Shown here: one piece after another, positions 1-64,000 of the stretch
Position numbering within the stretch: position 1 is the stretch's first letter
Layout of the letters: the number at the start of each line of letters is the position of its first letter
Assembly: GCA_013387215.1 (NCBI GenBank)
Contig: WARW01000001.1
Coordinates: 12,735 to 76,734, forward strand
Reading direction: 5' to 3'
DNA length: 64,000 bases
From: Patescibacteria group bacterium
Lineage (GTDB): Bacteria > Patescibacteriota > Microgenomatia > UBA12405
The notes under the pieces: generated by a model
What the model saw: only the letters and a program-made list of their open reading frames with translations
What the model was told of the DNA's origin: nothing
Databases searched by the model: none
Program-made: the position numbers and the translations under genes

Positions 1-77
1 AAAAGGTCAAAGTTCTGTTTTACATCATTGCTATTCCCTCGTTTTTGTTTGGGTTACTTTGTCTTTTAGTAAGATAA

Positions 78-593
78 ATGAAAAACAAAAAACATCAAAA
101 CAAAGCCGTTTGGACCTGTGACTTTTGTGAGCAAGAGTTTGGAACTAAAAATGAGGCCGATAAACATGAGTTAGGTTGCAAGAACAACTCTGCAAATCGA
201 GGGTCAAAATGGAATTTAGTCATGATTATTGGGAGTGTTATTTTAATTCTGATTATGGTGGGATTCTTTTTTTCCAGTGCCAATGAAAGTGGTAATGATA
301 AAATTTCTCCCACCCCCACTATTGACCCAGATCCAATTGTTAAATGTTCTTGGAAAAATGATCAAAATCCCAACCAGCCCAATTGTGCCGATAAAATGAT
401 GAAAAGTTCAGAATGTTTCGATTCCGTCTGTTGTAATTTGTTAAACGGTTCCTGGACTCCGCTTTCTAAAATTGAATGTGCTAAATTTCAAGCGCAAGTA
501 AGAGGAAGTAAACCTGCAATTTCTGTACCTTTACCTCAAACTACTCACTGTTATCCAGATTTACTGGGAGGAGTTACCTGTACTACTCAGTAA
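78..593 (+). CDS. Hypothetical membrane-anchored Cys-rich protein. N-terminal C2H2-like zinc-finger motif, one TM helix, Cys-rich C-terminal domain.
   Basis: ORF track. Motif CDFCEQEF...HELGC. Hydrophobic stretch LVMIIGSVILILIMVGFFF. 12 Cys in the C-terminal part. Confidence 0.4.
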   Translation: MKNKKHQNKAVWTCDFCEQEFGTKNEADKHELGCKNNSANRGSKWNLVMIIGSVILILIMVGFFFSSANESGNDKISPTPTIDPDPIVKCSWKNDQNPNQPNCADKMMKSSECFDSVCCNLLNGSWTPLSKIECAKFQAQVRGSKPAISVPLPQTTHCYPDLLGGVTCTTQ

Positions 594-596
594 TAT

Positions 597-1163
597 ATGA
601 AGTTTAAAATAATCTGCTTAATCTTAATCGTTGCCATTATTTTCGTTTTGAGACATGGTATCCCTTATTACCCGCCAGAAGATCAAACGGTTAATATCAA
701 GCCAGAAACCTTACCTTCCGACAGGGTTGAAAAGGATCTAAATGGTGATGAGGTCAAGGAAATCCTTATAGCTGATAACAGCCTAAAACTGGACCATTTA
801 TTTGATAAATCCTTTAATCCTGTTCACAGTAAGATCTTAACTTTAAAAGATGGAAAATATGTTGACGCCAGTGGTGATTTTAAGTCTTACTATCAAGACG
901 AAATTAAATTTTTTGAAGGTTATTTGGACACGCTAAAAAACAAACTCGATAATCCTCGACCTCAAGAAATCTTGGCTATTTCGGTTATGAGTTATCTAGA
1001 TTATGCTGAAATCGGCCAAAAGGATATTGGCTTTGATAAGTTTTGGCGTCAAACCGATATTAAAAATTGGCCGTCAAGAATCGTGGTTGATGAGGCTGAT
1101 AGGCAAATGGTTGATAAAGTTCGACAGAGAGTCAAAGAAATTTGTCTAACCCCTATTCATTAA
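597..1163 (+). CDS. Hypothetical secreted or membrane-anchored protein
   Basis: ORF begins 3 nt after the previous stop. N-terminal signal/TM (KIICLILIVAIIFVL). No recognisable domain. Confidence 0.4.
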   Translation: MKFKIICLILIVAIIFVLRHGIPYYPPEDQTVNIKPETLPSDRVEKDLNGDEVKEILIADNSLKLDHLFDKSFNPVHSKILTLKDGKYVDASGDFKSYYQDEIKFFEGYLDTLKNKLDNPRPQEILAISVMSYLDYAEIGQKDIGFDKFWRQTDIKNWPSRIVVDEADRQMVDKVRQRVKEICLTPIH

Positions 1164-1802
1164 AAAGAATGAACACCAATCACCATTAAACGATTCTAAA
1201 AGATTAAAACTTGTTCATCTTTCAAAGAAAATATGTTAAATAATTTCCTAATTTTACTGATAAATCAACTAAATGCTATTAAGTTAATCAGGACTTAAAA
1301 GGTTCATCAATGGCGTCAAATTGGAGGATAGTTTTATTATCTAAAATTAATAAATTTGATTAAAATTATTTGGAATTTAGTTAAAATTAATGTATTATTG
1401 AATAATATTATTGTACTTTTTATTATTAGTGTTCATGATAATAAAATAATTTAGTAGACGGCACTCCTAACTTGGGAATCATGCCTGTTTCTTCCAATAA
1501 AACAGAGACACAAATCATAATCGCTGTAGCTCTTTTGGGTTCCCATAAAGCGGGTGTCTGTTGTCGTGAAGTGATAAAAGTTAATGACGCCATGAAGTTT
1601 TGTTCTCAACGACACTAGTGTTTAGGTATAAATTGCCTCTTGACAAGAAATGCACAACCTTAGGGAATAATTATAAACTGAGTACTTGACTTTTATACCC
1701 CGTCTAATTTATCACTGAGGTAGACAGGTAAAGTTTCGAAATAGCACTAGAATCAAATCCTATCCAGTCATTGCCGGACTTTAGTGCGGCTAAAAACTAA
1801 AA

Positions 1803-2258
1803 ATGAAATCTACATTCGTAAAATTTATTCGCAATTCAGAAAGCTACTTTAAGCTAATTAAAAAGAGGCCAAGCGCTTTTGTCCTACTAAGTTTAATTGC
1901 TATCCGAGCTAGACGAACTAGTGAAAAGAATTTACCAATCGATTTAGAAATTGGAGGAGCCTTAATTGGGGACCATGATACTTATAAAGTCACCGAGGCG
2001 GTTTATCGGACTGATAAAAAATATCTTGAAAAAAATGGTTTTATTGTAACGACCAAAACGAATAGAAGGGGAACAATAGTTAAGCTCATAAACAAGGATA
2101 TATTTGATATCTGTCCTGAAACGATTCCATCAGACAACACGAGTAACAAAAGAAATATATCACTTGAGAAAACAAATAACACTATAGAACATTTCACCGG
2201 CGATCAAATTAAAACTTATTTACCTCATGAGGAAGATAACAAGGAGGGTAAAAGGTGA
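1803..2258 (+). CDS. Hypothetical protein, first gene of a putative mobile element
   Basis: 4-nt overlap with the downstream primase gene indicates an operon. No recognised domain. Confidence 0.4.
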   Translation: MKSTFVKFIRNSESYFKLIKKRPSAFVLLSLIAIRARRTSEKNLPIDLEIGGALIGDHDTYKVTEAVYRTDKKYLEKNGFIVTTKTNRRGTIVKLINKDIFDICPETIPSDNTSNKRNISLEKTNNTIEHFTGDQIKTYLPHEEDNKEGKR

Positions 2259-3169
2259 CTTCAGATCAAATTAAAGAATTAAAAAACAGAAATAAGATTT
2301 TCGTAGTAGCTAATAGGTTAGGTTTATTTAAAAGAAGTATTAGTGAAAATTATCAATCAACTTATTGTGTTAGCTGTCCAAATGTAAGTGTTCACAAAAA
2401 TAATGATCGTTCGCCCTCTCTAGCTTTATTACCCAGAATAAATAAATTCAAATGTTACACCTGTGGTATTGAGGGTGATGTCATTGAGTTGGTGCGAAAG
2501 GTCAGGAATTGCAGCTTTCAGGAAGCCATTCTTTGGCTTGATCCAAACGCAATTCTATCATCAGTCAAAAACCCTAAGGCTAAAGCCTATTTGAATAAAA
2601 AAGGTTTGTCTGTTGAAACCATAAAAAAGTTTTCAGTCTTTACTGGGGAATATTGGCATGATGGTCAAAAGTATGAGTGTGTTTATTTTCCCATCAAAAC
2701 AGGATTAAAGTATCGATTAATTGATTGTCCAGATTGTAAATACAAAAATGGTGTTAACGCCTTTCATTGTTTATTTAAAACAATTGAAGACTCGCCATAT
2801 GACTTAGTAGTTTTATGCGAAGGCGAGCTTGATAGTATGGTAGGTTGGCAAAACACCGGTTATCCATTTTGGAGTTCAACTGGTGGAACTAATACCTTTG
2901 ATCCTAGTTGGGTTAACGAACTTAAGAGATTCCATCAAATAATTATTGGTTATGACAATGACGATGCTGGAAAAGAAGGGGCTCAAAATACAATTAAAAC
3001 CCTTATAGATGGAGGGATTAATCGAGAAAACATTATTCAGATAGAAGTTCCCGAACTATTGGGCAAAGATTGGTCTGATTTTTTTACGGCAGGAATGAAG
3101 AAAGCGGATTTTGATGAATTAATTGAGATTGAACTAAATAAGAGAGGTAATCATGAATTTGTCAGATAA
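2255..3169 (+). CDS. DNA primase, phage/plasmid type (CHC2 zinc finger plus TOPRIM)
   Basis: CHC2 zinc-finger pattern YCVSCPNVSVH...KFKCYTCGIEGDVIELV. TOPRIM-like acidic motifs VVLCEGELDSM and GYDNDDAGKEG. Confidence 0.65.
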   Translation: MTSDQIKELKNRNKIFVVANRLGLFKRSISENYQSTYCVSCPNVSVHKNNDRSPSLALLPRINKFKCYTCGIEGDVIELVRKVRNCSFQEAILWLDPNAILSSVKNPKAKAYLNKKGLSVETIKKFSVFTGEYWHDGQKYECVYFPIKTGLKYRLIDCPDCKYKNGVNAFHCLFKTIEDSPYDLVVLCEGELDSMVGWQNTGYPFWSSTGGTNTFDPSWVNELKRFHQIIIGYDNDDAGKEGAQNTIKTLIDGGINRENIIQIEVPELLGKDWSDFFTAGMKKADFDELIEIELNKRGNHEFVR

Positions 3170-3402
3170 GACCGTAACCGATTTTCAAGAATTGTACTTT
3201 CGTAAAACAGGCCAAAAAATTTCTGATGAGGAAGCCAATGAAAAAGCATTAAATTTACTAACCTTTATGAAGTTAATTTATAAACCAATAAAATTCGACA
3301 AACAAAATTAGAAAAATAAATTATGTTAGTATTTAATTGCAACCAGAAAAATTCGTTGAAGTTTTTTAATGCCCTCATTGGACAGGACTTCAACGGTTCT
3401 GG

Positions 3403-5319
3403 TTGCACCAGTGGGGGCATTTAAGTATGGATAATACAAGCAAAATTGAAACAGGATCAAGATATTTTATTTATTGCCGCAAGTCATCAGACTCCGAAGA
3501 TAAACAAATAGCTTCATTGCCCGACCAAATAAAAGTGATGACTGAGTTGGCACACAAACTAAAATTAAAAATAGTTGATTCTCTCCAAGAGAAAAAATCT
3601 GCCTTTAAAATAGGAAGACCAGTATTTAATCAAATGATTGAAAGAATAAGTAGAGGTGAGGCCGACGCTGTTTTATGTTGGGATCCATCAAGAATTGCTC
3701 GCAATAGTAAAGATAGTGGCAACTTTATTTATCTTATGGATGAAGGAAAACTAAAAGAACTTAGAACTCCAAACAAGACTTTTTACAACACCGCTGATGA
3801 TAAGATGATGCTTAACGTTGAATTTACTATGACTAAAAAATATTCGGATGATTTAAGTGTTAATGTGCACCGCGGTAATCGCCATAAATTTTTTGATCTT
3901 AAGGAATGGGGTGGAGTCGCAAAACCAGGATACCTTAATTACACTGATCCATTGACCAAAGAAAATCATATAAAAACAGACCCTGATAGATTCGAGATGA
4001 TTCAAAAAGCAATCCTTCGGATTTTAGATGGAACTCATACCCCCATGGAATCACTGCGTGAACTTAATAACAAAGGGTATACAACCAGAAAAACAAAGAG
4101 TCTGGGTGGTAGACATTTAAGTAGGGCATCATTTTACAGAATATTAGCTGATAGTTTTTATTGTGGAGTTATGAAAAGAAAAGTAGGTGATAATCGTGAG
4201 GTAGGGAAAGGTTCCCATGAACCAATGATTTCAGAAGCTCAATTTGATTTATTGCAGATAAGACTCGGTAAAAAAGGTAAGCCTAGATATGGTAAAAATA
4301 ATTTTCCATATAAAAATTTATTGAAATGTGGTGAATGTGGTGGATCCGTTACCTGCGAAGAAAAATATCAGATTATCTGTCCTACTTGTAAAACTAAATT
4401 CCATAAAGGCAAAAAAACGGATGAATGTCCGAATTGTCATATGAAGATAGAGGAAATGAAGGATCCAAAACTACTACATTATATTTTTTATCACTGTACA
4501 AAGAGGGTTCATAAAGATTGTAGTCAAGGGAGTATAACTTTGGAAAATATGGAAAAAGAAATCGACTACAAACTGCAAAAGTTTGAGATTGATCAAGATT
4601 ATCGCGATTTTGCCATCGACCATCTGAAGGAATTGAACACCGCCGAGGAACAAGAACAGGAGACTTTAAGGGACAGGCTGAATAAGAGACTGGAAGAAAC
4701 CAACTGGAGCATCAATAACTTGATTAGATTGAGAACCAGAAGAGAAAATGTAAATGACTATGAAAACGAGGACAAACAAAAAGCCTACGATGAAGAAGAA
4801 GATAGATTATTGGCTGAAAAGAAATTACTTAAAAAACAAATAGATGAGGTGGACGGTCAACAGATCGAAAGACTTGAAATGGCGAAAGAAACTTTCGATT
4901 TTGCTTACTATGCCCGCCACTACTTTGCTACTGGAGACGTCCTTACTAAAACCAAAATTCTGGCGAGACTTGGTTCGAACCTAACTATTAAAGATAAAGA
5001 ATTCCATATAGAAGGGGAAAATGCGTTTTTCTTAATCGAGAAAGGTAAGAAGGAGATTGCCGATATCATAAATTCGTTAGAACCTGAAGAAATACCGAAT
5101 AATTCCAAGGGATTATTAGCACTCGAACCAGTTTGTCAATCTTGGCGGAGGAGGTGGGATTCGAACCCACGAGTCCTTTCGAACACACGCTTTCCAGGCG
5201 TGCGCCATAAACCACTAGGCGACTCCTCCTTAGGTGAGAGTATTATATCTTATTACTCTATTTCTTCCAAAGACTCAAAAGAATTTACTGTTTTATTAGG
5301 GCTTCAAGCTGGTTTTTAG
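3403..5319 (+). CDS. Large serine recombinase (resolvase/invertase N-terminal domain, recombinase domain, Cys-rich zinc ribbon, coiled-coil C-terminus).
   Basis: N-terminal YFIYCRKSSDSEDKQ...SLPDQ (catalytic Ser context) and GEADAVLCWDPSRIARN. Central recombinase domain. CGECGG...CPTCKTK...CPNCH zinc-ribbon cluster. Lys/Glu-rich coiled coil. The last ~60 codons run antisense through a tRNA and are probably not real. The true start is probably M at 3427. Confidence 0.7.
   Translation: MHQWGHLSMDNTSKIETGSRYFIYCRKSSDSEDKQIASLPDQIKVMTELAHKLKLKIVDSLQEKKSAFKIGRPVFNQMIERISRGEADAVLCWDPSRIARNSKDSGNFIYLMDEGKLKELRTPNKTFYNTADDKMMLNVEFTMTKKYSDDLSVNVHRGNRHKFFDLKEWGGVAKPGYLNYTDPLTKENHIKTDPDRFEMIQKAILRILDGTHTPMESLRELNNKGYTTRKTKSLGGRHLSRASFYRILADSFYCGVMKRKVGDNREVGKGSHEPMISEAQFDLLQIRLGKKGKPRYGKNNFPYKNLLKCGECGGSVTCEEKYQIICPTCKTKFHKGKKTDECPNCHMKIEEMKDPKLLHYIFYHCTKRVHKDCSQGSITLENMEKEIDYKLQKFEIDQDYRDFAIDHLKELNTAEEQEQETLRDRLNKRLEETNWSINNLIRLRTRRENVNDYENEDKQKAYDEEEDRLLAEKKLLKKQIDEVDGQQIERLEMAKETFDFAYYARHYFATGDVLTKTKILARLGSNLTIKDKEFHIEGENAFFLIEKGKKEIADIINSLEPEEIPNNSKGLLALEPVCQSWRRRWDSNPRVLSNTRFPGVRHKPLGDSSLGESIISYYSISSKDSKEFTVLLGLQAGF
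5143..5229 (-). tRNA. tRNA-Ser (anticodon GGA) with long variable arm; CCA encoded
   Basis: Reverse complement reads GGAGGAGTCGCCTAGTGG...CTGGAAAG...GGGTTCGAATCCCACCTCCTCCGCCA. 7-bp acceptor stem, T-loop TTCGAATCC, anticodon loop CTGGAAA. Confidence 0.8.
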
Positions 5320-5803
5320 CTTTTTTCAGCAATATTTTTTCAGAATCGTAAGCCAATTTTTGGTTGGCTTCATCAAACGTAAACCAATCTCTTTCCAACA
5401 CCAGTTCCTTGTCGTAATATTTCAAATTGCTTGGCTCCAAATATTCCATCAAAAAGAAAGTTACTTTTTTGACAATTTTTTTTCTCAATTCTTTATCCCA
5501 GATAATATAATTGTTTGATCCCAATTTAATTACCACTTTAGCTTTTACTCGGCCTTCTTCTTCCACTTCTCTCAAAGCGGCTTGTTTTAAAAATTCATTT
5601 TTTTGCAAATGGCCTTTGGGAAATTTGTACACCGACTTTAATTCTTTACCTGTCATTCGGCCAATATTCTCCGTCCGGTTGTTGGTTGAAGTTTTAATTA
5701 AAAGCCAATATACTTTTCCGTTCTCAATTTTATAGACCAGTCCACCCGCGGATCGTTCATCGAAGTTCACTTCGTCATTGGTTTTAATTATTTCGGGTTT
5801 CAT
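5285..5803 (-). CDS. NUDIX hydrolase
   Basis: Nudix box GHLQKNEFLKQAALREVEEEGRV matches GX5EX7REUXEEXGU. Confidence 0.7.
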   Translation of the reverse strand: MKPEIIKTNDEVNFDERSAGGLVYKIENGKVYWLLIKTSTNNRTENIGRMTGKELKSVYKFPKGHLQKNEFLKQAALREVEEEGRVKAKVVIKLGSNNYIIWDKELRKKIVKKVTFFLMEYLEPSNLKYYDKELVLERDWFTFDEANQKLAYDSEKILLKKAKNQLEALIKQ

Positions 5804-5844
5804 TTTTATAAATAGTTTCTGATTTTACCAGGTTTATTGCAATG

Positions 5845-5918
5845 TGTGTTCGAGAGGATTTGAACCTCCAATCACTCCCTTCGGAGGGGAGTACTCTATC
5901 CAGTTGAGCTACGAACAC
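5845..5918 (-). tRNA. tRNA-Arg (anticodon CCG)
   Basis: Reverse complement reads GTGTTCGTAGCTCAACTGGATAGAGTACTCCCCTCCGAAGGGAG...GGAGGTTCAAATCCTCTCGAACACA. Anticodon loop CTCCGAA. Confidence 0.8.
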
Positions 5919-5935
5919 AAATACTGTATTTTACC

Positions 5936-8536
5936 TTAATCCATCAGATTAACTTCCAGCTTGTTGCCTTTTTCATCTACCACCACTCCAGTCACATCAT
6001 CAGCATTTTCTTCTTTATCTAATAATATTAAGGCTAATTTATCTAGTATTTCTGTTTGGATTAACCTCTTAAGCGGTCTGACTCCAAAAATAGGATCATA
6101 AGCTTTCTTGGCTAAATATTTTTTAGCTTTTTCGCTCACTGTCATCACTACATTTTGATCTTTAAGTTGATTAATAATTCTTCCGAGCTGTATATCAACA
6201 ATCTTAGTTAATTCGTCTGGTGTCAATTTTTTAAATATTATGACTTGATCCAAACGGTTTAAAAATTCTGGTTTGAAACCGCGTCTTAAAATTTCCCAAA
6301 CTTCCAGCTCCAAAAGATCTTCTTTTTTCTTCGACACATTATCTTGAATTATTCCCGACGCAATATTGGAAGTCATAATAATAACCGTGTTGGTGAAATC
6401 AACAGTTCTACCCTTACCATCGGTTAATCTTCCTTCATCCAGTACTTGTAAAAACAAACTGAATATTTGTGGATTTGCTTTCTCGATTTCATCTAAAAGT
6501 ACCACTGTGTATGGTCTTCTCCTGACCGCCTCTGTTAATTGTCCGCCTTCTTCAAAACCGACATAACCTGGAGGCGCCCCAATTAATCTGGCGACCGTAT
6601 GAGGTTCGCTGTATTCACTCATATCGATTCTTACCAATGCTTTTTCATCATTGAATAATTGTTCTGCCAACGCTTTTGCTGTTTCGGTTTTACCAACTCC
6701 TGTGGGTCCTAAAAATAAGAATGTGGCAATTGGTCTGGTCTGTTCACCCAAATGTAATCGTGATCTTCTGACTGCATTTGCCACTGCCGAGATTGCCTCA
6801 TCTTGTCCTACCACTCTTAATTTTAAAATTGCTTCTAGTTTCTTTAATTTTTCTGATTCTGATTTCAACATTCTGTTGGCTGGAATTCCGGTCCATTTAG
6901 CGACTATTTTTGCAATATCGTCTACATCAACTTCTTGTTTAATTAACTTTTCTTCTATCGGAATTTCATTCCATTTCTTTTCTGCCTTTTCCAATTTTTT
7001 TTGATTTTCAGGAATTAATCCATATTTAATTTCTGCTGCCTTATCTAGTTCCAAATTTCTTTCGGCAACCCCTAAATCATATTTTAATTTATCTAAATTT
7101 TCTTTTAAGCTTTGAACCTCATTTAAAGTGGCTTTTTGTTGTTTCCATTTTAAGTTCATTCCTTGCATTTTTTCCCTATATTCGGCTAATTCTTTTCTGA
7201 CTTCATCCAATCTTTTCTCTGTGTTTGGATTATTTTCTTTGGATAATGCTTTTTCTTCTATTTCTAGCTGTCGGACTTTTCGGTTCAAGTTATCAATAAT
7301 TGCTGGTGCCGATTCCATTTCAATTCTTAAACCAGATGCTGCCTCATCAATTAAATCTATTGCCTTGTCTGGCAAAAATCTGTCCCTAATATATCGATCG
7401 GACAGTTTGGCTGCTGCCACCAAAGCCGCATCAGTTATTTTTATTCCATGATGAATTTCATATTTTTCTTTTAAACCTCTTAAAATTGAAATTGTGCTTT
7501 CTACATTTGGTTCATTCACCATCACCGGTTGAAATCTTCTTTCCAATGCTGCATCTCTTTCAATATATTTTCGATATTCATTTAAAGTAGTGGCTCCAAT
7601 TACTCTCAAAACTCCTCGGGCCAGTCCAGGTTTCAGCATATTTGAGGCATCGACTGCGCCCTCTGCTCCGCCAGCCCCAACGATTGTATGTAATTCATCA
7701 ATAAATAAAATTACCTGACCTTCGCTTTTAATTACTTCATCAATCACACTTTTCAATCTTTCTTCAAACTCTCCTCTAAATTTAGCACCAGCCAAAATTG
7801 TGGAAATTTCCAAAGTTAAAAGTTTTTTATTTTTTAAAGATTCAGGCACATCGCCGCTGACAATTCTTGAGGCCAGTCCTTCCACGATGGCAGTTTTACC
7901 AACTCCAGGATCTCCCACTAAAACCGGATTATTTTTGGTCCGGCGCGACAACACTTGCATCACCCTTCTGATTTCTTCTTCGCGGCCAATTACTGGATCT
8001 AATTTTCCTGATTTAGCCAAGCTTGTTAGATCGATTGTGTATTTTTGCAACGCTTTATACGTTGTTTCTTTTGTTTCTGTATCCACGGTTTTTCCTTGTC
8101 TTAAATCAATAATTGCTTCATTTATTTTATTATCATTTACTTCATTGTCTTCTAAAATTCGTCTGACTTCATAAGCACCCCGGTTGCTCACTGCTTTTAA
8201 AAGCATTTCTTGTGGCACAAAACTATCCCCAAATTTTCGGCTTTCATTAATAGCGGTTTGAAGGGTTTCTTGGAGTTTCCTGGAAATTTGAGGTTCTGGT
8301 GTTGGACCCTCAAAAACCGGCATTCTGTTTAAGGCATAGGCAATATCTTCTTTTAATTTATTAAAGCTCAAAGCTTCCTGTTTTAAAATTTCCCGGCTGA
8401 TTCCTTCGCCTTCCGATAATGCCCAAAGTAGGTGCAATTCATCTACTTCTGGGTTTCTTCTGGCAGCAGCTTCTGTAACTGCTTTTTGAAGAGTCTCAAG
8501 TGACAGTTGAGTGAATTGAGTCTGATCCATATTCAA
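5936..8536 (-). CDS. clpB: ATP-dependent chaperone ClpB (Clp N-domain, two AAA+ modules, middle coiled coil).
   Basis: Two Walker A motifs ([16 protein letters not shown]). Clp_N repeats. Long coiled-coil insert. 866 aa. Confidence 0.9.
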
Positions 8537-8601
8537 ATTTTAATCCATTTAGCACTAAAATGCAACGAGTGCTAAATGCTAAAAAATAATCAAAATTAAA
8601 C

Positions 8602-9504
8602 CTATTTTTTCCGGGCTATTATCAATTGAAGGGGAATCAAAAGGAAATTATTGGCGATAGTGTACAAAATGGCTGGCAGGGCTGTTAACGGATTAAAAAG
8701 TGATAATGCCACTAAAGTTGCCAATGTGTAATTTTTATAGCTCGAAGAAATTGCAAAAGTAATTTTTTCTGAATATTTTTTCCCCAATAAAAAACCCAAT
8801 GAAAAATCAAAAACTATCAAAAAAACAACAAACATTGCTAACCCGATTGATCTTGATAAATCAGCCAATACCACATTTCTGATTGGCGACACGATTCCCA
8901 TAATTATTAAAAATAATATACCCACCGAAAGACTTGGACTGTATTTGCTCAATGGTTTGCCGATTCCAATCCATCTGGCGATAATAGCCGCAATAATTGG
9001 CACCACTACCAGCCATAAAATAGTCGATCCCATTTCAATTGGATTCATTTCGATTGTTGTTCTGGCAAACACCCAGGCCACCAATGGCACAATCACTGGA
9101 CTGATAATATTTGAAATTGAAGTCACGACTAAGGCTTTGGTTGGTTCGCCGCCATAAATATTACATAAAAAAACGGCGCTTCTTCCAGCAGGAATTGTGG
9201 ATGCTAATATTAATCCTAAAAATATTTCTGGAGAAAAATAATCTTTTAAAAACAAGACGATTAATGGAGATGCAAAGTGGACAATTAAAAGGACAATTAT
9301 TTGTTTATTAAATCCAGTCAAGCTTTCGAGTACTTCTTTTGCATTAATATCCAAGCAGCTCAAAAACATCATTGCCATCAAAAGATAGCTTAAAATTGGT
9401 TTCAAATTTAATCCTAAAAACGGAAAACAAAAACTGACTGCAATCGCAATAAAAATTATTAGCCAAGTGTATTGCTTAACCATATAAACCGCTCCTTTTA
9501 GCAT
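8602..9504 (-). CDS. Polytopic membrane transporter, BASS/AEC-like (bile acid:Na+ symporter superfamily)
   Basis: About 9 predicted TM helices. Motif ASTIPAGRSAVFLCNIYGGEPTKAL resembles the SBF-family signature. Confidence 0.4.
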   Translation of the reverse strand: MLKGAVYMVKQYTWLIIFIAIAVSFCFPFLGLNLKPILSYLLMAMMFLSCLDINAKEVLESLTGFNKQIIVLLIVHFASPLIVLFLKDYFSPEIFLGLILASTIPAGRSAVFLCNIYGGEPTKALVVTSISNIISPVIVPLVAWVFARTTIEMNPIEMGSTILWLVVVPIIAAIIARWIGIGKPLSKYSPSLSVGILFLIIMGIVSPIRNVVLADLSRSIGLAMFVVFLIVFDFSLGFLLGKKYSEKITFAISSSYKNYTLATLVALSLFNPLTALPAILYTIANNFLLIPLQLIIARKK

Positions 9505-9585
9505 GATTATATTTTTTCATAAAAATCAATCCAATAACACCCCAAAATATGTGTTACTATTATTACAGAGAGGTTAGAAATCAAA

Positions 9586-9894
9586 ATGACTTTTAACGAA
9601 ATTAAAGAAAAAATTAAATCTTTATTTCCTGGAGTTTATTCTGAAGTCGGTATCAGTGCTATTTTGCAGGAATTAATTTCTATGGATAAGGAAATCAGAA
9701 ATGAGTTTGAAAATTATCTTTCTGGCAAGCCGGTAAAAGATTTAAAATTTGCCGGCTACACTCTTAAAAAATTAGAACTTGAACATGGCATGAATCCCAT
9801 TGCTGGATTTTTAACCTTAGATTGGATCAAAAGAAGTCCAAAAGATGCCACCGAATCCCTCAAAAGAGGTCACGACACATTTAAATTTCGCTAA
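9586..9894 (+). CDS. Hypothetical protein
   Basis: ORF with no recognised motif. Confidence 0.4.
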   Translation: MTFNEIKEKIKSLFPGVYSEVGISAILQELISMDKEIRNEFENYLSGKPVKDLKFAGYTLKKLELEHGMNPIAGFLTLDWIKRSPKDATESLKRGHDTFKFR

Positions 9895-11090
9895 AGATTG
9901 TTGATATAAGGAAATTCTTCCAAAAGCTCGCCTGAATAATAAAATTCATACGAAAGTCTGCCAAAACTATATTGGTTTTGTCCGATTTTAACCGAAGACC
10001 CACCCACCTTTGGATTCGCATTTGGTCTAGATTGGGGAAATCCCACATTAAAAAGCGTTCCCACAATTTCCGGTCTGTCTGTAATATCAAATCCTGCATC
10101 CTTCCATTGTTTCATCATTTGCTTCAAATAAAGCCCCGCATACAAATAACTGTAATAATGAGTATTTTCCGTTAATCGCTTATATCTTTCGGCTGCTACA
10201 TCTTCGCCTTCTTTGTAATCTAAAATATTTTCATATTCTGGCCCCAAATAATACGGTGAACTTTTGTCTTTTAAATGATTTTCAATTTGAATGGCTGTGT
10301 CTTCTTTTATTGCCATTACTCCTAAAGAAATTTTATTTGAATTAGATAATATTTTTAATGGCTCGAAATATTGTTTATAAAGTTCTCGGGCTGAATAAAA
10401 TATTCTCAATTGTTCCACCATTAAATCTGAAACAATCAACCGTGGTTCAATATTAGCCGCAATAGCCGCATTATTAATTACTTTTTGATCTTTTTTGATT
10501 GATTCTGAGACTGCTTTCCATTCTTCCTGATCAGGCCACACAAATATATTTTGTCCCGTAGTGCTTTTAACTCTGTTTTCAATCTGCTCTTCAGAAATAT
10601 TTTTTGCAGAAAAATTATTCATACAACCCATCACGTTTTTGTCGTAGTCATCTTTATTGGTCAAATATGTTTCCACCGCAAAAATCATTTGCGCCACAAT
10701 TGAATCTGATTTTATATTCTTTTTAGCCATCAAAATTCTGTCTACATTTTTTGGAGCCGTATAGCTTAATTCTTCCAGTTTGCATAAATTTTGGGTTTTT
10801 AAATTTCTTTCGGCCGTTAATTTATTTATTTCTGTTTCAATGTTTGCCACTTCACCATTATTCTCTTTTATTTGAGCGCTGGTGCTGGCACCTAAAACCT
10901 GGCTTTGGTTAATTTGGCTTTGAAATGAATCGCTTAAATTATCGATACTGCCTTTAACATTGGTAAGTTTAAGTCTAATGGCAAAAAACACTCCCACAAA
11001 AATTATCCCGATAATTGCAAAAACGTGAATTCCAATTAAATACCCGATTTTCACTGGCTTACAAATTTTAGGCCGCTTAAACCGCAACAT
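9891..11090 (-). CDS. Hypothetical membrane-anchored protein (N-terminal TM, coiled coil, extracytoplasmic domain)
   Basis: TM helix IGYLIGIHVFAIIGIIFVGVFFAI near the N-terminus. No catalytic motif recognised. Confidence 0.4.
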   Translation of the reverse strand: MLRFKRPKICKPVKIGYLIGIHVFAIIGIIFVGVFFAIRLKLTNVKGSIDNLSDSFQSQINQSQVLGASTSAQIKENNGEVANIETEINKLTAERNLKTQNLCKLEELSYTAPKNVDRILMAKKNIKSDSIVAQMIFAVETYLTNKDDYDKNVMGCMNNFSAKNISEEQIENRVKSTTGQNIFVWPDQEEWKAVSESIKKDQKVINNAAIAANIEPRLIVSDLMVEQLRIFYSARELYKQYFEPLKILSNSNKISLGVMAIKEDTAIQIENHLKDKSSPYYLGPEYENILDYKEGEDVAAERYKRLTENTHYYSYLYAGLYLKQMMKQWKDAGFDITDRPEIVGTLFNVGFPQSRPNANPKVGGSSVKIGQNQYSFGRLSYEFYYSGELLEEFPYINNL

Positions 11091-11120
11091 ATTTTCCAGT
11101 ATAGCAAGGGATTCTTTATT

Positions 11121-11678
11121 TTATCTCACCAAACCGATTGGCATATACCATCCCATTGGTTTTTTGCATAAAGGACAAACTTGTGGTGGTTGTTTGCCCT
11201 TATGAATATAGCCGCAGTTGACGCATTTCCACTCAAGCTCCACGTCTTGATTATAAAGTGTGTTGCTGTCCATACATTTGGAGATGATAATATACCTTTC
11301 TTCGTGGTCAGCTTCGACTTCTTTTAGTTTCGAAAATAATCTTTCTGCATCTGTTTCTCCATCAATTTTTGCTTGTTCTTCAAAATTTGGATACATTGTG
11401 GTCCATTCAAATTTTTCTCCAGCTGCTGCCATTCTTAAATTTTCCAAAGTAGATTTAAATGGTCCTATTTCCAAATCTCCAGTCGTAACCACAGGTTCAG
11501 AAATTAATTCGAAAAGTTCCTGAGCATGTATCTTTTCATTTTCAGCCGTTTCTTCAAAAACTCTAGCAACCCATTCCAAATTTTCTTTTCTGGCAATTTT
11601 AGCGAATACTGAATATTTATTTCTGGCTTGGCTTTCACCCGCAAACGCTTTCAAAAGATTCTCTTGTGTTTTTGTCAT
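11121..11678 (-). CDS. Rubrerythrin (ferritin-like diiron domain plus C-terminal rubredoxin-like CxxC...CxxC)
   Basis: EExxH-type ferritin-like motifs. C-terminal WKCVNCGYIH...VCPLCKKP. Confidence 0.85.
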   Translation of the reverse strand: MTKTQENLLKAFAGESQARNKYSVFAKIARKENLEWVARVFEETAENEKIHAQELFELISEPVVTTGDLEIGPFKSTLENLRMAAAGEKFEWTTMYPNFEEQAKIDGETDAERLFSKLKEVEADHEERYIIISKCMDSNTLYNQDVELEWKCVNCGYIHKGKQPPQVCPLCKKPMGWYMPIGLVR

Positions 11679-11744
11679 AACTAATATTACACTATTTAAA
11701 TTTCTCAGTTATTTCTCAGTTGTGAGCTATAATATGGAAAGCAA

Positions 11745-12431
11745 ATGAAAGTACTTGTGGTTGAAGATGAACATAAAATAGCCAATTCCATCAAAAAAGG
11801 ACTCGAGCAAGAATCTTATGCCGTCGATGTGGCCTATGATGGCAATGATGGCTATGATTTGGCTTCCTCTGAAAGTTATGACTTAATGATTTTGGATTTA
11901 ATGTTGCCTGGTCTGAGTGGAATTGAAATCTGCAAAAAACTTCGTACCAATAGTATTCATACCCCAATTTTAATTCTTACTGCCAAAGGTCAATTAAAAG
12001 ACAAAGTCGATGGGCTTGATTCAGGTGCCGATGATTACTTAACAAAACCTTTTGCTTTTGAAGAACTTTTAGCCAGATCTCGGGCATTAATTAGACGCCC
12101 CCATGCCACTTCCGGCACTGTTTTGTGCTTAGATGATTTAAGTCTTAACACCCTTACTTATGAAGTCAAAAGGGGAGCCAAATCCATCCAGCTTTCCAGC
12201 AAAGAGTACGCTCTTTTGGAATATTTATTGCGCCATATTGGTAAAACTATTACTAAAGAACAAATTATTAATCATGTTTGGAATTATGATTCTGACGTTT
12301 TACCCAACACTGTTGAAGTCTATGTGGGTTATTTAAGAAATAAGATTGATAAGCCTTTTCCTGAAAAAACCAATTTAATCCACACCATCAGAGGATTTGG
12401 ATATAAATTAGAAAAGAAACTAAATGTTTAA
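11745..12431 (+). CDS. Two-component response regulator, OmpR/PhoB family (receiver plus winged helix)
   Basis: KVLVVEDE..., phospho-acceptor context ILDLMLPGLSGIE, ILILTAKG. C-terminal winged-helix motif VYVGYLRNKID. Confidence 0.85.
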   Translation: MKVLVVEDEHKIANSIKKGLEQESYAVDVAYDGNDGYDLASSESYDLMILDLMLPGLSGIEICKKLRTNSIHTPILILTAKGQLKDKVDGLDSGADDYLTKPFAFEELLARSRALIRRPHATSGTVLCLDDLSLNTLTYEVKRGAKSIQLSSKEYALLEYLLRHIGKTITKEQIINHVWNYDSDVLPNTVEVYVGYLRNKIDKPFPEKTNLIHTIRGFGYKLEKKLNV

Positions 12432-13482
12432 GCAAGCTCGGATCAAATTAACTGTCCAATACCTCATGATCATTATGATCATTAGTATTTTTTTTAGTTT
12501 AGTTATTTATCGGGCCTTAACTTTCGAATTAACTCGAATCGAAAACGCTCAAAGACTGAGAATTGAGCTTGGTTTGCCTTTCGGTATCAGTCTTCCGCCT
12601 GCATCAGGAACTGATTTTCCTCGTCGCTTATACATCGATCCTGAACTAATTCAGGACACCAAAAACAGAATCGGTTTATTGTTGCTCATAATAAATGTTG
12701 TTATATTAAGTGGTTCTTCGGCCGCAGCTTATTATTTGGCTGGAATTACTCTTAAGCCAATTAAAGACATGCTTGATGAACAAAATCGCTTTATTACTGA
12801 CGCCTCTCACGAACTCAGAACTCCAATTACGGCTTTAAAATCTGAAATTGAAGTTAATTTAAGGGATAAAAATTTAAAGCTTTCCGATGCCAAAGCGCTT
12901 CTCAAAAGTAATTTGGAAGAAACCAATCATCTGCAGTCTCTAACGGATGAATTGATAAAATTAACCCAATATCAAGGCAAAAACGATGAACACAAAATTG
13001 TCATGTCTAGTGTTTCTTTAGGATTAATTTTAGATGAATCGATTAATCAGGTTAAAAGTATGGCTAAAAATAAAAAAATTACTTTAACTAATACAGCCGC
13101 CGACTTTAATATTGAAGCCAACGCTCCATTATTATCCGAACTTTTTATTATTTTTCTTGATAATGCCATTAAATATAGTCCCAAAAATAGCGAAATAAAA
13201 ATAAGCGACAAAAAAACCGATGGTCATGTTATTGTTTCTATTGCTGACTCTGGTATGGGGATTTCCAAAGAAGACATCTCCCATATTTTTGATCGTTTTT
13301 ATCGAACTGATAAATCACGTTCTAAAACTAACACCTCTGGCTATGGTTTAGGTTTATCAATCGCCAAACAAATCATCGATAAACACCACGGGTTTATAAA
13401 AGTTCAAAGTCAGGTAGACAAAGGCACTACTTTTTTAATCGAACTTCCCCTAAAACAACCTAAGAAAATAATTAATATTTAA
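12424..13482 (+). CDS. Sensor histidine kinase (HisKA plus HATPase_c). Overlaps the response regulator by 8 nt.
   Basis: H-box ASHELRTPIT. N/G boxes (LDNAIKYS, DSGMGIS, GYGLGLSIAK). Two N-terminal TM helices. Confidence 0.8.
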   Translation: MFKQARIKLTVQYLMIIMIISIFFSLVIYRALTFELTRIENAQRLRIELGLPFGISLPPASGTDFPRRLYIDPELIQDTKNRIGLLLLIINVVILSGSSAAAYYLAGITLKPIKDMLDEQNRFITDASHELRTPITALKSEIEVNLRDKNLKLSDAKALLKSNLEETNHLQSLTDELIKLTQYQGKNDEHKIVMSSVSLGLILDESINQVKSMAKNKKITLTNTAADFNIEANAPLLSELFIIFLDNAIKYSPKNSEIKISDKKTDGHVIVSIADSGMGISKEDISHIFDRFYRTDKSRSKTNTSGYGLGLSIAKQIIDKHHGFIKVQSQVDKGTTFLIELPLKQPKKIINI

Positions 13483-13510
13483 GCTTCTTCTCAGTTGCCT
13501 TTTGTAAATT

Positions 13511-14794
13511 ATGGCCATGACCAATCAAAATAGTGCAAAAAAAGGCAATAACTTTTTTAAAGGTCGCGAAATAATCATCTTTGCCCTTGTTATTATTGCC
13601 CTCGGTTTTGGGGCTTTCAAATTATTTTTTCCTAAAAAAGCCGCTGTTCAATATCAAACTTCTACTGCTGAAAAGGGAACTTTAATTTCCAGTGTTTCTT
13701 CCTCAGGAAGTATTTCTTCTGGTAATAATCTTTCTATTTCCACGGCCGCTACCGGGGTTATTGATAAAGTTTTTGTTAAGAATGGCGACAAGGTCAGACA
13801 AGGCCAAACTATCGCTACTATTTTGCCAGATCAAGATTCCAAACAAAAACAAATAGCCGCCTGGGGAGCTGTTGTCTCTGCTCAAAATCAATTAAGCTCA
13901 GCTCAAACTGCTATGTATCAACTCCAGTCCACCGCAGCTAAGGCCGATCAAGTCTTTCATGATCAAGCTCAGTCTCAAAATCTTTCTCCTGACGATATCA
14001 CTTATATTACCCAAAAAGCCAACAAAGATCAGGCTGATGCTCAATTAGCTAACCAGCCAAGCGTTATTAATGCCGCTCAAATTTCTCTTACCAACGCCCA
14101 GCTTTCATATCAAAAATTATCAAATAGTATTATTGCTCCTTCTGCTGGCACTGTTTCCAATTTAATTATTGCTCCTGGTACTATTATCAGCCAGCAGTCC
14201 AGTTCTAATTCAAATTCCAGCGGAACTCAGCAAATTGGAACAATAACCAGGCAGCAAAATAACCTTCAAGCCGCTGTCAATCTAAGTGAAATGGATGTCA
14301 CTAAAGTAAAAGTAGGCCAAAAAGTAACAATTTCTCTTGATGCTTTTCCCAATAAAACATTTACTGGCAAAGTGCTTTTAGTCAATACTAACGGCCAGGT
14401 TAGTTCCGGCGTTACCAATTATCCGACTATTATTGGTTTTGACACTGATCCAGGTAATATTTATCCCAATATGGGTGTTAGTACCGATATTATTACTAAT
14501 ATTAAAAACGATGTTGTTTTAGTTCCTTCAACTGCAGTCAAAACCTCAAATGGTCAATCAATGGTTCAAGTTATGAAAAATGGTCAAGTAAGTTCTGTTC
14601 CAGTTGAAATAGGTGATTCCAATGATACTCAAACAGAAATCACTTCCGGTATTAATGAAGGCGACGTTGTTGTTACTAACACCTCTAATTCTTCGGCCGC
14701 CAAAGCTTCAACTAGCACCAGTTCTGTTTTTAGCAATATTGGCCGTGGTGGCGGTGGAAATGCAGTTAGAATTCAAGGCGGATTTGGCCGTTAA
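13511..14794 (+). CDS. Periplasmic adaptor subunit (HlyD/MacA family) of a tripartite or ABC efflux system
   Basis: N-terminal TM anchor, biotinyl/lipoyl-like motif, long coiled-coil region, beta-barrel C-terminus. Immediately upstream of the ABC ATPase and permease. Confidence 0.65.
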   Translation: MAMTNQNSAKKGNNFFKGREIIIFALVIIALGFGAFKLFFPKKAAVQYQTSTAEKGTLISSVSSSGSISSGNNLSISTAATGVIDKVFVKNGDKVRQGQTIATILPDQDSKQKQIAAWGAVVSAQNQLSSAQTAMYQLQSTAAKADQVFHDQAQSQNLSPDDITYITQKANKDQADAQLANQPSVINAAQISLTNAQLSYQKLSNSIIAPSAGTVSNLIIAPGTIISQQSSSNSNSSGTQQIGTITRQQNNLQAAVNLSEMDVTKVKVGQKVTISLDAFPNKTFTGKVLLVNTNGQVSSGVTNYPTIIGFDTDPGNIYPNMGVSTDIITNIKNDVVLVPSTAVKTSNGQSMVQVMKNGQVSSVPVEIGDSNDTQTEITSGINEGDVVVTNTSNSSAAKASTSTSSVFSNIGRGGGGNAVRIQGGFGR

Positions 14795-14798
14795 AGCT

Positions 14799-15518
14799 AT
14801 GACAGATAAAGCAATTATTAAAGCTAGTCATTTAACTAAAGTTTACAAAACAGATCTTTTGGAAACTGTTGCCTTGTCTGACGTTTCATTTACCATCAAT
14901 AAAGGGGAATTTGTGGCTATTATGGGGCCATCTGGCTCTGGCAAATCAACTCTAATGCATATCTTGGGAGCCCTAGATAAACCTACTTCTGGGGAATATA
15001 TTCTTGATGGCGAAAATGTTGAAAATCTTTCCGATGACGAACTTGCCGACATTCGTAATCGTAAAATCGGTTTTGTTTTTCAGGCTTTTAATTTATTGCC
15101 TCGTACCAGTACTTTAAAAAATGTCATATTACCAATGACATATGCCGGTATTCCCAAAGATGAAGCCGAAAAAACCGCAATTAAATATTTAAAAATGGTT
15201 GGCCTCAACGATCGTTTAAACCACACTTCCAATCAAATTTCAGGTGGTCAGCAGCAGCGTGTGGCCATAGCTAGAGCTTTAGTTCTGAATCCTGCCATTA
15301 TTCTTGCAGATGAACCGACTGGAAATATTGCCTCTGCCCAGGCCAATGAAATTATGGCCATATTTCAGGACTTAAATAACAAAGGCCATACCATTGTCAT
15401 GATTACCCACGAACCGGATATCGCCGAACATGCCAAAAGAATTATTCACATTCGCGATGGCAAGATAGCCCAGGATTCTAATGGGCACAAACAACTCTTA
15501 GTTAAAAAAAATAAATAA
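14799..15518 (+). CDS. ABC transporter ATP-binding protein (MacB/LolD-like)
   Basis: Walker A GPSGSGKST, signature LSGGQQQRVAIARAL, Walker B ILADEPTG, H-loop. The listed ORF starts at 14613. The biologically plausible start is ATG 14799, 4 nt after the upstream stop. Confidence 0.85.
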   Translation: MTDKAIIKASHLTKVYKTDLLETVALSDVSFTINKGEFVAIMGPSGSGKSTLMHILGALDKPTSGEYILDGENVENLSDDELADIRNRKIGFVFQAFNLLPRTSTLKNVILPMTYAGIPKDEAEKTAIKYLKMVGLNDRLNHTSNQISGGQQQRVAIARALVLNPAIILADEPTGNIASAQANEIMAIFQDLNNKGHTIVMITHEPDIAEHAKRIIHIRDGKIAQDSNGHKQLLVKKNK

Positions 15519-15519
15519 T

Positions 15520-16740
15520 ATGAACCTAATTAATTTATTTTTAGAAAGCCTCAGCACACTGACTTTAAACAAAACCAGAACTGGCTTGGCTATCTTGGGT
15601 ATTATTATTGGCATCGGCAGCGTTATTGCTCTTGTTTCTCTGGGTCAAGCCACTCAAAAATCAATCCAAAATCAAATTCAATCTCTTGGTTCTAACCTGT
15701 TAACCGTATCGCCTGGTGCTGTCAATCAGGGTGGAGTTAGAGGTGCTTCGGGTGGCGGTACCACTCTAACTCTTGAAGATGCTAAAACTATTGAGTCTTC
15801 ACCTCAAATCACTACCATTCAAACTGTTTCCCCTGAACTGTCAAAACGTACCCAAATTACCACTGGCGCCAGTAATACCAATGTTCAAGTCATCGGTGTT
15901 ACTCCGGCTTATTCAGATGTTCACAAAATTGCCGTAGATTCAGGTAATTTTATAACCCAACACGATGTTGATGCTATGACTAAAGTAGCTGTAATTGGTC
16001 CTCAAGTTGCCACTGATTTATTTGGCACTTCATCTCCTATCGGTCAAAAAATTAGGGCTGGCGGTCAAACATTAACTGTTGTTGGTGTCACCGTTTCAAA
16101 AGGAGGAACTGGATTTCAAAATCAAGACGACATTGTTTTTGTGCCCCTATCTACCGCTCAAAAACAAATGTTTGGTTCGGATTATTTAAGTTCCATCGCG
16201 CTTGAAGCCAAAAGTTCCGATCAGATGCTTGCTGCCCAAGATGAAGTTGGCTATTTTCTTCTAGCTCGCCATAAAATTACCGATCCGACCTTGGCCGATT
16301 TTTCCATATTTTCTCAACAGGATATTTTAAACACCGCCTCGTCAGTCACTGGCACTTTCACCACTCTTCTTTCTGGTGTAGCCGCTATTTCACTTTTAGT
16401 CGGTGGTATTGGCATTATGAATATCATGCTGGTTACTGTCACCGAAAGAACTCGCGAAATTGGTTTAAGAAAAGCCTTGGGCGCCAAGAAAAAAATCATT
16501 ATCACCCAATTTTTAAGTGAATCCATTATTCTGACTTTTACTGGTGGATTATTTGGTATTGTCCTAGGTATCTTAGCTTCTTTTATAATTTCTAAAATTT
16601 CTAATTCACTTTTTGTTGTTTCACCATCATCCATTCTTTTGGCTTTTGCAGTTTCAGCTGCGATTGGTATTATTTTTGGCTGGTATCCGGCCCAGCGCGC
16701 TTCCAATCTTCAGCCGATTGAAGCTCTCCGTTATGAATAA
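15520..16740 (+). CDS. ABC transporter permease, MacB/FtsX-like (MacB periplasmic domain plus 4 TM)
   Basis: N-terminal TM, large periplasmic domain, C-terminal FtsX-like TM bundle. Starts 1 nt after the ATPase stop. Confidence 0.8.
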   Translation: MNLINLFLESLSTLTLNKTRTGLAILGIIIGIGSVIALVSLGQATQKSIQNQIQSLGSNLLTVSPGAVNQGGVRGASGGGTTLTLEDAKTIESSPQITTIQTVSPELSKRTQITTGASNTNVQVIGVTPAYSDVHKIAVDSGNFITQHDVDAMTKVAVIGPQVATDLFGTSSPIGQKIRAGGQTLTVVGVTVSKGGTGFQNQDDIVFVPLSTAQKQMFGSDYLSSIALEAKSSDQMLAAQDEVGYFLLARHKITDPTLADFSIFSQQDILNTASSVTGTFTTLLSGVAAISLLVGGIGIMNIMLVTVTERTREIGLRKALGAKKKIIITQFLSESIILTFTGGLFGIVLGILASFIISKISNSLFVVSPSSILLAFAVSAAIGIIFGWYPAQRASNLQPIEALRYE

Positions 16741-16782
16741 ACAATTTACTCAATTTATTAATTTATATAAAAGGAAAAAAGT

Positions 16783-17271
16783 ATGTTGAACGAAGAGAAA
16801 TCCAGCTCTGCTGGAAAAAATAATTCAATAATAATCACCGTTGTTCTAGTTTTAGCAGTTGGTGCCAGTGCTTTCTTTGGCGGCATGAAATATCAGCAAA
16901 GCAAAGCTCCCAGTTTTACATCGTTCAATGGTCAAGGTGGCGCTAGAATGCAGGGTGGCCAGGGTAGAGGAACTCAAGGAGGTGGAAACCGTGCCAATGG
17001 TGGATTCCGCCCCATATTAGGTGAAATAGTTAGCTCTGATGATAAATCAATTACTGTTAAACTCCAAGACGGTTCGAGTAAGATAGTTATTCTTTCTACT
17101 TCCACCAATATCAATAAAGCCTCAACTGCCGCAAAAACTGATTTAACCACTGGTCAAACAGTTTCTGTTTTTGGTCAAGCCAATCAAGATGGAAGCGTTA
17201 CTGCTCAAAATATCCAGCTTAATCCCATCATCAGAAACAATCCTTCAGTTTCACCAGCTCCGCAGCAATAA
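16783..17271 (+). CDS. Hypothetical secreted protein with a Gly/Gln/Asn-rich repeat region
   Basis: Signal/TM at the N-terminus followed by NGQGGARMQGGQGRGTQGGGNRANGG. Confidence 0.4.
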   Translation: MLNEEKSSSAGKNNSIIITVVLVLAVGASAFFGGMKYQQSKAPSFTSFNGQGGARMQGGQGRGTQGGGNRANGGFRPILGEIVSSDDKSITVKLQDGSSKIVILSTSTNINKASTAAKTDLTTGQTVSVFGQANQDGSVTAQNIQLNPIIRNNPSVSPAPQQ

Positions 17272-17324
17272 ACTATTTAGCCAACTGCACACTCTGGGCA
17301 ATTTGCCATAAAGTAATTTTTATC

Positions 17325-18464
17325 TTATTTTTTATACAAATAGAAAAAATCTTTATTATATTTCGATAAATACTGTTTAGATCCGTCTTGAAGACTTTTG
17401 TTTAGGGTTGTACTTTTATATCGTCCATTTCCGATCGAGTCGAAAAAATTGAATCGTACCCAATATGGATTAATATCTAATTGAATTGCGTCCTGGGCTC
17501 CGGCCATTTTCAAAGCCTTTGCTAAAGTTGCAGGTGTTAAATTATTTCCAACGGCAAACAATAAATTACCATTTTTGTTTAAACCTAAACCTGACCTCCA
17601 GGTATAAGTATCTGATGTCAAAGTTCTGCCCCATAAATTTTTATTTCTTGAATCCAGAACTGCCATACTTCCGTTTTCAATAAGTATTGGACAGTTTTGT
17701 CGCACAAAAATCATGTCACTTCCAATTTCTTGACCAGTATAATTTACAATTCTGAGTGTTCCGTTTTTAAATCCCACCAAAGTTCCTGTGTCATTTTTAA
17801 GCGGCAAGTAGCTGACATTATCCACAATCATTCCATATTCTCCATCCCGATATTGAAATCCTCCGTCAAATGCCGCCACTAATTTTCCGCTCTCTATAAT
17901 ATCTTTTGGTATTGATCCTGGACCTGGTTTACCCACTGCCCCTCCGGGTTCTTTGGTTCCAGCCACTAATCCCAAACGTAATGCTTTCATATCTATTTGG
18001 ACTACACTGACCACTGCAAACGGTCTTGCCGGATCTGGCCTTACAAAAGTATACGCAGCTACTTCTTCATCAGGAAACAAGCTAATTGGTTTATTTTTCC
18101 AAGCCCCTTCATTATTTACCGGCGTTAAATTTTTATCTACTGGTATTGTTTTCAAATCTAATCTAGTTTTTATATTAATACTGCTAAACTGTAAACCTTG
18201 ATCTTCAAATTGGGGATCAGAGGCGATTTTGTTATTGTAAGTTAGTCTTTCCACATTATCCGAAAAATTATAAAATACCTTTTCTAGCCATACAATCGTT
18301 TTAGCCCCAAATATCGGTCTTAAATAATTATCTGTTATTTCTGCTGCATCAGCTGCATCTACTTTAATAAATATTCCTAGGCCAATAACCAGAAAAACCG
18401 GCACTAATAATATCCACCAAAACTTTTTTATAATTTTTAACCCTCTCTTCTGTTTAAAATGCAT
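17325..18464 (-). CDS. Membrane-anchored extracytoplasmic protein, possibly phosphodiester-glycosidase-like (DUF2233 family)
   Basis: N-terminal TM. Weak resemblance of the motif AAFDGGFQYRDGEYGMIV. Low confidence. Confidence 0.3.
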   Translation of the reverse strand: MHFKQKRGLKIIKKFWWILLVPVFLVIGLGIFIKVDAADAAEITDNYLRPIFGAKTIVWLEKVFYNFSDNVERLTYNNKIASDPQFEDQGLQFSSINIKTRLDLKTIPVDKNLTPVNNEGAWKNKPISLFPDEEVAAYTFVRPDPARPFAVVSVVQIDMKALRLGLVAGTKEPGGAVGKPGPGSIPKDIIESGKLVAAFDGGFQYRDGEYGMIVDNVSYLPLKNDTGTLVGFKNGTLRIVNYTGQEIGSDMIFVRQNCPILIENGSMAVLDSRNKNLWGRTLTSDTYTWRSGLGLNKNGNLLFAVGNNLTPATLAKALKMAGAQDAIQLDINPYWVRFNFFDSIGNGRYKSTTLNKSLQDGSKQYLSKYNKDFFYLYKK

Positions 18465-18518
18465 AGAAAATTAATAATTGATACTTTATTATATAGTTAG
18501 TAATAAACTAATTCCAGA

Positions 18519-19394
18519 TTATTGATTATTGTTCGCTTCCAATATCTTTGCTTTTTTATGAAGCTCAAAAGTTTTATTGATAGCTAAAATATCTTTATTA
18601 ATTACCGCCTTAATTGTCTTGGCAGTAGCTTGACTGGCAGTTAAATCAGTCGAAGTTTCTAATTTTTGTATTCGGTCGGATTGTAAGTTTAGATCATCCA
18701 AAATTCTTTGAGCGGCCGTTGTGTCATAACCTTTTGTTTTTTGATCATTTATTCTTTTGGAAAAATTCAAAATTTTTATATTTAAATCATTGTTTGCTGT
18801 TTTAAGGCTGTTTTTAAATGCTATATTTTTGTAAGCCTGTTCAATTGCCTTGTTGGCTTCAACAAAGTCCTTTTGCACAATAGTTTTTACCGAATTTATG
18901 CTTTTTCGAATCGCATTAATATTTTCAGTATTCGATTCTGCTGGAACTTTTATATTTTTTAAAATTTCAATTTGATTTTCCAAATCATTGATTATTGTTT
19001 TAATATTCTCAGACTCGGTTCCTTTTATCTTAGATAATTTTTTGCTTAATACTAAATTCTTATTTTGGGCATCTTTAATTGCATTTTCTATTTCTAATTT
19101 AACTTGGGTATTTTTAACTTTTGGTGGATTTGTTTTATTTGTAGTTGCTGCTTTTTTTGTTGTTGTTTCTGCATTTGCAATTAAACCGCTGCAGGCGCAA
19201 GTTTGGCTGTCAGTGCCATCAAAACATTTCAGTCTATTTGTTGCTTTGTTGCAAACCACAATTCCGCCGTGTCCGCCGCAGCATTTATCAGCTGCTTGTG
19301 CCGGCATTGGCATTATAAAAACAAAGGCTGACAAAACTGCTACGCTCAAAATTTTTTTGATTTTCATACGTGTAATTATTATTTTATTATGCAA
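18519..19394 (-). CDS. Hypothetical secreted protein: Cys-rich N-terminal module plus long coiled coil
   Basis: Signal peptide, CCGGHGGIVVCNKATNRLKCFDGTDSQTCAC, then Lys/Asn/Glu-rich heptad-like sequence. Confidence 0.4.
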   Translation of the reverse strand: MHNKIIITRMKIKKILSVAVLSAFVFIMPMPAQAADKCCGGHGGIVVCNKATNRLKCFDGTDSQTCACSGLIANAETTTKKAATTNKTNPPKVKNTQVKLEIENAIKDAQNKNLVLSKKLSKIKGTESENIKTIINDLENQIEILKNIKVPAESNTENINAIRKSINSVKTIVQKDFVEANKAIEQAYKNIAFKNSLKTANNDLNIKILNFSKRINDQKTKGYDTTAAQRILDDLNLQSDRIQKLETSTDLTASQATAKTIKAVINKDILAINKTFELHKKAKILEANNNQ

Positions 19395-19397
19395 TCT

Positions 19398-19982
19398 CTA
19401 ATAAGTCGATATCCTCTCGCCTAAACTTTGAGCTTTAATTTCCCACATCTTTTTTTTGGCTTCATCTGCTTTTCTGACTGGCGTAAAGTAGTTGAATTTG
19501 ACCGGTTTTACCCCGCAAAATCCTAAAATTGATTTTCTCATTAACAACTCCAAAGGTCGGCCCATAAAAACTTTGTAATAAACCAAAGGGGAGTCCATAG
19601 TCGCCAAAACTTCAGCACTTTTATTTTTCATTAATTGAATAGGCAGTGGAGAACCGCTTTGATATTTATACATTATCCCCGATAAAAAGGTTCTATCAAT
19701 AAACCCTTTCAATAAAGCTGGCATTGCTCCCCACCATATTGGCGTCACAAAAAGCCAATGGTCTGCCCACAATAAATCATCCACTGCCATTTTTAAGTCA
19801 GGCTCCCATTTTTGTTCTTGCCGATAACCGTTTTTCAAAATCGGATCGAATTTTAAATCTCCCAAATATAAAATTCTAACTTCTGCTCCCTTCATTTCTG
19901 CACCCTTTTTGTAGGCTTCAGCCAACATTCCTGATGTGCTGTCTTTTAAAGGATGGCCAACAATAATGCTTATCTTTTTCAT
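19398..19982 (-). CDS. NAD(P)H dehydrogenase (quinone), flavodoxin-like fold (Flavodoxin_2 / NQO1-like)
   Basis: ISIIVGHP...SGMLAEAY..., FVTPIWWGAMPALLKGFIDR, typical of FMN-dependent NAD(P)H:quinone oxidoreductases. Confidence 0.7.
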   Translation of the reverse strand: MKKISIIVGHPLKDSTSGMLAEAYKKGAEMKGAEVRILYLGDLKFDPILKNGYRQEQKWEPDLKMAVDDLLWADHWLFVTPIWWGAMPALLKGFIDRTFLSGIMYKYQSGSPLPIQLMKNKSAEVLATMDSPLVYYKVFMGRPLELLMRKSILGFCGVKPVKFNYFTPVRKADEAKKKMWEIKAQSLGERISTY

Positions 19983-20722
19983 TACTTAATTCTACTCGTT
20001 ATTTGGCAATTATTAGTAAAACAGCCATAACCAATCTCATCACATTTCACTTTTATTCTTTTCCAATCTTCATCTTTATTTATTAAAGCTAAAACACTTG
20101 GATAAATTAAATTATTTTCCTTATATATGTGATAGCTCATTTTTTTAACGATTTGATCGGTTAAAATTCCAAAATTTTTCTTAAACTTATCAAACTCTTG
20201 GCTGATATTAGATTCGATTAATTCCAAAAGTTTATCCTTGTTTTCCCTCATTTTTTTATGCTCCTCTTCCATGATTTTCAATTTGTAGAAAGTGGCGATT
20301 TGTTTAAATTCCTCAAAAATAACCAATTCTTCTCTTAAATCATGAGTATTTGTTTCTTTTAATTTCATAACCACATTATTTAAAGTCGTCTTAAGGCCTT
20401 TGCTCATATTCTCATAAGTTTTTGTGTTTTGGACTTTTTCATTTACCAATTCAAGTTCATCCAAAAGATACATCATTTCTTCGTGTTCCAGGGCTAAAGT
20501 TTTGATCGGATGTTCTTCTGGCAGATCGGTAAATATTTCATTCATCCTGTCGCTTAAAGTGTTGATGTGGGCTGCATGCAGACTGTCCAGATCATCTTCT
20601 CCCAGTTTCCCCAAATCCGCTTCAATTTTCTTTAAAAGTTTTGAGTCCAGCTTCTGTTTGCTGGTAAATTTATTTAATTTGTCTACTAATTTTTTTAAGT
20701 CGTTTAAATTTAGTTTTATCAT
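19982..20722 (-). CDS. Hypothetical protein, possibly a hemerythrin-like/RIC-type metal-binding protein
   Basis: His/Glu-rich helical segments (HAAHIN, EHEEMMYLLDE, EEEHKKM). C-terminal Cys cluster. Sits downstream of the Rrf2 regulator. Low confidence. Confidence 0.3.
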   Translation of the reverse strand: MIKLNLNDLKKLVDKLNKFTSKQKLDSKLLKKIEADLGKLGEDDLDSLHAAHINTLSDRMNEIFTDLPEEHPIKTLALEHEEMMYLLDELELVNEKVQNTKTYENMSKGLKTTLNNVVMKLKETNTHDLREELVIFEEFKQIATFYKLKIMEEEHKKMRENKDKLLELIESNISQEFDKFKKNFGILTDQIVKKMSYHIYKENNLIYPSVLALINKDEDWKRIKVKCDEIGYGCFTNNCQITSRIK

Positions 20723-20726
20723 AATT

Positions 20727-21125
20727 TTATTGGTTCATCATTCTTTCTAATGTTGTATTTTTAAGCGTCACGTCGATTTCGTTTTCCAAAGTTTTAATTA
20801 TATTTTTCATATAACATTTCTTTGGGTTGCAGTAGAGTGCCTTGCCGTTAAAGCACTTCATCAATTTGGTTTCTCCCTGAATTGAATCCATGATTTGAAA
20901 TAAAGTCACTTCTTGGGGCTGCTTTATCAACTTAAATCCGCCAGTTGGTCCAAACTTGGAGTCAATAATTTTATCCTTCGCTAATTTTTGAAAAATCTTT
21001 GACAAGAGACTAATTGATAATCCCAATTTATTGGCTAAATTCTTGACATCAGTATATTCTTCTTTTTGATTAGCCAACCCAATTAATCCCAAAACAGCGT
21101 ACTCAGTTTCTTTCGTTATGATCAT
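20727..21125 (-). CDS. Rrf2-family transcriptional regulator (IscR/NsrR-like)
   Basis: N-terminal wHTH YAVLGLIGLA...LANKLGLSISLLSKIFQKLAK. Three C-terminal Cys (C..C..C) typical of the FeS-binding Rrf2 family. Confidence 0.75.
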   Translation of the reverse strand: MIITKETEYAVLGLIGLANQKEEYTDVKNLANKLGLSISLLSKIFQKLAKDKIIDSKFGPTGGFKLIKQPQEVTLFQIMDSIQGETKLMKCFNGKALYCNPKKCYMKNIIKTLENEIDVTLKNTTLERMMNQ

Positions 21126-21205
21126 ATATTTTTTAAATAAATAATCTAAGAGTAATTTACTCCTAGATTATTAACGAGTCAAGAGCTTAGTTATCTTTAA
21201 AACAA

Positions 21206-22351
21206 TTACTCTCTAATCGCTTGGGCAATCACACTAACCACACCTCGATCCAAAGGACTTGGCAAAATAAAATCGACTGTTAGTTCATTTTCTTTAACGT
21301 AATTTGCCAAAGCCACAGCGGCCGCTAGTTTCATTTTATCCGTTATCTTTCTGACCTTGTTGTCCAAAGCACCTCGAAAAACTCCCGGGAAAGCCAAGAC
21401 ATTGTTAATTTGATTTGGATGATCGCTTCTGCCCGTGCCCACAATAAAAGCTCCCGCTGACTTTGCCATTACTGGATCAATTTCAGGAATCGGATTTGCC
21501 ATGGCAAAAATAATTGGCTTTTCCGCCATCGAATTAACCATTTCCTCAGTGGCCACATTTGGCCCGCTGACCCCAATAAAAACATTTCGATTTTTCATTG
21601 CCGTTGCCAAATCTCCGCTCAAATTTTCCTTATTAGTAAATTCCAAAAATTCTTTTTTCTCGTTATTCAAATCAGTTCTGTCTTTGCTGATTATTCCTTT
21701 TGAATCGACCACAATTAAATCTTCAAAACCATACGCACACAAAAGTTTTGTGATTGCCGTTCCGGCTGCTCCCGCTCCGCACACCACAATTTTTGTATCT
21801 TTTGGTATCTTATTTGCCAATTTACAGGCATTAATCAATGCCGCTAAAACTACAATTGCCGTCCCGTGTTGATCGTCATGCATGACAGGGATATTCAAAA
21901 TTTCTTTTAATTTATTTTCAATATAAAAACATTTTGGTGCCGAAAAATCTTCCAAATTAATTCCGCCCAACCCTGGCGCAATATTTTTGACAATATTAAT
22001 AATTTCATCTGGGTCTTGAGTGTCCAAAACAATAGGGAAGGCGTCAACATTTCCAAACTCTTTAAACAATAAAGCTTTTCCTTCCATAACAGGAAGCGCT
22101 CCGTATGGCCCGATATTCCCGAGTCCCAAAACCGCCGATCCGTCCGAAACCACCGCTACCGTGTTACTTTTAATTGAATATTCGGAAGCTAGTTCTGGGT
22201 GTTGTCCCAAAAGTGTCGACACTGCCGCCACCCCAGGGGTGTATGCCACGCTCAAATCTTCTTTTGTTTTCAGTTCTTCAAATTTGCTTGCGATTGCAAT
22301 TTTACCTTTAAATTGTTTGTGTTTTTCGAGTGAAGTTTGAGAGTAATCCAT
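21206..22351 (-). CDS. NAD(P)-dependent malic enzyme (small-form malate dehydrogenase, decarboxylating)
   Basis: AYTPGVA, VVSDGSAVLGLGNIGP, Rossmann motif VVCGAGAAG. About 380 aa small-type malic enzyme. Confidence 0.85.
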   Translation of the reverse strand: MDYSQTSLEKHKQFKGKIAIASKFEELKTKEDLSVAYTPGVAAVSTLLGQHPELASEYSIKSNTVAVVSDGSAVLGLGNIGPYGALPVMEGKALLFKEFGNVDAFPIVLDTQDPDEIINIVKNIAPGLGGINLEDFSAPKCFYIENKLKEILNIPVMHDDQHGTAIVVLAALINACKLANKIPKDTKIVVCGAGAAGTAITKLLCAYGFEDLIVVDSKGIISKDRTDLNNEKKEFLEFTNKENLSGDLATAMKNRNVFIGVSGPNVATEEMVNSMAEKPIIFAMANPIPEIDPVMAKSAGAFIVGTGRSDHPNQINNVLAFPGVFRGALDNKVRKITDKMKLAAAVALANYVKENELTVDFILPSPLDRGVVSVIAQAIRE

Positions 22352-22380
22352 AATTGATTATACCTATTATTAATATTGCT

Positions 22381-24714
22381 TCATGGGTGAATTGGAACTG
22401 TACTAGAACCATTATTTTCAGTTTTTAATGGTTCCTCTAAAATTTTGTAATGTTCAGGGAATGTTACTTCTATCATTTCAAGAAGATATTTTATAATTTT
22501 CTGAGATTCAGGTATTAAACAAGGGTCAAATCCTTTACCTGTTATATGAGATTGGTCATTTACAAATTTATAAATAGCAGTAAGTTTGTTTTCGTCATTA
22601 AATTTATCTTTTAATGTTTCAAGTTTTTTGTACATATTATCATTGTTTGGAACTCTAAACATTAAAAAAGTATCAAGTAGTTTTCTTGCTATATTTGGTA
22701 AGTTATAAACAGAGGCGATCGTCCCATCTGATTTAAAAGTGTAAAGAGTTTTAAACAAATAAGTATATTCTGTCTCATGATCCTTTAAATCCTTATCTAA
22801 AATTGAAATGTAAGCAACCCGTCCCAGAGTAGAATCAGAATTATTAACCATATAATAACTCTTTGACCCTTGAACATTTGAGTTTTTCAACCAGTTTAAT
22901 AACAATCTCAAAAAATCAAAATTATGAGTTAATAAAAATACTTGGTGTGCATCTTTTACTGCATTTTTAAGGAAAGAAAAAGCTTGAAACAAAGAATTGG
23001 AATCTAGACTGGAAATTGGATCATCTATAACCACAATTCCATTTGATACATCAAAACTTTGATCTTTTAAATGAATTATAAAATAAACAAAAGCTATAGC
23101 GGTTTTTTCACCTTCACTTAAATATTTTGCAATTTGTCCATTTCTTTTAATTAAATATCCATCGTCAATTTCTTTTTGAATTCCGTTTTCTATTATTTTT
23201 CTAGTGCTCGGTTCAAATATTAGCTCATTTCTACCTAAATATATTTCTAGAAATTTATTGATTTCGTTACAAGCCTTATAAGAAGATGATATTAGGTTTC
23301 TATTGGTATCAATTCTTTCTTTTAGCTTTAAAACACCTATGTTATTTGGAATATTTTCATCACCATTGTTTAATATTGTTATCTCTGCATAGTAATCATT
23401 TATTTTGGAAGATATCTTATTAATATCATTATAGATAGAACTTAAATAATGAGTTTCTAATAATTTCTGTGCAGATTCTTTATTTAGCTTAAAGTTTTTA
23501 GTTTTATCATTGTGTTTGTTTATCTCGTCGTTTATTTTTTTTATCGACTCTGTATATTCAACAGTATTAATATCCATTTCAAATTTAATTAATTCTGCAG
23601 TCTTAGTTTTTTTACTTTTTAAAATTTCAATAATTTTATCTAAGTTATCTAATAAATTTTGTTTTTCAGTTTCATATAATTTTACTGATGACTGATAAGA
23701 AACTTGTAGTTCATCATATAAATTAGCCTTATCAATAGCCCTGATTTGATTTAATGAGTACTGAATATTAAGGATACGTTCTATTAAACCGTCTATCTTA
23801 CTTTTAAGTTCTAAATCTGCCTCATTAAAATATTTTGACAATTCTTTTACTCGTTCTTCCAATAAAGGTTGAGAACAAAACTCACACACTTTTGAATGGT
23901 GAATTTTGTGTAGCTCTATTCCTTTTTCAACCCATACTGACAAATCATTATTGATTCTTAGTCTTTCGATAATGATAGTATCAATTTTTGTTAAACATAT
24001 TTTTTTTGCATCTTCAAATATTTCTTTTAAAACATTTGCTAGTGTGATAGGTTTATTTTCTAGGTCGATCCATTTTATTTCCTTTAATTCTTCTAGGCAA
24101 TTTTTTTCTAGTTGTTTTAAAGTTAACAAATGAATTTTCAACTCTTTTTCAGTTAAAATTTTTGGTTCTTTTATTAATTCAAAGGATTTTTCCGCATCAG
24201 GTTTTCTATAGTTTCTACTTAATAGTCCTCCAGTATTTATACTAATTAAAGACGCAATGTCAGTAAACATTTTTCCTTTTTGTTTTTCTAAATCCAATAT
24301 TTTAGTATTATCTTCATTAATCTTTGCAGATTTTTCATTTAGTAATTTTTCATCAATATCAATTTGTTCAGCAATTAATTTATTTTCTTCACCAAGTATA
24401 TATATTGATTTAGCCCTTCCTGTAAGAACTTGGATGTTATTAGTTATATAGTCTTGATTAAAAACTCTAACTAATTGAGGAAATTTAGAACCATTCTTAA
24501 AAGTACCAATATCTGTTTCAATCTCATATTCTAAGTTAGGAAATTTTTGAGAGTATCCATTTTCTAAAGACTCAAAAAGGTTGGTTAATGTAGTTTTTCC
24601 GCTGCCATTCCATCCATAAAATAAATTGTATTTACTAAATTCTGGTAATGTTGAATTAACCAGATAGTCAGAAAATATTCCTAAGCCTTTTATCTTTTTT
24701 ATTTTTTTAATCAC
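22381..24714 (-). CDS. RloC/PrrC-like AAA_13 family ATPase. ABC-like ATPase head with coiled-coil insertion carrying a CxxC zinc hook. Putative defence or anticodon-nuclease-like protein.
   Basis: N-terminal IKKIKGLGIFSDY...FYGWNGSGKTTL (Walker A). Coiled coil with HHSKVCEFCSQPL hook. C-terminal signature-like LSEGEKTAIAFVYF, Walker B VVIDDPISSLD, H-loop LLTHNFDF. Confidence 0.6.
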   Translation of the reverse strand: MIKKIKKIKGLGIFSDYLVNSTLPEFSKYNLFYGWNGSGKTTLTNLFESLENGYSQKFPNLEYEIETDIGTFKNGSKFPQLVRVFNQDYITNNIQVLTGRAKSIYILGEENKLIAEQIDIDEKLLNEKSAKINEDNTKILDLEKQKGKMFTDIASLISINTGGLLSRNYRKPDAEKSFELIKEPKILTEKELKIHLLTLKQLEKNCLEELKEIKWIDLENKPITLANVLKEIFEDAKKICLTKIDTIIIERLRINNDLSVWVEKGIELHKIHHSKVCEFCSQPLLEERVKELSKYFNEADLELKSKIDGLIERILNIQYSLNQIRAIDKANLYDELQVSYQSSVKLYETEKQNLLDNLDKIIEILKSKKTKTAELIKFEMDINTVEYTESIKKINDEINKHNDKTKNFKLNKESAQKLLETHYLSSIYNDINKISSKINDYYAEITILNNGDENIPNNIGVLKLKERIDTNRNLISSSYKACNEINKFLEIYLGRNELIFEPSTRKIIENGIQKEIDDGYLIKRNGQIAKYLSEGEKTAIAFVYFIIHLKDQSFDVSNGIVVIDDPISSLDSNSLFQAFSFLKNAVKDAHQVFLLTHNFDFLRLLLNWLKNSNVQGSKSYYMVNNSDSTLGRVAYISILDKDLKDHETEYTYLFKTLYTFKSDGTIASVYNLPNIARKLLDTFLMFRVPNNDNMYKKLETLKDKFNDENKLTAIYKFVNDQSHITGKGFDPCLIPESQKIIKYLLEMIEVTFPEHYKILEEPLKTENNGSSTVPIHP

Positions 24715-24854
24715 AGTAATTCAATAATAATTATTTTTCACAAAAGTATCTCATATTTAAAAATAATAAATACAAGGAAAAATACGCCAAAGTTGTTCAT
24801 TTTTTGTTCATAATTCAGTGATATACAAAATATAAATTACAAATTAAATATACT

Positions 24855-25175
24855 GTGGTTAATATAAAAAAGTTTAAATGTGATCTGTGTGATAAAGAGA
24901 TAGAAATAAATTTCCTCGGAGATATGGAAAATTTTAATAAAGACCCAAAACTTTTAGAAGAATTAATAGATAAAGGAAAACATTATCATTGGATTTATAA
25001 TCATAGAAGATGTGCAATTTGTGGAAAATTAATAGAGTCTGAAGATTTAGATTTAATCAAAAATCAGCATGGAATTCGGATAAGTGAGAATTATATAAAA
25101 GAGACATTGCCAAAAGAAAGTAATGGTGAATTGCTCATTATACATAAAAAATGCTTTAAAAATCGGTCTAAATAA
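24855..25175 (+). CDS. Small zinc-ribbon protein (two CxxC pairs)
   Basis: CDLCDKEIE...CAICGKLIE...HKKCF. Confidence 0.4.
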   Translation: MVNIKKFKCDLCDKEIEINFLGDMENFNKDPKLLEELIDKGKHYHWIYNHRRCAICGKLIESEDLDLIKNQHGIRISENYIKETLPKESNGELLIIHKKCFKNRSK

Positions 25176-25203
25176 TAAAGTTAAAAAATAACTTTAATAA
25201 GAT

Positions 25204-25539
25204 TTACATTCTTCTCCACACCACCAACGCCAATCCAATCACAAAAATAATCGAAAAAATCGTTTTATTATTTCTAGCCACAAATTTTGGCAGGAAAATA
25301 TCAAATCCATCCTCATGATTTTTCGTATATTTATAAGCCACCAAAGTCAGAGGGCAGTGCCATTTGAAAAACAGCAAAACTAAAGATTCTCCTAAAATTG
25401 TCGCAATTGAAATATAAACCAAAAGATTTTGAATATTAAAAATTCCGGCGATCAAAATATAAACAATCATTGAAGCCATCACTGCCCAAATAGAAGTGTG
25501 CAGAATTTTTATTAACAACAGCTTTGTTTTAATATTCAT
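25204..25539 (-). CDS. Small integral membrane protein (3 TM)
   Basis: Hydrophobic helices. No other motif. Confidence 0.4.
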   Translation of the reverse strand: MNIKTKLLLIKILHTSIWAVMASMIVYILIAGIFNIQNLLVYISIATILGESLVLLFFKWHCPLTLVAYKYTKNHEDGFDIFLPKFVARNNKTIFSIIFVIGLALVVWRRM

Positions 25540-25578
25540 TTTTCTGAAAAATTAAATAAATAATTTAATAATTCGATA

Positions 25579-26442
25579 TTAAATTTCGTATTCTAGGGCC
25601 AATATCTTGAAACAAGTACCATATCTGGTCCCAACTCCAAATTGTTTTTTTACCGTACTATCGCCCATTTCCACAATAGGCATTATTACACCAAACTCTT
25701 CTTGTGAATTAAAATCTTTTTGACCGTCTGAATTTTCAATGGCATATTTTATAGAAGGATTTAATATAACTTTTCTACCCTTTGGGTCAGGAACTCTTGG
25801 AGCAATAGAAATTGTCATTTCTGTTTTTAAATCTGGTGTGTCACTCAACCAATCTTGTACTTGGCTTTTATTATCTTTATTGTATAAACGAATTGTCTTT
25901 AAATCACTATCAAAAACACTTAATCGATAATATGGTTGTGGGGCTAAACCAAATTTATATGACCCATATGTTAAGGCTAATGTAGGTGGTTTTTTGTTGT
26001 CAGGTTTAATTTGTACGCGAATTTTTAAGTTTGTTAATTGGGCAGGAAATTCTTCTTTTGTCCACATACTCCAAAATTCAAAGTTTTTTACAGTCGGACA
26101 ATAAAAGCCATCATTATCCATTCTAAAATTATCAATTATCCAATTCTTTTCATTAAAACTAGCCTTTACACCTTCTAAATTTTTTGGACCAGGTGTTTCT
26201 GGCGTACCAAGCACTTGGGGATTATTTGGACAAAATTGTTGTATTATCTGAGTTTGGTTTGAAACGAAAGCAGTAAATTTTTTTTCCAAATCTTTACTAT
26301 TCCAGTAATGAGCTAATATTATTAATCCAATAATAGGTATGTAATAAACAAAAATATAAAATAAAATCGTTTTAACCCAACCATACTTTTTTATGGAATT
26401 TTGAACCTCCTCTATTTTTGGCATTTGTAAATTGTCCACCAT
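25579..26442 (-). CDS. Hypothetical membrane-anchored extracytoplasmic protein
   Basis: N-terminal TM (ILFYIFVYYIPIIGLIILAHYW), then a soluble domain. Confidence 0.4.
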   Translation of the reverse strand: MVDNLQMPKIEEVQNSIKKYGWVKTILFYIFVYYIPIIGLIILAHYWNSKDLEKKFTAFVSNQTQIIQQFCPNNPQVLGTPETPGPKNLEGVKASFNEKNWIIDNFRMDNDGFYCPTVKNFEFWSMWTKEEFPAQLTNLKIRVQIKPDNKKPPTLALTYGSYKFGLAPQPYYRLSVFDSDLKTIRLYNKDNKSQVQDWLSDTPDLKTEMTISIAPRVPDPKGRKVILNPSIKYAIENSDGQKDFNSQEEFGVIMPIVEMGDSTVKKQFGVGTRYGTCFKILALEYEI

Positions 26443-26796
26443 TAATATAACTATATCTTATAAAATATTCTATTAACACCGACTGTTCATAATTGATACA
26501 ATAAATATCATTTAAATATATTACAAGTTATATTTTATTAAACACCAAAAAAATCCCCTCAATATAATTCCTGTCTTACGATACAAAATACCAAAGGACA
26601 ACAGAAATAGAATCAATAATATTTTGCGATTTAATCGATATTCAGTTTCTCAATGATTTCTATAACTTTATTAACAACAACTTTATCAATTTATTCATTA
26701 AATTATTGTAAATTATATATTTTTAAATTTTTCCAAAAAAATACCCGTCAAATATTTTGTCCGAAGACAAAACACCCAAACGGGTTTTCAAAAATT

Positions 26797-27279
26797 TCAA
26801 GAGTTTTCAATTTTCAGTTTTTTGATGGTTCTTTCCACCGCATCGGCCACCTTATCAACGTAAGAGAAAAACTTCTCATTTTCATTGAAAGTTGCATCCT
26901 GCAATCCTTCATCCACATATTGTCTTAATAATGGATTGGAAGTTGTTTTATCAAGCAATATTGGTCCACCGATCATGGCGATTGGATAAACATCAATTAA
27001 AGCTGTTTTTGTTGTCACCCAGGAATGTCTGTATGGTCCATAAACAAAATGTCCATCATGGACGGTCACTGGAAAAAATCTGGCAATGGCTCGGGCCAGC
27101 ATATGGCAGGAGACCAAAACTGGAATATTTCTGGCATCCAACCCTAAATTAACTTCCGGCATTTCCCAGATTACCTTTTGGATATTTGCAAAAAGTTTCT
27201 GGTCTTCTTGGTTAACCAATTTACATGCGTATGGTTTCATCGCATCTACCTCCTCAAATTTTTGATTATCAAAGTACAA
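26797..27279 (-). CDS. Hypothetical protein. The ORF begins with TTG.
   Basis: The reverse-complement start reads TTG TAC TTT GAT, so the true start is TTG or the internal Met. No domain recognised. Confidence 0.4.
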   Translation of the reverse strand: MYFDNQKFEEVDAMKPYACKLVNQEDQKLFANIQKVIWEMPEVNLGLDARNIPVLVSCHMLARAIARFFPVTVHDGHFVYGPYRHSWVTTKTALIDVYPIAMIGGPILLDKTTSNPLLRQYVDEGLQDATFNENEKFFSYVDKVADAVERTIKKLKIENS

Positions 27280-27295
27280 TCTTGTTTAAAATTAT

Positions 27296-27343
27296 TTTTA
27301 GAGATTTTTCTAAAACCTTCTTAAACAGGAATGCCGTATTATA
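27296..27343 (-). promoter_or_regulatory. Promoter (-10 TATAAT at 27338-27343 on the minus strand; -35-like TTGATC) plus palindromic operator TTTTAGA-N6-TCTAAAA (27296-27315). Copy 1 of 3.
   Basis: The reverse complement of ggaatgccgtattatacacc gives gGTGTATAATacggcattcc. A perfect 7-bp inverted repeat with 6-bp spacer lies between the -10 and the start codon. Confidence 0.5.
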
Positions 27344-27440
27344 CACCAAATTAAAAATAATGATCAAAAAAAAGCCCCGATTTGTATTTATTGTTTTTTA
27401 CAATAAAACCGCGATCGGAGCAGTCAATTTTAAAAGAGAT

Positions 27441-28235
27441 CTAAATGAATTCCTGATTCTGCAAACTTCCTAAAAGTTTATATACTGCCTCCTCGTACAG
27501 GGGATGATCATCACCCAACGTCTTCATTCTGGTAATAAATTCTTGGGTTTCTTCCTCAGTCGGAATTTCACATTTTGTCACATTCCTGTCATATGGAAAA
27601 TAAATTCTATTGGCTGAATCTTCGGTAAGCTTCAAAGCATTTTCCGGGCAGCCCTCAAACTCGACAAGAAATTGTCCCAAAAGTTTGGTTGTTCCTTCAA
27701 CAGGGCCGGGTATTAAAGACTTAATGTAATACAATTCCTGTTGTCCTTCTTGGGCGTTTTTAATATACCCGTAAGCATTTGTGCCTCTGGCGCTCAAAGT
27801 TACTTTAATAATTGCATTGTCTTTTGGTAATTTGACCTCTTCAATCTCTAAACTTTCCTCTGGAGCGCTTCTTTGTTTGTCTACGTCTAAAAGTATTTTT
27901 TCGATTAATTCCTTATACTGGGGATTATATTCTTCCATTGTTTCCATATGGCTCACAAATTCGCCGATTTCCTTTTTTGTTGGTTGGCTGTAAAACTTTA
28001 CTCTGGAATCTCCGGGGAAATAAACTCGATTTGTGCTGCCTGGTGCCAGCTTTAAAGCTAGCTCTGGGCACTCAATAAACTCGTGTAAAAACTGTCCTAA
28101 AAGCATGGTTTCTTGGGTAATCGAACCCTCACGTACTTGGTCAATAAAATAAGCTTCTTTCCGATCCCTCATTGTTAAAACCACCAATGTTCTTTGCTTT
28201 GGTATAAACGGATTTTTCCTTACCATTTTATCCAT
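27441..28235 (-). CDS. Hypothetical protein composed of two tandem homologous domains
   Basis: Internal duplication: FLHEFIECPELALKLAPGSTNRVYFPGDSRVKFY...KKEIGEFVSHMETMEEYNPQYKELIEKIL is echoed by FLVEFEGCPENALKLTEDSANRIYFPYDRNVTKC...EEETQEFITRMKTLGDDHPLYEEAVYKLL. Confidence 0.45.
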   Translation of the reverse strand: MDKMVRKNPFIPKQRTLVVLTMRDRKEAYFIDQVREGSITQETMLLGQFLHEFIECPELALKLAPGSTNRVYFPGDSRVKFYSQPTKKEIGEFVSHMETMEEYNPQYKELIEKILLDVDKQRSAPEESLEIEEVKLPKDNAIIKVTLSARGTNAYGYIKNAQEGQQELYYIKSLIPGPVEGTTKLLGQFLVEFEGCPENALKLTEDSANRIYFPYDRNVTKCEIPTEEETQEFITRMKTLGDDHPLYEEAVYKLLGSLQNQEFI

Positions 28236-28313
28236 TCAAATATCTCCTTTCATTTTAAAAGTGCTGACCTCAATTTTTGCTTTCAAAAATCGTTTCCTTT
28301 TAAGGAATGCCGT

Positions 28314-28385
28314 ATTATACATCAAAAAAAAGCCCCAAAAACTAATTGTAAAAATACAATTAATTGTTCAGGGCTAATGCTGCAA
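28314..28385 (-). promoter_or_regulatory. Terminator hairpin (GC clamp plus T-run) of the downstream phosphatase gene, followed by copy 2 of the conserved -10 element (ggaatgccgtattatacatc).
   Basis: The minus strand reads agccc...ggggcttttttttgat. The same 20-nt promoter block appears as in copies 1 and 3. Confidence 0.4.
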
Positions 28386-28406
28386 TTAAAAAGAGAAACC
28401 GTTCAA

Positions 28407-28895
28407 TTAAATTAATGACAAAGTTTTATTTTCGCAGTCAATAAGCCAGGCTCTGCCTTTATCAATCATATGCGATTGTAAACCGATGCCGAATTCTTCT
28501 TTGGAAAAATAATAGGGAAATCCTTCCGCAAGTCCGCAATGAGTCACCAACACCAGCACTTCAGTTTCGTTGGCATATTCTCTGACCAGTTTCAGTGTAC
28601 TTGGGAAATCATCTTCAGGGCTTAAGTCCGCCAATAAAGTACTTTTCTCTTCAATATCACATCCGGTAAATAGACCGATAATTAAAGCAGTTTCTTTGGT
28701 TCGGATAGACGGTGAGCAGAGTATCGTTATTTTTTTATCCTGTTCGAGCGCTAATATTTTATCTGCCAGTGCCATAACTTTAAGTTTTCCATCATTGCTC
28801 AAATGTCCATTTTCTTGAAAATCACCATGTCTCGCAACTATTAAATACTTCATAACCCATTCTCCTTTCAGTTTTGCCTCTCTTTTTATTGTCAA
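28407..28895 (-). CDS. Histidine phosphatase family protein (phosphoglycerate-mutase-like / SixA-like)
   Basis: RHG catalytic motif LIVARHGDF. SPSIRTKETA. The likely true start is MKYLIV (about 28853). Confidence 0.6.
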   Translation of the reverse strand: MTIKREAKLKGEWVMKYLIVARHGDFQENGHLSNDGKLKVMALADKILALEQDKKITILCSPSIRTKETALIIGLFTGCDIEEKSTLLADLSPEDDFPSTLKLVREYANETEVLVLVTHCGLAEGFPYYFSKEEFGIGLQSHMIDKGRAWLIDCENKTLSLI

Positions 28896-28923
28896 AGATC
28901 TCTTTCTAATCTAAAAATAATAT

Positions 28924-28971
28924 TTTAGAGTTTTTTCTAAAACTATCTTTAAAAAGATTATCGGTATTATA
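28924..28971 (-). promoter_or_regulatory. Promoter (-10 TATAAT at 28966-28971 on the minus strand) plus palindromic operator TTTTAGA-N6-TCTAAAA (28924-28943). Copy 3 of 3.
   Basis: Same motif block as copy 1: ttttagagttttttctaaaa ... ttatcggtattatacacc. Confidence 0.5.
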
Positions 28972-29041
28972 CACCAAATTGTTTGATATTGCCGAGATTA
29001 TAGGATATAATAACGAACTTAAATAAGCTTACACAGCATTT

Positions 29042-30853
29042 ATGTCAAGAAACATTGAGAGTCCAAGTTTCGTACAAATCAAAGAAGCTTTGGCTTGTCC
29101 GCATATTCAAAAAACCGCTCGCCCTATTGGTGTCGACTTGTTTTATTCGGATCTGGAAAGTGCTAAGGAAAGAAGACAGCTTTTGGAAAAAATGAGCCAT
29201 CTTTTTGATCAGATTCCAGACCTAAACATGGATGTCGATACCGCTTTAAAAAATAATTTAATTAGCTCTGAAAACTTATCTAATGTTTATCAGGATTTAT
29301 CTGATTTCATCAGCTCAGATTCCAATCATTCTCGTTTAGCTTTATATCTGCCTTTCCAAATTATTCCCAATTTAAATCCAGACAATTCAAAAAATATAAC
29401 CGAATCTCAGGTTAAATTTGCTAACGTCTATAAAAATGCTTGGATGCAATTGTTGTTTGAAAGTGATATTCGGGCGGATTTTTTAAACGGAGACACATTA
29501 GAACCAGGCCTAGGCGAACCAGCTCGAGTCAGAAAAGCAGCCCATTTAATACCGGAAATTTTAAAAAAGGGAATTATTGATAAAGAAGATATTGACTTAA
29601 TATTAGAAATAAATAAATCAGATGATGAATTATGCCATTCAATTAACGAAGGAGTAATTGCCTACGAGAAATTAAATAAATCAGAAAAATCTGAGGAAAC
29701 TTCAGAAATTTTTGATTTAGATAATTTAAAAAAAGAACTGGCTCTTATTGATAAAAATTACGGACCAAATTCAGAAAATATTTCCAAATTAAGTCTAAAG
29801 GAAAAATACGATTCGCCCAATCTGCTTGATTCAAAAATCAGCCAAGAAAGAGCTGCTTGGATAAGAAGAACTAAATATGGAGAAACTTTAAATAAATATG
29901 CCCAAAAAATTCATAATTTTAATACCATTGATTCTTTATTAGAAGCAGATGAACCAGTCTATAAAATACTTGGCTTAAAAGCGATTTTTAATCAAAATCA
30001 ACCGACTGATATCTTTGATAAATTAATTGAGGAACAGTGGTTGACTGGTAATAATCAAATCAAGGAAGCAATAATTACCGGCCTAAGTTATTGGCAAAAA
30101 AATAATCTAATTTCTTCACATTACCTAGATCGATTCGGAATTAAAATTCCTGATTTATCACAACCGTTTTCAGTTGATTTAGATAAATTAATTTTGTCCG
30201 ACCTTAAAAATATGACAGAGGCTGTAGAAGGAATTAAAAATGAATCAATTCTTTCTGAAAATATTTATCCAACCATATTAGTATTTGGATCAAGAGTCAA
30301 AGGATATTCTGGTCTTGATTCTGATTATGATATCGCTGTCTTTTTTAAACCAAACGCCTTAATTGATAACCGGAATTCAATTCTTCAATCAATCAAAGCG
30401 ATTCCTTCATTAAAAGAAGTAGGGAAGATATGTGAATTTTGGACAACCGAAAATGATGGAAAAATAGGTCTTAGACCAATCTCAGAAAAAGTTTGGGGCA
30501 TGATTGGACCGGAACAAATTCACTTTTTATTTGGAGGTGCTTGGATTGGTGATAAAACCGATATAAATAAAATACAGCAGGATCTTTTGGAAAAATATTG
30601 TGATTTATCAAGATTTGACCATCAAAAAGATTTGGTACGATCTCGCTTGCTGGGTAATTTAGAATACGATATTCTTCAATGCCGTCTTATGCATAAGGGG
30701 TATCGAAAATTTTATCCTGATAAAATTGATCCGAAAATTAAAAGTATAAACGCTATTGATGGAAATAGTGCCTTTTGGGATCCTGGGTTTAGACGAGTGG
30801 CAACGCAACTTTTTTTGAGTAGAGTATTTTTACCTGATTTATCGGGTAAATAA
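29042..30853 (+). CDS. Large protein with a C-terminal Pol-beta-superfamily nucleotidyltransferase domain. The N-terminal ~400 aa are unknown.
   Basis: GS-x9-DxD motif ILVFGSRVKGYSGLDSDYDIAVFF (MNT/KNTase-like). Convergent with the PurA-like operon, with a 15-nt overlap. Confidence 0.55.
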   Translation: MSRNIESPSFVQIKEALACPHIQKTARPIGVDLFYSDLESAKERRQLLEKMSHLFDQIPDLNMDVDTALKNNLISSENLSNVYQDLSDFISSDSNHSRLALYLPFQIIPNLNPDNSKNITESQVKFANVYKNAWMQLLFESDIRADFLNGDTLEPGLGEPARVRKAAHLIPEILKKGIIDKEDIDLILEINKSDDELCHSINEGVIAYEKLNKSEKSEETSEIFDLDNLKKELALIDKNYGPNSENISKLSLKEKYDSPNLLDSKISQERAAWIRRTKYGETLNKYAQKIHNFNTIDSLLEADEPVYKILGLKAIFNQNQPTDIFDKLIEEQWLTGNNQIKEAIITGLSYWQKNNLISSHYLDRFGIKIPDLSQPFSVDLDKLILSDLKNMTEAVEGIKNESILSENIYPTILVFGSRVKGYSGLDSDYDIAVFFKPNALIDNRNSILQSIKAIPSLKEVGKICEFWTTENDGKIGLRPISEKVWGMIGPEQIHFLFGGAWIGDKTDINKIQQDLLEKYCDLSRFDHQKDLVRSRLLGNLEYDILQCRLMHKGYRKFYPDKIDPKIKSINAIDGNSAFWDPGFRRVATQLFLSRVFLPDLSGK

Positions 30854-32290
30854 GTATTCGTATCCTGATCTTATTTTTCTATCTTTTGCTTTTGGTCCCC
30901 ATCCTTCAGCCACTACTGGAATTTGGATCTTTTCTTCAACATAATCCAAAAAAGTATCGACCATTGTTTTGTTATTTTCGGGTTTAAGGGTAGATAAAAT
31001 TGGCTGGCATTGATTAAGTAATTTAGTCAATTGCAGTTGGTGTTTATAATGAGCTTCGTCTTGAGTATTAGGATAAATTTTAATTCCAGTAATGATATCG
31101 TTTTCCATTTCAAAGTAGTCTTCCAAATTAGTATTTTCTCCATTAAATTTATAGCCCTCACAAATCTGCCACTCATTTTTTTGAGATAAAACATCAAGAT
31201 AACTGATCATTAGACCGTCAAAAGATTTCTTTCCGCCGCTAATTTCAACAGCATATTTCATGGCCACAATATCATAATTACCATTTCTAAATTCTCCCAG
31301 CCATTCAGTCCAATTATTGTGAGTTTCCTGAATTGAATCAGTCATTTCTCGATTAAAACTAACCAGTGGGCCGGCTCCATGGCGGGTCATATAGCATCGG
31401 CTAACACCAATTCGGACTATCTCCCCTGAATAATTTTGTTTTTGAAGAGTGCCAAGAATATCTTGAGAAGTTGGATCGATTTGAGTAGTGTGAGGAATAA
31501 AGCCGTACCATGGGTGTAAAAGTGCACCATGAGAAGTTTCGCAGACCACTAAACCTTCTTGTGACAGCATTTCATTTAAATAATTATCGTCAACAATTTT
31601 GAACAAATCGGCAGTGTATTTGAATGATTTGGCAGTTGATCCAACAAAACTTTGATCATAAAGTATTTCCAATTGTTCATATGCTTCTTCCGGCAATTGA
31701 TCTAATCCAAGAATTAGTTTTTGAGCTTGTTGAATTTTATTTTGCCGGATATTTTCTATTTTTTGGCACAAAGTTTCTTCATCATCGCTAAAATCGCCGG
31801 CTCTGATTGTTAGTTGTGGATCTTTTGAATCTTTTATGGCTTCGCCAACCCCCATACCAACTGTTCCTTTCTTGTCTTTACCTCGCATAATTTCGCGAAG
31901 TCGGCTTATAGCCCGGTGAAACGGAGTTATGGAAATACATTCTTTATCGATAGTTATTAAATCGAATGGATTTTTTACTCCCTTTTCTTCAACCTCAATA
32001 GCCTCATTAAAGAGATCAGTCGGGCAGATTACCATGTGTTTTAAGTGAGTTTTAGCGCCGTCAAAAGTACCAGCCCCAAAATGGCTAAACATTTGTTCTC
32101 GCCCATCTTCGGCTGTAATATGGTGTCCGGATTGGCAGCCTCCTGATCGCCAAACAGTATGAGCATTAAGCATTTTAGTAAAAGCTTCAACTGTGTTGCC
32201 TTTGGTTTCTTCGCCAATACCTAAACCAGTAACCACAATGACTTTATTTTTGGGCTTTTCAAAATTAATATTTGAAATTATTTCTTTCAT
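30839..32290 (-). CDS. Adenylosuccinate synthetase (PurA)-family protein, divergent paralog 1
   Basis: PurA-like P-loop GLGIGEETKGN (compare GDEGKGK), GGCQSGHH (compare GGHNAGHT), TVGMGVGEAI (compare TTGRGIGP), RHGAGPL (compare RVGAGPFP). The catalytic Asp is replaced by Glu in the P-loop. Confidence 0.65.
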   Translation of the reverse strand: MKEIISNINFEKPKNKVIVVTGLGIGEETKGNTVEAFTKMLNAHTVWRSGGCQSGHHITAEDGREQMFSHFGAGTFDGAKTHLKHMVICPTDLFNEAIEVEEKGVKNPFDLITIDKECISITPFHRAISRLREIMRGKDKKGTVGMGVGEAIKDSKDPQLTIRAGDFSDDEETLCQKIENIRQNKIQQAQKLILGLDQLPEEAYEQLEILYDQSFVGSTAKSFKYTADLFKIVDDNYLNEMLSQEGLVVCETSHGALLHPWYGFIPHTTQIDPTSQDILGTLQKQNYSGEIVRIGVSRCYMTRHGAGPLVSFNREMTDSIQETHNNWTEWLGEFRNGNYDIVAMKYAVEISGGKKSFDGLMISYLDVLSQKNEWQICEGYKFNGENTNLEDYFEMENDIITGIKIYPNTQDEAHYKHQLQLTKLLNQCQPILSTLKPENNKTMVDTFLDYVEEKIQIPVVAEGWGPKAKDRKIRSGYEYLFTR

Positions 32291-32291
32291 A

Positions 32292-32342
32292 AACCTTTCG
32301 TCCTTTTGGACTCATCAGTATCGATACGCATCGATAGAGGTT
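32292..32342 (-). ncRNA. Type III hammerhead ribozyme motif (copy A), immediately 5' of and overlapping the SD of the PurA-like gene
   Basis: The minus strand reads aaccUC | UAUCGAUgcguAUCGAUA CUGAUGA GUCC-AAAA-GGAC GAAA GGUU u AUG. The conserved CUGAUGA and GAAA cores are present. Stem I hairpin 7 bp, stem II 4 bp, stem III 4-5 bp. Cleavage site is UC. Confidence 0.6.
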
Positions 32343-32404
32343 GAATAGCTAAAAGCCAGTCTTTAAATTAATAAAGATAGCTTTCAGCTATTCTGTAAAG
32401 AGTG

Positions 32405-33556
32405 TTAGAACTTATTCCAATTGATTCCGCTTCCAGGCTGTTCATCCTTTATTGGTTGCTCTACAACAGTAGTTGCATCGTGCCCGATAGGCCAAATGTC
32501 GCGAAGATTGGCGAATTTGTCTCCAGGTTTGGGGATTTTATTATATCCGGGTAACTTCGCCTGGGCGCCAAAAAGCGGTTTTGCAACCTGCAGCCATCCC
32601 CATAGACGATTAACATCGCGTTGTGAAATATGATCATTGGAATTGCCAGCCAGCAAGAATTTGTTTAAACCGTCTTCGGTAGGTTGCAGAGTCTCTGTAA
32701 CATAAATTAGCCCTGCTTGAGCTTCGGCAAGTAGGTCAGGGTCAGGAATTGAAATAACTCTGTCTTCACCTAAATATTGCTGCCACCAGTAGATATTTGA
32801 ATTATTATGGCCAACATTAAGGTAAAACAAATGCCATTTTGATATCAGGCTTTCACAAACCTTTTTCAATGAAACCTTTTCGCTTTGCATGGTATGACCT
32901 AAATATCTTTCAACATCATGTTTGGTTACATACTCCCTGCAATCAGCATCAGCACCTAAGAAGAAATAACCTTTAAGACCGTAGTTTATAATGTCGACTT
33001 CTGTCTGATTATCGACATACCACAAACCAAGTTGATAATCTTCTGTCCAATCATCGCCATCTTTATCGGGAACCAATAACTCAACATGTTCAACGGCGCG
33101 ATTATCAGATTCAAATTCGGCCATTTGGAATGGAGGGTGGTCATCTTTTACATCCTGCAGAACGGCAACGGACAGATCTATTTGATATCTATCCTGTAAT
33201 TCTGACAGCATACAATAGACCTTCCCCATTGCCTTAAGAGCAAGTGCTACTTTTTCGCCCATTGAACCGGTTCCGTCTGTTCCTAAGATAGTCGGTAATT
33301 TAATACCTTTTGCCAATATATATATTTTTTTTCCAGCCTCATCCAACAGCACCATCGCGTTACGAGAAAGACGTTTAACACCAAAAATATTAACATTTTG
33401 ATGTAATTTGCCAGTTTTTTTGAAAACTTCATGACCTTTCTCATGAACAGTTTCGGTAAATCTCACCCCTTTCGTTGTTGCTCTTTCTTCCATTTTTCTA
33501 ACGGTTTCTACATGCTTCACTGCATTAAAAGTAGAGGTATCTTGCTTCCTTGCCAT
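32405..33556 (-). CDS. von Willebrand factor A (vWA) domain protein
   Basis: MIDAS motif ILGTDGTGSMG. Size and position are paralogous to the 38215-39762 vWA protein. Confidence 0.55.
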   Translation of the reverse strand: MARKQDTSTFNAVKHVETVRKMEERATTKGVRFTETVHEKGHEVFKKTGKLHQNVNIFGVKRLSRNAMVLLDEAGKKIYILAKGIKLPTILGTDGTGSMGEKVALALKAMGKVYCMLSELQDRYQIDLSVAVLQDVKDDHPPFQMAEFESDNRAVEHVELLVPDKDGDDWTEDYQLGLWYVDNQTEVDIINYGLKGYFFLGADADCREYVTKHDVERYLGHTMQSEKVSLKKVCESLISKWHLFYLNVGHNNSNIYWWQQYLGEDRVISIPDPDLLAEAQAGLIYVTETLQPTEDGLNKFLLAGNSNDHISQRDVNRLWGWLQVAKPLFGAQAKLPGYNKIPKPGDKFANLRDIWPIGHDATTVVEQPIKDEQPGSGINWNKF

Positions 33557-33587
33557 TTAAATCAACCCTTTCTTTTTTTAATTTTTT

Positions 33588-34553
33588 TTACCTTGGATAC
33601 GTCCGAAATTCATGAAATTGTCTTTTTAACCCTTTTCCATCCCAAGTCGGTTCTTTTGGCCAAATTTCATCAGATAGTTTGTAAAGATCATCAAACTCCT
33701 CCCCAGCAGCTTTAGCATCACCATCCATAATTCTTCGTAAGAAAGAAACATACTTATCGTAAGCATCTTTACTCATAATTTCCGAATCATAAGGCGGATT
33801 TGATTTTTCAGTGCCTCCGGCTGCTTCCCAGGCTATTTTTGCCGCTGCCACAACTTCTCGAATCTTATCGGCATAACTCGGATCTCCCTTAGTATTGGAA
33901 AAATCCAGTATAAATACTCCATGAAGTGCAGTTTCGACAAGTTCATTGTCGGCATTAACCAATCCAACCGTTAAATCAAAACTGTGGACAAAATACAGCA
34001 ACTTCAAAAGTTTTCCAAATATCCATTGGACACTTTTCAAATCAACCCTTTCCGTTGCTGTTATTACCGATAGTGGTGTTAATTGTTTATAAGAATTTAT
34101 ATTCTCGTGGTATCCCAAAAACAAAGCTGTTCTGTCTCCGGCGTCAATTTTTTCAATTAACTTCGGAAACATCGATCCGTAAAATGCTGGAGTTTCGTTT
34201 TTGCTTATCGCTTCCTGATCTAGTTCATGAGCAATTCGTTGAAGCTTTTTGAGCGTTAATGCTTCATTGTTAAGAACATTATTGCGCTCACTGCTGTTAA
34301 CGATTTTCATTAATCCGAATTGACTTGATGGTAATTTTGCTGCATAAACTCTAAATACGCTTGTTTGGGCTATTGGTAATGGATTTGGGTTATCTCCGGA
34401 TTTTAAACCGAAAATTTCATACTGGCCATTCAATCCATCGTAAAAACCCATGCTGATTAAATTAGATTCAGCTGGATTTTCACTTGGAACTAATAAGGCG
34501 ACATTTAACACTAAATCCGTTAGCCATCCTGTTGAAGAATCATTTTTTGGCAT
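33588..34553 (-). CDS. Protein-kinase-like protein (Hanks/APH-like fold) with the shared N-terminal WLTDLVL peptide
   Basis: HSFDL...N catalytic-loop-like segment and ILDFSN (DFG-like). N-terminal MPKNDSSTGWLTDLVLNVALLVPSE. Confidence 0.45.
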   Translation of the reverse strand: MPKNDSSTGWLTDLVLNVALLVPSENPAESNLISMGFYDGLNGQYEIFGLKSGDNPNPLPIAQTSVFRVYAAKLPSSQFGLMKIVNSSERNNVLNNEALTLKKLQRIAHELDQEAISKNETPAFYGSMFPKLIEKIDAGDRTALFLGYHENINSYKQLTPLSVITATERVDLKSVQWIFGKLLKLLYFVHSFDLTVGLVNADNELVETALHGVFILDFSNTKGDPSYADKIREVVAAAKIAWEAAGGTEKSNPPYDSEIMSKDAYDKYVSFLRRIMDGDAKAAGEEFDDLYKLSDEIWPKEPTWDGKGLKRQFHEFRTYPR

Positions 34554-34556
34554 TTT

Positions 34557-34754
34557 TCACACCCCTCTCATTAATTCATTCATAAAATATTTCTTAACGT
34601 TTTTTCGTTCTCTAAAGTATTCATGGATGTAGCTTCTTTCTTTAACTTTAAACTCCTTTCTCACCTGACTGATGTCTGACTCTTCAGAAACAGGTAATAA
34701 TGAAGCAAAACATAAAACTAATCCAGTCAGCCATTCCTCAGGTGTTTTTCTCAT
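34557..34754 (-). CDS. Small protein consisting of the shared N-terminal WLTGLVL peptide plus a basic tail
   Basis: MRKTPEEWLTGLVLCFASLLPVSEE matches the N-termini of the two kinase-like proteins. Confidence 0.4.
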   Translation of the reverse strand: MRKTPEEWLTGLVLCFASLLPVSEESDISQVRKEFKVKERSYIHEYFRERKNVKKYFMNELMRGV

Positions 34755-34851
34755 TCCGATTCACCCTTTCTATTACTAACACTTTATTGTTAAAGAACTT
34801 TTAATAAGATCATGACCGCTTTGACCAAGATCTTACCCAGATATCATCCCA

Positions 34852-34905
34852 AATTCCTTTCGTCCTTTTGGACTCATCAGTATCGATACACATCGACAGA
34901 GGATT
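34852..34905 (-). ncRNA. Type III hammerhead ribozyme motif (copy B)
   Basis: The minus strand reads aauccUC | UGUCGAUguguAUCGAUA CUGAUGA GUCC-AAAA-GGAC GAAA GGAAUU. 47/50 identity to copy A in the core. An a-to-g change in stem I makes a G-U wobble. Confidence 0.55.
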
Positions 34906-34975
34906 GGGGGAGTTTGTTTTTTTTATTGAGTATTGATACTCAAAACAAACTCCGCCCGGGACTATCATTTGATTT

Positions 34976-35476
34976 TTAGATTCTAATCCGTGAATCAGCA
35001 GGCCTGATGCCTTTTTGGTAAACCAATTGCATTAGTACCTTTAGTTGCGGACCAAAATCCTTTTTCAGATCTTCAGGCATAGTATTAAGAAACTGGTAGT
35101 CATCCTTGAAAAGAAAGCTAGATAAACTAGTCAATTCCGGATTTTTTTCAACCAGACTCAAATATGCCTCCCTGGTGGCGGTTGTAAACACTTCTTTGGG
35201 AGCACAGGCACGCAGGGTTAAGATGTGAACAGGTTTCATCGTATTCCAACCAGTCTTATGTTCGGAAAACATGTTGGCATCCATACGTTCTGCATTCTCA
35301 AATAACCAAGTGGCAACTTTGGAAACATCTTCCTCTTGAATTATCCTCAGATAATCCCTCAGGAAATCATTACTTGCGAAAGGAATTGCCTCCAGCGGGT
35401 CGGTCCTCCTTAGACAGTTTTTCCCATGGAATCGATGTACCGAGTTGTAACAGGGCAGCAAGATATGCATATTCAT
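34976..35476 (-). CDS. Hypothetical protein. Overlaps the upstream gene by 107 nt in a different frame, so it may be a frameshifted continuation or start at internal Met 35284.
   Basis: ORF track. Protein-like composition continues on both sides of the overlap. Confidence 0.3.
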   Translation of the reverse strand: MNMHILLPCYNSVHRFHGKNCLRRTDPLEAIPFASNDFLRDYLRIIQEEDVSKVATWLFENAERMDANMFSEHKTGWNTMKPVHILTLRACAPKEVFTTATREAYLSLVEKNPELTSLSSFLFKDDYQFLNTMPEDLKKDFGPQLKVLMQLVYQKGIRPADSRIRI

Positions 35477-36521
35477 ATTGGCCAGCTGTTACTTTCGGAT
35501 ATTCCATAATGGACAAAGCATACCTGGTGATACTACGCTCCATTCTGACATAATCAGCTGAAACATTCACATCAAGCATTTTGAGCATCTGTTCTTTGTT
35601 GGCGGCGCCAATTTGAGCTGGTAGGGCTGAATTTTCCAAAACCTCTTTGATTCTGTTGGCATCCAATGCTAAAGCCCTGGCAATCACGATACCTGTGCCG
35701 GCAAAAACCTTGTTGATCTTATCAATCACACCTTCAGCTCCATCGCGCAATGCGCTTGTATCGGGTGGCTGCTGCATCATACCTGCTGGCATTCCTGCTT
35801 GGCCTCCTGTTGCATAAATAGCAAGAGCCATCATTGCTGTAGGAGCTACTCCTTGCTGGTACGAATTAACCCATGACACAACCTGCTGGTTGTACTCGTA
35901 GAGTGCTGGCCAGAGATTCGTCCTGAGTTTATTGAGCAACGCGTCTTTCTTTCCCTGGGTTACGCTGGCACTGTCGATGTCGAGAGCCTGGAAGATTTCT
36001 GCATAATTACGTTTGGTAACCAGTTTCTGCAGCTTGTAGAAATCTTCTCCGCACGGTTCTTCCTGTTCTTCGGCAAATTTTTCCATCCGGTCCATAATGA
36101 TTTTGGGCAATTCGTAAAGACCGCTTTTGTCTGCCAATGTTGCCCTGATGGCTGCAATAATTTCAGTTATGCCGATTTTCAGCTCTCCACCTATTTTCAG
36201 CATGGCTAAAAATGAGGTATCGTCCGGAACCTGTGGCAGAACGTCCATTGACGGTTGAGCTGCTGCTGTTGCAGTTGCTTCAATTTTCGGTTTTTCCTCC
36301 TCTTTGGGTTTGAATGCTGCCGCAATTTTTTTTGCTACCACAGCACCGCATCCGGCATAAGATTTGATCTCGTCGGCTGACAATAAAACCATGTCCGCTT
36401 CAGTCATTACCCCTTCAGTTTCCAGTTTTGCAATTTGGTCTTCTTTAAGTCCGAGCTCGGTTAGCCTCAGTTTCAATGTTTCTTCCATAACAAAATCTCC
36501 CTTCATCTTTGAAATCACCAC
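35370..36521 (-). CDS. Hypothetical Ala/Gln-rich protein with N-terminal helix-hairpin-helix-like module. First gene of the second transcription unit.
   Basis: LTELGLKEDQIAKLETEGVMTEADMVLLSADEIKSYAGCGAVVAKKI (HhH-like). Local GC is noticeably higher than the surroundings. Confidence 0.4.
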   Translation of the reverse strand: MVISKMKGDFVMEETLKLRLTELGLKEDQIAKLETEGVMTEADMVLLSADEIKSYAGCGAVVAKKIAAAFKPKEEEKPKIEATATAAAQPSMDVLPQVPDDTSFLAMLKIGGELKIGITEIIAAIRATLADKSGLYELPKIIMDRMEKFAEEQEEPCGEDFYKLQKLVTKRNYAEIFQALDIDSASVTQGKKDALLNKLRTNLWPALYEYNQQVVSWVNSYQQGVAPTAMMALAIYATGGQAGMPAGMMQQPPDTSALRDGAEGVIDKINKVFAGTGIVIARALALDANRIKEVLENSALPAQIGAANKEQMLKMLDVNVSADYVRMERSITRYALSIMEYPKVTAGQYEYAYLAALLQLGTSIPWEKLSKEDRPAGGNSFRK

Positions 36522-36805
36522 TATACAGTCATATCCATATTTATGACTAATGGCTTGCTGGACACAAATTTTGTACCCAAAAAGCCACTAGTCATTTATA
36601 TTCAAATGATAGTCTTTGTAAAAATTTTTTTCTTTCACCAGCTTTTGGTGTAAATCAAAAAATCCTTACTTTGTTAAAGTGCAAATTTAGCCTATAGCTT
36701 AGCACAAGGGATTGCTGTAGTCAATCAAAAATTATTGATCATTACCGTAATATTTTTCGTAATCATAAAATATAATCATAAACTTATAATAATTAAAATT
36801 TTTAC

Positions 36806-36860
36806 CAAAAAAAACCTCAATTTAGAAATTAATTAGCATTCGCTAAAAAATTTCACCATT
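36806..36860 (-). terminator. Rho-independent terminator after PurA-like paralog 2
   Basis: The minus strand reads accucaaugg...(inner hairpin uagcgaaugcua)...auugaggu followed by UUUUUUUU. Confidence 0.45.
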
Positions 36861-36866
36861 GAGGTA

Positions 36867-38213
36867 TTAAATATCAATCGAAATCTTTTGATCTCGATCA
36901 GGGCCAACTGAAATTAAACCGATAGGAACGCCTAATTGTCCCTCGATATACTCCAGTAAGCTTCTAGTTTTAGAAGGTAAGTCTAAATAATTTTTGATAT
37001 TTGAAATATCATCTTCCCATCCTGGAAGGGTAGTGTAGACAGGCTGGCAGTTCCAAAGCAATTTCGACATTACTTCATCCTGCTTTTGCAGTTTCACTCC
37101 TACAATCTGATTATTGGGCCCGAAATCAAAGTATTTGTTTAAGGTTTCTTCGCTCTCTTTGCCGATATATCGGTAAGAATTTGCAAATTTGATTTCTTTT
37201 AAACCAGACATTTTGTCCAAGCAGGACACTACCAGTTTGTCGATTCTTTTGTTCACTTGAAGCGAATATCTAAGCAGTACAAAATCTAGCCAGCCTTGTC
37301 TGACAAATCTTTGCCAAGGAGTATAAACGTTATGAGTTTCTTCCAGATTTAAGTTTTCATCTACTGTTGGAAATGGTCCTGCCCCATGTCGGACACTGTA
37401 TGGTCTTAATAATCCTAGTATAACCGCTTCTTTTTCTCCAAGAAGTTCCAATGCATTAGCTATGGATGTCCTAGTCTGGGTGATATTTGGTTTAAAACCA
37501 TAATCGCAATCCAAAATTGTGCCCTGAGCTGCCTCAAAAATATTATTTTGAGTTTGGATTATCTTTTGTATTTCTTCATCACTTAAAATACCCACCCTTT
37601 TGGTAAGTTCCAAATAAATTTTAGCCAATCCTTTTGGTGAGTACATTTCAAACTCTTCTAAAAGTATTTTTGTTTCTTCGTTACTGGCTAGCTGTTCTAT
37701 CTGGTCAAGTTTTAACATCTTTAGTGTTTTTAGCTTGTATTCCAGATCAGGTCTCAACAGATCTTTCGCTCTAATACTAAATGCAGGATTTGTCCTTTCA
37801 TCTATAACCGTTTCTCCAACACCTCTTCCGCAAGTTCCTTTTTTGGTTGTTCTTAGTATTTCTTTTATCTTTCCGCAGATTATTTGGTAGGGGGTAATTA
37901 CTAAAGAGTTTTCTGATATCAATAATTTTTCAAATGGATCAGAAATACCCTTAGTTTCTAGTTTTTCTCCCTCTACCAAAATTCCGATTGGATCAATCAA
38001 AGTAAACTTTGAAATTATAGTTTTTAAACCAACAAAGGTTCCGGATCCGAATTGGGAAAAGGTGTGGTGGATCCCACTCGACACCACATTGTGAGCACAC
38101 TGAGATCCACCGCAATATCTGACCACATTTCCTCCATATTTTGAGGCTAAAAAATCAACCATTGATCCTTTACATTCGTCACCTTTATCTAGGCCCACAG
38201 TTATCCAATCCAT
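36867..38213 (-). CDS. Adenylosuccinate synthetase (PurA)-family protein, paralog 2 (closer to canonical)
   Basis: GLDKGDECKGSMVD (P-loop GDEGKGK), CGGSQCAHNV (GGHNAGHT), TCGRGVGETV (TTGRGIGP), VRHGAGPFPTVDE (RVGAGPFPTE). Confidence 0.7.
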   Translation of the reverse strand: MDWITVGLDKGDECKGSMVDFLASKYGGNVVRYCGGSQCAHNVVSSGIHHTFSQFGSGTFVGLKTIISKFTLIDPIGILVEGEKLETKGISDPFEKLLISENSLVITPYQIICGKIKEILRTTKKGTCGRGVGETVIDERTNPAFSIRAKDLLRPDLEYKLKTLKMLKLDQIEQLASNEETKILLEEFEMYSPKGLAKIYLELTKRVGILSDEEIQKIIQTQNNIFEAAQGTILDCDYGFKPNITQTRTSIANALELLGEKEAVILGLLRPYSVRHGAGPFPTVDENLNLEETHNVYTPWQRFVRQGWLDFVLLRYSLQVNKRIDKLVVSCLDKMSGLKEIKFANSYRYIGKESEETLNKYFDFGPNNQIVGVKLQKQDEVMSKLLWNCQPVYTTLPGWEDDISNIKNYLDLPSKTRSLLEYIEGQLGVPIGLISVGPDRDQKISIDI

Positions 38214-38214
38214 C

Positions 38215-39762
38215 TTAAAGTCTCCTTGTCTTTGACCCTGTTGTCTTGTTTACAGGTTTATTGTCGGGCATTTTCATATCGACTGTAATTTCTGGCACCA
38301 AACTATTGTCCAGTGGCCTTAAAGCAGTTTCGATGTCATTTTGCCGTTCTATGGTTTGATCTCTATCACGCATATCCTTGATGTAGTCTGACAATTCTCG
38401 GCCTCCGTATCTTGCCAAAACTCCGATAATCAAATCAACAATTCCTTTTGGATCTTTCAATCTTAAAACATGATCCTCGGGAATTACCGATGACCATTGC
38501 GCCACGATCACGTCGTCTTGGTAGTTAGCATATTTATCCTTTGTTTCCGTTATTCTTTGTTCTGGATCATAATCAAACTCCAGAATTAGTATATTACTGT
38601 TTTCCCTTGTCTTATAAGCTGGCATTACCTTTTCAAAATGCTGTATTTCACCATTGATTTCAACTTCCACAGTAAACTGTGTTTCTATACTTTCTGATTG
38701 GTGAAAAGCATAGTTTTGAACATACACTTTATAGTGTCCTTTTCTGGCTCTGCCTTTTTCCCATCTGATATTTTCCACAGGTTTTGTTGTTTCCCCGTGC
38801 ACATTCATATCTACATCCAAAAAACCTCCACACGGAGCCTTTTTGTTCTCACTTGGATAGTAAATATGAAAACCAGATGGGGTAATCACATGTAAGTCCA
38901 AGTCATTGGTGTTGTGCCAAATCAGTGAAACCCTAATATCGACTCCCTCATACAAGCCCCCGGCTCTTTCGACTCTCTTTTTGATCTCATTATCAATATC
39001 AGTTTTTCTTTTTTCCCATGTTTTTTGCGGGAAAATAAAGAATACTTCATATTTATCCTGAAGATCAGCAAAAACTTTCTTTGAGTCTAGGTCTTCGGGA
39101 ATATCATCGCCGATTATTCTTTTGACTTCATCTTTCGATACTTTGTCATAAAATCCTTCATCGCCAATGAAAAAAAGATAACCTTTTTCTCCGCGGTCAT
39201 TAGCCTCCAACGTTGAGTGATAAGCATAAAAATAACCCATCAATTCATAGGATTCTTGCCCGGTGCCGCCGCCGCCTTTTTCTGGCCACATGCATGAAAG
39301 CACTTCATCAATTTTGTCGTCATAATAAAATTTGCCGACTTGAATTGGTGCTTTGTCAAACTTAGCGTCGCCCAAACCAGCAAAACTAATCACTGGATTA
39401 AGAACGTAGCCCTTCATATTTATTTGGCCAATGAGCATTGGGACTTTTTTGTCGATTATTTCAATATCCTTTCCGCGTGAATCGGTAAAATCTGAAACCA
39501 CTACGATTGGTGTTACTTTTGCTGCTATGTTACGGATAAAATCCAAACACTGTCGAAATGCATTTTTTGGATCAAGACTAGCATGAACCACTCTTTCTTT
39601 TGTAGCATTTTTACCCACCACATCATATTGATATTCTGTATTCACACTGCTTGTTCCCACGCTTCTTTCGTAAAAAACCATATCAGATGGTCCATCGCCG
39701 TCTCCGCCTCCCATTAAAAATGGTGCCAAAAAAGCACAACGCAGTATTCTTAAAAATTTCAT
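38215..39762 (-). CDS. vWA domain protein with additional C-terminal beta-rich domain (possibly TerD-like, acidic Ca-binding-like motif)
   Basis: MIDAS-variant VVVSDFTDS and LFFIGDEGFYD (vWA beta4 hhhhTDG motif). The C-terminal segment DLDLHVITP...IYYP...GGFLDVDMN...PVENIRW resembles the TerD pattern. Uncertain. Confidence 0.5.
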   Translation of the reverse strand: MKFLRILRCAFLAPFLMGGGDGDGPSDMVFYERSVGTSSVNTEYQYDVVGKNATKERVVHASLDPKNAFRQCLDFIRNIAAKVTPIVVVSDFTDSRGKDIEIIDKKVPMLIGQINMKGYVLNPVISFAGLGDAKFDKAPIQVGKFYYDDKIDEVLSCMWPEKGGGGTGQESYELMGYFYAYHSTLEANDRGEKGYLFFIGDEGFYDKVSKDEVKRIIGDDIPEDLDSKKVFADLQDKYEVFFIFPQKTWEKRKTDIDNEIKKRVERAGGLYEGVDIRVSLIWHNTNDLDLHVITPSGFHIYYPSENKKAPCGGFLDVDMNVHGETTKPVENIRWEKGRARKGHYKVYVQNYAFHQSESIETQFTVEVEINGEIQHFEKVMPAYKTRENSNILILEFDYDPEQRITETKDKYANYQDDVIVAQWSSVIPEDHVLRLKDPKGIVDLIIGVLARYGGRELSDYIKDMRDRDQTIERQNDIETALRPLDNSLVPEITVDMKMPDNKPVNKTTGSKTRRL

Positions 39763-39785
39763 TTTAAAAACCCCTTTCCTTATTC

Positions 39786-40739
39786 TTAAAATTCAAACAC
39801 TTGGAATCCGATATCTCCCCATATTTCTTTCCTCAATTCGTACAGTTTTTTTGCCATATCCCATGCATCCCTAGCCCTTTGTATTGGACTGGAGATTAAA
39901 AAGTTTTCTATAAATCTTTGGAATCGGGGGTCAACAGTATCAGGAAGACTATTATCCTCAAGATTGCCACCCAAAAGGTAAATCATACATTTACCAATGG
40001 AATACATATCTGAAGATTCTTTTGGTTCGTCTTTTTTCTGCACCTCCGGAGCGCTGTAATCATCATTTACTGCCCTAAAACCAGCCTTATTTATTGAAGC
40101 ATAACTCCAATCAATCAAACAGGCATTATGGTCATCTTTATGATTAGTCAGCAAATCCACAGGTTTTATGAGAATGTGTGCCGGTTCAATATTGCAATGA
40201 AATATTCCTTTACTATGGGCATATCCCACTGCTGCTAAAATTCGGCACAGCATCCAGGCGGCATGATAATCGGGAACTCCCGACACATACAATGGATGTT
40301 CTCTGATTTGGTTAAGGTTGAAACCCTCAAACTTCTGAAGAATTATCCCCACCGTCTTTTCTTTTGTTTTAAATCTATCCAGGAATTTTGGCAAATGAAC
40401 TTGGTTTTGGTTTTCTTCTGCAAATAATGCATTTAAGATTTTTATCTCATTATTTGCAAACTTATTGTCGATTTCTTCTTTGATTACTTTAACAATGATG
40501 TTTATGCTTTCGCTTTCATTGGCAAAATAACCCTCATAAATCATCGACAAGTCGCCCTCACCAATAACTTTGTTGACGTGGTATTCACGATTTTTAATCG
40601 TTATTACCCAGTCCAGTTTCTCAGATTCATTTGTTGCATTTGAAGCCCCTAAAACTACACCAGTCAACCAGCTTTGAGGATTTTTTTCATCCATTTTTAT
40701 CACCCTTTCTTTATTAATCAGTTTCGATTTTGATATCAA
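39786..40739 (-). CDS. Hanks-type protein-kinase-like protein, probable pseudokinase
   Basis: Gly-rich loop VIGEGDLSMIYEG, VAIK-like IIVKVIK, catalytic-loop HCNIEPAHILI (HRD Asp replaced by Asn), DFG-like IDWSYA, APE motif YSAPEV. The likely start is M at 40694, giving N-terminus MDEKNPQSWLTGVVLG. Confidence 0.55.
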   Translation of the reverse strand: MISKSKLINKERVIKMDEKNPQSWLTGVVLGASNATNESEKLDWVITIKNREYHVNKVIGEGDLSMIYEGYFANESESINIIVKVIKEEIDNKFANNEIKILNALFAEENQNQVHLPKFLDRFKTKEKTVGIILQKFEGFNLNQIREHPLYVSGVPDYHAAWMLCRILAAVGYAHSKGIFHCNIEPAHILIKPVDLLTNHKDDHNACLIDWSYASINKAGFRAVNDDYSAPEVQKKDEPKESSDMYSIGKCMIYLLGGNLEDNSLPDTVDPRFQRFIENFLISSPIQRARDAWDMAKKLYELRKEIWGDIGFQVFEF

Positions 40740-41319
40740 ACTTTTGCTTTTCTATACACAGCTTTTGAGCAATTTCCACCTGGTCGTAAAAATTCTTTTT
40801 TATTATTTTTTCATTCATCCCAAATTCTTCTACATCCCTTTTAATCCTCCTTTCCAATCTCGTTTTTGAACTCGCCGACATAAAAATATTTACTTTTTGC
40901 TCAAGATTTCCAATAGCTTCGCTGATCATTGAAGCATATAATCCTTCAACGATAATGTATTTTTGGGAAACTATCGCTTTTGTACCTACTCTCATGTTTG
41001 TTCTAATATCGTAATCAGGAAACATAACTTCTTTTTCTACTGAAAGTTTTTTGATATAACCTTTCATTTCTTCAATATGATAAGAGCTTGGCATATCAAA
41101 CGATCGATAACCGCTTATTATTGGCAAAGAATTATCGTTTTTGTTTTTAAAGCAATCATCCATTTCTACAACCACACTCTCATCATTCAAAAACTCTTTA
41201 AGTAATTTAGCTAAATATGTTTTGCCTGAACAACTGCCGCCGCTGATAAAAATAAAATAGGGGAAAACTGAAGCCTCTTTAATTTTGCTTATTAACCAAT
41301 CTACATTCAAATCAATCAC
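40714..41319 (-). CDS. P-loop nucleoside/nucleotide kinase-like protein (uridine kinase / PRK family)
   Basis: Walker A FISGGSCSGKTYLAKLL resembles the uridine kinase motif GIAGGSGSGKTT. Confidence 0.55.
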   Translation of the reverse strand: MIDLNVDWLISKIKEASVFPYFIFISGGSCSGKTYLAKLLKEFLNDESVVVEMDDCFKNKNDNSLPIISGYRSFDMPSSYHIEEMKGYIKKLSVEKEVMFPDYDIRTNMRVGTKAIVSQKYIIVEGLYASMISEAIGNLEQKVNIFMSASSKTRLERRIKRDVEEFGMNEKIIKKNFYDQVEIAQKLCIEKQKFDIKIETD

Positions 41320-41468
41320 TTCCTTTCTAAAATTAGTTTTTAAAGTGCTGTCATCATAAAATCTTGCGATTTTTACAATGCGACCGATTGTAACATTTAC
41401 AAGCTAATTCCTCAAAGTTTTGGCTTATTTATCTTGGAAATTAAATTTAGTCTCACTCAAAGCTGGAT

Positions 41469-41939
41469 TTACTGTTTTATTCTCTTGCAAAAATTATCAA
41501 ACTTTTCTTGATAAATTTTTTTGTCTTTTAATTCTTTTGTATTCCACCCTTCAAAAATATCAATCTTTTTATCTACCAATTTTTGCAAGCTAGCCACTGT
41601 TTTCTCTGGTTTAGTATCGCCGGAAGTAATAAAAATTATTACTTTTTTAAATTGTTTTTTAAATTTATCAATATAAGTCCTTACTGCTGGAGTTGAATTC
41701 CAACCCCATACTGGTGTGCCGACAATAACGACATCATAATCTTTTGGATCTTTACAGGTTTTTATTTCAGTTAAATATTCTTTCATTCCATCTCTTCCGC
41801 TCAAAAGCCAGCCTTTTATTCCGCTTCTGTCTTTTAAATCGATTATTTCATCAACATCTGCTTTTAAATTTTCAGCCAAATCCAAAGCTACCCTTTTAGT
41901 ATTTCCTGTTTTTGAATAATAGGTGATTAAGTATTTCAT
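41469..41939 (-). CDS. Flavodoxin
   Basis: Signature MKYLITYYSKTGNTKRVA (T/SxTGxT FMN-phosphate loop). About 156 aa. Confidence 0.8.
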   Translation of the reverse strand: MKYLITYYSKTGNTKRVALDLAENLKADVDEIIDLKDRSGIKGWLLSGRDGMKEYLTEIKTCKDPKDYDVVIVGTPVWGWNSTPAVRTYIDKFKKQFKKVIIFITSGDTKPEKTVASLQKLVDKKIDIFEGWNTKELKDKKIYQEKFDNFCKRIKQ

Positions 41940-42061
41940 AACTTTATTTTACCTTAACTTTCTACGCATCTATCGACTCAATTGATCTGAATGATCATAT
42001 ATGATACATTACTTCACTCGCATGGTTGTGAGAATTTGCACCTTAAAAAGGAGAAAGACGC

Positions 42062-43120
42062 ATGAATAAATTGTTTGATTTTGAAGCGCATCCGCAAGCT
42101 GCTTGGCTAACCACCAACAGAGATTGTGATGCCAGGTGTCCACATTGTTATGCCCAAGGAACTCATTATGATCCTGCTGATGATATGACTATCGAAACTG
42201 CCAAATCACTTCTGGCTTTACTTGTTAGTATCGACATAAAGCTTGTCACTACTTTAGGAGGAGAGCCGCTGCTTTGGAAGCCGTTGTTGGAATTCAATCG
42301 GATTGCCAAAAGCTTGGGTATTACTACCAAAATGGCAACAAATGCATTTCGTTTTGGTGATAATGAATTTTGGCAAAGATATCTAAAAAATCCTTGTGAT
42401 TCCGTCGGTATCTCTATCAAAGGAGTCGGCGCCGAAATGCTCAAAAGATTGGCTAATGTCACAGATTATGAAAAAGCTGAAAAAGGTATTAAACGAGCCA
42501 TGAATTTTTACAAAAATGGCGTTGGTACGGTTTTTAGCAGCTTGATGACTCTCGACGACCTGTGGAAAATTGCCGAAACTACCCACGAATGGGGAGCAAA
42601 AACATTTTCCATTGGATTTGCCTGTGCCACTTTGGACTCAGAAGGTTGCCCTTCGAAGAAAAACTATATGATTAAGCTCGACAAAATCGAGGAGTTCATC
42701 CAAGTATACGAAAGAATCGATGAGCTTTTTGAAGGCAGTGTTGGTTTTGAACCCCAGCTTCCGTTTTGTTTATTCAGGGAAGATTTTATTGATAAGTTGA
42801 TTGATAAGGGTCAGCTGTCGAATGGTTGTTTTGTCAACAGCCGCGGCGGATTTACCTTCGATAAAGATGGTAATGTTTTGATCTGCAACTCGATTTATCA
42901 TGAACCTATCGGAAGAATCGGCAAAGATTTCACCGATGGCTCCACCCTGATTAATCATCTTAATAGTGAACCTATCAAAGATATTTTCAGGGAGCTTTTG
43001 CGTTATCCGTCCGATGTTTGCCTGGCCTGCCGCTACAACAAATACTGTCGTGGAGGCTGTGTTATCAATTGGACTGCTTTAACGCCAGACATATTACAGC
43101 CTGTTTTAAAGGAGGTGTAA
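42062..43120 (+). CDS. Radical SAM enzyme with C-terminal SPASM domain (peptide-modifying maturase)
   Basis: CxxxCxxC CDARCPHC. SPASM Cys cluster CFVNSRGG...ICNS...CLACRYNKYCRGGC. Confidence 0.85.
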   Translation: MNKLFDFEAHPQAAWLTTNRDCDARCPHCYAQGTHYDPADDMTIETAKSLLALLVSIDIKLVTTLGGEPLLWKPLLEFNRIAKSLGITTKMATNAFRFGDNEFWQRYLKNPCDSVGISIKGVGAEMLKRLANVTDYEKAEKGIKRAMNFYKNGVGTVFSSLMTLDDLWKIAETTHEWGAKTFSIGFACATLDSEGCPSKKNYMIKLDKIEEFIQVYERIDELFEGSVGFEPQLPFCLFREDFIDKLIDKGQLSNGCFVNSRGGFTFDKDGNVLICNSIYHEPIGRIGKDFTDGSTLINHLNSEPIKDIFRELLRYPSDVCLACRYNKYCRGGCVINWTALTPDILQPVLKEV

Positions 43121-43122
43121 TC

Positions 43123-43368
43123 ATGGATAAATTTTTAAACAGTTTAAACAAAATTGGTTCGAAAGAAACCGAACCTGTCCAACCCTTATCTCCAACCTGT
43201 GCCAAATCCCATTGCGCTTGTGAACATTGCGAATGTCAATGTCAGTGTCAATGCCAATGCAGCCCGAGTCAAAAAGATATCGAAGATATTGTCAAAAAAA
43301 CAGTCAAAGAAGTTAGTAAGGAACAGAAAAAAGACAATAATAACGATAACAACGATAACAACAAATGA
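43123..43368 (+). CDS. Cys-repeat precursor peptide (putative RiPP core, or metal-binding peptide). Starts 2 nt after the rSAM stop.
   Basis: MDKFLNSLNKIGSKETEPVQPLSPT leader-like N-terminus, then CAKSHCACEHCECQCQCQCQCS (9 Cys, CxC repeats), then a Lys/Asn/Asp-rich tail. Confidence 0.55.
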   Translation: MDKFLNSLNKIGSKETEPVQPLSPTCAKSHCACEHCECQCQCQCQCSPSQKDIEDIVKKTVKEVSKEQKKDNNNDNNDNNK

Positions 43369-43375
43369 ATTACGG

Positions 43376-43412
43376 GCCCACCCGCTGAATCTATGAGACC
43401 AGCGGGTTTTTT
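43376..43412 (+). terminator. Rho-independent terminator
   Basis: cccgctgaatctatgagaccagcggg followed by a T9 run. Confidence 0.7.
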
Positions 43413-43454
43413 TTTTGCCCAAAATCAGGAAATTTATTACAAAATGCAATTTTG

Positions 43455-43538
43455 CGGAGAGAGAGGGACTCGAACCCCCAAGCCCTTGCGGGCGGCAACT
43501 TTCGAGGTTGCTGCCTTACCAATTCGGCGCATCTCTCC
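43455..43538 (-). tRNA. tRNA-Ser (anticodon CGA), long variable arm
   Basis: Reverse complement reads GGAGAGATGCGCCGAATTGGTAAGGCAGCAACCTCGAAAGTTGC...GGGGTTCGAGTCCCTCTCTCTCCG. Anticodon loop CTCGAAA. Confidence 0.75.
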
Positions 43539-43563
43539 AAAGAAGATTACAGGGAAACTGCTG

Positions 43564-43635
43564 TGCGCCTACCAGGAATCGAACCTGGATCAACGGTTCC
43601 GCAAACCGCTATTCTATCCATTAAACTATAAGCGC
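43564..43635 (-). tRNA. tRNA-Arg (anticodon GCG)
   Basis: Reverse complement reads GCGCTTATAGTTTAATGGATAGAATAGCGGTTTGCGGAACCGTTGATCCAGGTTCGATTCCTGGTAGGCGCA. Anticodon loop TTGCGGA. Confidence 0.7.
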
Positions 43636-43671
43636 GAATAATCAGTGAATTATATCAGACAATCCTCTCTA

Positions 43672-44232
43672 TTACTTTTTCTCTTCTTTATTTTCCAAAG
43701 GCAACCTGTCGGCAAACCATTTGCTGACTTTATCAACGAAAGTAGGTGAACTTTCCAGCATTGGGATTCTTTTAACTATCAGAGTTTTAATCTTTTCTTT
43801 ATCTTTAGGATCAATCACTAAAGAAATTTGTCTTGGAAATCTTAAATTTGTTTCAAACTGCAAAAGTTCGCTGTTTAAGCTGCTTTTAAACCAAAATCTT
43901 AGCAATAATTCCCATTCATATCTTAATTCGCCAAAATAAACCGCCCTGTTGGTAATTTTATTTTTAATATTTCTTGGCGGAACAGTCGAAAGAACATAAT
44001 ACAAAAAAAGAACCGATATTAAGGCAATAATTAAGAAAAACTCTTTGATGAACATTAAAATAACAGCTGTTAAAACTAAAATTGCAATCACTGTAATCCA
44101 AAAATCCTTATCTCTGGTTTTGAACGATCTTTCGGCAGCTTCCCATTCAAACCATACTTTTTCTTCATTAAGGTCAATATCTCTCAGACTTTCATTTGGT
44201 GATATTTCTTGCGGATCATTTTTTACAGCCAT
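43672..44232 (-). CDS. Hypothetical membrane protein (2 TM)
   Basis: ORF with hydrophobic helices (FWITVIAILVLTAVILMFI...). Confidence 0.4.
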   Translation of the reverse strand: MAVKNDPQEISPNESLRDIDLNEEKVWFEWEAAERSFKTRDKDFWITVIAILVLTAVILMFIKEFFLIIALISVLFLYYVLSTVPPRNIKNKITNRAVYFGELRYEWELLLRFWFKSSLNSELLQFETNLRFPRQISLVIDPKDKEKIKTLIVKRIPMLESSPTFVDKVSKWFADRLPLENKEEKK

Positions 44233-44284
44233 TTATTATTATAATAAAGCATTTGAGAAAAATTTGATATACTAAAAAGCACTA

Positions 44285-44367
44285 GGAAGGATGCGGCGAA
44301 TGGTAAGCCACAGGTTTGCTAAACCTGCGCCCGAAAGGACATGAGGGTTCGACTCCCTCTCCTTCCG
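44285..44367 (+). tRNA. tRNA-Ser (anticodon GCU), long variable arm
   Basis: GGAAGGATGCGGCGAATGGTAAGCCACAGGTTTGCTAAACCTG...GAGGGTTCGACTCCCTCTCCTTCCG. Anticodon loop TTGCTAA. Confidence 0.7.
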
Positions 44368-44374
44368 CTCAAAA

Positions 44375-44400
44375 TTAATCCCCGTTTGGGGATTTTTTTA
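44375..44400 (+). terminator. Rho-independent terminator after tRNA-Ser
   Basis: tccccgtttgggga followed by a T7 run. Confidence 0.6.
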
Positions 44401-44419
44401 TTCCCTTTAAGATATCCTC

Positions 44420-44707
44420 TTATTCAGCCTGTTTGCTTTTTTTCAAAAAACTCCACACTAAAAACGCGGAAAATATCATCGCCATAACCACAATTGAAAG
44501 AATATTGCTCAAAATTCCTTGTGTAATTCTTGGAAAAAATGCATTCAAATCCAAAATCCCAAAATAATTTAAATCTTGAAGCCCTCGATCTTTAAAACTT
44601 TTTATTATTAAAATTCCAATATGAATCAAAGCCGTAATTAAAACGAACTTCAAAAAACTGGAATATACATTTTTGCTGATTTTTAAAAACATATTTGAGA
44701 ATAACAC
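44420..44707 (-). CDS. Small membrane protein
   Basis: ORF with 2-3 TM helices. Confidence 0.35.
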   Translation of the reverse strand: MLFSNMFLKISKNVYSSFLKFVLITALIHIGILIIKSFKDRGLQDLNYFGILDLNAFFPRITQGILSNILSIVVMAMIFSAFLVWSFLKKSKQAE

Positions 44708-44776
44708 AACTTTAAACTAATCTCTTGACAAAAAAGTTAAATAGATCTAACATACAGTTAGAAATAATTAACAATT

Positions 44777-44968
44777 ATGAAAACAAAAATTAAAGAATAT
44801 CGAGCCAAAAACAATCTGACTCAATTGGAGCTAGCCGATAAGGTTGGTGTTCGCCGGGAAACAATTGTTTTTCTGGAACAGGGGAAATACAACCCCTCTC
44901 TAAAACTAGCCTATGATGTGGCTAAAGTCCTTAAAACATCTATAGATGAATTATTTATATTTGAATAA
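44777..44968 (+). CDS. XRE-family helix-turn-helix transcriptional regulator
   Basis: [39 protein letters not shown] (Cro/C1-type HTH). Confidence 0.75.
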
Positions 44969-44992
44969 AAATTATTTATTGAATTAAAAAAT

Positions 44993-45415
44993 ATGTTTGC
45001 AAATCCAAATTGGTTTAACCAAAGAAAATATAGTGGTTGGGGATTAACTCCTAACTGTTGGCAAGGTTGGCTTTATATGGCCGTTGCTATTTCGCCCTTA
45101 GTTATTTTAAGCAATTTAAGCTTGCCAGGTATGCTTTCTCCAATATTTATGTCTGTTTGGGCTTTTATTTTTATCGCTGATTTCATTGATATCTTCAGAA
45201 AAATTAAAAAAGATGAACGCGATTTGGCTCATGAGGCCATTGCCGAAAGAAATGCTATGTGGGTCATGATTGCCGCTTTGGGTGCTGGCATTGCCTACCA
45301 AGTTGCTGTCGGCATGATTAATAAAACTAATCAAGTTGACCCGGTAATTTTAGTTGCTCTTGCTGGTGCTGTTATCACTAAAGCCATTACTCATTTTTTT
45401 CTGAGGAATAGATAA
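44993..45415 (+). CDS. Membrane protein paired with the XRE regulator (4 TM)
   Basis: Hydrophobic helices. Immediately downstream of the HTH gene. Confidence 0.4.
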   Translation: MFANPNWFNQRKYSGWGLTPNCWQGWLYMAVAISPLVILSNLSLPGMLSPIFMSVWAFIFIADFIDIFRKIKKDERDLAHEAIAERNAMWVMIAALGAGIAYQVAVGMINKTNQVDPVILVALAGAVITKAITHFFLRNR

Positions 45416-46634
45416 GGAAAACCTTATCGTTAACCCGGACTTTTTCTGAAACTTTAAAAGTGATAGAGTCGCCCTTAATGGCTCTATCACTTTTTTCGTC
45501 ATTAACCAACAAATCTTCAAATTTGCCCTTTAGCGTTCCTGTCGTTGGCCCGGTAATCATCAACTGATCTCCTTGTCTTATTTCAACATCATTATTTATT
45601 GTCATCAAAATAACTCCAATCTTGGGATAATAATGTTCAATTTGACCAATTAATTGTTTCTTTTCTGTGGCCATATTATTTTCCCCATTTGACCACTCTT
45701 CGATTTTCCTGCCCATATAATATCCGGTCGAAAAATTGCGGTTAAAAACTTTCTTTAAATTAAAAAGCCAAGTTGTAACTTTTTCCTGAGAATAATTTCC
45801 GTTTTCAATCGTCGTTAATGCTTCTTTGTAAGTTCTTATTACCGTATCAACATATTCAGGGCCACGGCCTCTGCCTTCAATTTTTAACACACTAATTCCG
45901 CTGGCAACTAATTTATCAAGCATTCCGATCGTACAAAGATCGCTTCGGCTCATCACAAAATTATTATCAATCACCAGTTCTTGATTTGTGTCCATATCAA
46001 TTACCTGATATTTTCTTCGGCAGACTTGGGTGCATTTGCCGCGGTTGGCCGACAAATTGTAATGATAAAGACTCATGGCGCATCGGCCGCTTTGAGCCAC
46101 ACACATCGCTCCATGTGCAAAAATTTCAATTTCTACCAACTTTCCGCTTGGTCCGCAAATATTTTCTTTCTTAATATCCTCAATAATTTTTTGGACTTGT
46201 TCTAAATCCAATTCGCGGGCTAAAACAATTCGGTCGGCAAACTTAGAAAAGAATCTGACCGATTCAGTGTTGGAAACAGACATTTGGGTGGAAATATGGA
46301 CTTCAACTCCAATTTTTCTAGCATATTCGATTACTGCCAAATCTGAAGCAATTATGGCGTCAATTCCATATAATTTGACTTGATCAATTATTTCTCTTAT
46401 CTTTTCTAGTTCCTGATTATAAACAACAGTATTTAAGGTAATGTAAGCTCTAATTTTATTTTCATGGCAAATATCAGCAATCTTTTTCAAATCGCTTATC
46501 TGAAAATTAATAGCCGCGCTTGCTCGCATATTCAAATCGCCTACGCCAAAATAAACCGCATCAGCACCGGCATTAATTGCCGTCATCAATGTTTCAAAAG
46601 AACCAGCAGGAGCTAATAATTCCACTTTTTTCAT
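45387..46634 (-). CDS. Peptidase U32 family protein (collagenase-like / RNA-modification-associated U32)
   Basis: N-terminal VELLAPAGSFETLMTAINAGADAVYFGV and Cys cluster CVAQSGRCAMS...C typical of U32. Confidence 0.7.
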   Translation of the reverse strand: MKKVELLAPAGSFETLMTAINAGADAVYFGVGDLNMRASAAINFQISDLKKIADICHENKIRAYITLNTVVYNQELEKIREIIDQVKLYGIDAIIASDLAVIEYARKIGVEVHISTQMSVSNTESVRFFSKFADRIVLARELDLEQVQKIIEDIKKENICGPSGKLVEIEIFAHGAMCVAQSGRCAMSLYHYNLSANRGKCTQVCRRKYQVIDMDTNQELVIDNNFVMSRSDLCTIGMLDKLVASGISVLKIEGRGRGPEYVDTVIRTYKEALTTIENGNYSQEKVTTWLFNLKKVFNRNFSTGYYMGRKIEEWSNGENNMATEKKQLIGQIEHYYPKIGVILMTINNDVEIRQGDQLMITGPTTGTLKGKFEDLLVNDEKSDRAIKGDSITFKVSEKVRVNDKVFLIYSSEKNE

Positions 46635-46652
46635 CCAAGGGATTATAGCAAA

Positions 46653-48185
46653 TTACTTCTCAATTAAACTTTCTCCTGTCATTTCTAATGGTTTTTCTAT
46701 TCCCATTAATTCCAAGATAGTGGGTGCTACATCTTTAAGTCCGCCGTTTGGCTTAAATTTAATTCCTTCCAAATCTTTACCCACCAAACTATAAATTACC
46801 GGGTTAAAGCCGTGGGAAGCATCAACTTCACCATTGGCATAAAGCATGTTTTCAGCATTGCCATGGTCTGCTCCAACAATAACATAATAATCATTTTCCA
46901 AAGCTTTACTGACAATTTTTCCAACCTGATTATCCACGACTTCACAGGCTTTTACTGCTGCTTCAAAAACACCGCTGTGACCAACTAAATCCGGATTGGC
47001 AAAGTTCACTAAAATAAAATCGTATTTACCCACATTCTCCAATACTTTTTCACACACTTCCGGTGCCGACATCTCAGGTTGCAAATCATAAGAAGGAACT
47101 TTAGGACTTGGCACCATAATTCTGTCTTCGCCCGAATACACTTTTTCCTGTTGTGAATTAAAGAAAAAAGTCACATGGGCATATTTTTCGGTTTCTGCCA
47201 CTCTTAAATCAGTTTTAAAATTATTTGCCAAAACTTCGGCTAAATTATTACTTATTTTTTCTTGTTCAAAAGCGACTGGCAAAGTCCATGATTCATCGTA
47301 ACGGCACATTCCTACATAATAAGGATTAATTTCACCCCAAAACTCTGCAGGGCACAGTTCAGTCTTTTCCATCATGGCTGTAATTTGTCTTGATCTGTCG
47401 GTTCTAAAATTAAACCACACAAATGAATCTTCATTTTTAATTAAAGCTACTGGCTTACCGTGTTCAACTATTACTGTCGGCTGCACATAATAATCAGTTT
47501 TATCGCCGCGCTCATACGCTTTTTCAATTGCTTCTTTAGCAGTTTGAGCAGTAAAACCAACACCTTTAGCCATTACCTCATAACCTTCTTTGGTTCTGTC
47601 CCAATTTGTATCTCTGTCCATTGTATAGTATCTACCTGCTACAGAGGCAATTTTTCCAACTCCGACTTCTTCGATTTTTTGATTTAATTTTTCCAAATAA
47701 TCAAGCGCACATTTTTCCGGAACATCTCTACCGTCTAAAACCAAATGAATAAAAACATTGTTCAGTTTATTTTCTTTAGCTAATTTCAAAAGAGAATACA
47801 AATGGTTTACGTCAGAATGAACGCCGGCATCAGAAAATAATCCGGCTAAGTGTAAAGAAGAATTGTTGCGTAAACAGTTATCAATTGCCGAAAGTAAAGC
47901 TCTATTTTCAAAAAAAGAACCGTTTTCAATTGCTTGATTAATTAGTTCTTGGGGTTGCCAAACCACTCTTCCAGCCCCCAAAGTTAAATGTCCAACTTCA
48001 CTGCCGCCTTGTGCTGATTCTGGATTACCAACCTCTCGACCGATACATTTTAAAAGGGAACTAGGGTAATTCTTAACATAATTTTCATGATTGGGAACGT
48101 GGGCGGCTTTAATTGCATTTCCTTTAACAATTGAACTCTCACCCCAGCCATCTCTAACAATTAGAATTACTCTTTTGTTTTTCAT
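46653..48185 (-). CDS. gpmI: 2,3-bisphosphoglycerate-independent phosphoglycerate mutase
   Basis: GGSEVGHLTLGAGR, LDGRDVPEK, VAETEKYAHVTFFF, NFANPDLVGHSG and ADHGNAE all match iPGM motifs. Confidence 0.85.
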   Translation of the reverse strand: MKNKRVILIVRDGWGESSIVKGNAIKAAHVPNHENYVKNYPSSLLKCIGREVGNPESAQGGSEVGHLTLGAGRVVWQPQELINQAIENGSFFENRALLSAIDNCLRNNSSLHLAGLFSDAGVHSDVNHLYSLLKLAKENKLNNVFIHLVLDGRDVPEKCALDYLEKLNQKIEEVGVGKIASVAGRYYTMDRDTNWDRTKEGYEVMAKGVGFTAQTAKEAIEKAYERGDKTDYYVQPTVIVEHGKPVALIKNEDSFVWFNFRTDRSRQITAMMEKTELCPAEFWGEINPYYVGMCRYDESWTLPVAFEQEKISNNLAEVLANNFKTDLRVAETEKYAHVTFFFNSQQEKVYSGEDRIMVPSPKVPSYDLQPEMSAPEVCEKVLENVGKYDFILVNFANPDLVGHSGVFEAAVKACEVVDNQVGKIVSKALENDYYVIVGADHGNAENMLYANGEVDASHGFNPVIYSLVGKDLEGIKFKPNGGLKDVAPTILELMGIEKPLEMTGESLIEK

Positions 48186-48507
48186 AGCTCTATTTTAGTC
48201 TGGCGCTTCATTTAAATCACTATTTTGATATTTAATATTATAAATGCTATACTCCGGCGTTCATTTATAATCGGACCTTAGGCAAAAAAAGAAAGGAAGT
48301 GAGTTTTATGATGCGTGATGATGAGAATCCAAGACCACCGTTGTTTTTGATTATCATATTTATCATTGTTATTGTCGGCATAATAATTAGCCCGTCGCCT
48401 TGGGGAAATTAGTAAAACATCAAAGCGATGTTAATTCGAAAGATAATCAACCGTTTATAAATATACGTACCTTGAAAAATGAAAATTATTTAATGGAGGT
48501 GATTTAA

Positions 48508-49068
48508 GTGGATAAATACATGGAAATGAAGGAACTAATATTATTGATTGATCCGCCTAACCGTTTTATTTGTTATCAAATTTTTCTTGATAACGAAACA
48601 CTTTTTAAACAGGCGCAAGGCTCTACTCATCTTCATCAAGCTTGGATGGGTGGCTATTATGATCATGTTTGCGAAGTTATGAACATCGCGGTGGTTCAAT
48701 ATGCCGGCTTATCAAGATTAAGACCTTTACCTTTTACCTTACCCGATGCACTTCTGGTGTTATTCTTTCACGATATCGAAAAACCATGGAAATATAAACT
48801 TGTCGACGGTCAAATTCAACAAGTCGAGGAACTAAAAGACAAAAAAGCTCAGCGCGAATATCGTGACAGAAAACTAAAAGAATATGGAATAATTTTGACT
48901 CCAGCACAGCTTAATGGTCTAGAATACACAGAAGGGGAACTTCATAACTATAGTAATACCCAAAGAACGATGAATGGGCTTGCCGCTTTTTGCCATACCT
49001 GCGATGTCATATCAGCACGTATTTGGTACGATTATCCTAAACGTGACTCTTGGCTTAACGCTAAATAA
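48508..49068 (+). CDS. HD-domain phosphohydrolase-like protein
   Basis: H...HD pattern (HLHQAWMGGYYDH..., LLVLFFHDIEKPW). Confidence 0.4.
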   Translation: MDKYMEMKELILLIDPPNRFICYQIFLDNETLFKQAQGSTHLHQAWMGGYYDHVCEVMNIAVVQYAGLSRLRPLPFTLPDALLVLFFHDIEKPWKYKLVDGQIQQVEELKDKKAQREYRDRKLKEYGIILTPAQLNGLEYTEGELHNYSNTQRTMNGLAAFCHTCDVISARIWYDYPKRDSWLNAK

Positions 49069-49159
49069 TTTTCGTTTTGTACTTTTACAATTCGGGGTCA
49101 TGAAATAGCTAAATTACATAACTACCGTCGACTTAGTTAGATTTGTCGAAAATGTATTA

Positions 49160-49564
49160 ATGAAAGGAAGAGATTTCATGATTAAATTTAAAATTTTTCT
49201 CAAAAAAATTTCCAGGATTTTACTCCAAACCCTAATTATTTTAATTGTAATTGGAGTTATTTGCGGCACTTATTATGTCGTCTTTCCACGTTGCTATGAA
49301 ACTCCAACGACAATCGTTGGGATAATTGATGATCGAGTCATCAACGAACCCAACAAAGACCTCATGATAATAATTTTTACGCCGGAAAATAATACTGTAG
49401 CTCTAAAAAACAACGATGCATCAGGACAAGATAAAAAATATCAGCAAAATAATTACAAAGAAATTTCTCAACTGGAAGTTGGTAAAACTTACGTTTTTAA
49501 AGTTTTCCGTTCTTTCAAAACTAAGGAGCTTCGCATCATTGATTATTCTTTAGCCTTTAAATAA
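49160..49564 (+). CDS. Hypothetical membrane-anchored protein
   Basis: N-terminal TM (LLQTLIILIVIGVICGTYYVVF). Confidence 0.35.
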   Translation: MKGRDFMIKFKIFLKKISRILLQTLIILIVIGVICGTYYVVFPRCYETPTTIVGIIDDRVINEPNKDLMIIIFTPENNTVALKNNDASGQDKKYQQNNYKEISQLEVGKTYVFKVFRSFKTKELRIIDYSLAFK

Positions 49565-49624
49565 ACCCCGGATTGTCGGCTCGTCATGAATGACAAAATC
49601 TTTCACGGCGAGCCTTTTTTTTGT

Positions 49625-50890
49625 TTAATTTTTTAATTCTTCTTCAATTCTCATCAATCGATTATATTTACAAACTCTTTCGCCTCTGGTTGGCCCGACT
49701 TTAATATATGCCGATCCTACGGCCACAGCTAAATCCACTAAAAATGTATCATTGGTTTCACCGCCGCCTCGATGGCTAGGCATGGTCATCAAATTATGTT
49801 CTCGGGCAAGTAAACAACAGTCAACAGTTTCAGTTAAAGTTCCAGCCTGATTTAATTTAATCAAAATTGCAGTGGCTGCCTTCATTTCAATCGCTTTTTT
49901 CCACAGATTAGTGTTTGTGACAGTCAAATCATCGGCAATTAATGGAAATTTTCCGCCGATTGCTTCAACAATTTTTGGCCAGTTGTCCCAATCAAATTCC
50001 GACAACATATCTTCCATGGTGGCAATTGGATATTTTTCAATCCATGGTTTGTAGTAGGCAATTAGTTCTTCAGATGTTAATTCTTTACCTTCCAATTTCA
50101 AATTATATTTTTTGGTTTCTTCACTGTAAAACTCAGAAGCAGCCGCATCAATACCAACACCTGCATCAACCCCTGGTTTATATCCTGCATTAGTAATAGC
50201 TTGGACTAAATATTCAATTGGTTTTTCGTTACTGGATATTCCATTTGGTGCAAAAGCGCCTTCATTGCCGACATTAGTTGATAATTTTTCAGCTTTTAAA
50301 ATTTTCTTTAAAGCGTCATAAATTTCCATTTCCATTCTTACGTTTTCTGCAGCCGATTTGTTGCCCATGGCACCAATCATAAATTCCTGTAAATCGGTAG
50401 TATCATCGGCATGTTTGCCGCCTTCGATCATCACAATCATTGGCTTAGGTAATACCCAGCCAATTTCGCCAATTCCGTAAACTTTTCTCAAATATTTATA
50501 AAGTGGCATGTTTTCCTCGCATGCCTCTGCTCTTGCTACTGCTAAAGAAACTCCTAACATGGCATTTCCGCCCAAGATTGCCTTATTAATAGTTCCGTCT
50601 AAATCAATCATTTTTTGATCAACAGTTCTCTGTTCTGCAGCTTCCATTCCAATTAAAGCCTCTTTGATTTTAGTATTGATATTCGCGATTGCATTTAACA
50701 TTCCTTTGCCGTTATAACGGGTTTTATCTCCATCCAATAAAACCGTAGCTTCTTTTGATCCGGCCGATGCTCCATATGAAACTGATGCTTCTCCTGTCAC
50801 TCCCGATTCCAAAGTTACTGTAACTTCCAAGCTTGGTGCTCCACCGCTGGCTAATATTTCTCGAGCAAAAATGTTTTTTATTTTTGACAT
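49625..50890 (-). CDS. eno: Enolase (phosphopyruvate hydratase)
   Basis: SHRGGGETNDTFLVDLAVA, metal-binding and active-site segments, 421 aa. Confidence 0.9.
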   Translation of the reverse strand: MSKIKNIFAREILASGGAPSLEVTVTLESGVTGEASVSYGASAGSKEATVLLDGDKTRYNGKGMLNAIANINTKIKEALIGMEAAEQRTVDQKMIDLDGTINKAILGGNAMLGVSLAVARAEACEENMPLYKYLRKVYGIGEIGWVLPKPMIVMIEGGKHADDTTDLQEFMIGAMGNKSAAENVRMEMEIYDALKKILKAEKLSTNVGNEGAFAPNGISSNEKPIEYLVQAITNAGYKPGVDAGVGIDAAASEFYSEETKKYNLKLEGKELTSEELIAYYKPWIEKYPIATMEDMLSEFDWDNWPKIVEAIGGKFPLIADDLTVTNTNLWKKAIEMKAATAILIKLNQAGTLTETVDCCLLAREHNLMTMPSHRGGGETNDTFLVDLAVAVGSAYIKVGPTRGERVCKYNRLMRIEEELKN

Positions 50891-50933
50891 TCTTATTTTT
50901 AATCAATAACTTGTCTATTGCCCTTTTATATTA

Positions 50934-51449
50934 TCACTTGATCACTTTATAGCGAAGCTGAACAATATTGTCTGTTAGCTTTTTTGTTTCCATAAATTCC
51001 AGTTTCAAATCAAAATCTTGCGGTGAAAATATTGGTAACCCTTTGCCGATTAGAACCGGTTCAATATTAAAAATAATTTCATCTATCAAATTATCTTTAG
51101 CAAAAGAACTATTATTAATTGCTCCTCCACACAAAATTACTTCTTTGTAACCCATCTTTTCTAAAATTTCCAAAGCTCCTTGGGGTGAGTTAGCTAATTC
51201 GCAGCCTGTATCCAATTCAAATTTTTGATTTGAAACAATGACTTTTCTAACTTCTTTAATTTGATCCAAATAATTTTTATCCCAAGTTTTTACCACTTCA
51301 AAAGTTTTCCTTCCCCAAATCAAACACCCTGTCTTTCGGGTTAATTTCACAAAAGTTTCCCAGCTGTCGTCGGAAATAAAATCTTCATCATTATTCTCTC
51401 TGGCAACAATCCCATTTAAAGACATTGCCATAAAAAGTGTAGTCTTCAT
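50934..51449 (-). CDS. Dihydrofolate-reductase-like protein (RibD C-terminal domain family)
   Basis: MSLNGIVAREN...WGRKTF...ILCGGAINN pattern of DHFR/RibD_C reductases. Confidence 0.55.
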   Translation of the reverse strand: MKTTLFMAMSLNGIVARENNDEDFISDDSWETFVKLTRKTGCLIWGRKTFEVVKTWDKNYLDQIKEVRKVIVSNQKFELDTGCELANSPQGALEILEKMGYKEVILCGGAINNSSFAKDNLIDEIIFNIEPVLIGKGLPIFSPQDFDLKLEFMETKKLTDNIVQLRYKVIK

Positions 51450-52297
51450 TTATTTATATTTAAAATTTTTTTAATAACCTTTTTAATTCTAATATCTTTG
51501 AATTGTTCAAGCATATCTTTTATAGACAATTTATTTTTTACAAACAAATCAGCATATCCAGTTTTATTTATAGAGCAGATTTTATCAATTTTATTTTTAC
51601 TTAAAGCCCGGTAAATATAAAACCAATCATTAATAAAAAAGATTTTTCCATATATTTTTTTAAGACAATCCATCATCTGTTTTGAATTCATTTTGGCTTG
51701 TTTATAAGCCTCAGGCCAATATTCAAAAAATATAATTGGTTTATGTTTTTTAATTATATTTTTGCCTCCGGCAATTACTCCTGGCTCATGTCCCTGAGTA
51801 TCAATTTTTATAAAATCCACCCTATCAGTTCCTAAAAATTGATCCAAGGTTTTACAATTGACTCTAATTTTTTTTCTATTTTTATTATCTGAAAATAATC
51901 GGTGATCGCCATAATTTTCTTCCGATATAAAAAAATCGACTCTGCCGGATTTGTTGCTCAAAGCCGCTTGAACCGCAGTTACATTTTTCAAATTATTTTC
52001 TTCGATATTTTTTTTCAAAATCGAAAAATTGGTTGGATCTGGTTCGAATGCAAATACTCGACCTTTTTCTCCGACTTTATCGGCAAAAAGAATAGTATTA
52101 AAACCGATGTTCGCCCCCACATCCACCACCACATTTCCTTTTTTTATATTTCTAAGCATCAATTCAGTCTCATATGGTTCATATTTTTCTAAAGCCACTC
52201 TTTGCCCCACATATTTATCGTCTTCAAGATAAAAGAAAGTAAACTTGCCCCCAAGCACTTTTGATTTTGTTAAAATACTATTAGTCATTATTTCCAA
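51446..52297 (-). CDS. FkbM-family SAM-dependent methyltransferase
   Basis: VVDVGANIGFNTILFA (SAM motif I), FAFEPDPTNF. Confidence 0.65.
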   Translation of the reverse strand: MEIMTNSILTKSKVLGGKFTFFYLEDDKYVGQRVALEKYEPYETELMLRNIKKGNVVVDVGANIGFNTILFADKVGEKGRVFAFEPDPTNFSILKKNIEENNLKNVTAVQAALSNKSGRVDFFISEENYGDHRLFSDNKNRKKIRVNCKTLDQFLGTDRVDFIKIDTQGHEPGVIAGGKNIIKKHKPIIFFEYWPEAYKQAKMNSKQMMDCLKKIYGKIFFINDWFYIYRALSKNKIDKICSINKTGYADLFVKNKLSIKDMLEQFKDIRIKKVIKKILNINK

Positions 52298-52409
52298 TAT
52301 TTTAACAGTTCTCTTGCCCCCATCGTTGACCTCTTGACGCCAACTTTACTATTGCTAAAATATTAGCAGTCTCACTCGTTGAGTGATAATTATTAATTAA
52401 GCTTAAGCC

Positions 52410-52712
52410 ATGTCAGACACACAAACCAAAATCCATCCCGCCCCAGGTTACATTTTAGTCAAACCTCAAAAGAAAGAAACTACCACAGCTTCGGGAATAG
52501 TTTTACCATCAACCCACGAAGAAAAACCTCAGCAAGGTGTAGTTTTAGCAGTTGGGGGAGAGATGATTACTGATTTTGGCACCAAAAAAGATTCACCATG
52601 CCAAAAAGGGGACATTGTTATTTACCGCGAATGGGGTGGCAAAGAATATAAGGAAAACGACGCTGAACTTTTAATCCTAAAGTTCGACGATATTATGGCA
52701 TTAGTTAAATAA
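52410..52712 (+). CDS. groES: Co-chaperonin GroES
   Basis: IHPAPGYILVKP...ASGIVLP...GVVLAVG pattern. 100 aa. Immediately upstream of groEL. Confidence 0.9.
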   Translation: MSDTQTKIHPAPGYILVKPQKKETTTASGIVLPSTHEEKPQQGVVLAVGGEMITDFGTKKDSPCQKGDIVIYREWGGKEYKENDAELLILKFDDIMALVK

Positions 52713-52715
52713 TAG

Positions 52716-54395
<1,680 letters not shown>

Positions 54396-54418
54396 ATCAC
54401 TCAAAAAAAATAATAAAA

Positions 54419-54447
54419 AACCCTTCGAGAAATCGGAGGGTTTTTGT
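54419..54447 (+). terminator. Rho-independent terminator after groEL (may act bidirectionally)
   Basis: cccttcgagaaatcggaggg followed by tttttgttt. Confidence 0.65.
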
Positions 54448-54957
54448 TTAATGTTTGTTAAACTCTGCTAAAATCACTTTAAACCAAAATGTGTATTTAT
54501 CAGGATTTTCTAAAACATCTTTATTAAGCTCAATCATCGAAATCCATTTCCAACTCTCAGCTTCTTCTTTATTAATTTTTGGTTCCAAATTGTAATTACC
54601 CACAAACACATGATCATGTTCATTTTCGGTCAAATCATGATCTAGTGGGGCTGTGTAATTGAATGAAAATTTTTCTCTTAACTCGCAGTCGAACCCCATT
54701 TCTTCTTGAAGTCTTCGGTGAGCTGCTGCTTCTGTTTCTTCGCCAGGTCGGGGATGGCTGCAGCAAGTATTTGTCCAAAGTCCGCCGCAATGATATTTAC
54801 TCAATGCTCTTTGCTGAAGCATTAATTCGTTTTTATCATTGAAAATTAAAATCGAAAAAGCTCGGTGCCTTTTACCGCCATTTTGGTGGGCCGCTATTTT
54901 TTCTTCAACTCCAATTTGATTATCATTGTCATCAACAAGAATTACGTTTTCTGTCAT
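54448..54957 (-). CDS. idi: Isopentenyl-diphosphate delta-isomerase type 1 (Nudix fold)
   Basis: HRAFSILIFNDKNELMLQQRALSK..GLWTNTCCSHPRPGE...E..AAHRRLQEEMG matches the E. coli Idi motifs (WTNSVCGHP, catalytic Cys/Glu). Confidence 0.75.
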   Translation of the reverse strand: MTENVILVDDNDNQIGVEEKIAAHQNGGKRHRAFSILIFNDKNELMLQQRALSKYHCGGLWTNTCCSHPRPGEETEAAAHRRLQEEMGFDCELREKFSFNYTAPLDHDLTENEHDHVFVGNYNLEPKINKEEAESWKWISMIELNKDVLENPDKYTFWFKVILAEFNKH

Positions 54958-55050
54958 GTTAATAAAGTCGTAAATGTTAAAAAATTCATTCCTTTTTTAA
55001 TTATATAATTAGCTTTAATATTTGATAAAATAAGCTTACTTTGAAAATCT

Positions 55051-55121
55051 GACGCGGTAGTCAAGCGGTTAGACAGCGGTCTGCAAAACCGTATAGATGG
55101 GTTCAACTCCCATCCGCGTCT
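55051..55121 (+). tRNA. tRNA-Cys (anticodon GCA)
   Basis: GACGCGGTAGTCAAGCGGTTAGACAGCGGTCTGCAAAACCGTATAGATGGGTTCAACTCCCATCCGCGTCT. Anticodon loop CTGCAAA. Confidence 0.7.
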
Positions 55122-55126
55122 CAAAT

Positions 55127-55516
55127 TTATTTAGTCCAAATTTCTCCGACCCTTCCATATTCTTTTCTGGCAGGCCACACCTTGCCCACTTCTTGCCTAA
55201 TAGCTCCTCCTAATACTCTTGCCTCTGGTTTAACTTCTGCCCTAGAAACAAGTTCAGAAAATATTTCAAAAAAATCTTTTTCTATTTTTTCGTTGATTTC
55301 CCAATTTTCTCCCGTAAAAAATTTAATGTCTCCAGTCGGATCAATCACTCCTCTTAATTCTTTTTCAATAAAATCTTTTGCTTTATTTTCAGAAAATCCG
55401 AAATCTAAAAGCCAATCAAAATGACAGCCGCCATAGCCGCGATCAGCTAATACCAACTTTTTATCAATCATAAAAAACATTCTTCTGGCTTGATGATATG
55501 CTTTTTCTTTATTCAT
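55127..55516 (-). CDS. Hypothetical protein
   Basis: ORF with no recognised domain. Confidence 0.35.
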   Translation of the reverse strand: MNKEKAYHQARRMFFMIDKKLVLADRGYGGCHFDWLLDFGFSENKAKDFIEKELRGVIDPTGDIKFFTGENWEINEKIEKDFFEIFSELVSRAEVKPEARVLGGAIRQEVGKVWPARKEYGRVGEIWTK

Positions 55517-55640
55517 TCGTTGCTAATTATACATTATAAAATCTATCTATTGATTTAATATACTTCTGTACTATAATCCCGATAGTTAGAGCAATTCAAC
55601 GCTGCGTTGATTTATTTGCACTTTCCAAATTTGAAAGGAG

Positions 55641-55877
55641 TTGTTCGTTGTGAACAAAGACATTTTATTGCCGTTATTCTTCAGAGGAAGAGCCAAAGTT
55701 TGGTTTTTAACAATACTGATTGAAGTCCTTCTGGGCATCACTTTATTTTTCCCTGAGCATACAGCTGACAAAATTATATGCATGTCGATATTTTTTATTG
55801 CTATGATGTCTTACCTTTTATTTTTCACTTCTGGTATTAAAAAGCTAAATCAGCTAAAAGATAAAAAATCTAGATAA
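55641..55877 (+). CDS. Small membrane protein (2 TM)
   Basis: ORF with two hydrophobic helices, followed by a hairpin/T-run at about 55899-55950. Confidence 0.35.
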   Translation: MFVVNKDILLPLFFRGRAKVWFLTILIEVLLGITLFFPEHTADKIICMSIFFIAMMSYLLFFTSGIKKLNQLKDKKSR

Positions 55878-56021
55878 ACAGAAGCCAAAACCAAAACCGT
55901 CAGGTCTATGTAAAATTTATTTTTACATTTATCTGCCGGTTTTTTTTATTGTTAAATTTCAAAAATTTGAGCCATTAACGCATATTTAGTTTGAATATTT
56001 TGAGATGTACAATGTTTCCAT

Positions 56022-56702
56022 ATGTCAAAACAGAGGCAGCCAATTGTTGGTTTTGTCGGTCCCATGAATGCCCGAAAAACTTTATTATTGCTTGACCATA
56101 TATTTGCTGCCGAAGCTGTGGGAGAAACTGTATTAGTCTATAAGCCTCAAGTCGACGATCGTTTTGGAGTTGGCATCGTCAGGTCTCGTTGTGGTGGCAC
56201 TCACGAAGCCATTCCTGTTCCAGAGTCACCTCAGGGTGAATTAAAAGCTCAATCCAGCTTTATTTTGGATGATATTTTAAAAAATAATAAAAAACCCACT
56301 TTGGTAGCCATCGATGAAGTTATGATGTTTGATGATGACATTGCTGAAGTAGTTGTCAGTCTTAGTGAGGCTGGAATTCAAGTTGCTTACGCCGGTTTAA
56401 ATATGAATTATCGTGGAGAACCATTTTCCAGTGGCATAAAAGAATTAATGTCGATTTCTACTCGATTAGAAGTATTATCTGCCAGATGCACTTATTCTCA
56501 TGATGGCATTCACAAATGTGGAGCTCCGGCAACAATGACTCAGCGTTTAAAAAATGGAGAACCAGATTCTTATGATAGCCCTTTAATTGTTATCGAAAAG
56601 TTTGCCACGGAAGATCAAAAACCAGTCTTTACTTATGAAGCTAGATGTTTAACTCATTGGTCAATTTCCGGAACTCGTCCCCAAAAAACTACTCTCCCAT
56701 AA
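56022..56702 (+). CDS. tdk: Thymidine kinase-like protein
   Basis: P-loop IVGFVGPMNARKT, DDRFG, Walker B LVAIDEVMMFDD, C-terminal Cys/His zinc-ribbon-like region. Confidence 0.55.
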   Translation: MSKQRQPIVGFVGPMNARKTLLLLDHIFAAEAVGETVLVYKPQVDDRFGVGIVRSRCGGTHEAIPVPESPQGELKAQSSFILDDILKNNKKPTLVAIDEVMMFDDDIAEVVVSLSEAGIQVAYAGLNMNYRGEPFSSGIKELMSISTRLEVLSARCTYSHDGIHKCGAPATMTQRLKNGEPDSYDSPLIVIEKFATEDQKPVFTYEARCLTHWSISGTRPQKTTLP

Positions 56703-57144
56703 CTTGGATAATTATTTTTCTTTGTCTTGAACAATCCAATTCAATGGCAAACACTCTTTGCCAAGTTCCAAGCATTAATTTTCCCTCGATTATCGGAATT
56801 GTTTCTGAGTTTCTCATCAAAAGGTGAGTACAGTGCGAATGTCCATTTAAGCAATCAGAAGCTCCCGACTGACAGACTAAATTTTCAGTTCTGATACTCA
56901 AATCGTTGTGACGATAATATGAATCTTTTGGAATTATTTTTTTAAGCAAATCTTTAAAATCTTCAAAAAATCCTTTTTCTTTTTCATTAATGCAAATTGC
57001 TTGAGTGGTATGCATTGAATAAATCAGCACTGATCCATTTTTAACTCCTGATTCTTTTACGGCTGTTTCCACTTCTGATGAAATATCTTTAAATTCTAAA
57101 AAATCATTGCTTTTAATCGACAGGGTTTTGTTATGAACTTTCAT
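56689..57144 (-). CDS. YjbQ/UPF0047 family protein
   Basis: SVLIYSMHTTQAICINE...DSYYRHND...GHSHCTHLL pattern of the YjbQ family. Confidence 0.55.
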   Translation of the reverse strand: MKVHNKTLSIKSNDFLEFKDISSEVETAVKESGVKNGSVLIYSMHTTQAICINEKEKGFFEDFKDLLKKIIPKDSYYRHNDLSIRTENLVCQSGASDCLNGHSHCTHLLMRNSETIPIIEGKLMLGTWQRVFAIELDCSRQRKIIIQVMGE

Positions 57145-57203
57145 AAATAAAATAAATATTTGGTACTAATTAAGTCGCCAAATACTCTTTTATCATGCTG
57201 ATT

Positions 57204-57545
57204 TTATTTTTTTTTGAAAGCCCGATAAGTCCAATATCCCAAATACAAAAATACCAAAGTTTCCATACCAATAACTACTGCAAAAACCATTCCTACCGAG
57301 TTAATCATAAATCCATACCTATGAATATCCCAAATTATTCTGGCGCTGATATATCCAAAAATGGGCATAAAAATTGTGCCGGATAATAAAAATATTTGAG
57401 ATTTATCTTTTTCTCTAGCTAGATTTTTTATAGTCAGTAATGGTTGATTTAAAAGATTATATATATTGCAGATTAATTTCCAGGTCTGTCTAAAAAAAAT
57501 TAAAATCGATAATTGAAAAATTTTTTCGATTCTTTTTTTAATCAT
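57204..57545 (-). CDS. Membrane protein, putative anti-sigma factor. Overlaps the ECF sigma gene by 8 nt.
   Basis: Two or three TM helices. Genetic coupling to the sigma factor. Confidence 0.35.
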   Translation of the reverse strand: MIKKRIEKIFQLSILIFFRQTWKLICNIYNLLNQPLLTIKNLAREKDKSQIFLLSGTIFMPIFGYISARIIWDIHRYGFMINSVGMVFAVVIGMETLVFLYLGYWTYRAFKKK

Positions 57546-58029
57546 AATTCCATACTTCCTTAAATTTTTTCTTAGCTCTAATTAACTTTGATTCCACCGC
57601 CTTAGCACTTATTTCCAAAACTTCAGCAATTTGTCTGATTTTCAGCCCTTCTATATATTTAAGTCGTAATATTTTTATATAACCTGTGTTTAAGTCTTTT
57701 AAGGTATTTTTAATTTCCTCTTTTAGTTCATTTTTTAAAACATCTCTTTCCGGAGTCAAAGCCTTATCGGCAATTTCTTCAAACACTGGGCAGGCAGAAA
57801 ATAAAATAGTTTTTATTTTTTTCTTCCGGTAATAATCAATTATTTTATGTTTAGCAATACTGCAAAGCCAGCTAAATTCACTGCTTTTGCCATTAAAGCT
57901 GGAAATTGAAGTTATCCCCGCCATCATTATATCGTTTGTTAATTCCTCAGCCACTCCTTCATCATCGATTCTTTGTCGGACAAAACTATGAATACTGAAA
58001 TAATATTTTTTATAAAAATCCTCCATCAA
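57538..58029 (-). CDS. ECF-type RNA polymerase sigma-70 family factor
   Basis: Region 2 (FSIHSFVRQRIDDEGVAEELTNDIMMAG...IIDYYRK). Region 4 HTH (IRQIAEVLEISAKAVESKLIRAKKKF). Confidence 0.75.
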   Translation of the reverse strand: MMEDFYKKYYFSIHSFVRQRIDDEGVAEELTNDIMMAGITSISSFNGKSSEFSWLCSIAKHKIIDYYRKKKIKTILFSACPVFEEIADKALTPERDVLKNELKEEIKNTLKDLNTGYIKILRLKYIEGLKIRQIAEVLEISAKAVESKLIRAKKKFKEVWNYD

Positions 58030-58068
58030 TGCCTACTTTAACATATTTTAAGCTATACTTTTATTATT

Positions 58069-58860
58069 ATGATATTTAGCCGATCTGCCTCTCCGCTAGA
58101 AAAAATATCTCAAGAACTCCGCATTGATTTGCTGGATATGATTTATCGTTCTGGTGGTGGCCATATTGGCGGTTCGCTTTCTTCTTTGGATCTAATTACT
58201 ACTGCCTATTTTTCGGATATTTTCAATTTCAAAAAAGATCATTTCATTCTTTCTGCTGGTCATTTATGTCCGAGCTTGTATGTTGTTCTGGCTCGTCTCG
58301 GATTTTTTCATAAAAAAACTTTGGCCACATACTCTTCTTTTGGTTCAATTCTTCAAGGCCATGTTTCCAGTGGTGTTCCTGGAGTTGAATATTCTTCCGG
58401 TTCACTTGGTCAAGGGTTGTCTTTTGCTTGTGGTCTAGCCCTAGGGGATAAGAACAATCGCACAATCTGTTTGACTTCCGACGGTGAACATCAGGAAGGC
58501 CAAATTTGGGAAGCTGTTTTATTTGCCAAAAAATACAAGCTTGGCAATTTAATCAACATTGTCGATTACAATGGCTATCAAATTGACGGAAAAACTTCCG
58601 ATATTATGCCTCTTGGAAATTTAGCTGCCAAATATGTTCAGTTTGGCTGGACGGTCACTGCTGTCGATGGCCATGATTTTAATCAACTCCAAAACGCCTA
58701 TAAAAAGGCTCAAAATTCAGATTACCCCAACTGTATTATTGCTAAAACAGTTCTTGGAAAAGGCATTTCTTTTATGGAAAATAATTGTCAGTATCACGAT
58801 GTCAAAAACTTGCCTGAAAATTTGTTTCATAAAGCTTTATTAGAATTAAAAACGACATGA
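58069..58860 (+). CDS. Transketolase, N-terminal (TPP-binding) subunit
   Basis: GGGHIGGSLS, SAGH, GSLGQGLSFACGLAL and DGEHQEG are split-transketolase N-subunit motifs. Confidence 0.85.
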   Translation: MIFSRSASPLEKISQELRIDLLDMIYRSGGGHIGGSLSSLDLITTAYFSDIFNFKKDHFILSAGHLCPSLYVVLARLGFFHKKTLATYSSFGSILQGHVSSGVPGVEYSSGSLGQGLSFACGLALGDKNNRTICLTSDGEHQEGQIWEAVLFAKKYKLGNLINIVDYNGYQIDGKTSDIMPLGNLAAKYVQFGWTVTAVDGHDFNQLQNAYKKAQNSDYPNCIIAKTVLGKGISFMENNCQYHDVKNLPENLFHKALLELKTT

Positions 58861-59807
58861 GCAACTCATTTTTTTCCATCCGGGAAACTTTCGGAAAAAC
58901 TATTACAGAGCTTGGAAAACAAAATAAAAATCTTTATGTCGTCAATGCCGATCTAAAAACACCTTTATTTTTAAATGAATTTGCCAGGCGCTATAAAAAT
59001 CGTTTTATTGAATGTGGCGTGGCTGAAGCCAATGCTGCCGCTGTTGCCGCTGGTCTTGCTAAAACTGGAAAAACTGTCTTTTTGGTTTCTTTTGCCTGTT
59101 TTTCCCCAAGTATTAATTGGAACACCATAAAACAATCGATTTGCTATAACCACGCCAATGTTAAAATTATCGGTTCTCACGCTGGTCTCTTAAGCACCGA
59201 TCTTGGTGCTACCCATCAAATGCTAGAAGATGTTGCCCTAATGACTTCCATGCCTGGTATGGATGTCTTTGCCCCGGTTGATGCTTTTGAAACTGAAAAA
59301 ATAATTAATACTGTTTTTCGCAGCCCAAAGCCTGCCTATGTTCGTCTAGTCAGGCCAGCAACCCCCAGTATTTACCCCAAAACTTTAGGATTCACTATTG
59401 GCAGTTCAAAAGTTATTAAACCCGGTAAAGATCTAACCATAATTTCTTATGGCCCAATCCTAAACCAGGCTCTCGAAGCTCAAGCCAAGCTTGTTCTTGA
59501 ACTTGGCAAAAAAGCCCCATCAATAGAAATCATTAATTGTTCTTCAATAAAACCGCTTGATTTTGAAACGATCAAAAAAAGTGTTCAAAAAACTAAAAGA
59601 TTAATTTGTATTGAAGATCATCAACAAAACGGAGGCTTAGGCCAAATTGTTGCCTCACTCTTGTTAACTAACGGAATTTCTCCTAAATTTATTCACCTTG
59701 CAGTTGATAATCAATTTGGCCAATCAGGCAAATTTTCAGAAGAGTTGTATGATTATTATGGTATTGGTATTTCTAATTTAATAAGTTCCATTAAAAAACT
59801 TTTATGA
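58857..59807 (+). CDS. Transketolase, C-terminal (pyrimidine-binding) subunit
   Basis: IECGVAEANAAAVAAGLA..., SHAGL..DLGATHQMLED. 4-nt overlap with the N-subunit gene. Confidence 0.85.
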   Translation: MSNSFFSIRETFGKTITELGKQNKNLYVVNADLKTPLFLNEFARRYKNRFIECGVAEANAAAVAAGLAKTGKTVFLVSFACFSPSINWNTIKQSICYNHANVKIIGSHAGLLSTDLGATHQMLEDVALMTSMPGMDVFAPVDAFETEKIINTVFRSPKPAYVRLVRPATPSIYPKTLGFTIGSSKVIKPGKDLTIISYGPILNQALEAQAKLVLELGKKAPSIEIINCSSIKPLDFETIKKSVQKTKRLICIEDHQQNGGLGQIVASLLLTNGISPKFIHLAVDNQFGQSGKFSEELYDYYGIGISNLISSIKKLL

Positions 59808-60649
59808 AAACCCTAAAAGAAATCTTTGTTGAATACAAATCGAAAGGTTTAGCACTGCCTGCCTTTAACATTGATTCTTTTGAAATTTATCAAGCAGTAG
59901 AGGATGCCGTCAGAGAAACCTATTTGCCCTGTATTGTTCAATTGTCTCCCAGCGAAGATCAGTTTATTCAGGCGGAAAGATTATTCTTATTAGTCAAAAA
60001 AGCCCAACTTGATGGTTTGCCGATCTATTTGAATATGGATCACAATAAAGACATGCTTCGTTTGGAAAAACTAGTTGGTCTTGGTTTTGATATGGTTCAT
60101 TTTGATGGTTCCAGTCTAGATTACGATATCAATCTCAATGTGGCCCAAAAATTTATCAAAGACATCAAGCTTAAATATCCTGAAATCATGGTGGAAGTTG
60201 AATTTAATAAAATAAATTTAGTCAACGACAGTCTTTCTCTAAACAGTCTTACCACCCCTGAAAAAGCTCAAGAATTCATGACTGCAACAAATGCCGATCT
60301 TCTGGCAGTATCGATTGGCAATCTTCATGGTGTCAGCACTACTATTCCTGAACATATCGATCTTGATCTGCTCCAAAAAATTTTTGACAAACTTTCATTG
60401 AATAACTTTATAACTCTTCATGGTGGTTCAGGTATTGGTGATGATCAAATATCCAATGCCATAAAATTCGGCATCGTAAAAATTAATATCAACACTGATT
60501 TAAGATTGAAATTCAAAGAATCCCTAGATCGAAATTTAAAATCAATTTCTACTGAAAAAATCTACGAAATTTTATCTCCCACTATTGAGGAAGTAAAACA
60601 AATTATTAAACATAAATTAACTTTATTCTCTAGTTCTAACTATGTATGA
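59804..60649 (+). CDS. fba: Class II fructose/tagatose-bisphosphate aldolase
   Basis: ALPAFNI, NMDHNKD, HFDGS, LHGVS..., LHGGSGIGDDQ are class II aldolase metal/phosphate-binding motifs. Confidence 0.75.
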   Translation: MKTLKEIFVEYKSKGLALPAFNIDSFEIYQAVEDAVRETYLPCIVQLSPSEDQFIQAERLFLLVKKAQLDGLPIYLNMDHNKDMLRLEKLVGLGFDMVHFDGSSLDYDINLNVAQKFIKDIKLKYPEIMVEVEFNKINLVNDSLSLNSLTTPEKAQEFMTATNADLLAVSIGNLHGVSTTIPEHIDLDLLQKIFDKLSLNNFITLHGGSGIGDDQISNAIKFGIVKININTDLRLKFKESLDRNLKSISTEKIYEILSPTIEEVKQIIKHKLTLFSSSNYV

Positions 60650-61556
60650 TGTAATTTCTTTTGGTGCCGCTACAGTTGATATTTTTGCTAAATCTTCTGA
60701 TTTTGTTGTCAAAAACAATCAGCTTTCGGTCGAATATTCTTCAAAAAACGAAATTACTAACAGCTTAATTTGTTCGGGTGGAGGAGCCACTAATTCCTCA
60801 GTATCTTTCTCTCGTTTGGGTCTAAAATCTGCCTGTGTTTCCCTAGTTGGCGATGATCATTTAAATAATTTTATTTTGGATGACTTAAAACTCGATCACG
60901 TTTCAACTAGTTTATTGGTAAAATCTAGTCAGGACACCACTGATTTTTCCATTATTTTAGTAGCCAAAGATGGCGGTCGTTCAATTTTAACCAACAGAGG
61001 TGTTTCTCGGCTGGAAGAAAAACATATTAAATGGGAAAAACTAAAATCTCGTTGGTTTTATATAAGTTCTTTGGAAGGTAATATTGGTCTTTTGGAAAAA
61101 ATAATTGGTTACGCTTGTGAAAACAACATCAAAATTGCTCTTAATCCTGGCAATCGTGAACTAAAACAAAAAAAACTCTTAATTCCTCTCCTAAAATATG
61201 TCGATTTTTTACTTCTAAATAAAACCGAATCAGAAATTATTACTGATTCGCTCATGGGCGAGCCAAAATTTAAAGCTAAAATCGATAAATTTGATTCAAA
61301 GTTGGTGGCTGTTACCAATGGTCATGAAGGTGCCCATATTTTCGATGGCAAAAATCAATATTATTCGCCTATAATCAATGTTAAACCTGTTGATGAAACT
61401 GGAGCCGGTGATGCTTTTGGTTCTGCTTTTGTAGCTGGTTTAATCTATAAGTTGACACCTCAAAAATCACTTTCCTGGGCAATAAAAAATTCTGCTTCTG
61501 CAGTTTCGGTTTTAGGCGCTAAACCAGGTCTTTTGACATTCAATAAAATTAAATAA
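60642..61556 (+). CDS. PfkB-family carbohydrate kinase (ribokinase/fructokinase-like)
   Basis: GGGATNSSVSFSRLG, C-terminal DETGAGDAFGSAFVAG (PfkB signature 2). Confidence 0.75.
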   Translation: MYDVISFGAATVDIFAKSSDFVVKNNQLSVEYSSKNEITNSLICSGGGATNSSVSFSRLGLKSACVSLVGDDHLNNFILDDLKLDHVSTSLLVKSSQDTTDFSIILVAKDGGRSILTNRGVSRLEEKHIKWEKLKSRWFYISSLEGNIGLLEKIIGYACENNIKIALNPGNRELKQKKLLIPLLKYVDFLLLNKTESEIITDSLMGEPKFKAKIDKFDSKLVAVTNGHEGAHIFDGKNQYYSPIINVKPVDETGAGDAFGSAFVAGLIYKLTPQKSLSWAIKNSASAVSVLGAKPGLLTFNKIK

Positions 61557-62206
61557 TGCTACCAAAACCAGAAAAAATCAGAAAATCTGCCAGCAATGCC
61601 GAACAACTTGATTTGGTTGATACTCTATCTCATGATAAAAAAGTAAAAAATAAACGCCGTTTTGTTTTACTGTTTTTAATTTTAACAGTTGGACTTAGTA
61701 TTGGTTTTTGGACCTACCATTTCTTTAAAACTTTCACTTTTAAAAATCCGATATCTAATTTTAGTTTCAGTCTTCCTCAAATTAATCTTAATAATACCAA
61801 AGCCAGTCAAACTGATTTTGATAAAAATATTCAATCCGTAATTTCCGCCGATCCAAACACTTGGTCAATTTTTATTTACAGTGTTAATCCAGGCAACAAG
61901 ACCTTTACTTATGAAAAGAATGCTTCTGAAATATCTTCAAATTATTCTTCAATCGTTAATAGTTTATCTGCTCAAAAATATTCTTCTCAAAGTTCACTCA
62001 TGAAAGCTTTGCCGCAAGGCACTAAAATTCAAGAAATTGTCGATAAACAAAAAGAATCAATCTCTCAAGAATCATTAATTACTATTCCTCATCAAAATAT
62101 TTTATTTTATTTCAAAATCTCTGGGTCTAATCTCGATCAATCTGAAAAATTAATCCCAACCCTTGTAGAAAAAATCTATTGGCAGCTGATGGACCTAAAC
62201 CAATAA
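61556..62206 (+). CDS. Hypothetical membrane-anchored protein
   Basis: TM helix FVLLFLILTVGLSIGFWTYHFF. Ser/Asn-rich extracytoplasmic part. Confidence 0.35.
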   Translation: MLPKPEKIRKSASNAEQLDLVDTLSHDKKVKNKRRFVLLFLILTVGLSIGFWTYHFFKTFTFKNPISNFSFSLPQINLNNTKASQTDFDKNIQSVISADPNTWSIFIYSVNPGNKTFTYEKNASEISSNYSSIVNSLSAQKYSSQSSLMKALPQGTKIQEIVDKQKESISQESLITIPHQNILFYFKISGSNLDQSEKLIPTLVEKIYWQLMDLNQ

Positions 62207-62632
62207 TTTATTACTTTTAAATTCATTTGTATCCTCAACTATACTGATTAGTTTTGATTTTTTATCTAATCCTTTGAGCTTAATCATTGCTTCCAAATAA
62301 TCGCCGATTAATCTTTTGTATATTTTTATTTTTTCATCTTCATCTTTTAATTCTGATCTAATAATAATCACTGCCAGTTTGTCTTTAAAATCGCTTCTAA
62401 AGATATATTGAATCATATTTTTCAGCAAACAATATTGATTTTCATTTTCAAAATAATCATCAATAACCAAGACATCAGTAGAGTTTATATATTTTTTACA
62501 ATCAGCTAAATTACGGCATAAATATACACGTTTTGGTTTTTCCCGTTCTAGATAATCCAAAACGGATTGACGGATGCTGATATTCATAACAAATTTACCG
62601 GTCAAAGAAAAATCGTCATAAGTTGCTAACAT
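62195..62632 (-). CDS. Hypothetical protein
   Basis: ORF with no recognised domain. Confidence 0.35.
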   Translation of the reverse strand: MLATYDDFSLTGKFVMNISIRQSVLDYLEREKPKRVYLCRNLADCKKYINSTDVLVIDDYFENENQYCLLKNMIQYIFRSDFKDKLAVIIIRSELKDEDEKIKIYKRLIGDYLEAMIKLKGLDKKSKLISIVEDTNEFKSNKLLV

Positions 62633-62699
62633 AGTGTGTTATATGTCACAATTAATAACTAATTAATTATATGAAAAATAAAAATCGCTTGTCCAGTAC

Positions 62700-64000
62700 T
62701 TAGTTTGGTTGATGATTGGCACATGGATTATTTATTGCCACACCTTTGGAATAAAACTGATCTTGGCCACATGTATTTTCTTTATATAAATCATCAGGAA
62801 CTTCCCATTTTTCATCATCTTTGTTTTTCAAAACCTCACTTATTATTTTGTTCCAAACAGGAGTTGCTCCAGTCACCCCAGACGCCACCCAGCTCATTGG
62901 TGTTCCGTCATTGTTTCCCACCCAAGTCGCCACTAAAACGCTAGGTGACCAGCCGATACACCAATTATCTTTTAAATTATTGGTTGTTCCGGTTTTCACT
63001 GCCACTGTTTTTCCTGGAATCACTAATTTTGAACTGGTTCCAAATATCGGTGCTCTGGCAAAATTATCGCTTAATGCATCATTAATCAAAAAAGCATCTT
63101 CTTTTTTAACCACTTCTTTTTCCTCATTATGTTTTTCATATATAGTTTCGCCCAAATAGTTTTGGATTTTTAAAATTGGATTGACTTCAATTTTTTTACC
63201 GGAATTGGCAAAAATCGAATACGCTTGAGCTAGATCAGTCATTTTTACCTCAGCGCTCCCTAATGCCAAAGAAAGACCATATCTTGATCGGTCTTTCCAT
63301 GTAGTTATTCCCATTGATTCAGCCAAATTTATCATATTATCTACTCCGTTTTGAGACAGCAATTTAACTGATGGGACATTTAATGAAGAAGCTAAAGCTG
63401 TTTTTAGAGTTACTCTTCCCATAAATTTTCCTGTGTAATCTTGCGGTGAATATGGTTTTTGTCCGGGGACATAATAAGTCACTGGTGTATCATCAATGGT
63501 TGACGCCAAACTATATCCATTTTCCAAAGCTAATAAATAATTTATCGGTTTTATAGATGAACCTGGCTGTCTTAAACCAGTCGTAACATTAAATTGGCCG
63601 TCAATATCCTTAGCGTTATAATCTTTTGACCCCACCATTGCCAAAATATCTCCGTTTTTGACATCCAAAACTAACGCGGCTCCGTTACTGATTTTCAAAT
63701 TTTTAATATTATCGACTTCATCTTTGACTATTTTTTCTGACATTTTTTGAGTGTTCAAATCCAAGCTGGTGGTGATTGTTAATCCCAATTTTCCAAAATT
63801 TTCATAACCATATTTTTGTTCCAAAATACTTTTTACATAAAAAACAAAATGAGGTGCTTGGATTTTTTGATTTTCTTTGGTAATTTCCACTTTTTCCTTC
63901 AAAATATTATCTGCTGTTTCCTGGTTAATAAATTTAGCATTAACCATTTCTTCAATTACATGTTTTTGCCGATAAAACCCGTAATCTGGGTTATTGCCAA
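62700..64000 (-). CDS. Penicillin-binding protein, transpeptidase domain (class A PBP-like). Truncated at the window edge; the 5' end lies beyond 64000.
   Basis: SxxK GSSIKP, SxN-like, KTG KTGTTNN. The frame stays open upstream of the listed Met to the window end. Confidence 0.75.
   Translation of the reverse strand, partial: GNNPDYGFYRQKHVIEEMVNAKFINQETADNILKEKVEITKENQKIQAPHFVFYVKSILEQKYGYENFGKLGLTITTSLDLNTQKMSEKIVKDEVDNIKNLKISNGAALVLDVKNGDILAMVGSKDYNAKDIDGQFNVTTGLRQPGSSIKPINYLLALENGYSLASTIDDTPVTYYVPGQKPYSPQDYTGKFMGRVTLKTALASSLNVPSVKLLSQNGVDNMINLAESMGITTWKDRSRYGLSLALGSAEVKMTDLAQAYSIFANSGKKIEVNPILKIQNYLGETIYEKHNEEKEVVKKEDAFLINDALSDNFARAPIFGTSSKLVIPGKTVAVKTGTTNNLKDNWCIGWSPSVLVATWVGNNDGTPMSWVASGVTGATPVWNKIISEVLKNKDDEKWEVPDDLYKENTCGQDQFYSKGVAINNPCANHQPN

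Follow-up and report, generated by a model that had tools for sequence, protein, structure and literature searches.

Type III hammerhead ribozymes of bacteria and prophages (RF00008, clan CL00010) were described by Perreault et al. in 2011 (PMC3088659), and that paper places them between genes, in multiple copies around short gene blocks, and proposes that the clustered prophage copies process long transcripts. It also describes HHphage, a hammerhead in the haloviruses HF1/HF2 which is located 13 nt upstream of a start codon and for which the mapped 5' end of the transcript lies at most 3 nt from the cleavage site (PMC3088659). A review from 2019 (PMC6765202) restates the processing role as unproven and describes the roles of bacterial hammerheads as largely elusive. 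According to this review, the same role, i.e. cleavage between cistrons or at the 3' side, has been proposed for twister ribozymes of bacteria that are located in polycistronic mRNAs or 3' UTRs and differ in class and hosts from the ribozyme considered here.

Here, a stretch of 64,000 nucleotides of Patescibacteria DNA (the window) was analyzed, whose minus strand carries a complete type III hammerhead (HH1) directly before the start codon of a PurA-like gene (Table 1). With respect to core, topology and intergenic placement HH1 resembles the hammerheads of Perreault et al. (PMC3088659); it differs from them by its host, a Patescibacteria (CPR) chromosome and not a classical prophage, and by a sub-threshold Rfam score. 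A consistent upstream hairpin and a position within a module of kinase-like, 383-aa, PurA-like and nucleotidyltransferase genes were not encountered in the passages of that paper that were searched. HHphage exhibits core insertions and belongs to an archaeal virus, whereas HH1 has a canonical core and a start codon 1 nt past stem III. Since clustered and start-codon-abutting hammerheads were published in 2011, HH1 is an element of an already known kind. The glmS ribozyme likewise cleaves itself within the leader of a bacterial mRNA and thereby alters expression of the downstream gene; in contrast to HH1, which contains no ligand-binding domain, it needs GlcN6P as a cofactor and destabilizes its own mRNA. 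The sTRSV(+) hammerhead, which processes rolling-circle replication intermediates, is likewise of type III, with a core and stem II nearly identical to those of HH1 (CUGAUGAGUCC-loop-GGACGAAAC). RiboJ, a synthetic insulator composed of a hammerhead and a hairpin, provides a defined mRNA 5' end whatever the upstream sequence. Its extra hairpin is engineered and located downstream of the ribozyme, unlike that of HH1, which lies upstream and would stay with the 5' product. For the twister ribozymes, Felletti and coworkers reportedly proposed in 2017 that the structures left at the 3' end set mRNA stability.

Table 1. Positions of the two hammerheads, the adjoining hairpins and the neighboring open reading frames in the window.
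Feature	Position	Strand	Basis or remark
HH1, complete type III hammerhead ribozyme	32342..32292	minus	sequence, MFE fold, covariance models
HH1 stem III 5' strand	32342-32338	minus	
HH1 C17	32337	minus	
HH1 predicted cleavage	between C32337 and U32336	minus	
HH1 stem I hairpin	32336-32319	minus	
HH1 core CUGAUGA	32318-32312	minus	
HH1 stem II hairpin	32311-32300	minus	
HH1 GAAA	32299-32296	minus	
HH1 stem III 3' strand	32296-32292	minus	
AUG of 483-aa PurA-like ORF	32290-32288	minus	ORF list
Hairpin adjoining HH1 stem III 5' strand	32393..32343	minus	22 bp, dG -26.9 kcal/mol, z = -7.6
HH2, second type III hammerhead	34903..34855	minus	permissive Rfam scan and pattern search
HH2 C17	34899	minus	predicted cleavage between 34899 and 34898
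HH2 stem I	34898-34881	minus	
HH2 core	34880-34874	minus	
HH2 stem II	34873-34862	minus	
HH2 GAAA	34861-34858	minus	
HH2 stem III		minus	UCCU/AGGA
Hairpin adjoining HH2 5' side	34956..34907	minus	dG -19.7 kcal/mol, z = -4.6
PurA-like ORF 1, 483 aa	30839..32290	minus	Pfam Adenylsucc_synt 160.8 bits
Gene block bracketed by HH2 and HH1	32405..34754	minus	
383-aa ORF	32405..33556	minus	labeled vWA in the original prediction
Kinase-like 321-aa ORF	33588..34553	minus	
65-aa ORF	34557..34754	minus	
515-aa ORF, paralogue of the 383-aa ORF	38215..39762		27% identity, E = 5e-12

Read along the minus strand, HH1 consists of the stem III 5' strand (AACCU), the cleavage site following a C, the stem I hairpin (UAUCGAU and AUCGAUA around GCGU), the core CUGAUGA, the stem II hairpin (GUCC and GGAC around AAAA), GAAA and the 3' strand of stem III ending in GGUU, from which the PurA-like AUG is separated by a single U. 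Loops cap stems I and II and stem III opens into the flanking RNA, corresponding to the type III topology. The core is canonical throughout, comprising C3, U4, G5, A6, N7, G8 and A9 in CUGAUGA and G12, A13 and A14 in GAA (32299-32297); stem III is closed by the A15.1-U16.1 pair, formed by A32296 with U32338, and the non-G residue H17 is C32337. The catalytic core, stem II, the 7-bp stem I and the A15.1-U16.1-closed stem III were consequently all found where they had been predicted. The hammerhead three-way junction is the exact MFE structure of the 59-nt segment with a z of only -1.6, and for the 117-nt intergenic region around HH1 the hammerhead fold was again obtained as the MFE structure with z = -7.2. 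Stem III comprises 5 bp in HH1 and 3-5 bp in its orthologues, a short helix that might slow or weaken cleavage.

The Rfam model RF00008 (Hammerhead_3), proposed beforehand as a check, did match HH1 with 28.6 bits (E=4.6e-4 in a 501-nt region, E=0.059 across the whole window), a score that falls below the curated gathering score of 48.5 bits. For HH2 27.3 bits were obtained, and both matches are local, covering model positions 7-48 and leaving out stem III. Because the score of HH1 lies under the curated threshold, a default Rfam scan is silent on it, and at the gathering threshold tRNAs alone were reported for the window. The threshold was likewise reached by none of ten related genome loci. 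The sub-threshold score reflects the curated model and its cutoff, not an absent structural feature. A model derived in this work (R1) yielded 70.9 bits for HH1 and 67.3 bits for HH2, and a second one (R2), built from 88 genome copies of other genomes only, yielded 72.1 and 69.2 bits, respectively; as the underlying alignment A3 was filtered for pairing, it is informative solely with regard to how diverse the pair types are. Furthermore, a loose type III descriptor (a minimum of 4 bp in stem I and of 3 bp in stems II and III, CUGANGA, GAAA, U16.1 and H17) matched twice in the real window and once in total over 300 dinucleotide-preserving shuffles. That HH1 represents a chance resemblance or a decayed, catalytically dead relic would agree with the Rfam score under the gathering threshold and the low z of the isolated 59-nt fold, and the U4C change in the core of one related copy (L164, the same site as L155) indicates that some copies do decay. 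This explanation is nevertheless hardly credible with regard to the result of the shuffles, the canonical core at all positions, the covariation and the orthologous conservation. Judging from the canonical core, the three helices, the covariation in relatives and the 72 bits reached with an out-of-sample model, HH1 very likely is, as originally claimed, a true type III hammerhead capable of self-cleavage.

The second copy, HH2, had been overlooked in the original prediction. It lies ~2.56 kb upstream of HH1 on the same strand, and an exact pattern match revealed a core, stem II and loop II identical to those of HH1. When both regions were aligned (alignment A1), the likeness was limited to the ribozyme block and the flanks were unrelated. 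Within the block, position 4 of stem III is A-U in HH1 and U-A in HH2, i.e. a compensatory exchange, and position 1.2 of stem I is A-U in HH1 and G-U in HH2. Full-sensitivity covariance-model searches gave no third hammerhead in the window, the next-best candidate scoring 12.6 bits, and no other ribozyme class was reported for the window at E<=1 in the permissive Rfam scan.

Relatives of the two copies were identified by means of the 23-mer CTGATGAGTCCAAAAGGACGAAA, which spans the core and stem II and occurs exactly in 36 IMG/VR viral contigs, with a chance expectation far below 1 (own arithmetic, 4^23 ~7e13). The same architecture as in HH1 was found in 33 of these contigs. These 33 copies exhibit a stem I of 7 bp (8 bp in one), a loop that is mostly a 4-nt GNGU, a stem III of mostly 4-7 bp and a cleavage triplet that is mostly GUC. 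In alignment A2, containing 31 distinct sequences, 98% of the cells are paired compared to 31-47% after the 3' partners had been slid by 1-3 columns. Stem I is 100% paired with double changes in six of its seven pairs, and stem III 93.5% paired with double changes in four of five; stem II is not assessable from A2 because it was fixed by the search pattern. The U-A pair closing stem III is invariant among 31, 88 and 15 aligned relatives. In GTDB representative genomes the 23-mer was found in at least 119 stretches. Among the matches listed, the record titles name Patescibacteria in 96 cases (81%), other named lineages in 11 and neither in 12, a rough estimate of enrichment that is based on these at least 119 stretches; the Patescibacteria names among them comprise Saccharibacteria, Paceibacteria, Woesebacteria, Shapirobacteria, Nomurabacteria and Kaiserbacteria. 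As the viral and genomic sets were selected by exact identity of core and stem II, they provide no independent word on those 23 nt. As this single 23-mer alone is present in 36 viral contigs and no fewer than 119 stretches of genomes, the earlier description of hammerheads in bacterial operons as known but rare is outdated.

The window is part of a bacterial chromosome, in which HH1 and HH2 belong to an array of co-directional minus-strand genes from ~41939 to 30839 and flank, on the same strand, a short gene block. For the ORFs of this block no Pfam match was obtained. The label PurA-like holds for two proteins, which matched Pfam Adenylsucc_synt with 160.8 and 248.6 bits, both being far under the NCBIfam purA equivalog cutoffs. 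The vWA label of the 383-aa ORF found no backing, as Pfam and PDB sequence searches returned nothing for it; it has a MIDAS-like DxTxS stretch in common with its 515-aa paralogue. Generic kinase matches only were obtained for the cassette with PADLOC, and PHROGs contributed one family of unknown function for the 383-aa ORF and nothing informative otherwise. The GroEL of the window shares 80-87% identity with proteins that carry the names Shapirobacteria, Woesebacteria or Microgenomates, and the genome is regarded as Shapirobacteria-like within the Microgenomates group. For GroEL and for the PurA-like protein, a database match of 100% identity exists as well. Further genes encoded in the window, besides GroEL, are those for ClpB, enolase, iPGM, a PBP and a MacB transporter. 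With regard to a prophage or integrase neighborhood, the window contains a serine recombinase gene (3403-5319) at a distance of 27 kb from the ribozymes.

The gene order around HH1 recurs. A module of a ~320-aa kinase-like protein, a ~380-aa protein, a PurA-like protein and a ~580-aa Pol-beta-type nucleotidyltransferase is conserved in the loci L037-L043 and L163-L166, and seven distinct loci of related Microgenomates have a hammerhead ahead of the PurA-like gene, namely L037, L038 (=L039), L040 (=L041), L042/L043, L163, L164 and L166. The adjacency of ribozyme and PurA-like start codon, correctly predicted for HH1 with the AUG 1 nt past stem III, thereby recurs in orthologous loci. The PurA-like proteins of the seven loci are 54-85% identical to that of the window, and their MKEI start is kept in L037, L164/L155 and L038. 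At the corresponding junction of L165, where the PurA-like protein shows 42% identity, the hammerhead is absent. For 15 module-associated copies 95% of the cells are paired and eight of 16 pairs are changed on both sides. Variation includes stem II, which reads GUCU/AGAC in L038 with one pair changed on both sides and is longer in L165, and one copy deviates only at the tolerant core position 7. Conservation of this kind indicates that selection has maintained the structure at one genomic position over a long time. Copies of the HH2 type are always located behind a gene pair of ~375 aa and ~100 aa, and their downstream neighbor varies between a kinase-like gene (window, L037 and L164) and a convergent gene (L038, L165 and L166).

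Such a distribution raises the question of a selfish or mobile element, i.e. a hairpin-plus-hammerhead module that spreads horizontally in CPR genomes and phages with no benefit to the flanking genes. In favor of it, the core and stem II are identical over 23 nt across distant lineages and viral contigs, and several genomes contain multiple copies; among the matches listed, one Saccharibacteria MAG accounts for four stretches (L080, L088, L092, L103) and L082 contains three. A subset of the Saccharibacteria copies consists of a conserved ~90-nt stem-loop with a hammerhead, located behind coding sequences that are unrelated to each other. Moreover, resolvase and relaxase-like genes are found beside the module in L037. 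On the other hand, the position before the PurA-like gene is kept at the protein identities given above together with compensatory changes, which argues for long vertical retention under structural selection. Furthermore, the copies have no sequence similarity to one another in their flanks and hairpins, and neither terminal repeats nor an associated transposase came to light. We consequently consider horizontal spreading without benefit a rather improbable account of the element. A megablast search of the window from 30 to 36 kb against phage records gave no match.

Both ribozymes of the window are directly preceded by a hairpin (Table 1). An upstream hairpin was found at each orthologous copy, the hairpin sequences being mutually unrelated, and in the viral copies it is mostly short and GC-rich. 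The 45 nt preceding the ribozyme, evaluated for 157 unique sites, fold with a mean of -10.9 kcal/mol compared to -6.9 kcal/mol for random windows of the same loci (Mann-Whitney p ~1e-14), and 52% of the sites compared to 23% of the random windows reach -10 kcal/mol or less. A hairpin is present at only about half of all sites, both window copies included, and where it is present it mostly ends 0-2 nt before stem III (78 of 97 sites). The upstream hairpins were considered as intrinsic terminators; no terminator-like site was called at these positions, and since no U-tract follows the hairpins they are not canonical intrinsic terminators.

The position relative to genes was determined for 161 sites with a crude ORF caller, which placed 61 of them within predicted, possibly spurious ORFs with a length of 80 aa or more; 109 sites are clearly intergenic. 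A co-directional gene ends within 300 nt upstream of 72 of these 109 sites, the median distance between its stop codon and the ribozyme being 71 nt, whereas a co-directional gene follows downstream at 57 sites and 19 are located between convergent genes. The most consistent neighbor is therefore a co-directional gene with its end ~70 nt upstream. Retention at the PurA-like junction, the hairpin and the 3'-end placement of the HH2-type copies together point to the formation of transcript ends and not to the control of a particular downstream gene.

Hammerhead cleavage leaves a 2',3'-cyclic phosphate and a 5'-OH end. A 3' hairpin is a known barrier to 3'-exonucleases, and 5'-OH ends are poor substrates for 5'-end-dependent decay. 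Against this background we infer, with a probability of about 0.72, that HH1 and HH2 are functional self-cleaving hammerheads which process a long co-directional transcript. The three-way junction of HH1 would fold co-transcriptionally and cleave behind C32337. The kinase-like and 383-aa genes would remain on the upstream fragment, which would end with the 22-bp hairpin followed by the six nucleotides AACCUC and a 2',3'-cyclic phosphate, while the downstream PurA-like mRNA would begin at the stem I hairpin with a 5'-OH, its AUG being 47 nt from the new 5' end; these ends are those expected from the established chemistry of hammerheads. HH2 would act likewise ~2.56 kb upstream, so that the two ribozymes would divide the operon into pieces. 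Thereby the 3' hairpin may block 3'-exonucleases on the upstream fragment and the 5'-OH on a structured 5' end may escape 5'-end-dependent decay, and neighboring cistrons would attain independent mRNA stability and translation. For the class as a whole, the sequence comparisons make constitutive cutting of long mRNAs between genes the most likely activity.

Two cuts on one strand would also free a ~2.56-kb RNA (34898..32337), which might serve as substrate of an RtcB-type ligase and give a circular mRNA. Both ribozymes do bracket the gene block on the same strand, the required ends are expected from established hammerhead chemistry, and excision or circularization was raised as a possibility by Perreault et al. 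(PMC3088659). Spliced or circular products were, however, sought and not found there, and the pairing of the two ribozymes is not conserved, the second one being elsewhere in L038, L165 and L166. Excision followed by circularization is hence considered very improbable.

The original prediction had furthermore proposed a translation-coupled arrangement, in which GAAAGG of stem III serves the PurA-like gene as Shine-Dalgarno sequence and stays paired with AACCU, and hence masked, until cleavage frees the 5-bp helix and turns translation on. Such a switch could operate alongside the processing role. Several features are in line with it: a single nucleotide lies between stem III and the AUG, and cleavage would extend the unpaired stretch in front of this codon from 4 to 9 nt. 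The distance from AGG to AUG is 3-7 nt in the window and in four of the seven other distinct junction loci (L037, L164=L155, L166 and L163), which leaves no room for another Shine-Dalgarno sequence, and other genes of the cassette have GAAAGGG or AAGGAG in this function. These cassette sequences, however, are located 7-9 nt from the start codon compared to 3 nt here, and in L038, L040 and L043 the AUG follows the AGG at a distance of 16-22 nt with A/U only in between. GAAAGG is consequently not established as a Shine-Dalgarno sequence. Moreover, a stem III of the form CCUC...GAAAGG also occurs in HH2-type copies which are far from start codons or face convergent genes, so that the AGG looks like a trait of the lineage, and most genes of the genome, housekeeping genes included, have no Shine-Dalgarno sequence. 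Since hammerheads without an aptamer cleave constitutively, no obvious switch is provided. Unmasking of the ribosome binding site is a possibility whose spacing is not conserved; we regard translational switching as a doubtful explanation. A modest effect on accessibility is plausible with respect to the 4 to 9 unpaired nucleotides after release of stem III, but this gain at the PurA-like AUG is not the conserved feature.

The locus offers a clean comparative case: the ribozyme is retained at one gene junction across the related loci examined, it is paired with an upstream hairpin that is conserved in structure and variable in sequence, and the second copy keeps its place at the 3' end of a different pair of genes irrespective of the downstream neighbor. 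Three aspects may be new, namely the concentration of this subclass in Patescibacteria genomes, its invisibility at the Rfam gathering threshold and the quantified hairpin-plus-hammerhead architecture. In a literature search with most subscription journals outside its range, no work linking hammerhead ribozymes with Patescibacteria was found, and a search for 'hammerhead' together with Saccharibacteria, of the same range, returned unrelated veterinary work alone. It is possible, if tentative, that the hairpin-plus-hammerhead unit represents a widespread RNA 'punctuation' of Patescibacteria (CPR) and phages which is missed by standard annotation. If so, such units would set mRNA 3' ends and split operons in very small genomes, offering a ribozyme-based alternative to processing by protein RNases or to intrinsic termination. 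One instance would be the unit found at a conserved position ahead of the PurA-like gene in an uncharacterized module of four genes. The Rfam gathering threshold misses this whole subclass.

In the Saccharibacteria copies the motif TGTCTGCTTGTC recurs upstream of the hammerhead. It was considered as the 3' end of a known RNA and gave no Rfam match; it is the 3' arm of the conserved upstream stem-loop of these copies. Finally, loop I is mostly GNGU-like across the 161 sites (GUGU in 71, GAGU in 16 and GCGU in 5), loop II being set to AAAA by the search pattern, and L166 carries loops which differ from the usual loop I and loop II. The conservation of the loops may hint at a tertiary contact between loop I and loop II, of the kind that supports fast cleavage at physiological Mg2+.

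Two paralogous cassettes lie on the minus strand of the window (30839-34754 and 36867-40739), each comprising a kinase-like gene, a gene for a DxTxS protein of ~380-515 aa and a divergent PurA-like gene, and the first of them is followed by a convergent gene for a Pol-beta-type nucleotidyltransferase. This four-gene module was found repeatedly across the Microgenomates loci (L037-L043, L163-L166), and no assignment for it was obtained in PADLOC, PHROG or NCBIfam. Within the window cassettes and these loci hammerheads were restricted to the PurA-like-1 type. A 65-aa ORF (34557-34754, minus strand) immediately precedes the kinase-like ORF of 321 aa (33588-34553, minus strand) and repeats the WLTGLVL-type N-terminal motif of that ORF and of the kinase-like ORF of the second cassette (39786-40739, minus strand). 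The short ORF resembles an N-terminal segment that has been duplicated or split.

The counterpart of the window's second hammerhead (HH2) in a Shapirobacteria MAG (L164:3685-3739, the same site as L155:4714-4768, both plus strand) carries the core CCGAUGA, in which U4 is replaced by C; since this position is normally invariant, this counterpart may have lost some or all of its activity. When the HH2 region (34975-34840, minus strand) is folded, the MFE structure pairs GAUAGUCCC, located 5' of the hairpin that abuts the ribozyme, with GGGAUGAUAUC on the 3' side of the ribozyme. This predicted pairing, which is conserved only in part in the Microgenomates locus L037, would extend stem III of HH2 around the hairpin and could keep the cleavage products together. 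A four-codon mini-ORF with AGGA 7 nt upstream of its AUG begins 10-11 nt past HH2 both in the window (AUGAUAUCUGGGUAA, 34842-34828, minus strand) and in L037 (AUGAAUCUGCGAUAA, ~7617-7631), a coincidence that may mean little, given how closely the two are related.

Some Saccharibacteria genomes carry, directly 5' of the same hammerhead, a stem-loop of ~90 nt (GGCAAGUGGAUAUGGGUU ... AACCCUAUGUCUGCUUGUC) that is conserved in sequence and covered by no Rfam family; the coding sequences preceding the whole arrangement are unrelated. The arrangement may be mobile, or it may constitute a composite RNA motif in its own right.

Examples, among others, of the stem-loop plus hammerhead in Saccharibacteria
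Locus	Position	Strand
L074	7417-7582	-
L111	5210-5375	+
L135	7268-7433	-
L156	1730-1895	-
L161	495-660	-

The 23-nt hammerhead core shared with the window also occurs, with an atypical junction, in a 'viral' contig (L012, IMGVR_UViG_2615840519_000001), whose size of 377 nt suggests a viroid-like or satellite element.

Among the 61 ORF starts surveyed over the whole window, most housekeeping genes have A/U-rich leaders without a Shine-Dalgarno motif, whereas several genes of the 27-42 kb region carry GAAAGGG or AAGGAG 7-9 nt upstream. This difference hints at a different origin or a different expression mode of the region. Furthermore, a 777-aa AAA_13 protein (22381-24714, minus strand) gives an end-to-end match to PDC-S06, a candidate system of PADLOC (E = 1e-233), and a large serine recombinase (3403-5319, plus strand) is encoded beside tRNA genes (5146-5918). 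Both suggest that genes of defence or of a mobile island lie close to the hammerheads.

Follow-up and report, generated by a model that had tools for sequence, protein, structure and literature searches.

An undescribed N-terminal helix on paralogous predicted pseudokinases of Patescibacteria, and a 65-codon reading frame that most likely is a duplicated gene start

Three similar N-termini in one locus

Two kinase-like proteins and a 65-residue open reading frame (orf65), all encoded in one 64-kb stretch of a Patescibacteria genome (the window in what follows), begin with nearly the same short peptide. Why should three N-termini of one locus be so alike, and what is the copy on orf65, which stands directly upstream of one of the kinase-like genes? 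The initial annotation reported this likeness and offered several explanations for the stand-alone copy, among them a decoy or regulatory peptide, a docking or targeting tag and a duplicated gene start. As we describe below, the finding of a shared motif is real but largely ordinary. We hold, with a probability of roughly 0.6, that the peptide is a docking-helix extension of a single protein family, that the two kinase-like proteins owe it to common descent, and that orf65 is a lineage-specific partial duplicate.

The motif occurs at three N-termini in the window and is conserved in one protein family

Six-frame translation of the window gave exactly three matches to WLT[GD][LV]VL, all of them on the minus strand and each beginning 8-10 residues past a Met. 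They are located at 34733-34713 in orf65 (34557..34754), at 34526-34506 in the kinase-like protein k2 (33588..34553, 321 aa), where the core reads WLTDLVL, and at 40670-40650 in the kinase-like protein k1 (39786..40694, 302 aa), where it reads WLTGVVL. The reading frames and their N-terminal sequences are as first listed, and so is the start of k1 at Met 40694: the public gene call gives an identical 302-aa protein, and the Shine-Dalgarno (SD) consensus AGAAAGGGTGA is present 6 nt upstream. We then scored the window with a position matrix made from 35 other family members. The three N-termini reached 34.6 bits (k1), 28.3 (orf65) and 23.9 (k2), the runner-up 16-mer in the whole window had 12.3 bits, and no unrelated protein of the locus carried the helix. 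A chance origin of the motif is ruled out by this low next score together with the absence of the WLT[GD][LV]VL pattern from 200 shuffled sequences (0/200).

Across the family, the conserved core is W-L-T-G-L-V-L-G-A-A, carried by 37 of the 179 retrieved family proteins, and the Trp at its head is invariant. In the longer pattern proposed originally, x5-8 W-L-T-G/D-h-V-L-x6-8-[PN]-[SE]-E, the trailing [PN]-[SE]-E shows only weak conservation: 11 of the 37 carriers have Pro at +13. Conservation among orthologues had been named as a point on which the claim would stand or fall, and the motif is indeed kept in 7/8 k2 orthologues as well as in the three closest full-length homologues of k1 (P0011-P0013). 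Many family members have no N-terminal extension of any kind, and other k1 homologues have a J-domain-like N-terminus, with HPD in some of them (the DnaJ matches behind this assignment are sub-threshold, E 0.017-0.028). At one locus, L007, all components of the system are kept, yet neither pseudokinase bears the motif. As a text string, WLTGLVLGAA was not found in the literature searched; it is an undescribed N-terminal element on an uncharacterised bacterial kinase-fold family.

k1 and k2 are paralogues and predicted pseudokinases

The motif does stand on all three products, as had been claimed, but these are not unrelated: two are full-length paralogues of each other and the third is an orphan fragment. 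The hhalign alignment of the k1 and k2 families (probability 97.8%, E 8.9e-13) spans residues 5-300 and thus their full length, which indicates that the motif of k1 and k2 was inherited and is no independently attached tag; independent tagging of unrelated proteins is thereby ruled out. k1 contains a Pkinase domain (Pfam, 58 bits vs a cut-off of 31.7). For k2, no match was found in Pfam, NCBIfam or PDB sequences; its AF2 model (pLDDT 87.5, pTM 0.85) has a bilobal protein-kinase fold, with 1894 kinase matches in the PDB at E<=0.001.

In k1, HCN stands in place of HRD and DWS in place of DFG. The H166-C-N168 triplet is invariant in the k1 family, and the hhalign alignment places an Asn of k2 at the equivalent site. 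The catalytic HRD Asp, needed for an active Ser/Thr kinase, is therefore absent from both proteins and, because an Asn occupies its position, we regard k1 and k2 as predicted pseudokinases or atypical enzymes. Other signature residues are preserved: the beta3 Lys (K69), the alphaC Glu (E83) and the DFG Asp (D195) are invariant in k1, K83 and E97 are invariant in k2, and the Asp of the k2 DFS is found in 7/8 orthologues. A kinase fold that retains these three residues makes k1 and k2 similar to bacterial pseudokinases and atypical PKL families, from which they differ in the replacement of the HRD Asp by Asn, in the N-terminal WLTGLVLGAA helix and in being set in a cluster of vWA-like and PurA-like genes.

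This cluster consists of two paralogous modules, each with a pseudokinase, a vWA-like protein and a PurA-like enzyme, all encoded on the minus strand. Besides k1, module 1 has a vWA-like protein of 515 aa (38215..39762) and a PurA-like protein of the adenylosuccinate synthetase family (36867..38213; PF00709, E 1.3e-73). Module 2 has, besides k2, a 383-aa paralogue of the 515-aa protein with a DGTGS MIDAS-like loop (32405..33556) and a second PurA-like protein (30839..32290; PF00709, E 5.8e-47). The two vWA proteins are putative, as neither has a Pfam or PDB sequence match and the MIDAS-like DxTxS loop was recognised by eye. Uridine-kinase-like, HhH-like and Pol-beta-like nucleotidyltransferase proteins belong to the cluster as well, and a gene for a small protein, p166 (34976..35476, minus strand), lies between the HhH-like gene and the hammerhead HH1 described below. 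The two-module arrangement is a conserved one, shared by Patescibacteria-type genomes and metagenome contigs. No description of a cluster with such vWA-like and PurA-like genes was found in the literature searched; a known defence system was considered and rejected, PADLOC giving generic kinase matches only.

orf65 combines a family N-terminus with an orphan tail

The 65-aa product of orf65 (MRKTPEEWLTGLVLCFASLLPVSEE...; minus strand) has the family motif in residues 1-21 and an orphan tail in residues 26-65. The motif-coding segment (34692..34736) specifies E-W-L-T-G-L-V-L-C-F-A-S-L-L-P, and an SD-like AGAAAGGGTGA (34762..34772) is found 7 nt before the ATG; the same consensus precedes the module-2 vWA-like gene, as it does k1. 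Residues 1-21 match the k2 family with an hhalign E-value of 3.9e-6, and the match to the k1 family (E 3.4e-4) covers residues 1-22 only. At the nucleotide level, similarity to the 5' ends of k2 and k1 is restricted to the motif and the SD region: on a 207-nt diagonal, identity is 60-70% in the motif segment and at background elsewhere, and the comparison with the k1 5' region scores 44 (shuffles, 20.7 +/- 2.8). No match was found for the 40-residue tail, which resembles neither the 5'UTR nor codons 26-67 of k2. The start codons of orf65 and k2 are 201 nt apart, and a simple 201-nt tandem duplication was considered; it is unsupported, the tail being unlike either of these two segments.

The position of orf65 is that of a k2 start. 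It begins 104 nt past HH1, and in the loci L004, L006 and L053 the k2 start is found 76-101 nt past the hammerhead. Moreover, the 5'UTR of orf65 aligns with the k2 5'UTR of L004.

Hammerhead-like elements flank these genes

An observation that stands apart from the peptide is that a covarying class of type III hammerheads, widespread in Patescibacteria, flanks these genes. HH1 (34856..34902, minus strand) reads CCUC and, beyond the predicted cleavage site after C34899, UGUCGAUGUGUAUCGAUA CUGAUGA GUCC AAAA GGAC GAAAGG. HH2 (32294..32340, minus strand) is 96% identical to it, and its 3' end, GAAAGG, is followed after 3 nt by the ATG of the PurA-like gene in module 2. The MFE fold gives a three-way junction. 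In a comparison of 49 distinct copies, the pairs of stem I are formed in 40-46 of 49 (21-33 expected), and H17 is C in 31 copies, U in 15, A in 3 and G in none. Like the type III hammerheads of RF00008, these elements have a CUGAUGA...GAAA core and three stems, are open at stem III and never have G as the cleavage-site nucleotide. On the other hand, they are minimal, with a 7-bp stem I (GUGU/GCGU loop), a 4-bp stem II (AAAA loop) and a 3-5-bp stem III; they stand between cistrons of Patescibacteria operons, with the 3' strand of stem III sometimes forming the SD of the next gene; and with 27-29 bits (Rfam Hammerhead_3: HH1 27.3, HH2 28.6) these putative ribozymes fall below the cut-off of 48.5. 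A long hairpin (34905..34955, minus strand; GGAGUUUGUUUU...AAAACAAACUCC) is located directly 5' of HH1, and L004 has a matching hairpin with compensating changes. We found nothing relevant on hammerheads in Patescibacteria/CPR in the literature searched.

A stand-alone copy of the motif was found in one genome only

Whether stand-alone copies of the motif recur was a check proposed in the initial annotation, and the prediction that they do failed. No homologue of orf65 was found among 5.8 billion proteins, and none of the six related loci in synteny (L001/L010, L003, L004/L005, L006, L020 and L053) has orf65. Neither the 38 hammerhead-bearing loci from GTDB genomes nor the 150 family representatives included a stand-alone copy. 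The one apparent second case, the 111-aa P0112, turned out to be a k2 gene with a frameshift in an A-run. Scanning with a k2 profile gave no match in genome contigs and a single locus in metagenomes, which is a repeat of L001. It needs to be mentioned that the related loci are all distant (k2 identity <=58%), so that a conserved orf65 specific to a narrower clade could exist unseen. When viewed as a conserved upstream ORF, orf65 has the expected shortness and abuts k2, but it is not conserved before the orthologous genes.

orf65 is most likely a duplicated gene start

Of the explanations put forward originally, the duplicated gene start is the one best supported: orf65 is known from one genome, occupies the position of a k2 start and is family-like in its first ~21 residues only. 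Judging by these sequence features, a gene start duplicated in this lineage is the most likely origin of orf65. The duplicate would have comprised the SD, the ATG and ~21-25 motif codons of the k2 gene, with 40 codons that match nothing after them; it is located downstream of the 5'UTR that orthologues share and upstream of today's k2 start, in frame with k2. It may well still be translated and, with its stop codon 3 nt from the k2 ATG, may be translationally coupled to k2. We infer the mechanism of this duplication rather than observe it directly. Lineage-specific partial gene duplicates are similar in preserving, as orf65 does, the SD, the ATG, the first ~21-25 codons and the parental start position, in one genome. 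The similarity is confined to the 5' end of the family, as expected of such a duplicate; a traceable duplication unit was not found. orf65 differs from such duplicates in that its motif is fully intact and the remainder has no parental trace, and also in being open, in frame and tight against k2, so that it may have been kept.

The last point leads to two other explanations. One is that orf65 is a functional small protein, a decoy or regulator acting in trans, which with the same docking helix would compete for, or bridge to, the partner of k1 and k2, its synthesis being tied to that of k2 by translational coupling. The intact motif, which outscores that of k2 itself in the matrix, the canonical SD and a stop codon 3 nt from the k2 ATG speak for this idea. 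The frame is open for 65 codons at 35% GC (we estimate the chance of 40 more open codons at ~5%), and codon usage in the tail is in the coding range, above that of 91% of open non-coding windows. In the alignment of the motif codons, positions 1+2 are identical in 22/28 cases and third positions in 6/14, which is near saturation. This hints that the motif of orf65 was kept by selection, as one would expect of a peptide with a function more than of a relic in decay, but with 14 codons it fits neutral drift of orf65 as well. Each of these statistics is weak, the likelihood ratio for codon usage being ~2, and they have to be set against a tail without any match and against the lack of homologues and stand-alone copies described above, including the loss of P0112 as a second case. 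We thus consider a functional small protein unlikely. Its most specific form, in which a duplicated docking helix gave rise to a young micro-protein that is co-translated with k2 downstream of a self-cleaving hammerhead and, in trans, competes for the k1/k2 partner or serves as its adaptor, seems to us a little more doubtful still. The other explanation is that orf65 and k2 are one gene for a protein of 388 aa with two tandem N-terminal helices, in which case the TGA would be recoded, passed by readthrough or a mistake of the assembly. It is true that the two share a frame and are separated by TGA AAA alone (TGA AAA ATG). However, TGA closes 8/58 long ORFs and the 18,545 codons of standard-code ORFs, times 3, already account for ~87% of the 64,000 nt, which indicates that the genome uses the standard code; the same TGA is present in a second assembly (L049, 1 mismatch in 917 nt). 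Together, these results rule out an alternative genetic code or an assembly error. In addition, k2 has a good SD (GAGGGGTG), located inside the last codons of orf65, and an ATG right at the stop, and its orthologues are proteins of 302-330 aa with one motif each. A single fused gene is thus highly improbable, and a duplicated gene start remains our preferred reading of orf65.

The N-terminal helix might be a docking element

In the AF2 model of k2, residues 9-19 (WLTDLVLNVAL) form a helix with pLDDT ~72 between segments with values <50. The shared peptide is an N-terminal extension of one family, composed of ~8 polar residues, an apolar helix of ~10 residues and a variable linker, and standing before a catalytically degenerate protein-kinase fold; the helix may act as a flexibly tethered docking element for a partner common to both modules. 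As homologues have a J-domain-like region or nothing at this place, the N-terminus of the k1/k2 family appears, from these comparisons, to be an exchangeable adaptor position. The docking or targeting tag suggested originally is plausible for the motif itself, which is conserved and predicted to be a helix on low-confidence linkers, and in whose place homologues have a J-domain-like region. Common descent accounts for its presence on both k1 and k2. As for a partner, p166 has a homologue in every motif-carrying locus (present in 7 with the motif, absent from 4 without it); the loci are not independent samples, and this co-occurrence is a lead only.

Several known systems offer parallels. With encapsulation peptides and PKS/NRPS docking domains, the motif shares the form of a ~10-18-residue helix at the extreme N-terminus, the poorly conserved linker and the absence from many homologues; here, however, the putative tag is found on two paralogues and a fragment, with no unrelated cargo enzymes and no scaffold or shell gene. 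A further parallel is with the effector-associated or adaptor domains of conflict-system loci, a subject of Kaur et al. (2020, PMC7159879). Common to both is the idea of a small N-terminal module that is found on several proteins of a locus and brings about their assembly, and in our family the N-terminal position appears to be exchangeable. Those domains join otherwise unrelated proteins, whereas our carriers are paralogous, and an NTPase or effector architecture is absent here.

Two different roles of the helix have to be weighed against docking. On one hand, it might act in cis, packing on its own kinase core and stabilising or gating the pseudokinase conformation, and would then not tag the kinase for another protein. 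Such packing has analogues in PKA, with its Trp-bearing A-helix, and in the hydrophobic motif of AGC kinases (PKA, PDK1); the folds closest to the k2 model include AGC and PAK kinases, an invariant Trp heads the motif, and the k2 helix is modelled with moderate confidence. All 26 N-terminal residues of k1 have pLDDT <50, however, the segment that joins helix and core is of low confidence and variable length, and many family members work without the helix or with a J-domain-like region instead, so that we find a role in cis rather unlikely. On the other hand, the motif could be a secretion, membrane or compartment signal (Sec/Tat, a membrane anchor or a microcompartment encapsulation peptide). 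It is an apolar N-terminal stretch followed by a linker, a layout similar to that of encapsulation peptides, and the orf65 version (WLTGLVLCFASLLPV) is the most hydrophobic. Yet the n-region of the family consensus is acidic or polar, its apolar core is only ~10 residues long and contains much Gly, Ala and Thr, and it has no AxA site, twin-Arg or lipobox; the 16 neighbouring proteins scanned included no member of a shell, scaffold or other compartment family; and the motif is confined to paralogues and missing from the unrelated enzymes of the cluster. A targeting signal is, in our opinion, very improbable, and docking is the role that we favor.

Meaning of the shared motif

On its own, orf65 is a single-genome curiosity, which would matter only if it were translated and active. 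If it acted in trans as described above, it would be a natural case of a signalling protein whose docking motif has become a regulator of its own, in an as yet uncharacterised nucleotide-metabolism or signalling cluster of Patescibacteria. The flanking hammerheads are probably more widely interesting than the peptide. If the N-terminal helix is a docking element, it would provide a direct experimental handle on the binding partners of these pseudokinases.

The WLTG motif is shared by three proteins of the window

The initial annotation's observation that three proteins share an N-terminal motif is confirmed, and the three open reading frames, with their N-termini, are exactly as it gave them. 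These are k1 (302 aa, 39786-40694) and k2 (321 aa, 33588-34553), the kinase-fold proteins of modules 1 and 2, and orf65, a 65-aa stand-alone copy at 34557-34754 (-), directly 5' of k2. Met 40694, which had been chosen as the k1 start, matches the public gene call (302 aa) and is preceded by the operon Shine-Dalgarno consensus AGAAAGGGTGA. A six-frame translation of the whole window contains WLT[GD][LV]VL at three minus-strand sites (34733-34713, 34526-34506 and 40670-40650) that lie 8-10 residues past a Met; none of 200 shuffles contained it. Against a position matrix derived from 35 further members of the family, k1 scored 34.6, orf65 28.3 and k2 23.9 bits, and the best remaining 16-mer in the window 12.3 bits. 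In pairwise BLASTP, orf65 matches the two long proteins with E values of 0.004 and 1e-4.

k1 and k2 are full-length paralogues

The k1 protein has a Pfam Pkinase match. In its family the HRD of active kinases is replaced by an invariant H-C-N, and DFG by D-W-S; k1 is thus a predicted pseudokinase, as the initial annotation had it. For k2 we found no sequence matches in Pfam, NCBIfam, PADLOC or PDB; it is kinase-like by its AlphaFold2 model (pLDDT 87.5, pTM 0.85), for which Foldseek returned about 1,900 significant matches to protein kinases. When the k2 and k1 family profiles were aligned with each other, the match had a probability of 97.8% (E 8.9e-13) and extended from the N-terminal motif (residue 5) as far as residue 300. 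k1 and k2 are thus full-length paralogues with an inherited N-terminus, and what the two have in common there is ordinary paralogy.

The motif is an optional N-terminal helix of the family

W-L-T-G-L-V-L-G-A-A is a genuine N-terminal helix, not described before, and belongs to a kinase-fold family of which an exhaustive profile search found 310 members. The motif is present in 7 of 8 k2 orthologues, and the nearest three full-length k1 homologues carry WLMGMAL, WLIGLTL and WLTKLVL; it stands at residues 6-17 in 37 of the 179 full-length proteins that the searches together retrieved. The family consensus consists of six polar/acidic residues followed by W-L-T-G-L-V-L-G-A-A. Of the longer motif originally proposed, the Pro at +13 and the next acidic residue are only weakly conserved. 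Some members start straight at the first beta-strand, without an N-terminal extension, and others have about 100 additional, J-domain-like residues, with HPD in some and sub-threshold Pfam DnaJ matches (E about 0.02). Such a region stands in place of the helix in many k1 homologues of ~370 aa (P0014-P0031, P0078, P0087, P0110) and at 8001-9089 of the related locus L007. All two-module components are present in L007, where the k1 N-terminus is J-like and k2 (294 aa) has no extension. As the full system exists there without the helix, the helix is an optional module outside the core machinery, and the N-terminus of these pseudokinases seems to be a place where adaptors can be exchanged.

In the k2 model the motif forms a helix at residues 9-19 (pLDDT about 72) between flanks (residues 1-6 and 23-29) with pLDDT below 50, and residues 1-26 of the k1 model are all below 50. 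A conserved sequence which monomer prediction leaves unplaced is what would be expected of a tethered interaction motif, and we thus infer that the motif is most likely a docking element. A rival explanation is that the helix might dock in cis, by analogy with the A-helix of PKA. Its composition speaks against both a signal peptide and a membrane anchor: the n-region is acidic, the apolar core, with much Gly, Ala and Thr, spans just ~10 residues, and neither a cleavage site nor a twin-Arg is present. For the docking reading, the sole lead to a partner comes from co-occurrence: a homologue of p166, a small protein encoded at 34976-35476, is found in 7/7 motif-bearing and 0/4 motif-less loci, these loci not being independent samples.

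orf65 is probably a partial duplicate of a gene start

No homologue of orf65 was found among 5.8 billion proteins, and its only other occurrence is on a 917-nt contig of the same population (1 mismatch). The idea that stand-alone copies might recur in relatives did not hold, as none is present in L001/L010, L003, L004/L005, L006, L020 or L053. P0112 (111 aa), a candidate second N-terminal fragment, is really a k2 gene whose frame shifts within a run of A (L053 930-975, on the 1.3-kb metagenome contig from which this public 'protein' derives).

The orf65 ATG lies 104 nt past HH1, the hammerhead ribozyme copy upstream of it, and in L004, L006 and L053 the k2 ATG lies 76, 101 and 94 nt past a hammerhead; the orf65 5'UTR also aligns with that of L004 k2. 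orf65 thus occupies the relative position of the k2 start, and the window has about 200 extra nt by which the present start of k2 is set off from the ancestral 5'UTR. Both ATGs lie in one frame, 201 nt apart, with TGA AAA between the genes. The family match of orf65 is limited to residues 1-21 (hhalign E 3.9e-6 for the k2 and 3.4e-4 for the k1 family), and nucleotide similarity is confined to the Shine-Dalgarno and motif region (score 44 against k1, shuffles 20.7 +/- 2.8; 60-70% identity to k2 over about 45 nt on a 207-nt diagonal). The 40-codon tail matches neither k2, the UTR nor any other fetched sequence, and a clean tandem duplication could not be reconstructed, as the tail has no counterpart in k2 or the UTR. 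Among the origins suggested at the outset, a duplicated gene start agrees with the occurrence in a single genome, the position and the restriction of family likeness to residues 1-21. Our reading is that orf65 is a lineage-specific partial duplicate of a gene start.

Evidence that orf65 is a living gene is weak item by item. It has a canonical Shine-Dalgarno sequence; the chance of 40 further codons staying open at its composition is an estimated 5% or so; codon usage of the tail ranks at the 16th percentile among real coding windows, and higher than in 91% of the open non-coding ones; and the 14 motif codons of orf65 and k2 agree at 22/28 first and second positions and just 6/14 third positions. 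The peptide is probably translated and possibly without function. A decoy role, as once proposed, is conceivable but quite improbable, recurrence of stand-alone copies not being seen. The orf65 TGA is unlikely to be read through or recoded, as TGA ends 8/58 long ORFs, standard-code ORFs already span about 87% of the window, and a good Shine-Dalgarno sequence and ATG follow right after the orf65 stop.

Minimal hammerhead ribozymes lie between genes of module 2

On the coding strand, a 47-nt direct repeat at 32294-32340 (HH2) and 34856-34902 (HH1), both (-), has the layout of a minimal type III hammerhead, CCUC|U-stem I-CUGAUGA-GUCC-AAAA-GGAC-GAAAGG. Rfam scores are 28.6 and 27.3 bits, under the 48.5 threshold, with a perfect CUGAUGA/GAAA core. 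L003, L004 and L006 have a hammerhead at the same two positions, and an exact-core scan of GTDB genomes gave 38 further loci, mostly in Patescibacteria MAGs and in many gene contexts (loci beyond the window: L001, L003, L004, L006, L011-L049, L053). The 49 distinct copies show strong covariation in stem I (CG 16, UA 15, GC 4 and AU 4 at one pair, for example), with 40-46 copies paired vs 21-33 expected; stem III positions 4-5 covary too, and the cleavage-site nucleotide is C31/U15/A3/G0, never G.

In the window, L003, L006, L020 and L033, HH2 stops 3-8 nt short of the PurA-like start codon, so that the 3' strand of its stem III, GAAAGG(AG), also serves as a Shine-Dalgarno sequence (window 32291-32300 (-); L003 11839-11852; L006 10720-10733; L020 7024-7031; L033 3868-3871). 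Self-cleavage could thus free the PurA-like ribosome-binding site. HH1 sits 3' of the p166 gene even without a downstream gene (L001 15081, L046 3001), and directly 5' of it is a long hairpin, GGAGUUUG.../...CAAACUCC (34905-34955, (-)), found also in L004 (~4960-5020) with compensating changes. It thus seems that HH1 belongs to the HhH-like/p166 unit, whose 3' end it marks, and not to orf65; it may define and protect the end of that transcript.

The two-module cluster is conserved

The 383-aa and 515-aa vWA-like proteins match one another, as do both PurA-like proteins, and because these neighbours also pair up, the window holds two paralogous triads (kinase-fold, vWA-like and PurA-like genes). 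The vWA-like proteins have no Pfam or PDB sequence matches, and a MIDAS-like DxTxS loop is their only vWA sign in sequence; the 515-aa protein (38215-39762, (-)) has a C-terminal segment at residues ~290-370, DLDLHVITPSG...GGFLDVDMN, with a weak DUF2135 match (E 0.15), missing from its paralogue. Module 1 consists of uridine-kinase-like, k1, vWA-like, in some loci pyruvate-kinase-like, and PurA-like genes; module 2 of HhH-like, p166, k2, vWA-like and PurA-like genes, accompanied by a convergent 600-aa Pol-beta-type nucleotidyltransferase. The cluster (window 29042-41319) is also present in L006, L007, L008, L051 and L052, from Patescibacteria-type genomes, and often adjoins NAD salvage/synthesis genes encoding NAPRTase, NAD synthase, NMNAT and a CN_hydrolase-NAD_synthase-NMNAT fusion (L003 4085-6157; L008 1-849; L051 5195-7654; L052 1832-4285).

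A long imperfect hairpin at 36536-36600 (-), just 5' of the HhH-like gene start, surfaced only via a spurious sub-threshold miRNA-family match; possibly it serves as a terminator or processing signal separating the modules. At 43018-43368 (+) an ORF with the Cys-rich repeat CACEHCECQCQCQCQC lies directly 3' of, and overlaps, a radical SAM/SPASM maturase gene (42062-43120); two tRNA genes adjoin this possible RiPP precursor/maturase pair.

Our literature search returned nothing on the cluster, the motif or such hammerheads in Patescibacteria, and the conserved two-module cluster is apparently undescribed. The hammerhead class and this uncharacterised cluster are more promising leads than the motif finding itself.

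Follow-up and report, generated by a model that had tools for sequence, protein, structure and literature searches.

On the minus strand of the 64,000-nt window (the whole stretch of contig WARW01000001.1 that was analysed), two copies of a hammerhead motif, here designated A and B, were located in the spacers of one run of co-oriented genes, and with a probability of roughly four in five these are bona fide type III hammerhead ribozymes which would split a multigene mRNA into separately stable segments. Each motif is intergenic, co-oriented with its neighbours and preceded by a stop codon and a strong hairpin, an anatomy that fits the programmed mRNA processing suggested for the locus in the initial annotation. 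In the order of the minus strand, the features of the locus are:

35370-36488, minus strand: gene for a 372-aa conserved protein, function not assigned, first gene of a conserved five-gene module (65% identity to the protein of locus L148)
34976-35476, minus strand: 166-aa ORF preceding hairpin B and copy B (ORF list, synteny)
34906-34957, minus strand: strong hairpin just upstream of copy B (hairpin B; RNAfold)
34852-34905, minus strand: predicted type III hammerhead ribozyme, copy B (sequence, RNAfold, Rfam, covariance model, orthologues)
34898-34899, minus strand: predicted self-cleavage site of copy B, between C17 (34899) and U1.1 (34898) (hammerhead numbering on alignments)
34805-34835, minus strand: extra hairpin UAAGAUCUU...AUGAUCUUA between copy B and the GUUCUUU motif (RNAfold)
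34792-34800, minus strand: AAGUUCUUU, containing the motif G-W-W-C-W-U-U (motif recurrence, RNAfold alternative helix)
34557-34754, minus strand: 65-aa ORF, the first after copy B in this genome (translation)
33588-34553, minus strand: 321-aa kinase-like ORF (phrog_3043, E 1e-6; synteny)
32405-33556, minus strand: 383-aa ORF resembling phrog_2971, preceding hairpin A and copy A (synteny with L148 and L157-L163)
32343-32393, minus strand: strong hairpin just upstream of copy A (hairpin A; RNAfold)
32292-32342, minus strand: predicted type III hammerhead ribozyme, copy A (sequence, RNAfold, Rfam, covariance model, orthologues)
32336-32337, minus strand: predicted self-cleavage site of copy A, 3′ of C17 (32337) (hammerhead numbering on alignments)
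30839-32290, minus strand: 483-aa adenylosuccinate-synthetase-like gene, last of the unit (Pfam PF00709, E 5.8e-47; phrog_1211)

The minus-strand RNA of copy B reads from 34908 to 34850 as CCCAAUCCUC/UGUCGAU-GUGU-AUCGAUA-CUGAUGA-GUCC-AAAA-GGAC-GAAA-GGAAUUUG, with the predicted cleavage position at the slash. The cleavage sites of both copies were placed by the rule that the cut falls 3′ of H17, which follows U16.1, and the parts of the two motifs are:

34905-34900 and 34858-34852, minus strand: 5′ and 3′ strands of copy B stem III
34900 and 34899, minus strand: U16.1 and C17 of copy B
34898-34892 and 34887-34881, minus strand: copy B stem I, with the GUGU loop at 34891-34888
34880-34874 and 34861-34859, minus strand: copy B core CUGAUGA and GAA
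34873-34870 and 34865-34862, minus strand: copy B stem II, GUCC and GGAC, around the AAAA loop
32342-32338 and 32296-32292, minus strand: 5′ strand and 3′ strand (AGGUU) of copy A stem III
32337, minus strand: C17 of copy A
32336-32319, minus strand: copy A stem I
32318-32300 and 32299-32297, minus strand: copy A core with stem II, and GAA

The invariant hammerhead core is complete in both copies (CUGAUGA, GAA, A15.1-U16.1, G10.1-C11.1, and C17 as a cleavage nucleotide other than G), and both have the type III topology, with stems I and II loop-capped and stem III open. In copy B, stem I has 7 bp, one of them a G1.2-U2.2 wobble that corresponds to A-U in copy A, stem II has 4 bp (GUCC/GGAC) capped by AAAA, and stem III is weak, consisting of U-A, C-G, C-G, U-A, an A.A mismatch and A-U. 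The three-way-junction hammerhead was the minimum-energy fold of both copies in RNAfold (59-nt segments) and the centroid agreed, with modest thermodynamic z-scores of −0.8 and −1.5 for the isolated 59-nt motifs. The second copy with near-identical core and stem I hairpin reported in the initial annotation was borne out by the sequence on the minus strand at 34852-34905, as was its weak stem III (4 bp plus a mismatch) by the listing of base pairs, and the spacer between the 166-aa and 65-aa ORFs, put at ca. 220 nt, measured 221 nt (34976 to 34754). The a-to-g change giving the wobble is also present; taken by itself it is a weak argument for the structural selection that had been read from it, which is borne out by the wider covariation described below.

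The repeat common to copies A and B comprises only 47 nt at 96% identity, with a spacing of 2562 nt. Within it lies the 23-mer CTGATGAGTCCAAAAGGACGAAA, for which the window has exactly two matches, at 32296-32318 and 34858-34880, both on the minus strand, and dinucleotide-preserving shuffles contained no match to it. No third, diverged copy was detected in the 64 kb by two covariance models run with filters off, the next best scores being 10.5 and 11.3 bits.

At gathering thresholds, Rfam returned six tRNAs and no ribozyme from the window. In the relaxed search the best match was Hammerhead_3 (RF00008), scoring 27.3 bits at copy B and 28.6 bits at copy A (E = 0.008 and 0.004, respectively, in a 4-kb search), both below the gathering score of 48.5 bits, which is an annotation cut-off and not a biological criterion. 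These matches were local (model positions 7-48), and short loops (GUGU, AAAA) together with the loss of stem III from the alignment account for the low scores. An independent covariance model (R2), for which 42 copies from unrelated viral contigs were the sole input, gave 65.7 bits for copy B (E 2e-16) and 64.7 bits for copy A (both with E of about 1e-16), against 11.3 bits for the next best site in 64 kb, and subfamily-specific models gave both copies 65-70 bits. Among about 45 hammerhead copies in 16 related loci a single one reached the RF00008 threshold, and routine annotation therefore misses this subfamily. Sequence, fold and models, together with the covariation and synteny described below, strongly support the prediction that copies A and B are type III hammerhead ribozymes.

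Compensatory change was abundant in all alignments, of which A2 was fitted to the model, thereby favouring structure, and A1, A7 and A8 were plain MAFFT alignments. The 34 seed copies were 93.8% paired overall, with stem I 100% paired and six of its seven pairs compensatory, and the 14 orthologous copies reached 95% paired cells, with compensatory changes in 8 of 17 pairs. In the set of 57 distinct family copies the paired cells amounted to 98.4%, and 12 of 15 pairs, in stems I, II and III, showed compensatory changes; with slid partners the paired proportion fell to 27-45%, and none of 500 shuffles was as high. The helices thus vary freely by compensatory change and the unpaired core nucleotides are the most conserved positions: in the 42 viral copies C3, U4, G5, A6, G8, A9, G12, A13, A14 and U16.1 were invariant. 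In the family copies loop I has the form G-N-G-U, with U-G or U-A closing it, and loop II is nearly always AAAA, an unusual conservation of loop sequences on varying stems, which suggests that the loops themselves may be under selection. In type III hammerheads, fast cleavage at physiological Mg2+ depends on a tertiary contact of loop I with loop II or on an equivalent of it.

Hairpin B begins 18 nt past the stop codon of the 166-aa ORF and has an outer stem of 3 + 11 bp that encloses an inner hairpin of 6 bp, followed by CCCAAUCCUC and no U tract, while hairpin A begins 11 nt past the stop codon of the 383-aa ORF, abuts stem III of copy A and is followed by AACCUC. The 115-nt region of copy B folded at −38.6 kcal/mol (z = −4.6), with −24.5 kcal/mol for the upstream 80 nt alone, and that of copy A at −41.2 kcal/mol (z = −7.3) in RNAfold. 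The G+C-rich hairpin with a directly following U tract that marks an intrinsic terminator was found at neither hairpin, and the terminator scan gave no site in either spacer. Upstream hairpins stand at the same places in all six orthologous loci, in unrelated sequences. The asymmetry extends to the family, as the median fold of the 60 nt upstream was −20.3 kcal/mol vs −2.7 kcal/mol downstream for the viral copies (Wilcoxon p ~4e-11), and −14.2 vs −7.4 kcal/mol for the genome copies among the matches listed (Wilcoxon p ~3e-14). The extra hairpin at 34805-34835 had no counterpart at the same place in L148 or L163 when the orthologue flanks were aligned.

The ATG of the adenylosuccinate-synthetase-like gene (32290) lies 1 nt past the end of copy A, and the 3′ strand of stem III likely doubles as its ribosome-binding site, judging from the order of elements. 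ATGAAAGAAAT is the conserved gene start after this ribozyme in seven lineages, six of which have GAAAGGN(2-5)ATGAAAGAAAT; in L161 the ribozyme is followed by GAAAGGGAAAAUUAUG, with the ATG 6 nt past GAAAGGG.

Homologues of the 372-aa protein numbered 168, the named ones being mostly from Patescibacteria. Orthologues of the 166-aa ORF are 98-141 aa long, and the true start of this ORF is therefore probably further downstream. The first ~25 residues of the 65-aa ORF duplicate the N-terminus (WLTG motif) of the kinase-like genes; no equivalent gene was called in L148 or L157-L163, and in the orthologous loci the 321-aa kinase-like gene is the first downstream of copy B. PHROG matches of the neighbouring genes were generic (adenylosuccinate-synthetase-like, kinase, families of unknown function), megablast against sequenced phages returned no match to the operon, and single-protein searches of viral contigs found no relatives of the 166-aa or 483-aa ORF. 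PADLOC identified no known defence system, apart from generic kinase similarity. The promoter consensus scan was at chance level (32 promoter-like sites vs 37.6 expected) and, as this and the terminator scan were uninformative, that the genes form one transcription unit is an assumption drawn solely from their orientation and spacing.

Six relatives (L148/L156, L157, L158, L159, L160 and L163) have the two ribozymes in the same pair of intergenic positions, with flanking proteins that are 56-70% identical. The five-gene module is syntenic in several Patescibacteria genomes, with flanks that differ between genomes, and judging from these relatives the locus probably belongs to a Patescibacteria (CPR) bacterium. 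Copy B has the intact CUGAUGA core at this site in six of seven lineages; in L148/L156 its core position 4 is C (U4C, CCGAUGA) and stem III is weaker. A metagenome scan returned only L156, which agrees fully with the Shapirobacteria locus L148 in the sequences of the two ribozymes and in gene order. In the more distant L161 (a Daviesbacteria genome) and L162, a hammerhead with expanded stem II lies beside the same gene family. In L159 the module is rearranged, the two ribozymes being in different transcription units, and copy B has remained beside the two upstream genes, opposite a convergent gene, an arrangement which, on gene order, ties copy B to a putative 3′-end formation of the upstream unit.

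Downstream of stem III, the motif G-W-W-C-W-U-U was found at a distance of 5-11 nt in 25 of the 125 genome copies among the matches listed, vs 0.6 expected, and the copy B orthologues carry the variants GTACTTTAA, GTACATTAA, GCACATTAA and GCACCTTAA. In the window, AAGUUCUUU can pair (9 bp, two of them G-U) with AAGGAAUUU, which comprises A14 and the 3′ strand of copy B stem III, and when ~60 nt of downstream sequence was included (34780-34906) the minimum-energy fold of RNAfold exchanged stem III for this helix. Copy B may therefore cleave incompletely, or only for a brief time during transcription. A role of the motif as a −35 promoter element was rejected, as a Shine-Dalgarno sequence and ATG follow within ~20 nt at several loci, and its pairing with loop II and the 3′ strand of stem II was unsupported, since the GAUCUUU and GAACUUU variants break the complementarity. 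Promoter-like TTGACA...TATAAT sequences followed the hammerhead in a minor subset (5 of the 125 copies among the matches listed).

Provided that transcription runs through both sites and that the RNAs are active, stop codon, strong hairpin and hammerhead would act as a two-part module, in which the ribozyme would fold during transcription and cut after C17 (34899 in copy B, 32337 in copy A). The upstream RNA would then end 6-7 nt past a very stable hairpin, with a 2′,3′-cyclic phosphate and poor access for 3′ exonucleases, and the downstream RNA would begin with a 5′-OH at the first paired base of stem I, as a blunt 5′ hairpin with poor access for 5′-end-dependent RNases. A transcript of ~5.7 kb would be divided into three segments with uncoupled stability and translation: the 372-aa and ~100-166-aa genes in segment 1, the 65-aa, kinase-like and 383-aa genes in segment 2 (2562 nt), and the adenylosuccinate-synthetase-like gene in segment 3. 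The 3′ strand of copy A stem III (AAAGG) is the only Shine-Dalgarno-like sequence before the AUG, and cleavage followed by loss of the 5-bp intermolecular helix would unmask the ribosome-binding site. In bacteria with RNase J1 a 5′-OH end can destabilise the RNA, as for glmS in Bacillus, so that the downstream segment could be affected in either direction.

Copy B might instead be a kinetically gated or conditional ribozyme, a tunable divider in which G-W-W-C-W-U-U or a bound factor competes with stem III; in that case cutting would be confined to a set fraction of the transcripts or would vary with conditions, in place of constitutive processing. The alternative helix that abolishes stem III, the enrichment of the motif after Patescibacteria hammerheads and its variants after the copy B orthologues speak for this, and regulated cleavage was raised as a possibility for bacteriophage hammerheads by Perreault et al. 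(PMC3088659). Gating nevertheless appears unlikely, as GAUCUUU, GAACUUU and GUACUUU are not consistently complementary to the stem III or stem II strands and no covariation was seen for an alternative helix; in most copies the motif is too near to stem III for a helix of the type in the window, at copy A it is entirely absent, and it could serve the leader or translation independently of the ribozyme. That copy B is a decaying, irrelevant young duplicate, with only copy A of importance, is quite improbable. The weak, mismatched stem III and the U4C substitution in one lineage would suit decay, and the 96% identity over 47 nt is compatible with recent duplication or gene conversion, but the intact core has been kept at one site in six of seven lineages with flanking proteins down to 56-70% identity, stems I and III of copy B carry compensatory changes among orthologues, its own upstream hairpin is kept in every lineage, and copy B was retained in L159 despite the rearranged gene order.

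Two same-orientation hammerheads 2562 nt apart could also excise the middle segment for RtcB-type circularisation, or bound a mobile retrozyme-like unit, and the ends that hammerhead cleavage leaves are of the kind RtcB can ligate. Perreault et al. (PMC3088659) weighed circular RNA as an outcome of such arrangements and, in comparable cases, detected neither circular nor spliced products. The repeat at this locus is the 47-nt ribozyme alone, with no long terminal repeats and no reverse transcriptase nearby, the segment consists of ordinary conserved protein genes in stable synteny, and in L159 the ribozymes are split into different transcription units, all of which makes excision or mobility highly improbable. 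Hardly credible is a non-catalytic look-alike, i.e. a terminator, protein-binding site or generic repeat: the Rfam scores under the curated threshold and the modest z-scores of the 59-nt motifs would allow it, but a fixed unpaired core among freely covarying helices marks a catalytic core rather than a hairpin or terminator, the motif has no U tract after it, and neither spacer has a terminator-like site.

For type III hammerheads dividing a multigene mRNA, the preferred reading, there is precedent. Clustered hammerheads that process polycistronic RNAs were already described in 2011, so that the kind of element is known and the locus is a further example. In that study (PMC3088659, 2011), polycistronic RNAs of ~2 kb were cut by hammerheads clustered around genes, both in vitro and in E. 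coli, the examples of such clusters being Clostridium scindens, Azorhizobium caulinodans and ardA of Agrobacterium tumefaciens. As here (2562 nt apart, minus strand), several co-oriented intergenic hammerheads lie within a few kb around genes, the role proposed was cutting of long transcripts to gene-length mRNAs, and weak stem III as well as U10.1-U11.1 variants were reported (PMC3088659). Those clusters, in contrast, are described there as mostly type II or mixed and prophage-borne, whereas both copies of the window are type III with no phage hallmark genes recognised next to them; synteny across several Patescibacteria lineages differs from what is described for them, and an upstream hairpin in every orthologue and overlap with the ribosome-binding site were not found in the available text of PMC3088659. 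The same study places the HHphage hammerhead of haloviruses HF1/HF2 13 nt upstream of the helicase start codon, with a mapped mRNA 5′ end within 3 nt of the cleavage site (PMC3088659). As described there, this ribozyme resembles copy A, 1 nt before ATG, in lying just before a start codon, and differs in its atypical core insertion, salt-dependent context and position as first element of the transcript instead of internal divider.

Members of RF00008 (clan CL00010) share the catalytic core and type III junction, but here the source is a bacterial chromosome or phage and not a viroid, satellite or eukaryotic repeat. A functional analogue, not a homologue, is found in the early polycistronic mRNAs of phage T7, where RNase III cuts by intergenic hairpins and the 3′ hairpin stabilises the upstream message; there a host protein cuts a double-stranded site, whereas here the RNA would cut itself beside the hairpin, which would make a host endonuclease unnecessary. 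The glmS ribozyme depends on a ligand, and once it has cut, the mRNA downstream becomes less stable. Twister ribozymes are found among the same neighbouring genes as hammerheads, and a part in the processing of polycistronic transcripts has been suggested for both classes (PMC6765202). All are self-cleaving RNAs within bacterial mRNAs that change transcript fate, although no ligand pocket or cofactor dependence is indicated at this locus and the twister fold is different. Retrozymes and viroid hammerheads have long direct repeats on either side of a non-coding unit, which becomes circular and propagates (PMC4918200); the type III class and the paired co-oriented copies releasing a defined RNA are alike, but the repeat here is 47 nt and the bounded 2562 nt hold three ORFs, two of them conserved in synteny.

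On the question raised in the initial annotation, whether the motif is specific to the locus or dispersed, it belongs to a dispersed family: within the 64 kb there are only two copies, and beyond the window the same exact core was found in at least 119 genome stretches, most of them labelled Patescibacteria, and also in some phage contigs. The concern that the copies might be remnants of a repetitive element in non-transcribed contexts receives no backing from this set, where the copies are mostly intergenic and co-oriented with their neighbours. Full-text literature searches returned no paper with hammerheads in Patescibacteria, CPR or Parcubacteria as its topic; for Parcubacteria there was none at all, and for each of the other two names there were two that mention both in passing.

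A wider reading is possible but less likely than not, namely that hairpin plus type III hammerhead would be a general chromosomal device for mRNA 3′/5′-end maturation in Patescibacteria (CPR) and some phages, replacing protein endonuclease sites or terminators in reduced genomes. Here the device might also couple translation of the adenylosuccinate-synthetase-like gene to cleavage, with G-W-W-C-W-U-U modulating ribozyme or leader. The occurrence in at least 119 genome stretches, the family-wide upstream hairpins and the retention of copy B with the upstream unit in L159 are compatible with a general device, and the coupling is suggested because the ribosome-binding site is the 3′ strand of stem III.

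The locus is an unusually clean comparative case: at least seven diverged lineages have two ribozymes fixed at the same two positions between genes, each ribozyme is accompanied by a hairpin of conserved structure, one is fused to a putative ribosome-binding site, and the rearrangement in L159 separates 3′-end from 5′-end roles. Point mutants could therefore put the idea of ribozymes as operon punctuation directly to the test. At the curated Rfam threshold, almost every member of a large subfamily, apparently common in Patescibacteria, goes undetected. Some Saccharibacteria are reportedly now genetically manipulable, and for this reason the subfamily may matter in Patescibacteria. The role of most genomically encoded hammerheads is still undefined (PMC6765202), and if cleavage were inactive or inconsequential, the finding would shrink to one more annotated hammerhead motif.

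As to the wider surroundings, the window also contains a large serine recombinase at 3403-5319, ~30 kb from the ribozymes, and ClpB-like and GroEL genes. For the phage contigs, a position of the hammerheads after major capsid genes was considered and rejected, the upstream genes being a ~335-aa uncharacterised family and a GGACT-domain (gamma-glutamyl cyclotransferase) protein, the latter of which also gave a sub-threshold class-II glutamine amidotransferase match.

Copy B is very likely a type III hammerhead ribozyme, and the observation made in the initial annotation was confirmed as a whole. The RNA, read on the minus strand from 34908 to 34850, is CCCAAUCCUC followed by UGUCGAU-GUGU-AUCGAUA-CUGAUGA-GUCC-AAAA-GGAC-GAAA-GGAAUUUG, which agrees with the annotated boundaries of 34852–34905. 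Stem I comprises 7 bp with a GUGU loop and includes the G·U wobble that had been proposed relative to copy A, stem II is GUCC/GGAC with an AAAA loop, and stem III is as weak as originally described, with four pairs (U16.1-A15.1, C-G, C-G, U-A), an A·A mismatch and an A-U pair. C17 is located at 34899, thus placing the predicted cut between 34899 and 34898. In both copies, the canonical three-way junction was the minimum-energy structure (RNAfold). The exact 23-mer core occurs at two sites in the window, 32296–32318 and 34858–34880, both on the minus strand, in keeping with the claim of a second near-identical core in the same operon, and was not found in shuffled controls. The repeat common to copies A and B is restricted to 47 nt, with 96% identity and a spacing of 2562 nt. 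The 166-aa and 65-aa ORFs, between which copy B was correctly placed, are 221 nt apart.

With curated Rfam thresholds, the whole window returned six tRNAs and no ribozyme, and under relaxed thresholds both copies matched Hammerhead_3 (RF00008), though their scores of 27.3 and 28.6 bits fall short of its gathering score, 48.5; the sites were therefore tested against independent relatives. The exact 23-mer was found on 36 IMG/VR viral contigs, where the flanking sequences differ but pair into the same stems. When 34 copies were aligned with plain MAFFT, 93.8% of the cells were paired, and stem I was 100% paired with compensatory changes at six of its seven pairs. When this set was extended with copies found by the model on the same viral contigs to 57 distinct sequences (model-fitted alignment A2), 98.4% of the cells were paired and 12 of 15 pairs were compensatory, stem II now included, with 0 of 500 shuffles as high and slid partners paired at 27–45%. 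Because the first seed held the window copies, a second model was built from 42 viral copies only, under which copies B and A reach 65.7 bits (E 2e-16) and 64.7 bits, respectively, with no third copy in the 64-kb window (next match 11.3 bits). At Rfam gathering thresholds, one of about 45 hammerheads was reported in 16 related loci (L004 to L148), which implies that standard annotation would miss this hammerhead subfamily.

L075 5079–5132, sole hammerhead above the Rfam threshold in the 16 loci, 49.7 bits

Orthologous operons carry the ribozymes as well. A genome scan with the 23-mer led to L148, a Candidatus Shapirobacteria contig syntenic with the window operon, and a metagenome scan to L156, in which both ribozyme sequences and the gene order are identical to those of L148. 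Seven further loci (L157–L163) were reached through homologues of the 372-aa protein encoded upstream of copy B, of which there were 168, the named ones mostly from Patescibacteria. L157, L158, L159, L160 and L163 have a hammerhead at each of the two corresponding intergenic sites (60–70 bits with the viral-only model), the neighbouring protein being only 56–70% identical. Among 14 aligned orthologous copies, 95% of the cells pair and compensatory change was found at 8 of 17 pairs, including stem III positions 4–6. Among the orthologues the core deviates only in the L148/L156 lineage, whose copy B has U4C (CCGAUGA); the copy A orthologue is intact in both loci. In L161 (a Daviesbacteria genome) and L162, the hammerhead adjoins the adenylosuccinate-synthetase-like gene and has a large stem II insertion.

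L148 4712–4770 (+), copy B orthologue with U4C and weaker stem III
L156 8544–8602 (+), copy B orthologue with U4C and weaker stem III
L161 8312–8400 (+), hammerhead with a stem II-loop insertion (about 20–40 nt) forming an extra hairpin
L162 6713–6786 (+), hammerhead with a stem II-loop insertion (about 20–40 nt) forming an extra hairpin

Both window copies share one plan, in which an upstream stop codon is followed by 11–18 nt, a very stable hairpin, a gap of 0–3 nt and the hammerhead.

34906–34957 (-), hairpin upstream of copy B; 115-nt region −38.6 kcal/mol, z = −4.6 (RNAfold)
32343–32393 (-), hairpin upstream of copy A; 115-nt region −41.2 kcal/mol, z = −7.3 (RNAfold)

No U tract follows either hairpin, and a terminator scan of both spacers returned no site. 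An equivalent hairpin of unrelated sequence precedes the hammerhead in every orthologue. Median folding energies of the 60 nt upstream versus the 60 nt downstream were −20.3 and −2.7 kcal/mol for the viral copies (p ~4e-11), and −14.2 and −7.4 kcal/mol for the genome copies (p ~3e-14). On the 3′ side, a single nucleotide separates the end of copy A from the ATG of the 483-aa adenylosuccinate-synthetase-like gene (PF00709), and the arrangement GAAAGG-N(2-5)-ATGAAAGAAAT is present in six of seven lineages, the counterpart in L161 being GAAAGGGAAAAUUAUG, with 6 nt between the hammerhead and the ATG of the corresponding gene. Hence only the 3′ strand of stem III resembles a Shine-Dalgarno sequence ahead of the gene. 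Copy B is followed by a variable leader of 50–170 nt before the next gene.

From the sequence, structure, covariation, synteny and architecture observed, we infer that punctuation of the operon is the best-supported function of the two hammerheads. Between about 36.5 kb and 30.8 kb, the genes on the minus strand share one orientation with little space between them, and are hence probably co-transcribed. Self-cleavage at both C17 sites would yield three RNAs, each upstream product ending in a 2′,3′-cyclic phosphate 6–7 nt past the strong hairpin, and each downstream product starting with a 5′-OH directly where the pairing of stem I begins. Going by bacterial mRNA decay in general, ends of both kinds would hinder exonucleolytic and 5′-end-dependent decay, so that each of the three segments would have a stability and a translation of its own; after cleavage of copy A, moreover, the ribosome-binding site would no longer be tied up in the 5-bp stem III. 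The nearest functional analogue of such processing is the RNase III processing of T7 mRNAs. In L159 (1231–8666) the module has come apart into two, the kinase-like gene, the 375-aa gene and the adenylosuccinate-synthetase-like gene coming first, together with copy A, and the 377-aa and 98-aa gene pair standing separately, still with hairpin and copy B, which is now opposite a convergent LytR_cpsA_psr gene. This arrangement argues that copy B, at least, serves 3′-end formation of the upstream unit.

With about 60 nt of RNA past copy B added to the fold, A14 and the stem III 3′ strand of copy B paired with AAGUUCUUU (34792–34800), and since this competing helix is part of the predicted minimum-energy structure, cleavage of copy B may be incomplete or confined to a period during transcription. 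The motif G-W-W-C-W-U-U, usually GUUCUUU followed by A-rich sequence, occurs 5–11 nt past stem III in 25 of the 125 copies at the Patescibacteria loci listed (L037–L136; 0.6 expected, the copies not being phylogenetically independent). In the window, the motif (34792–34800, minus strand) is located 59 nt after copy B, beyond an extra hairpin, and variants are also present downstream of copy B in orthologues; the variants of the motif overall did not covary with either ribozyme strand. As a −35 element the motif was ruled out where an ATG comes within about 20 nt.

Whether the hammerhead motif is locus-specific or a dispersed element had been raised initially, and scans showed it to be dispersed, with the exact core in at least 119 genome stretches. 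Among the matches listed, most were labelled Saccharibacteria, Paceibacteria, Nomurabacteria, Woesebacteria and similar, several of the genomes having multiple copies, which gives an impression, rather than a statistic, of abundance in Patescibacteria. Behaviour as a passive repeat was not borne out: the viral and listed genome copies are mostly intergenic, and the stems vary between copies by compensatory change around a fixed unpaired core. According to crude ORF-based gene calls, both neighbours are on the ribozyme strand for 43 of 57 viral and 59 of 125 listed genome copies; a further 22 listed genome copies have a co-oriented gene before and a convergent gene ahead, and for 14 the genes on both sides are on the other strand.

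Perreault et al. 2011 (PMC3088659) describe prophages in which single genes or short blocks are often flanked by multiple hammerheads, and propose long-transcript processing for such arrays, three of which cleaved in vitro and one in E. coli. Weak stem III helices and U10.1-U11.1 variants are already noted there, as is a halovirus hammerhead 13 nt ahead of a start codon. Given this precedent, the processing interpretation restates a published hypothesis and its novelty is modest; in a 2019 review (PMC6765202) such functions were still suggested, not defined. The searchable literature contained no link of hammerheads with Patescibacteria, CPR or Parcubacteria beyond incidental co-mentions. Added interest lies in the conserved hairpin-ribozyme module, the ribosome-binding-site overlap and the apparent abundance in Patescibacteria among the matches listed.

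On viral contigs L006, L002, L004, L007, L014, L026, L032 and L034, type III hammerheads are clustered in one orientation, as many as five within about 4.5 kb, with a G+C-rich hairpin before each and an ATG about 20–30 nt after. Recurrent upstream genes encode an uncharacterised family of about 335 aa and a GGACT-domain protein, the latter also with a sub-threshold class-II amidotransferase match. Ten copies in alignment A2 (L004, L006, L007, L018, L020, L026) have U·U or A·A instead of G-C at 10.1-11.1, and the 23-nt core also occurs circularly permuted (type I), with stem III as a closed hairpin and stem I open. Promoter-like TTGAC(A/T)-N15-19-TAnnnT was found within about 20 nt after the hammerhead in 5 of 125 listed genome copies (0.6 expected), in a few Saccharibacteria and related loci; with a promoter directly after it, the ribozyme would belong to the upstream transcript alone, as its 3′ end.

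L006 8487–12980 (-), hammerhead cluster
L010 993–1046 (-), type I-topology copy
L019 2625–2695 (+), type I-topology copy
L069 3363; L102 471 and 1895; L105 658; L120 5413, promoter-like cases

The operon (30839–41319, minus strand) comprises a duplicated gene set, of which only the second contains hammerheads: the 317-aa protein kinase and 321-aa kinase-like protein, phrog_2971-like proteins of 515 and 383 aa, and adenylosuccinate-synthetase-like enzymes of 448 and 483 aa. PADLOC identified no system in the operon, only generic similarity of the 317-aa kinase domain to the MkoA and PD-T4-6 models. About 25 first residues of the 65-aa ORF (34557–34754, minus strand; ..EWLTGLVL..LLPVSEE) match the 321-aa kinase-like ORF and the 317-aa kinase, and no counterpart was present in the orthologous loci (L148, L157–L163); the ORF has the appearance of a partial tandem copy of the 5′ end of the gene. 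The context in the window is that of a bacterial chromosome, with a possible integrated element.

3403–5319 (+), 638-aa large serine recombinase, adjoined by two tRNA genes
5146–5229 (-), 5845–5918 (-), 43455–43635 (-), 44285–44367 (+), 55051–55121 (+), tRNA coordinates (six tRNAs in the window)
5936–8536, ClpB-like
22381–24714, AAA_13-family ATPase
29042–30853, convergent 603-aa Pol-beta-type nucleotidyltransferase facing the operon
40714–41319, uridine-kinase-family gene before the duplicated set
52734–54395, GroEL
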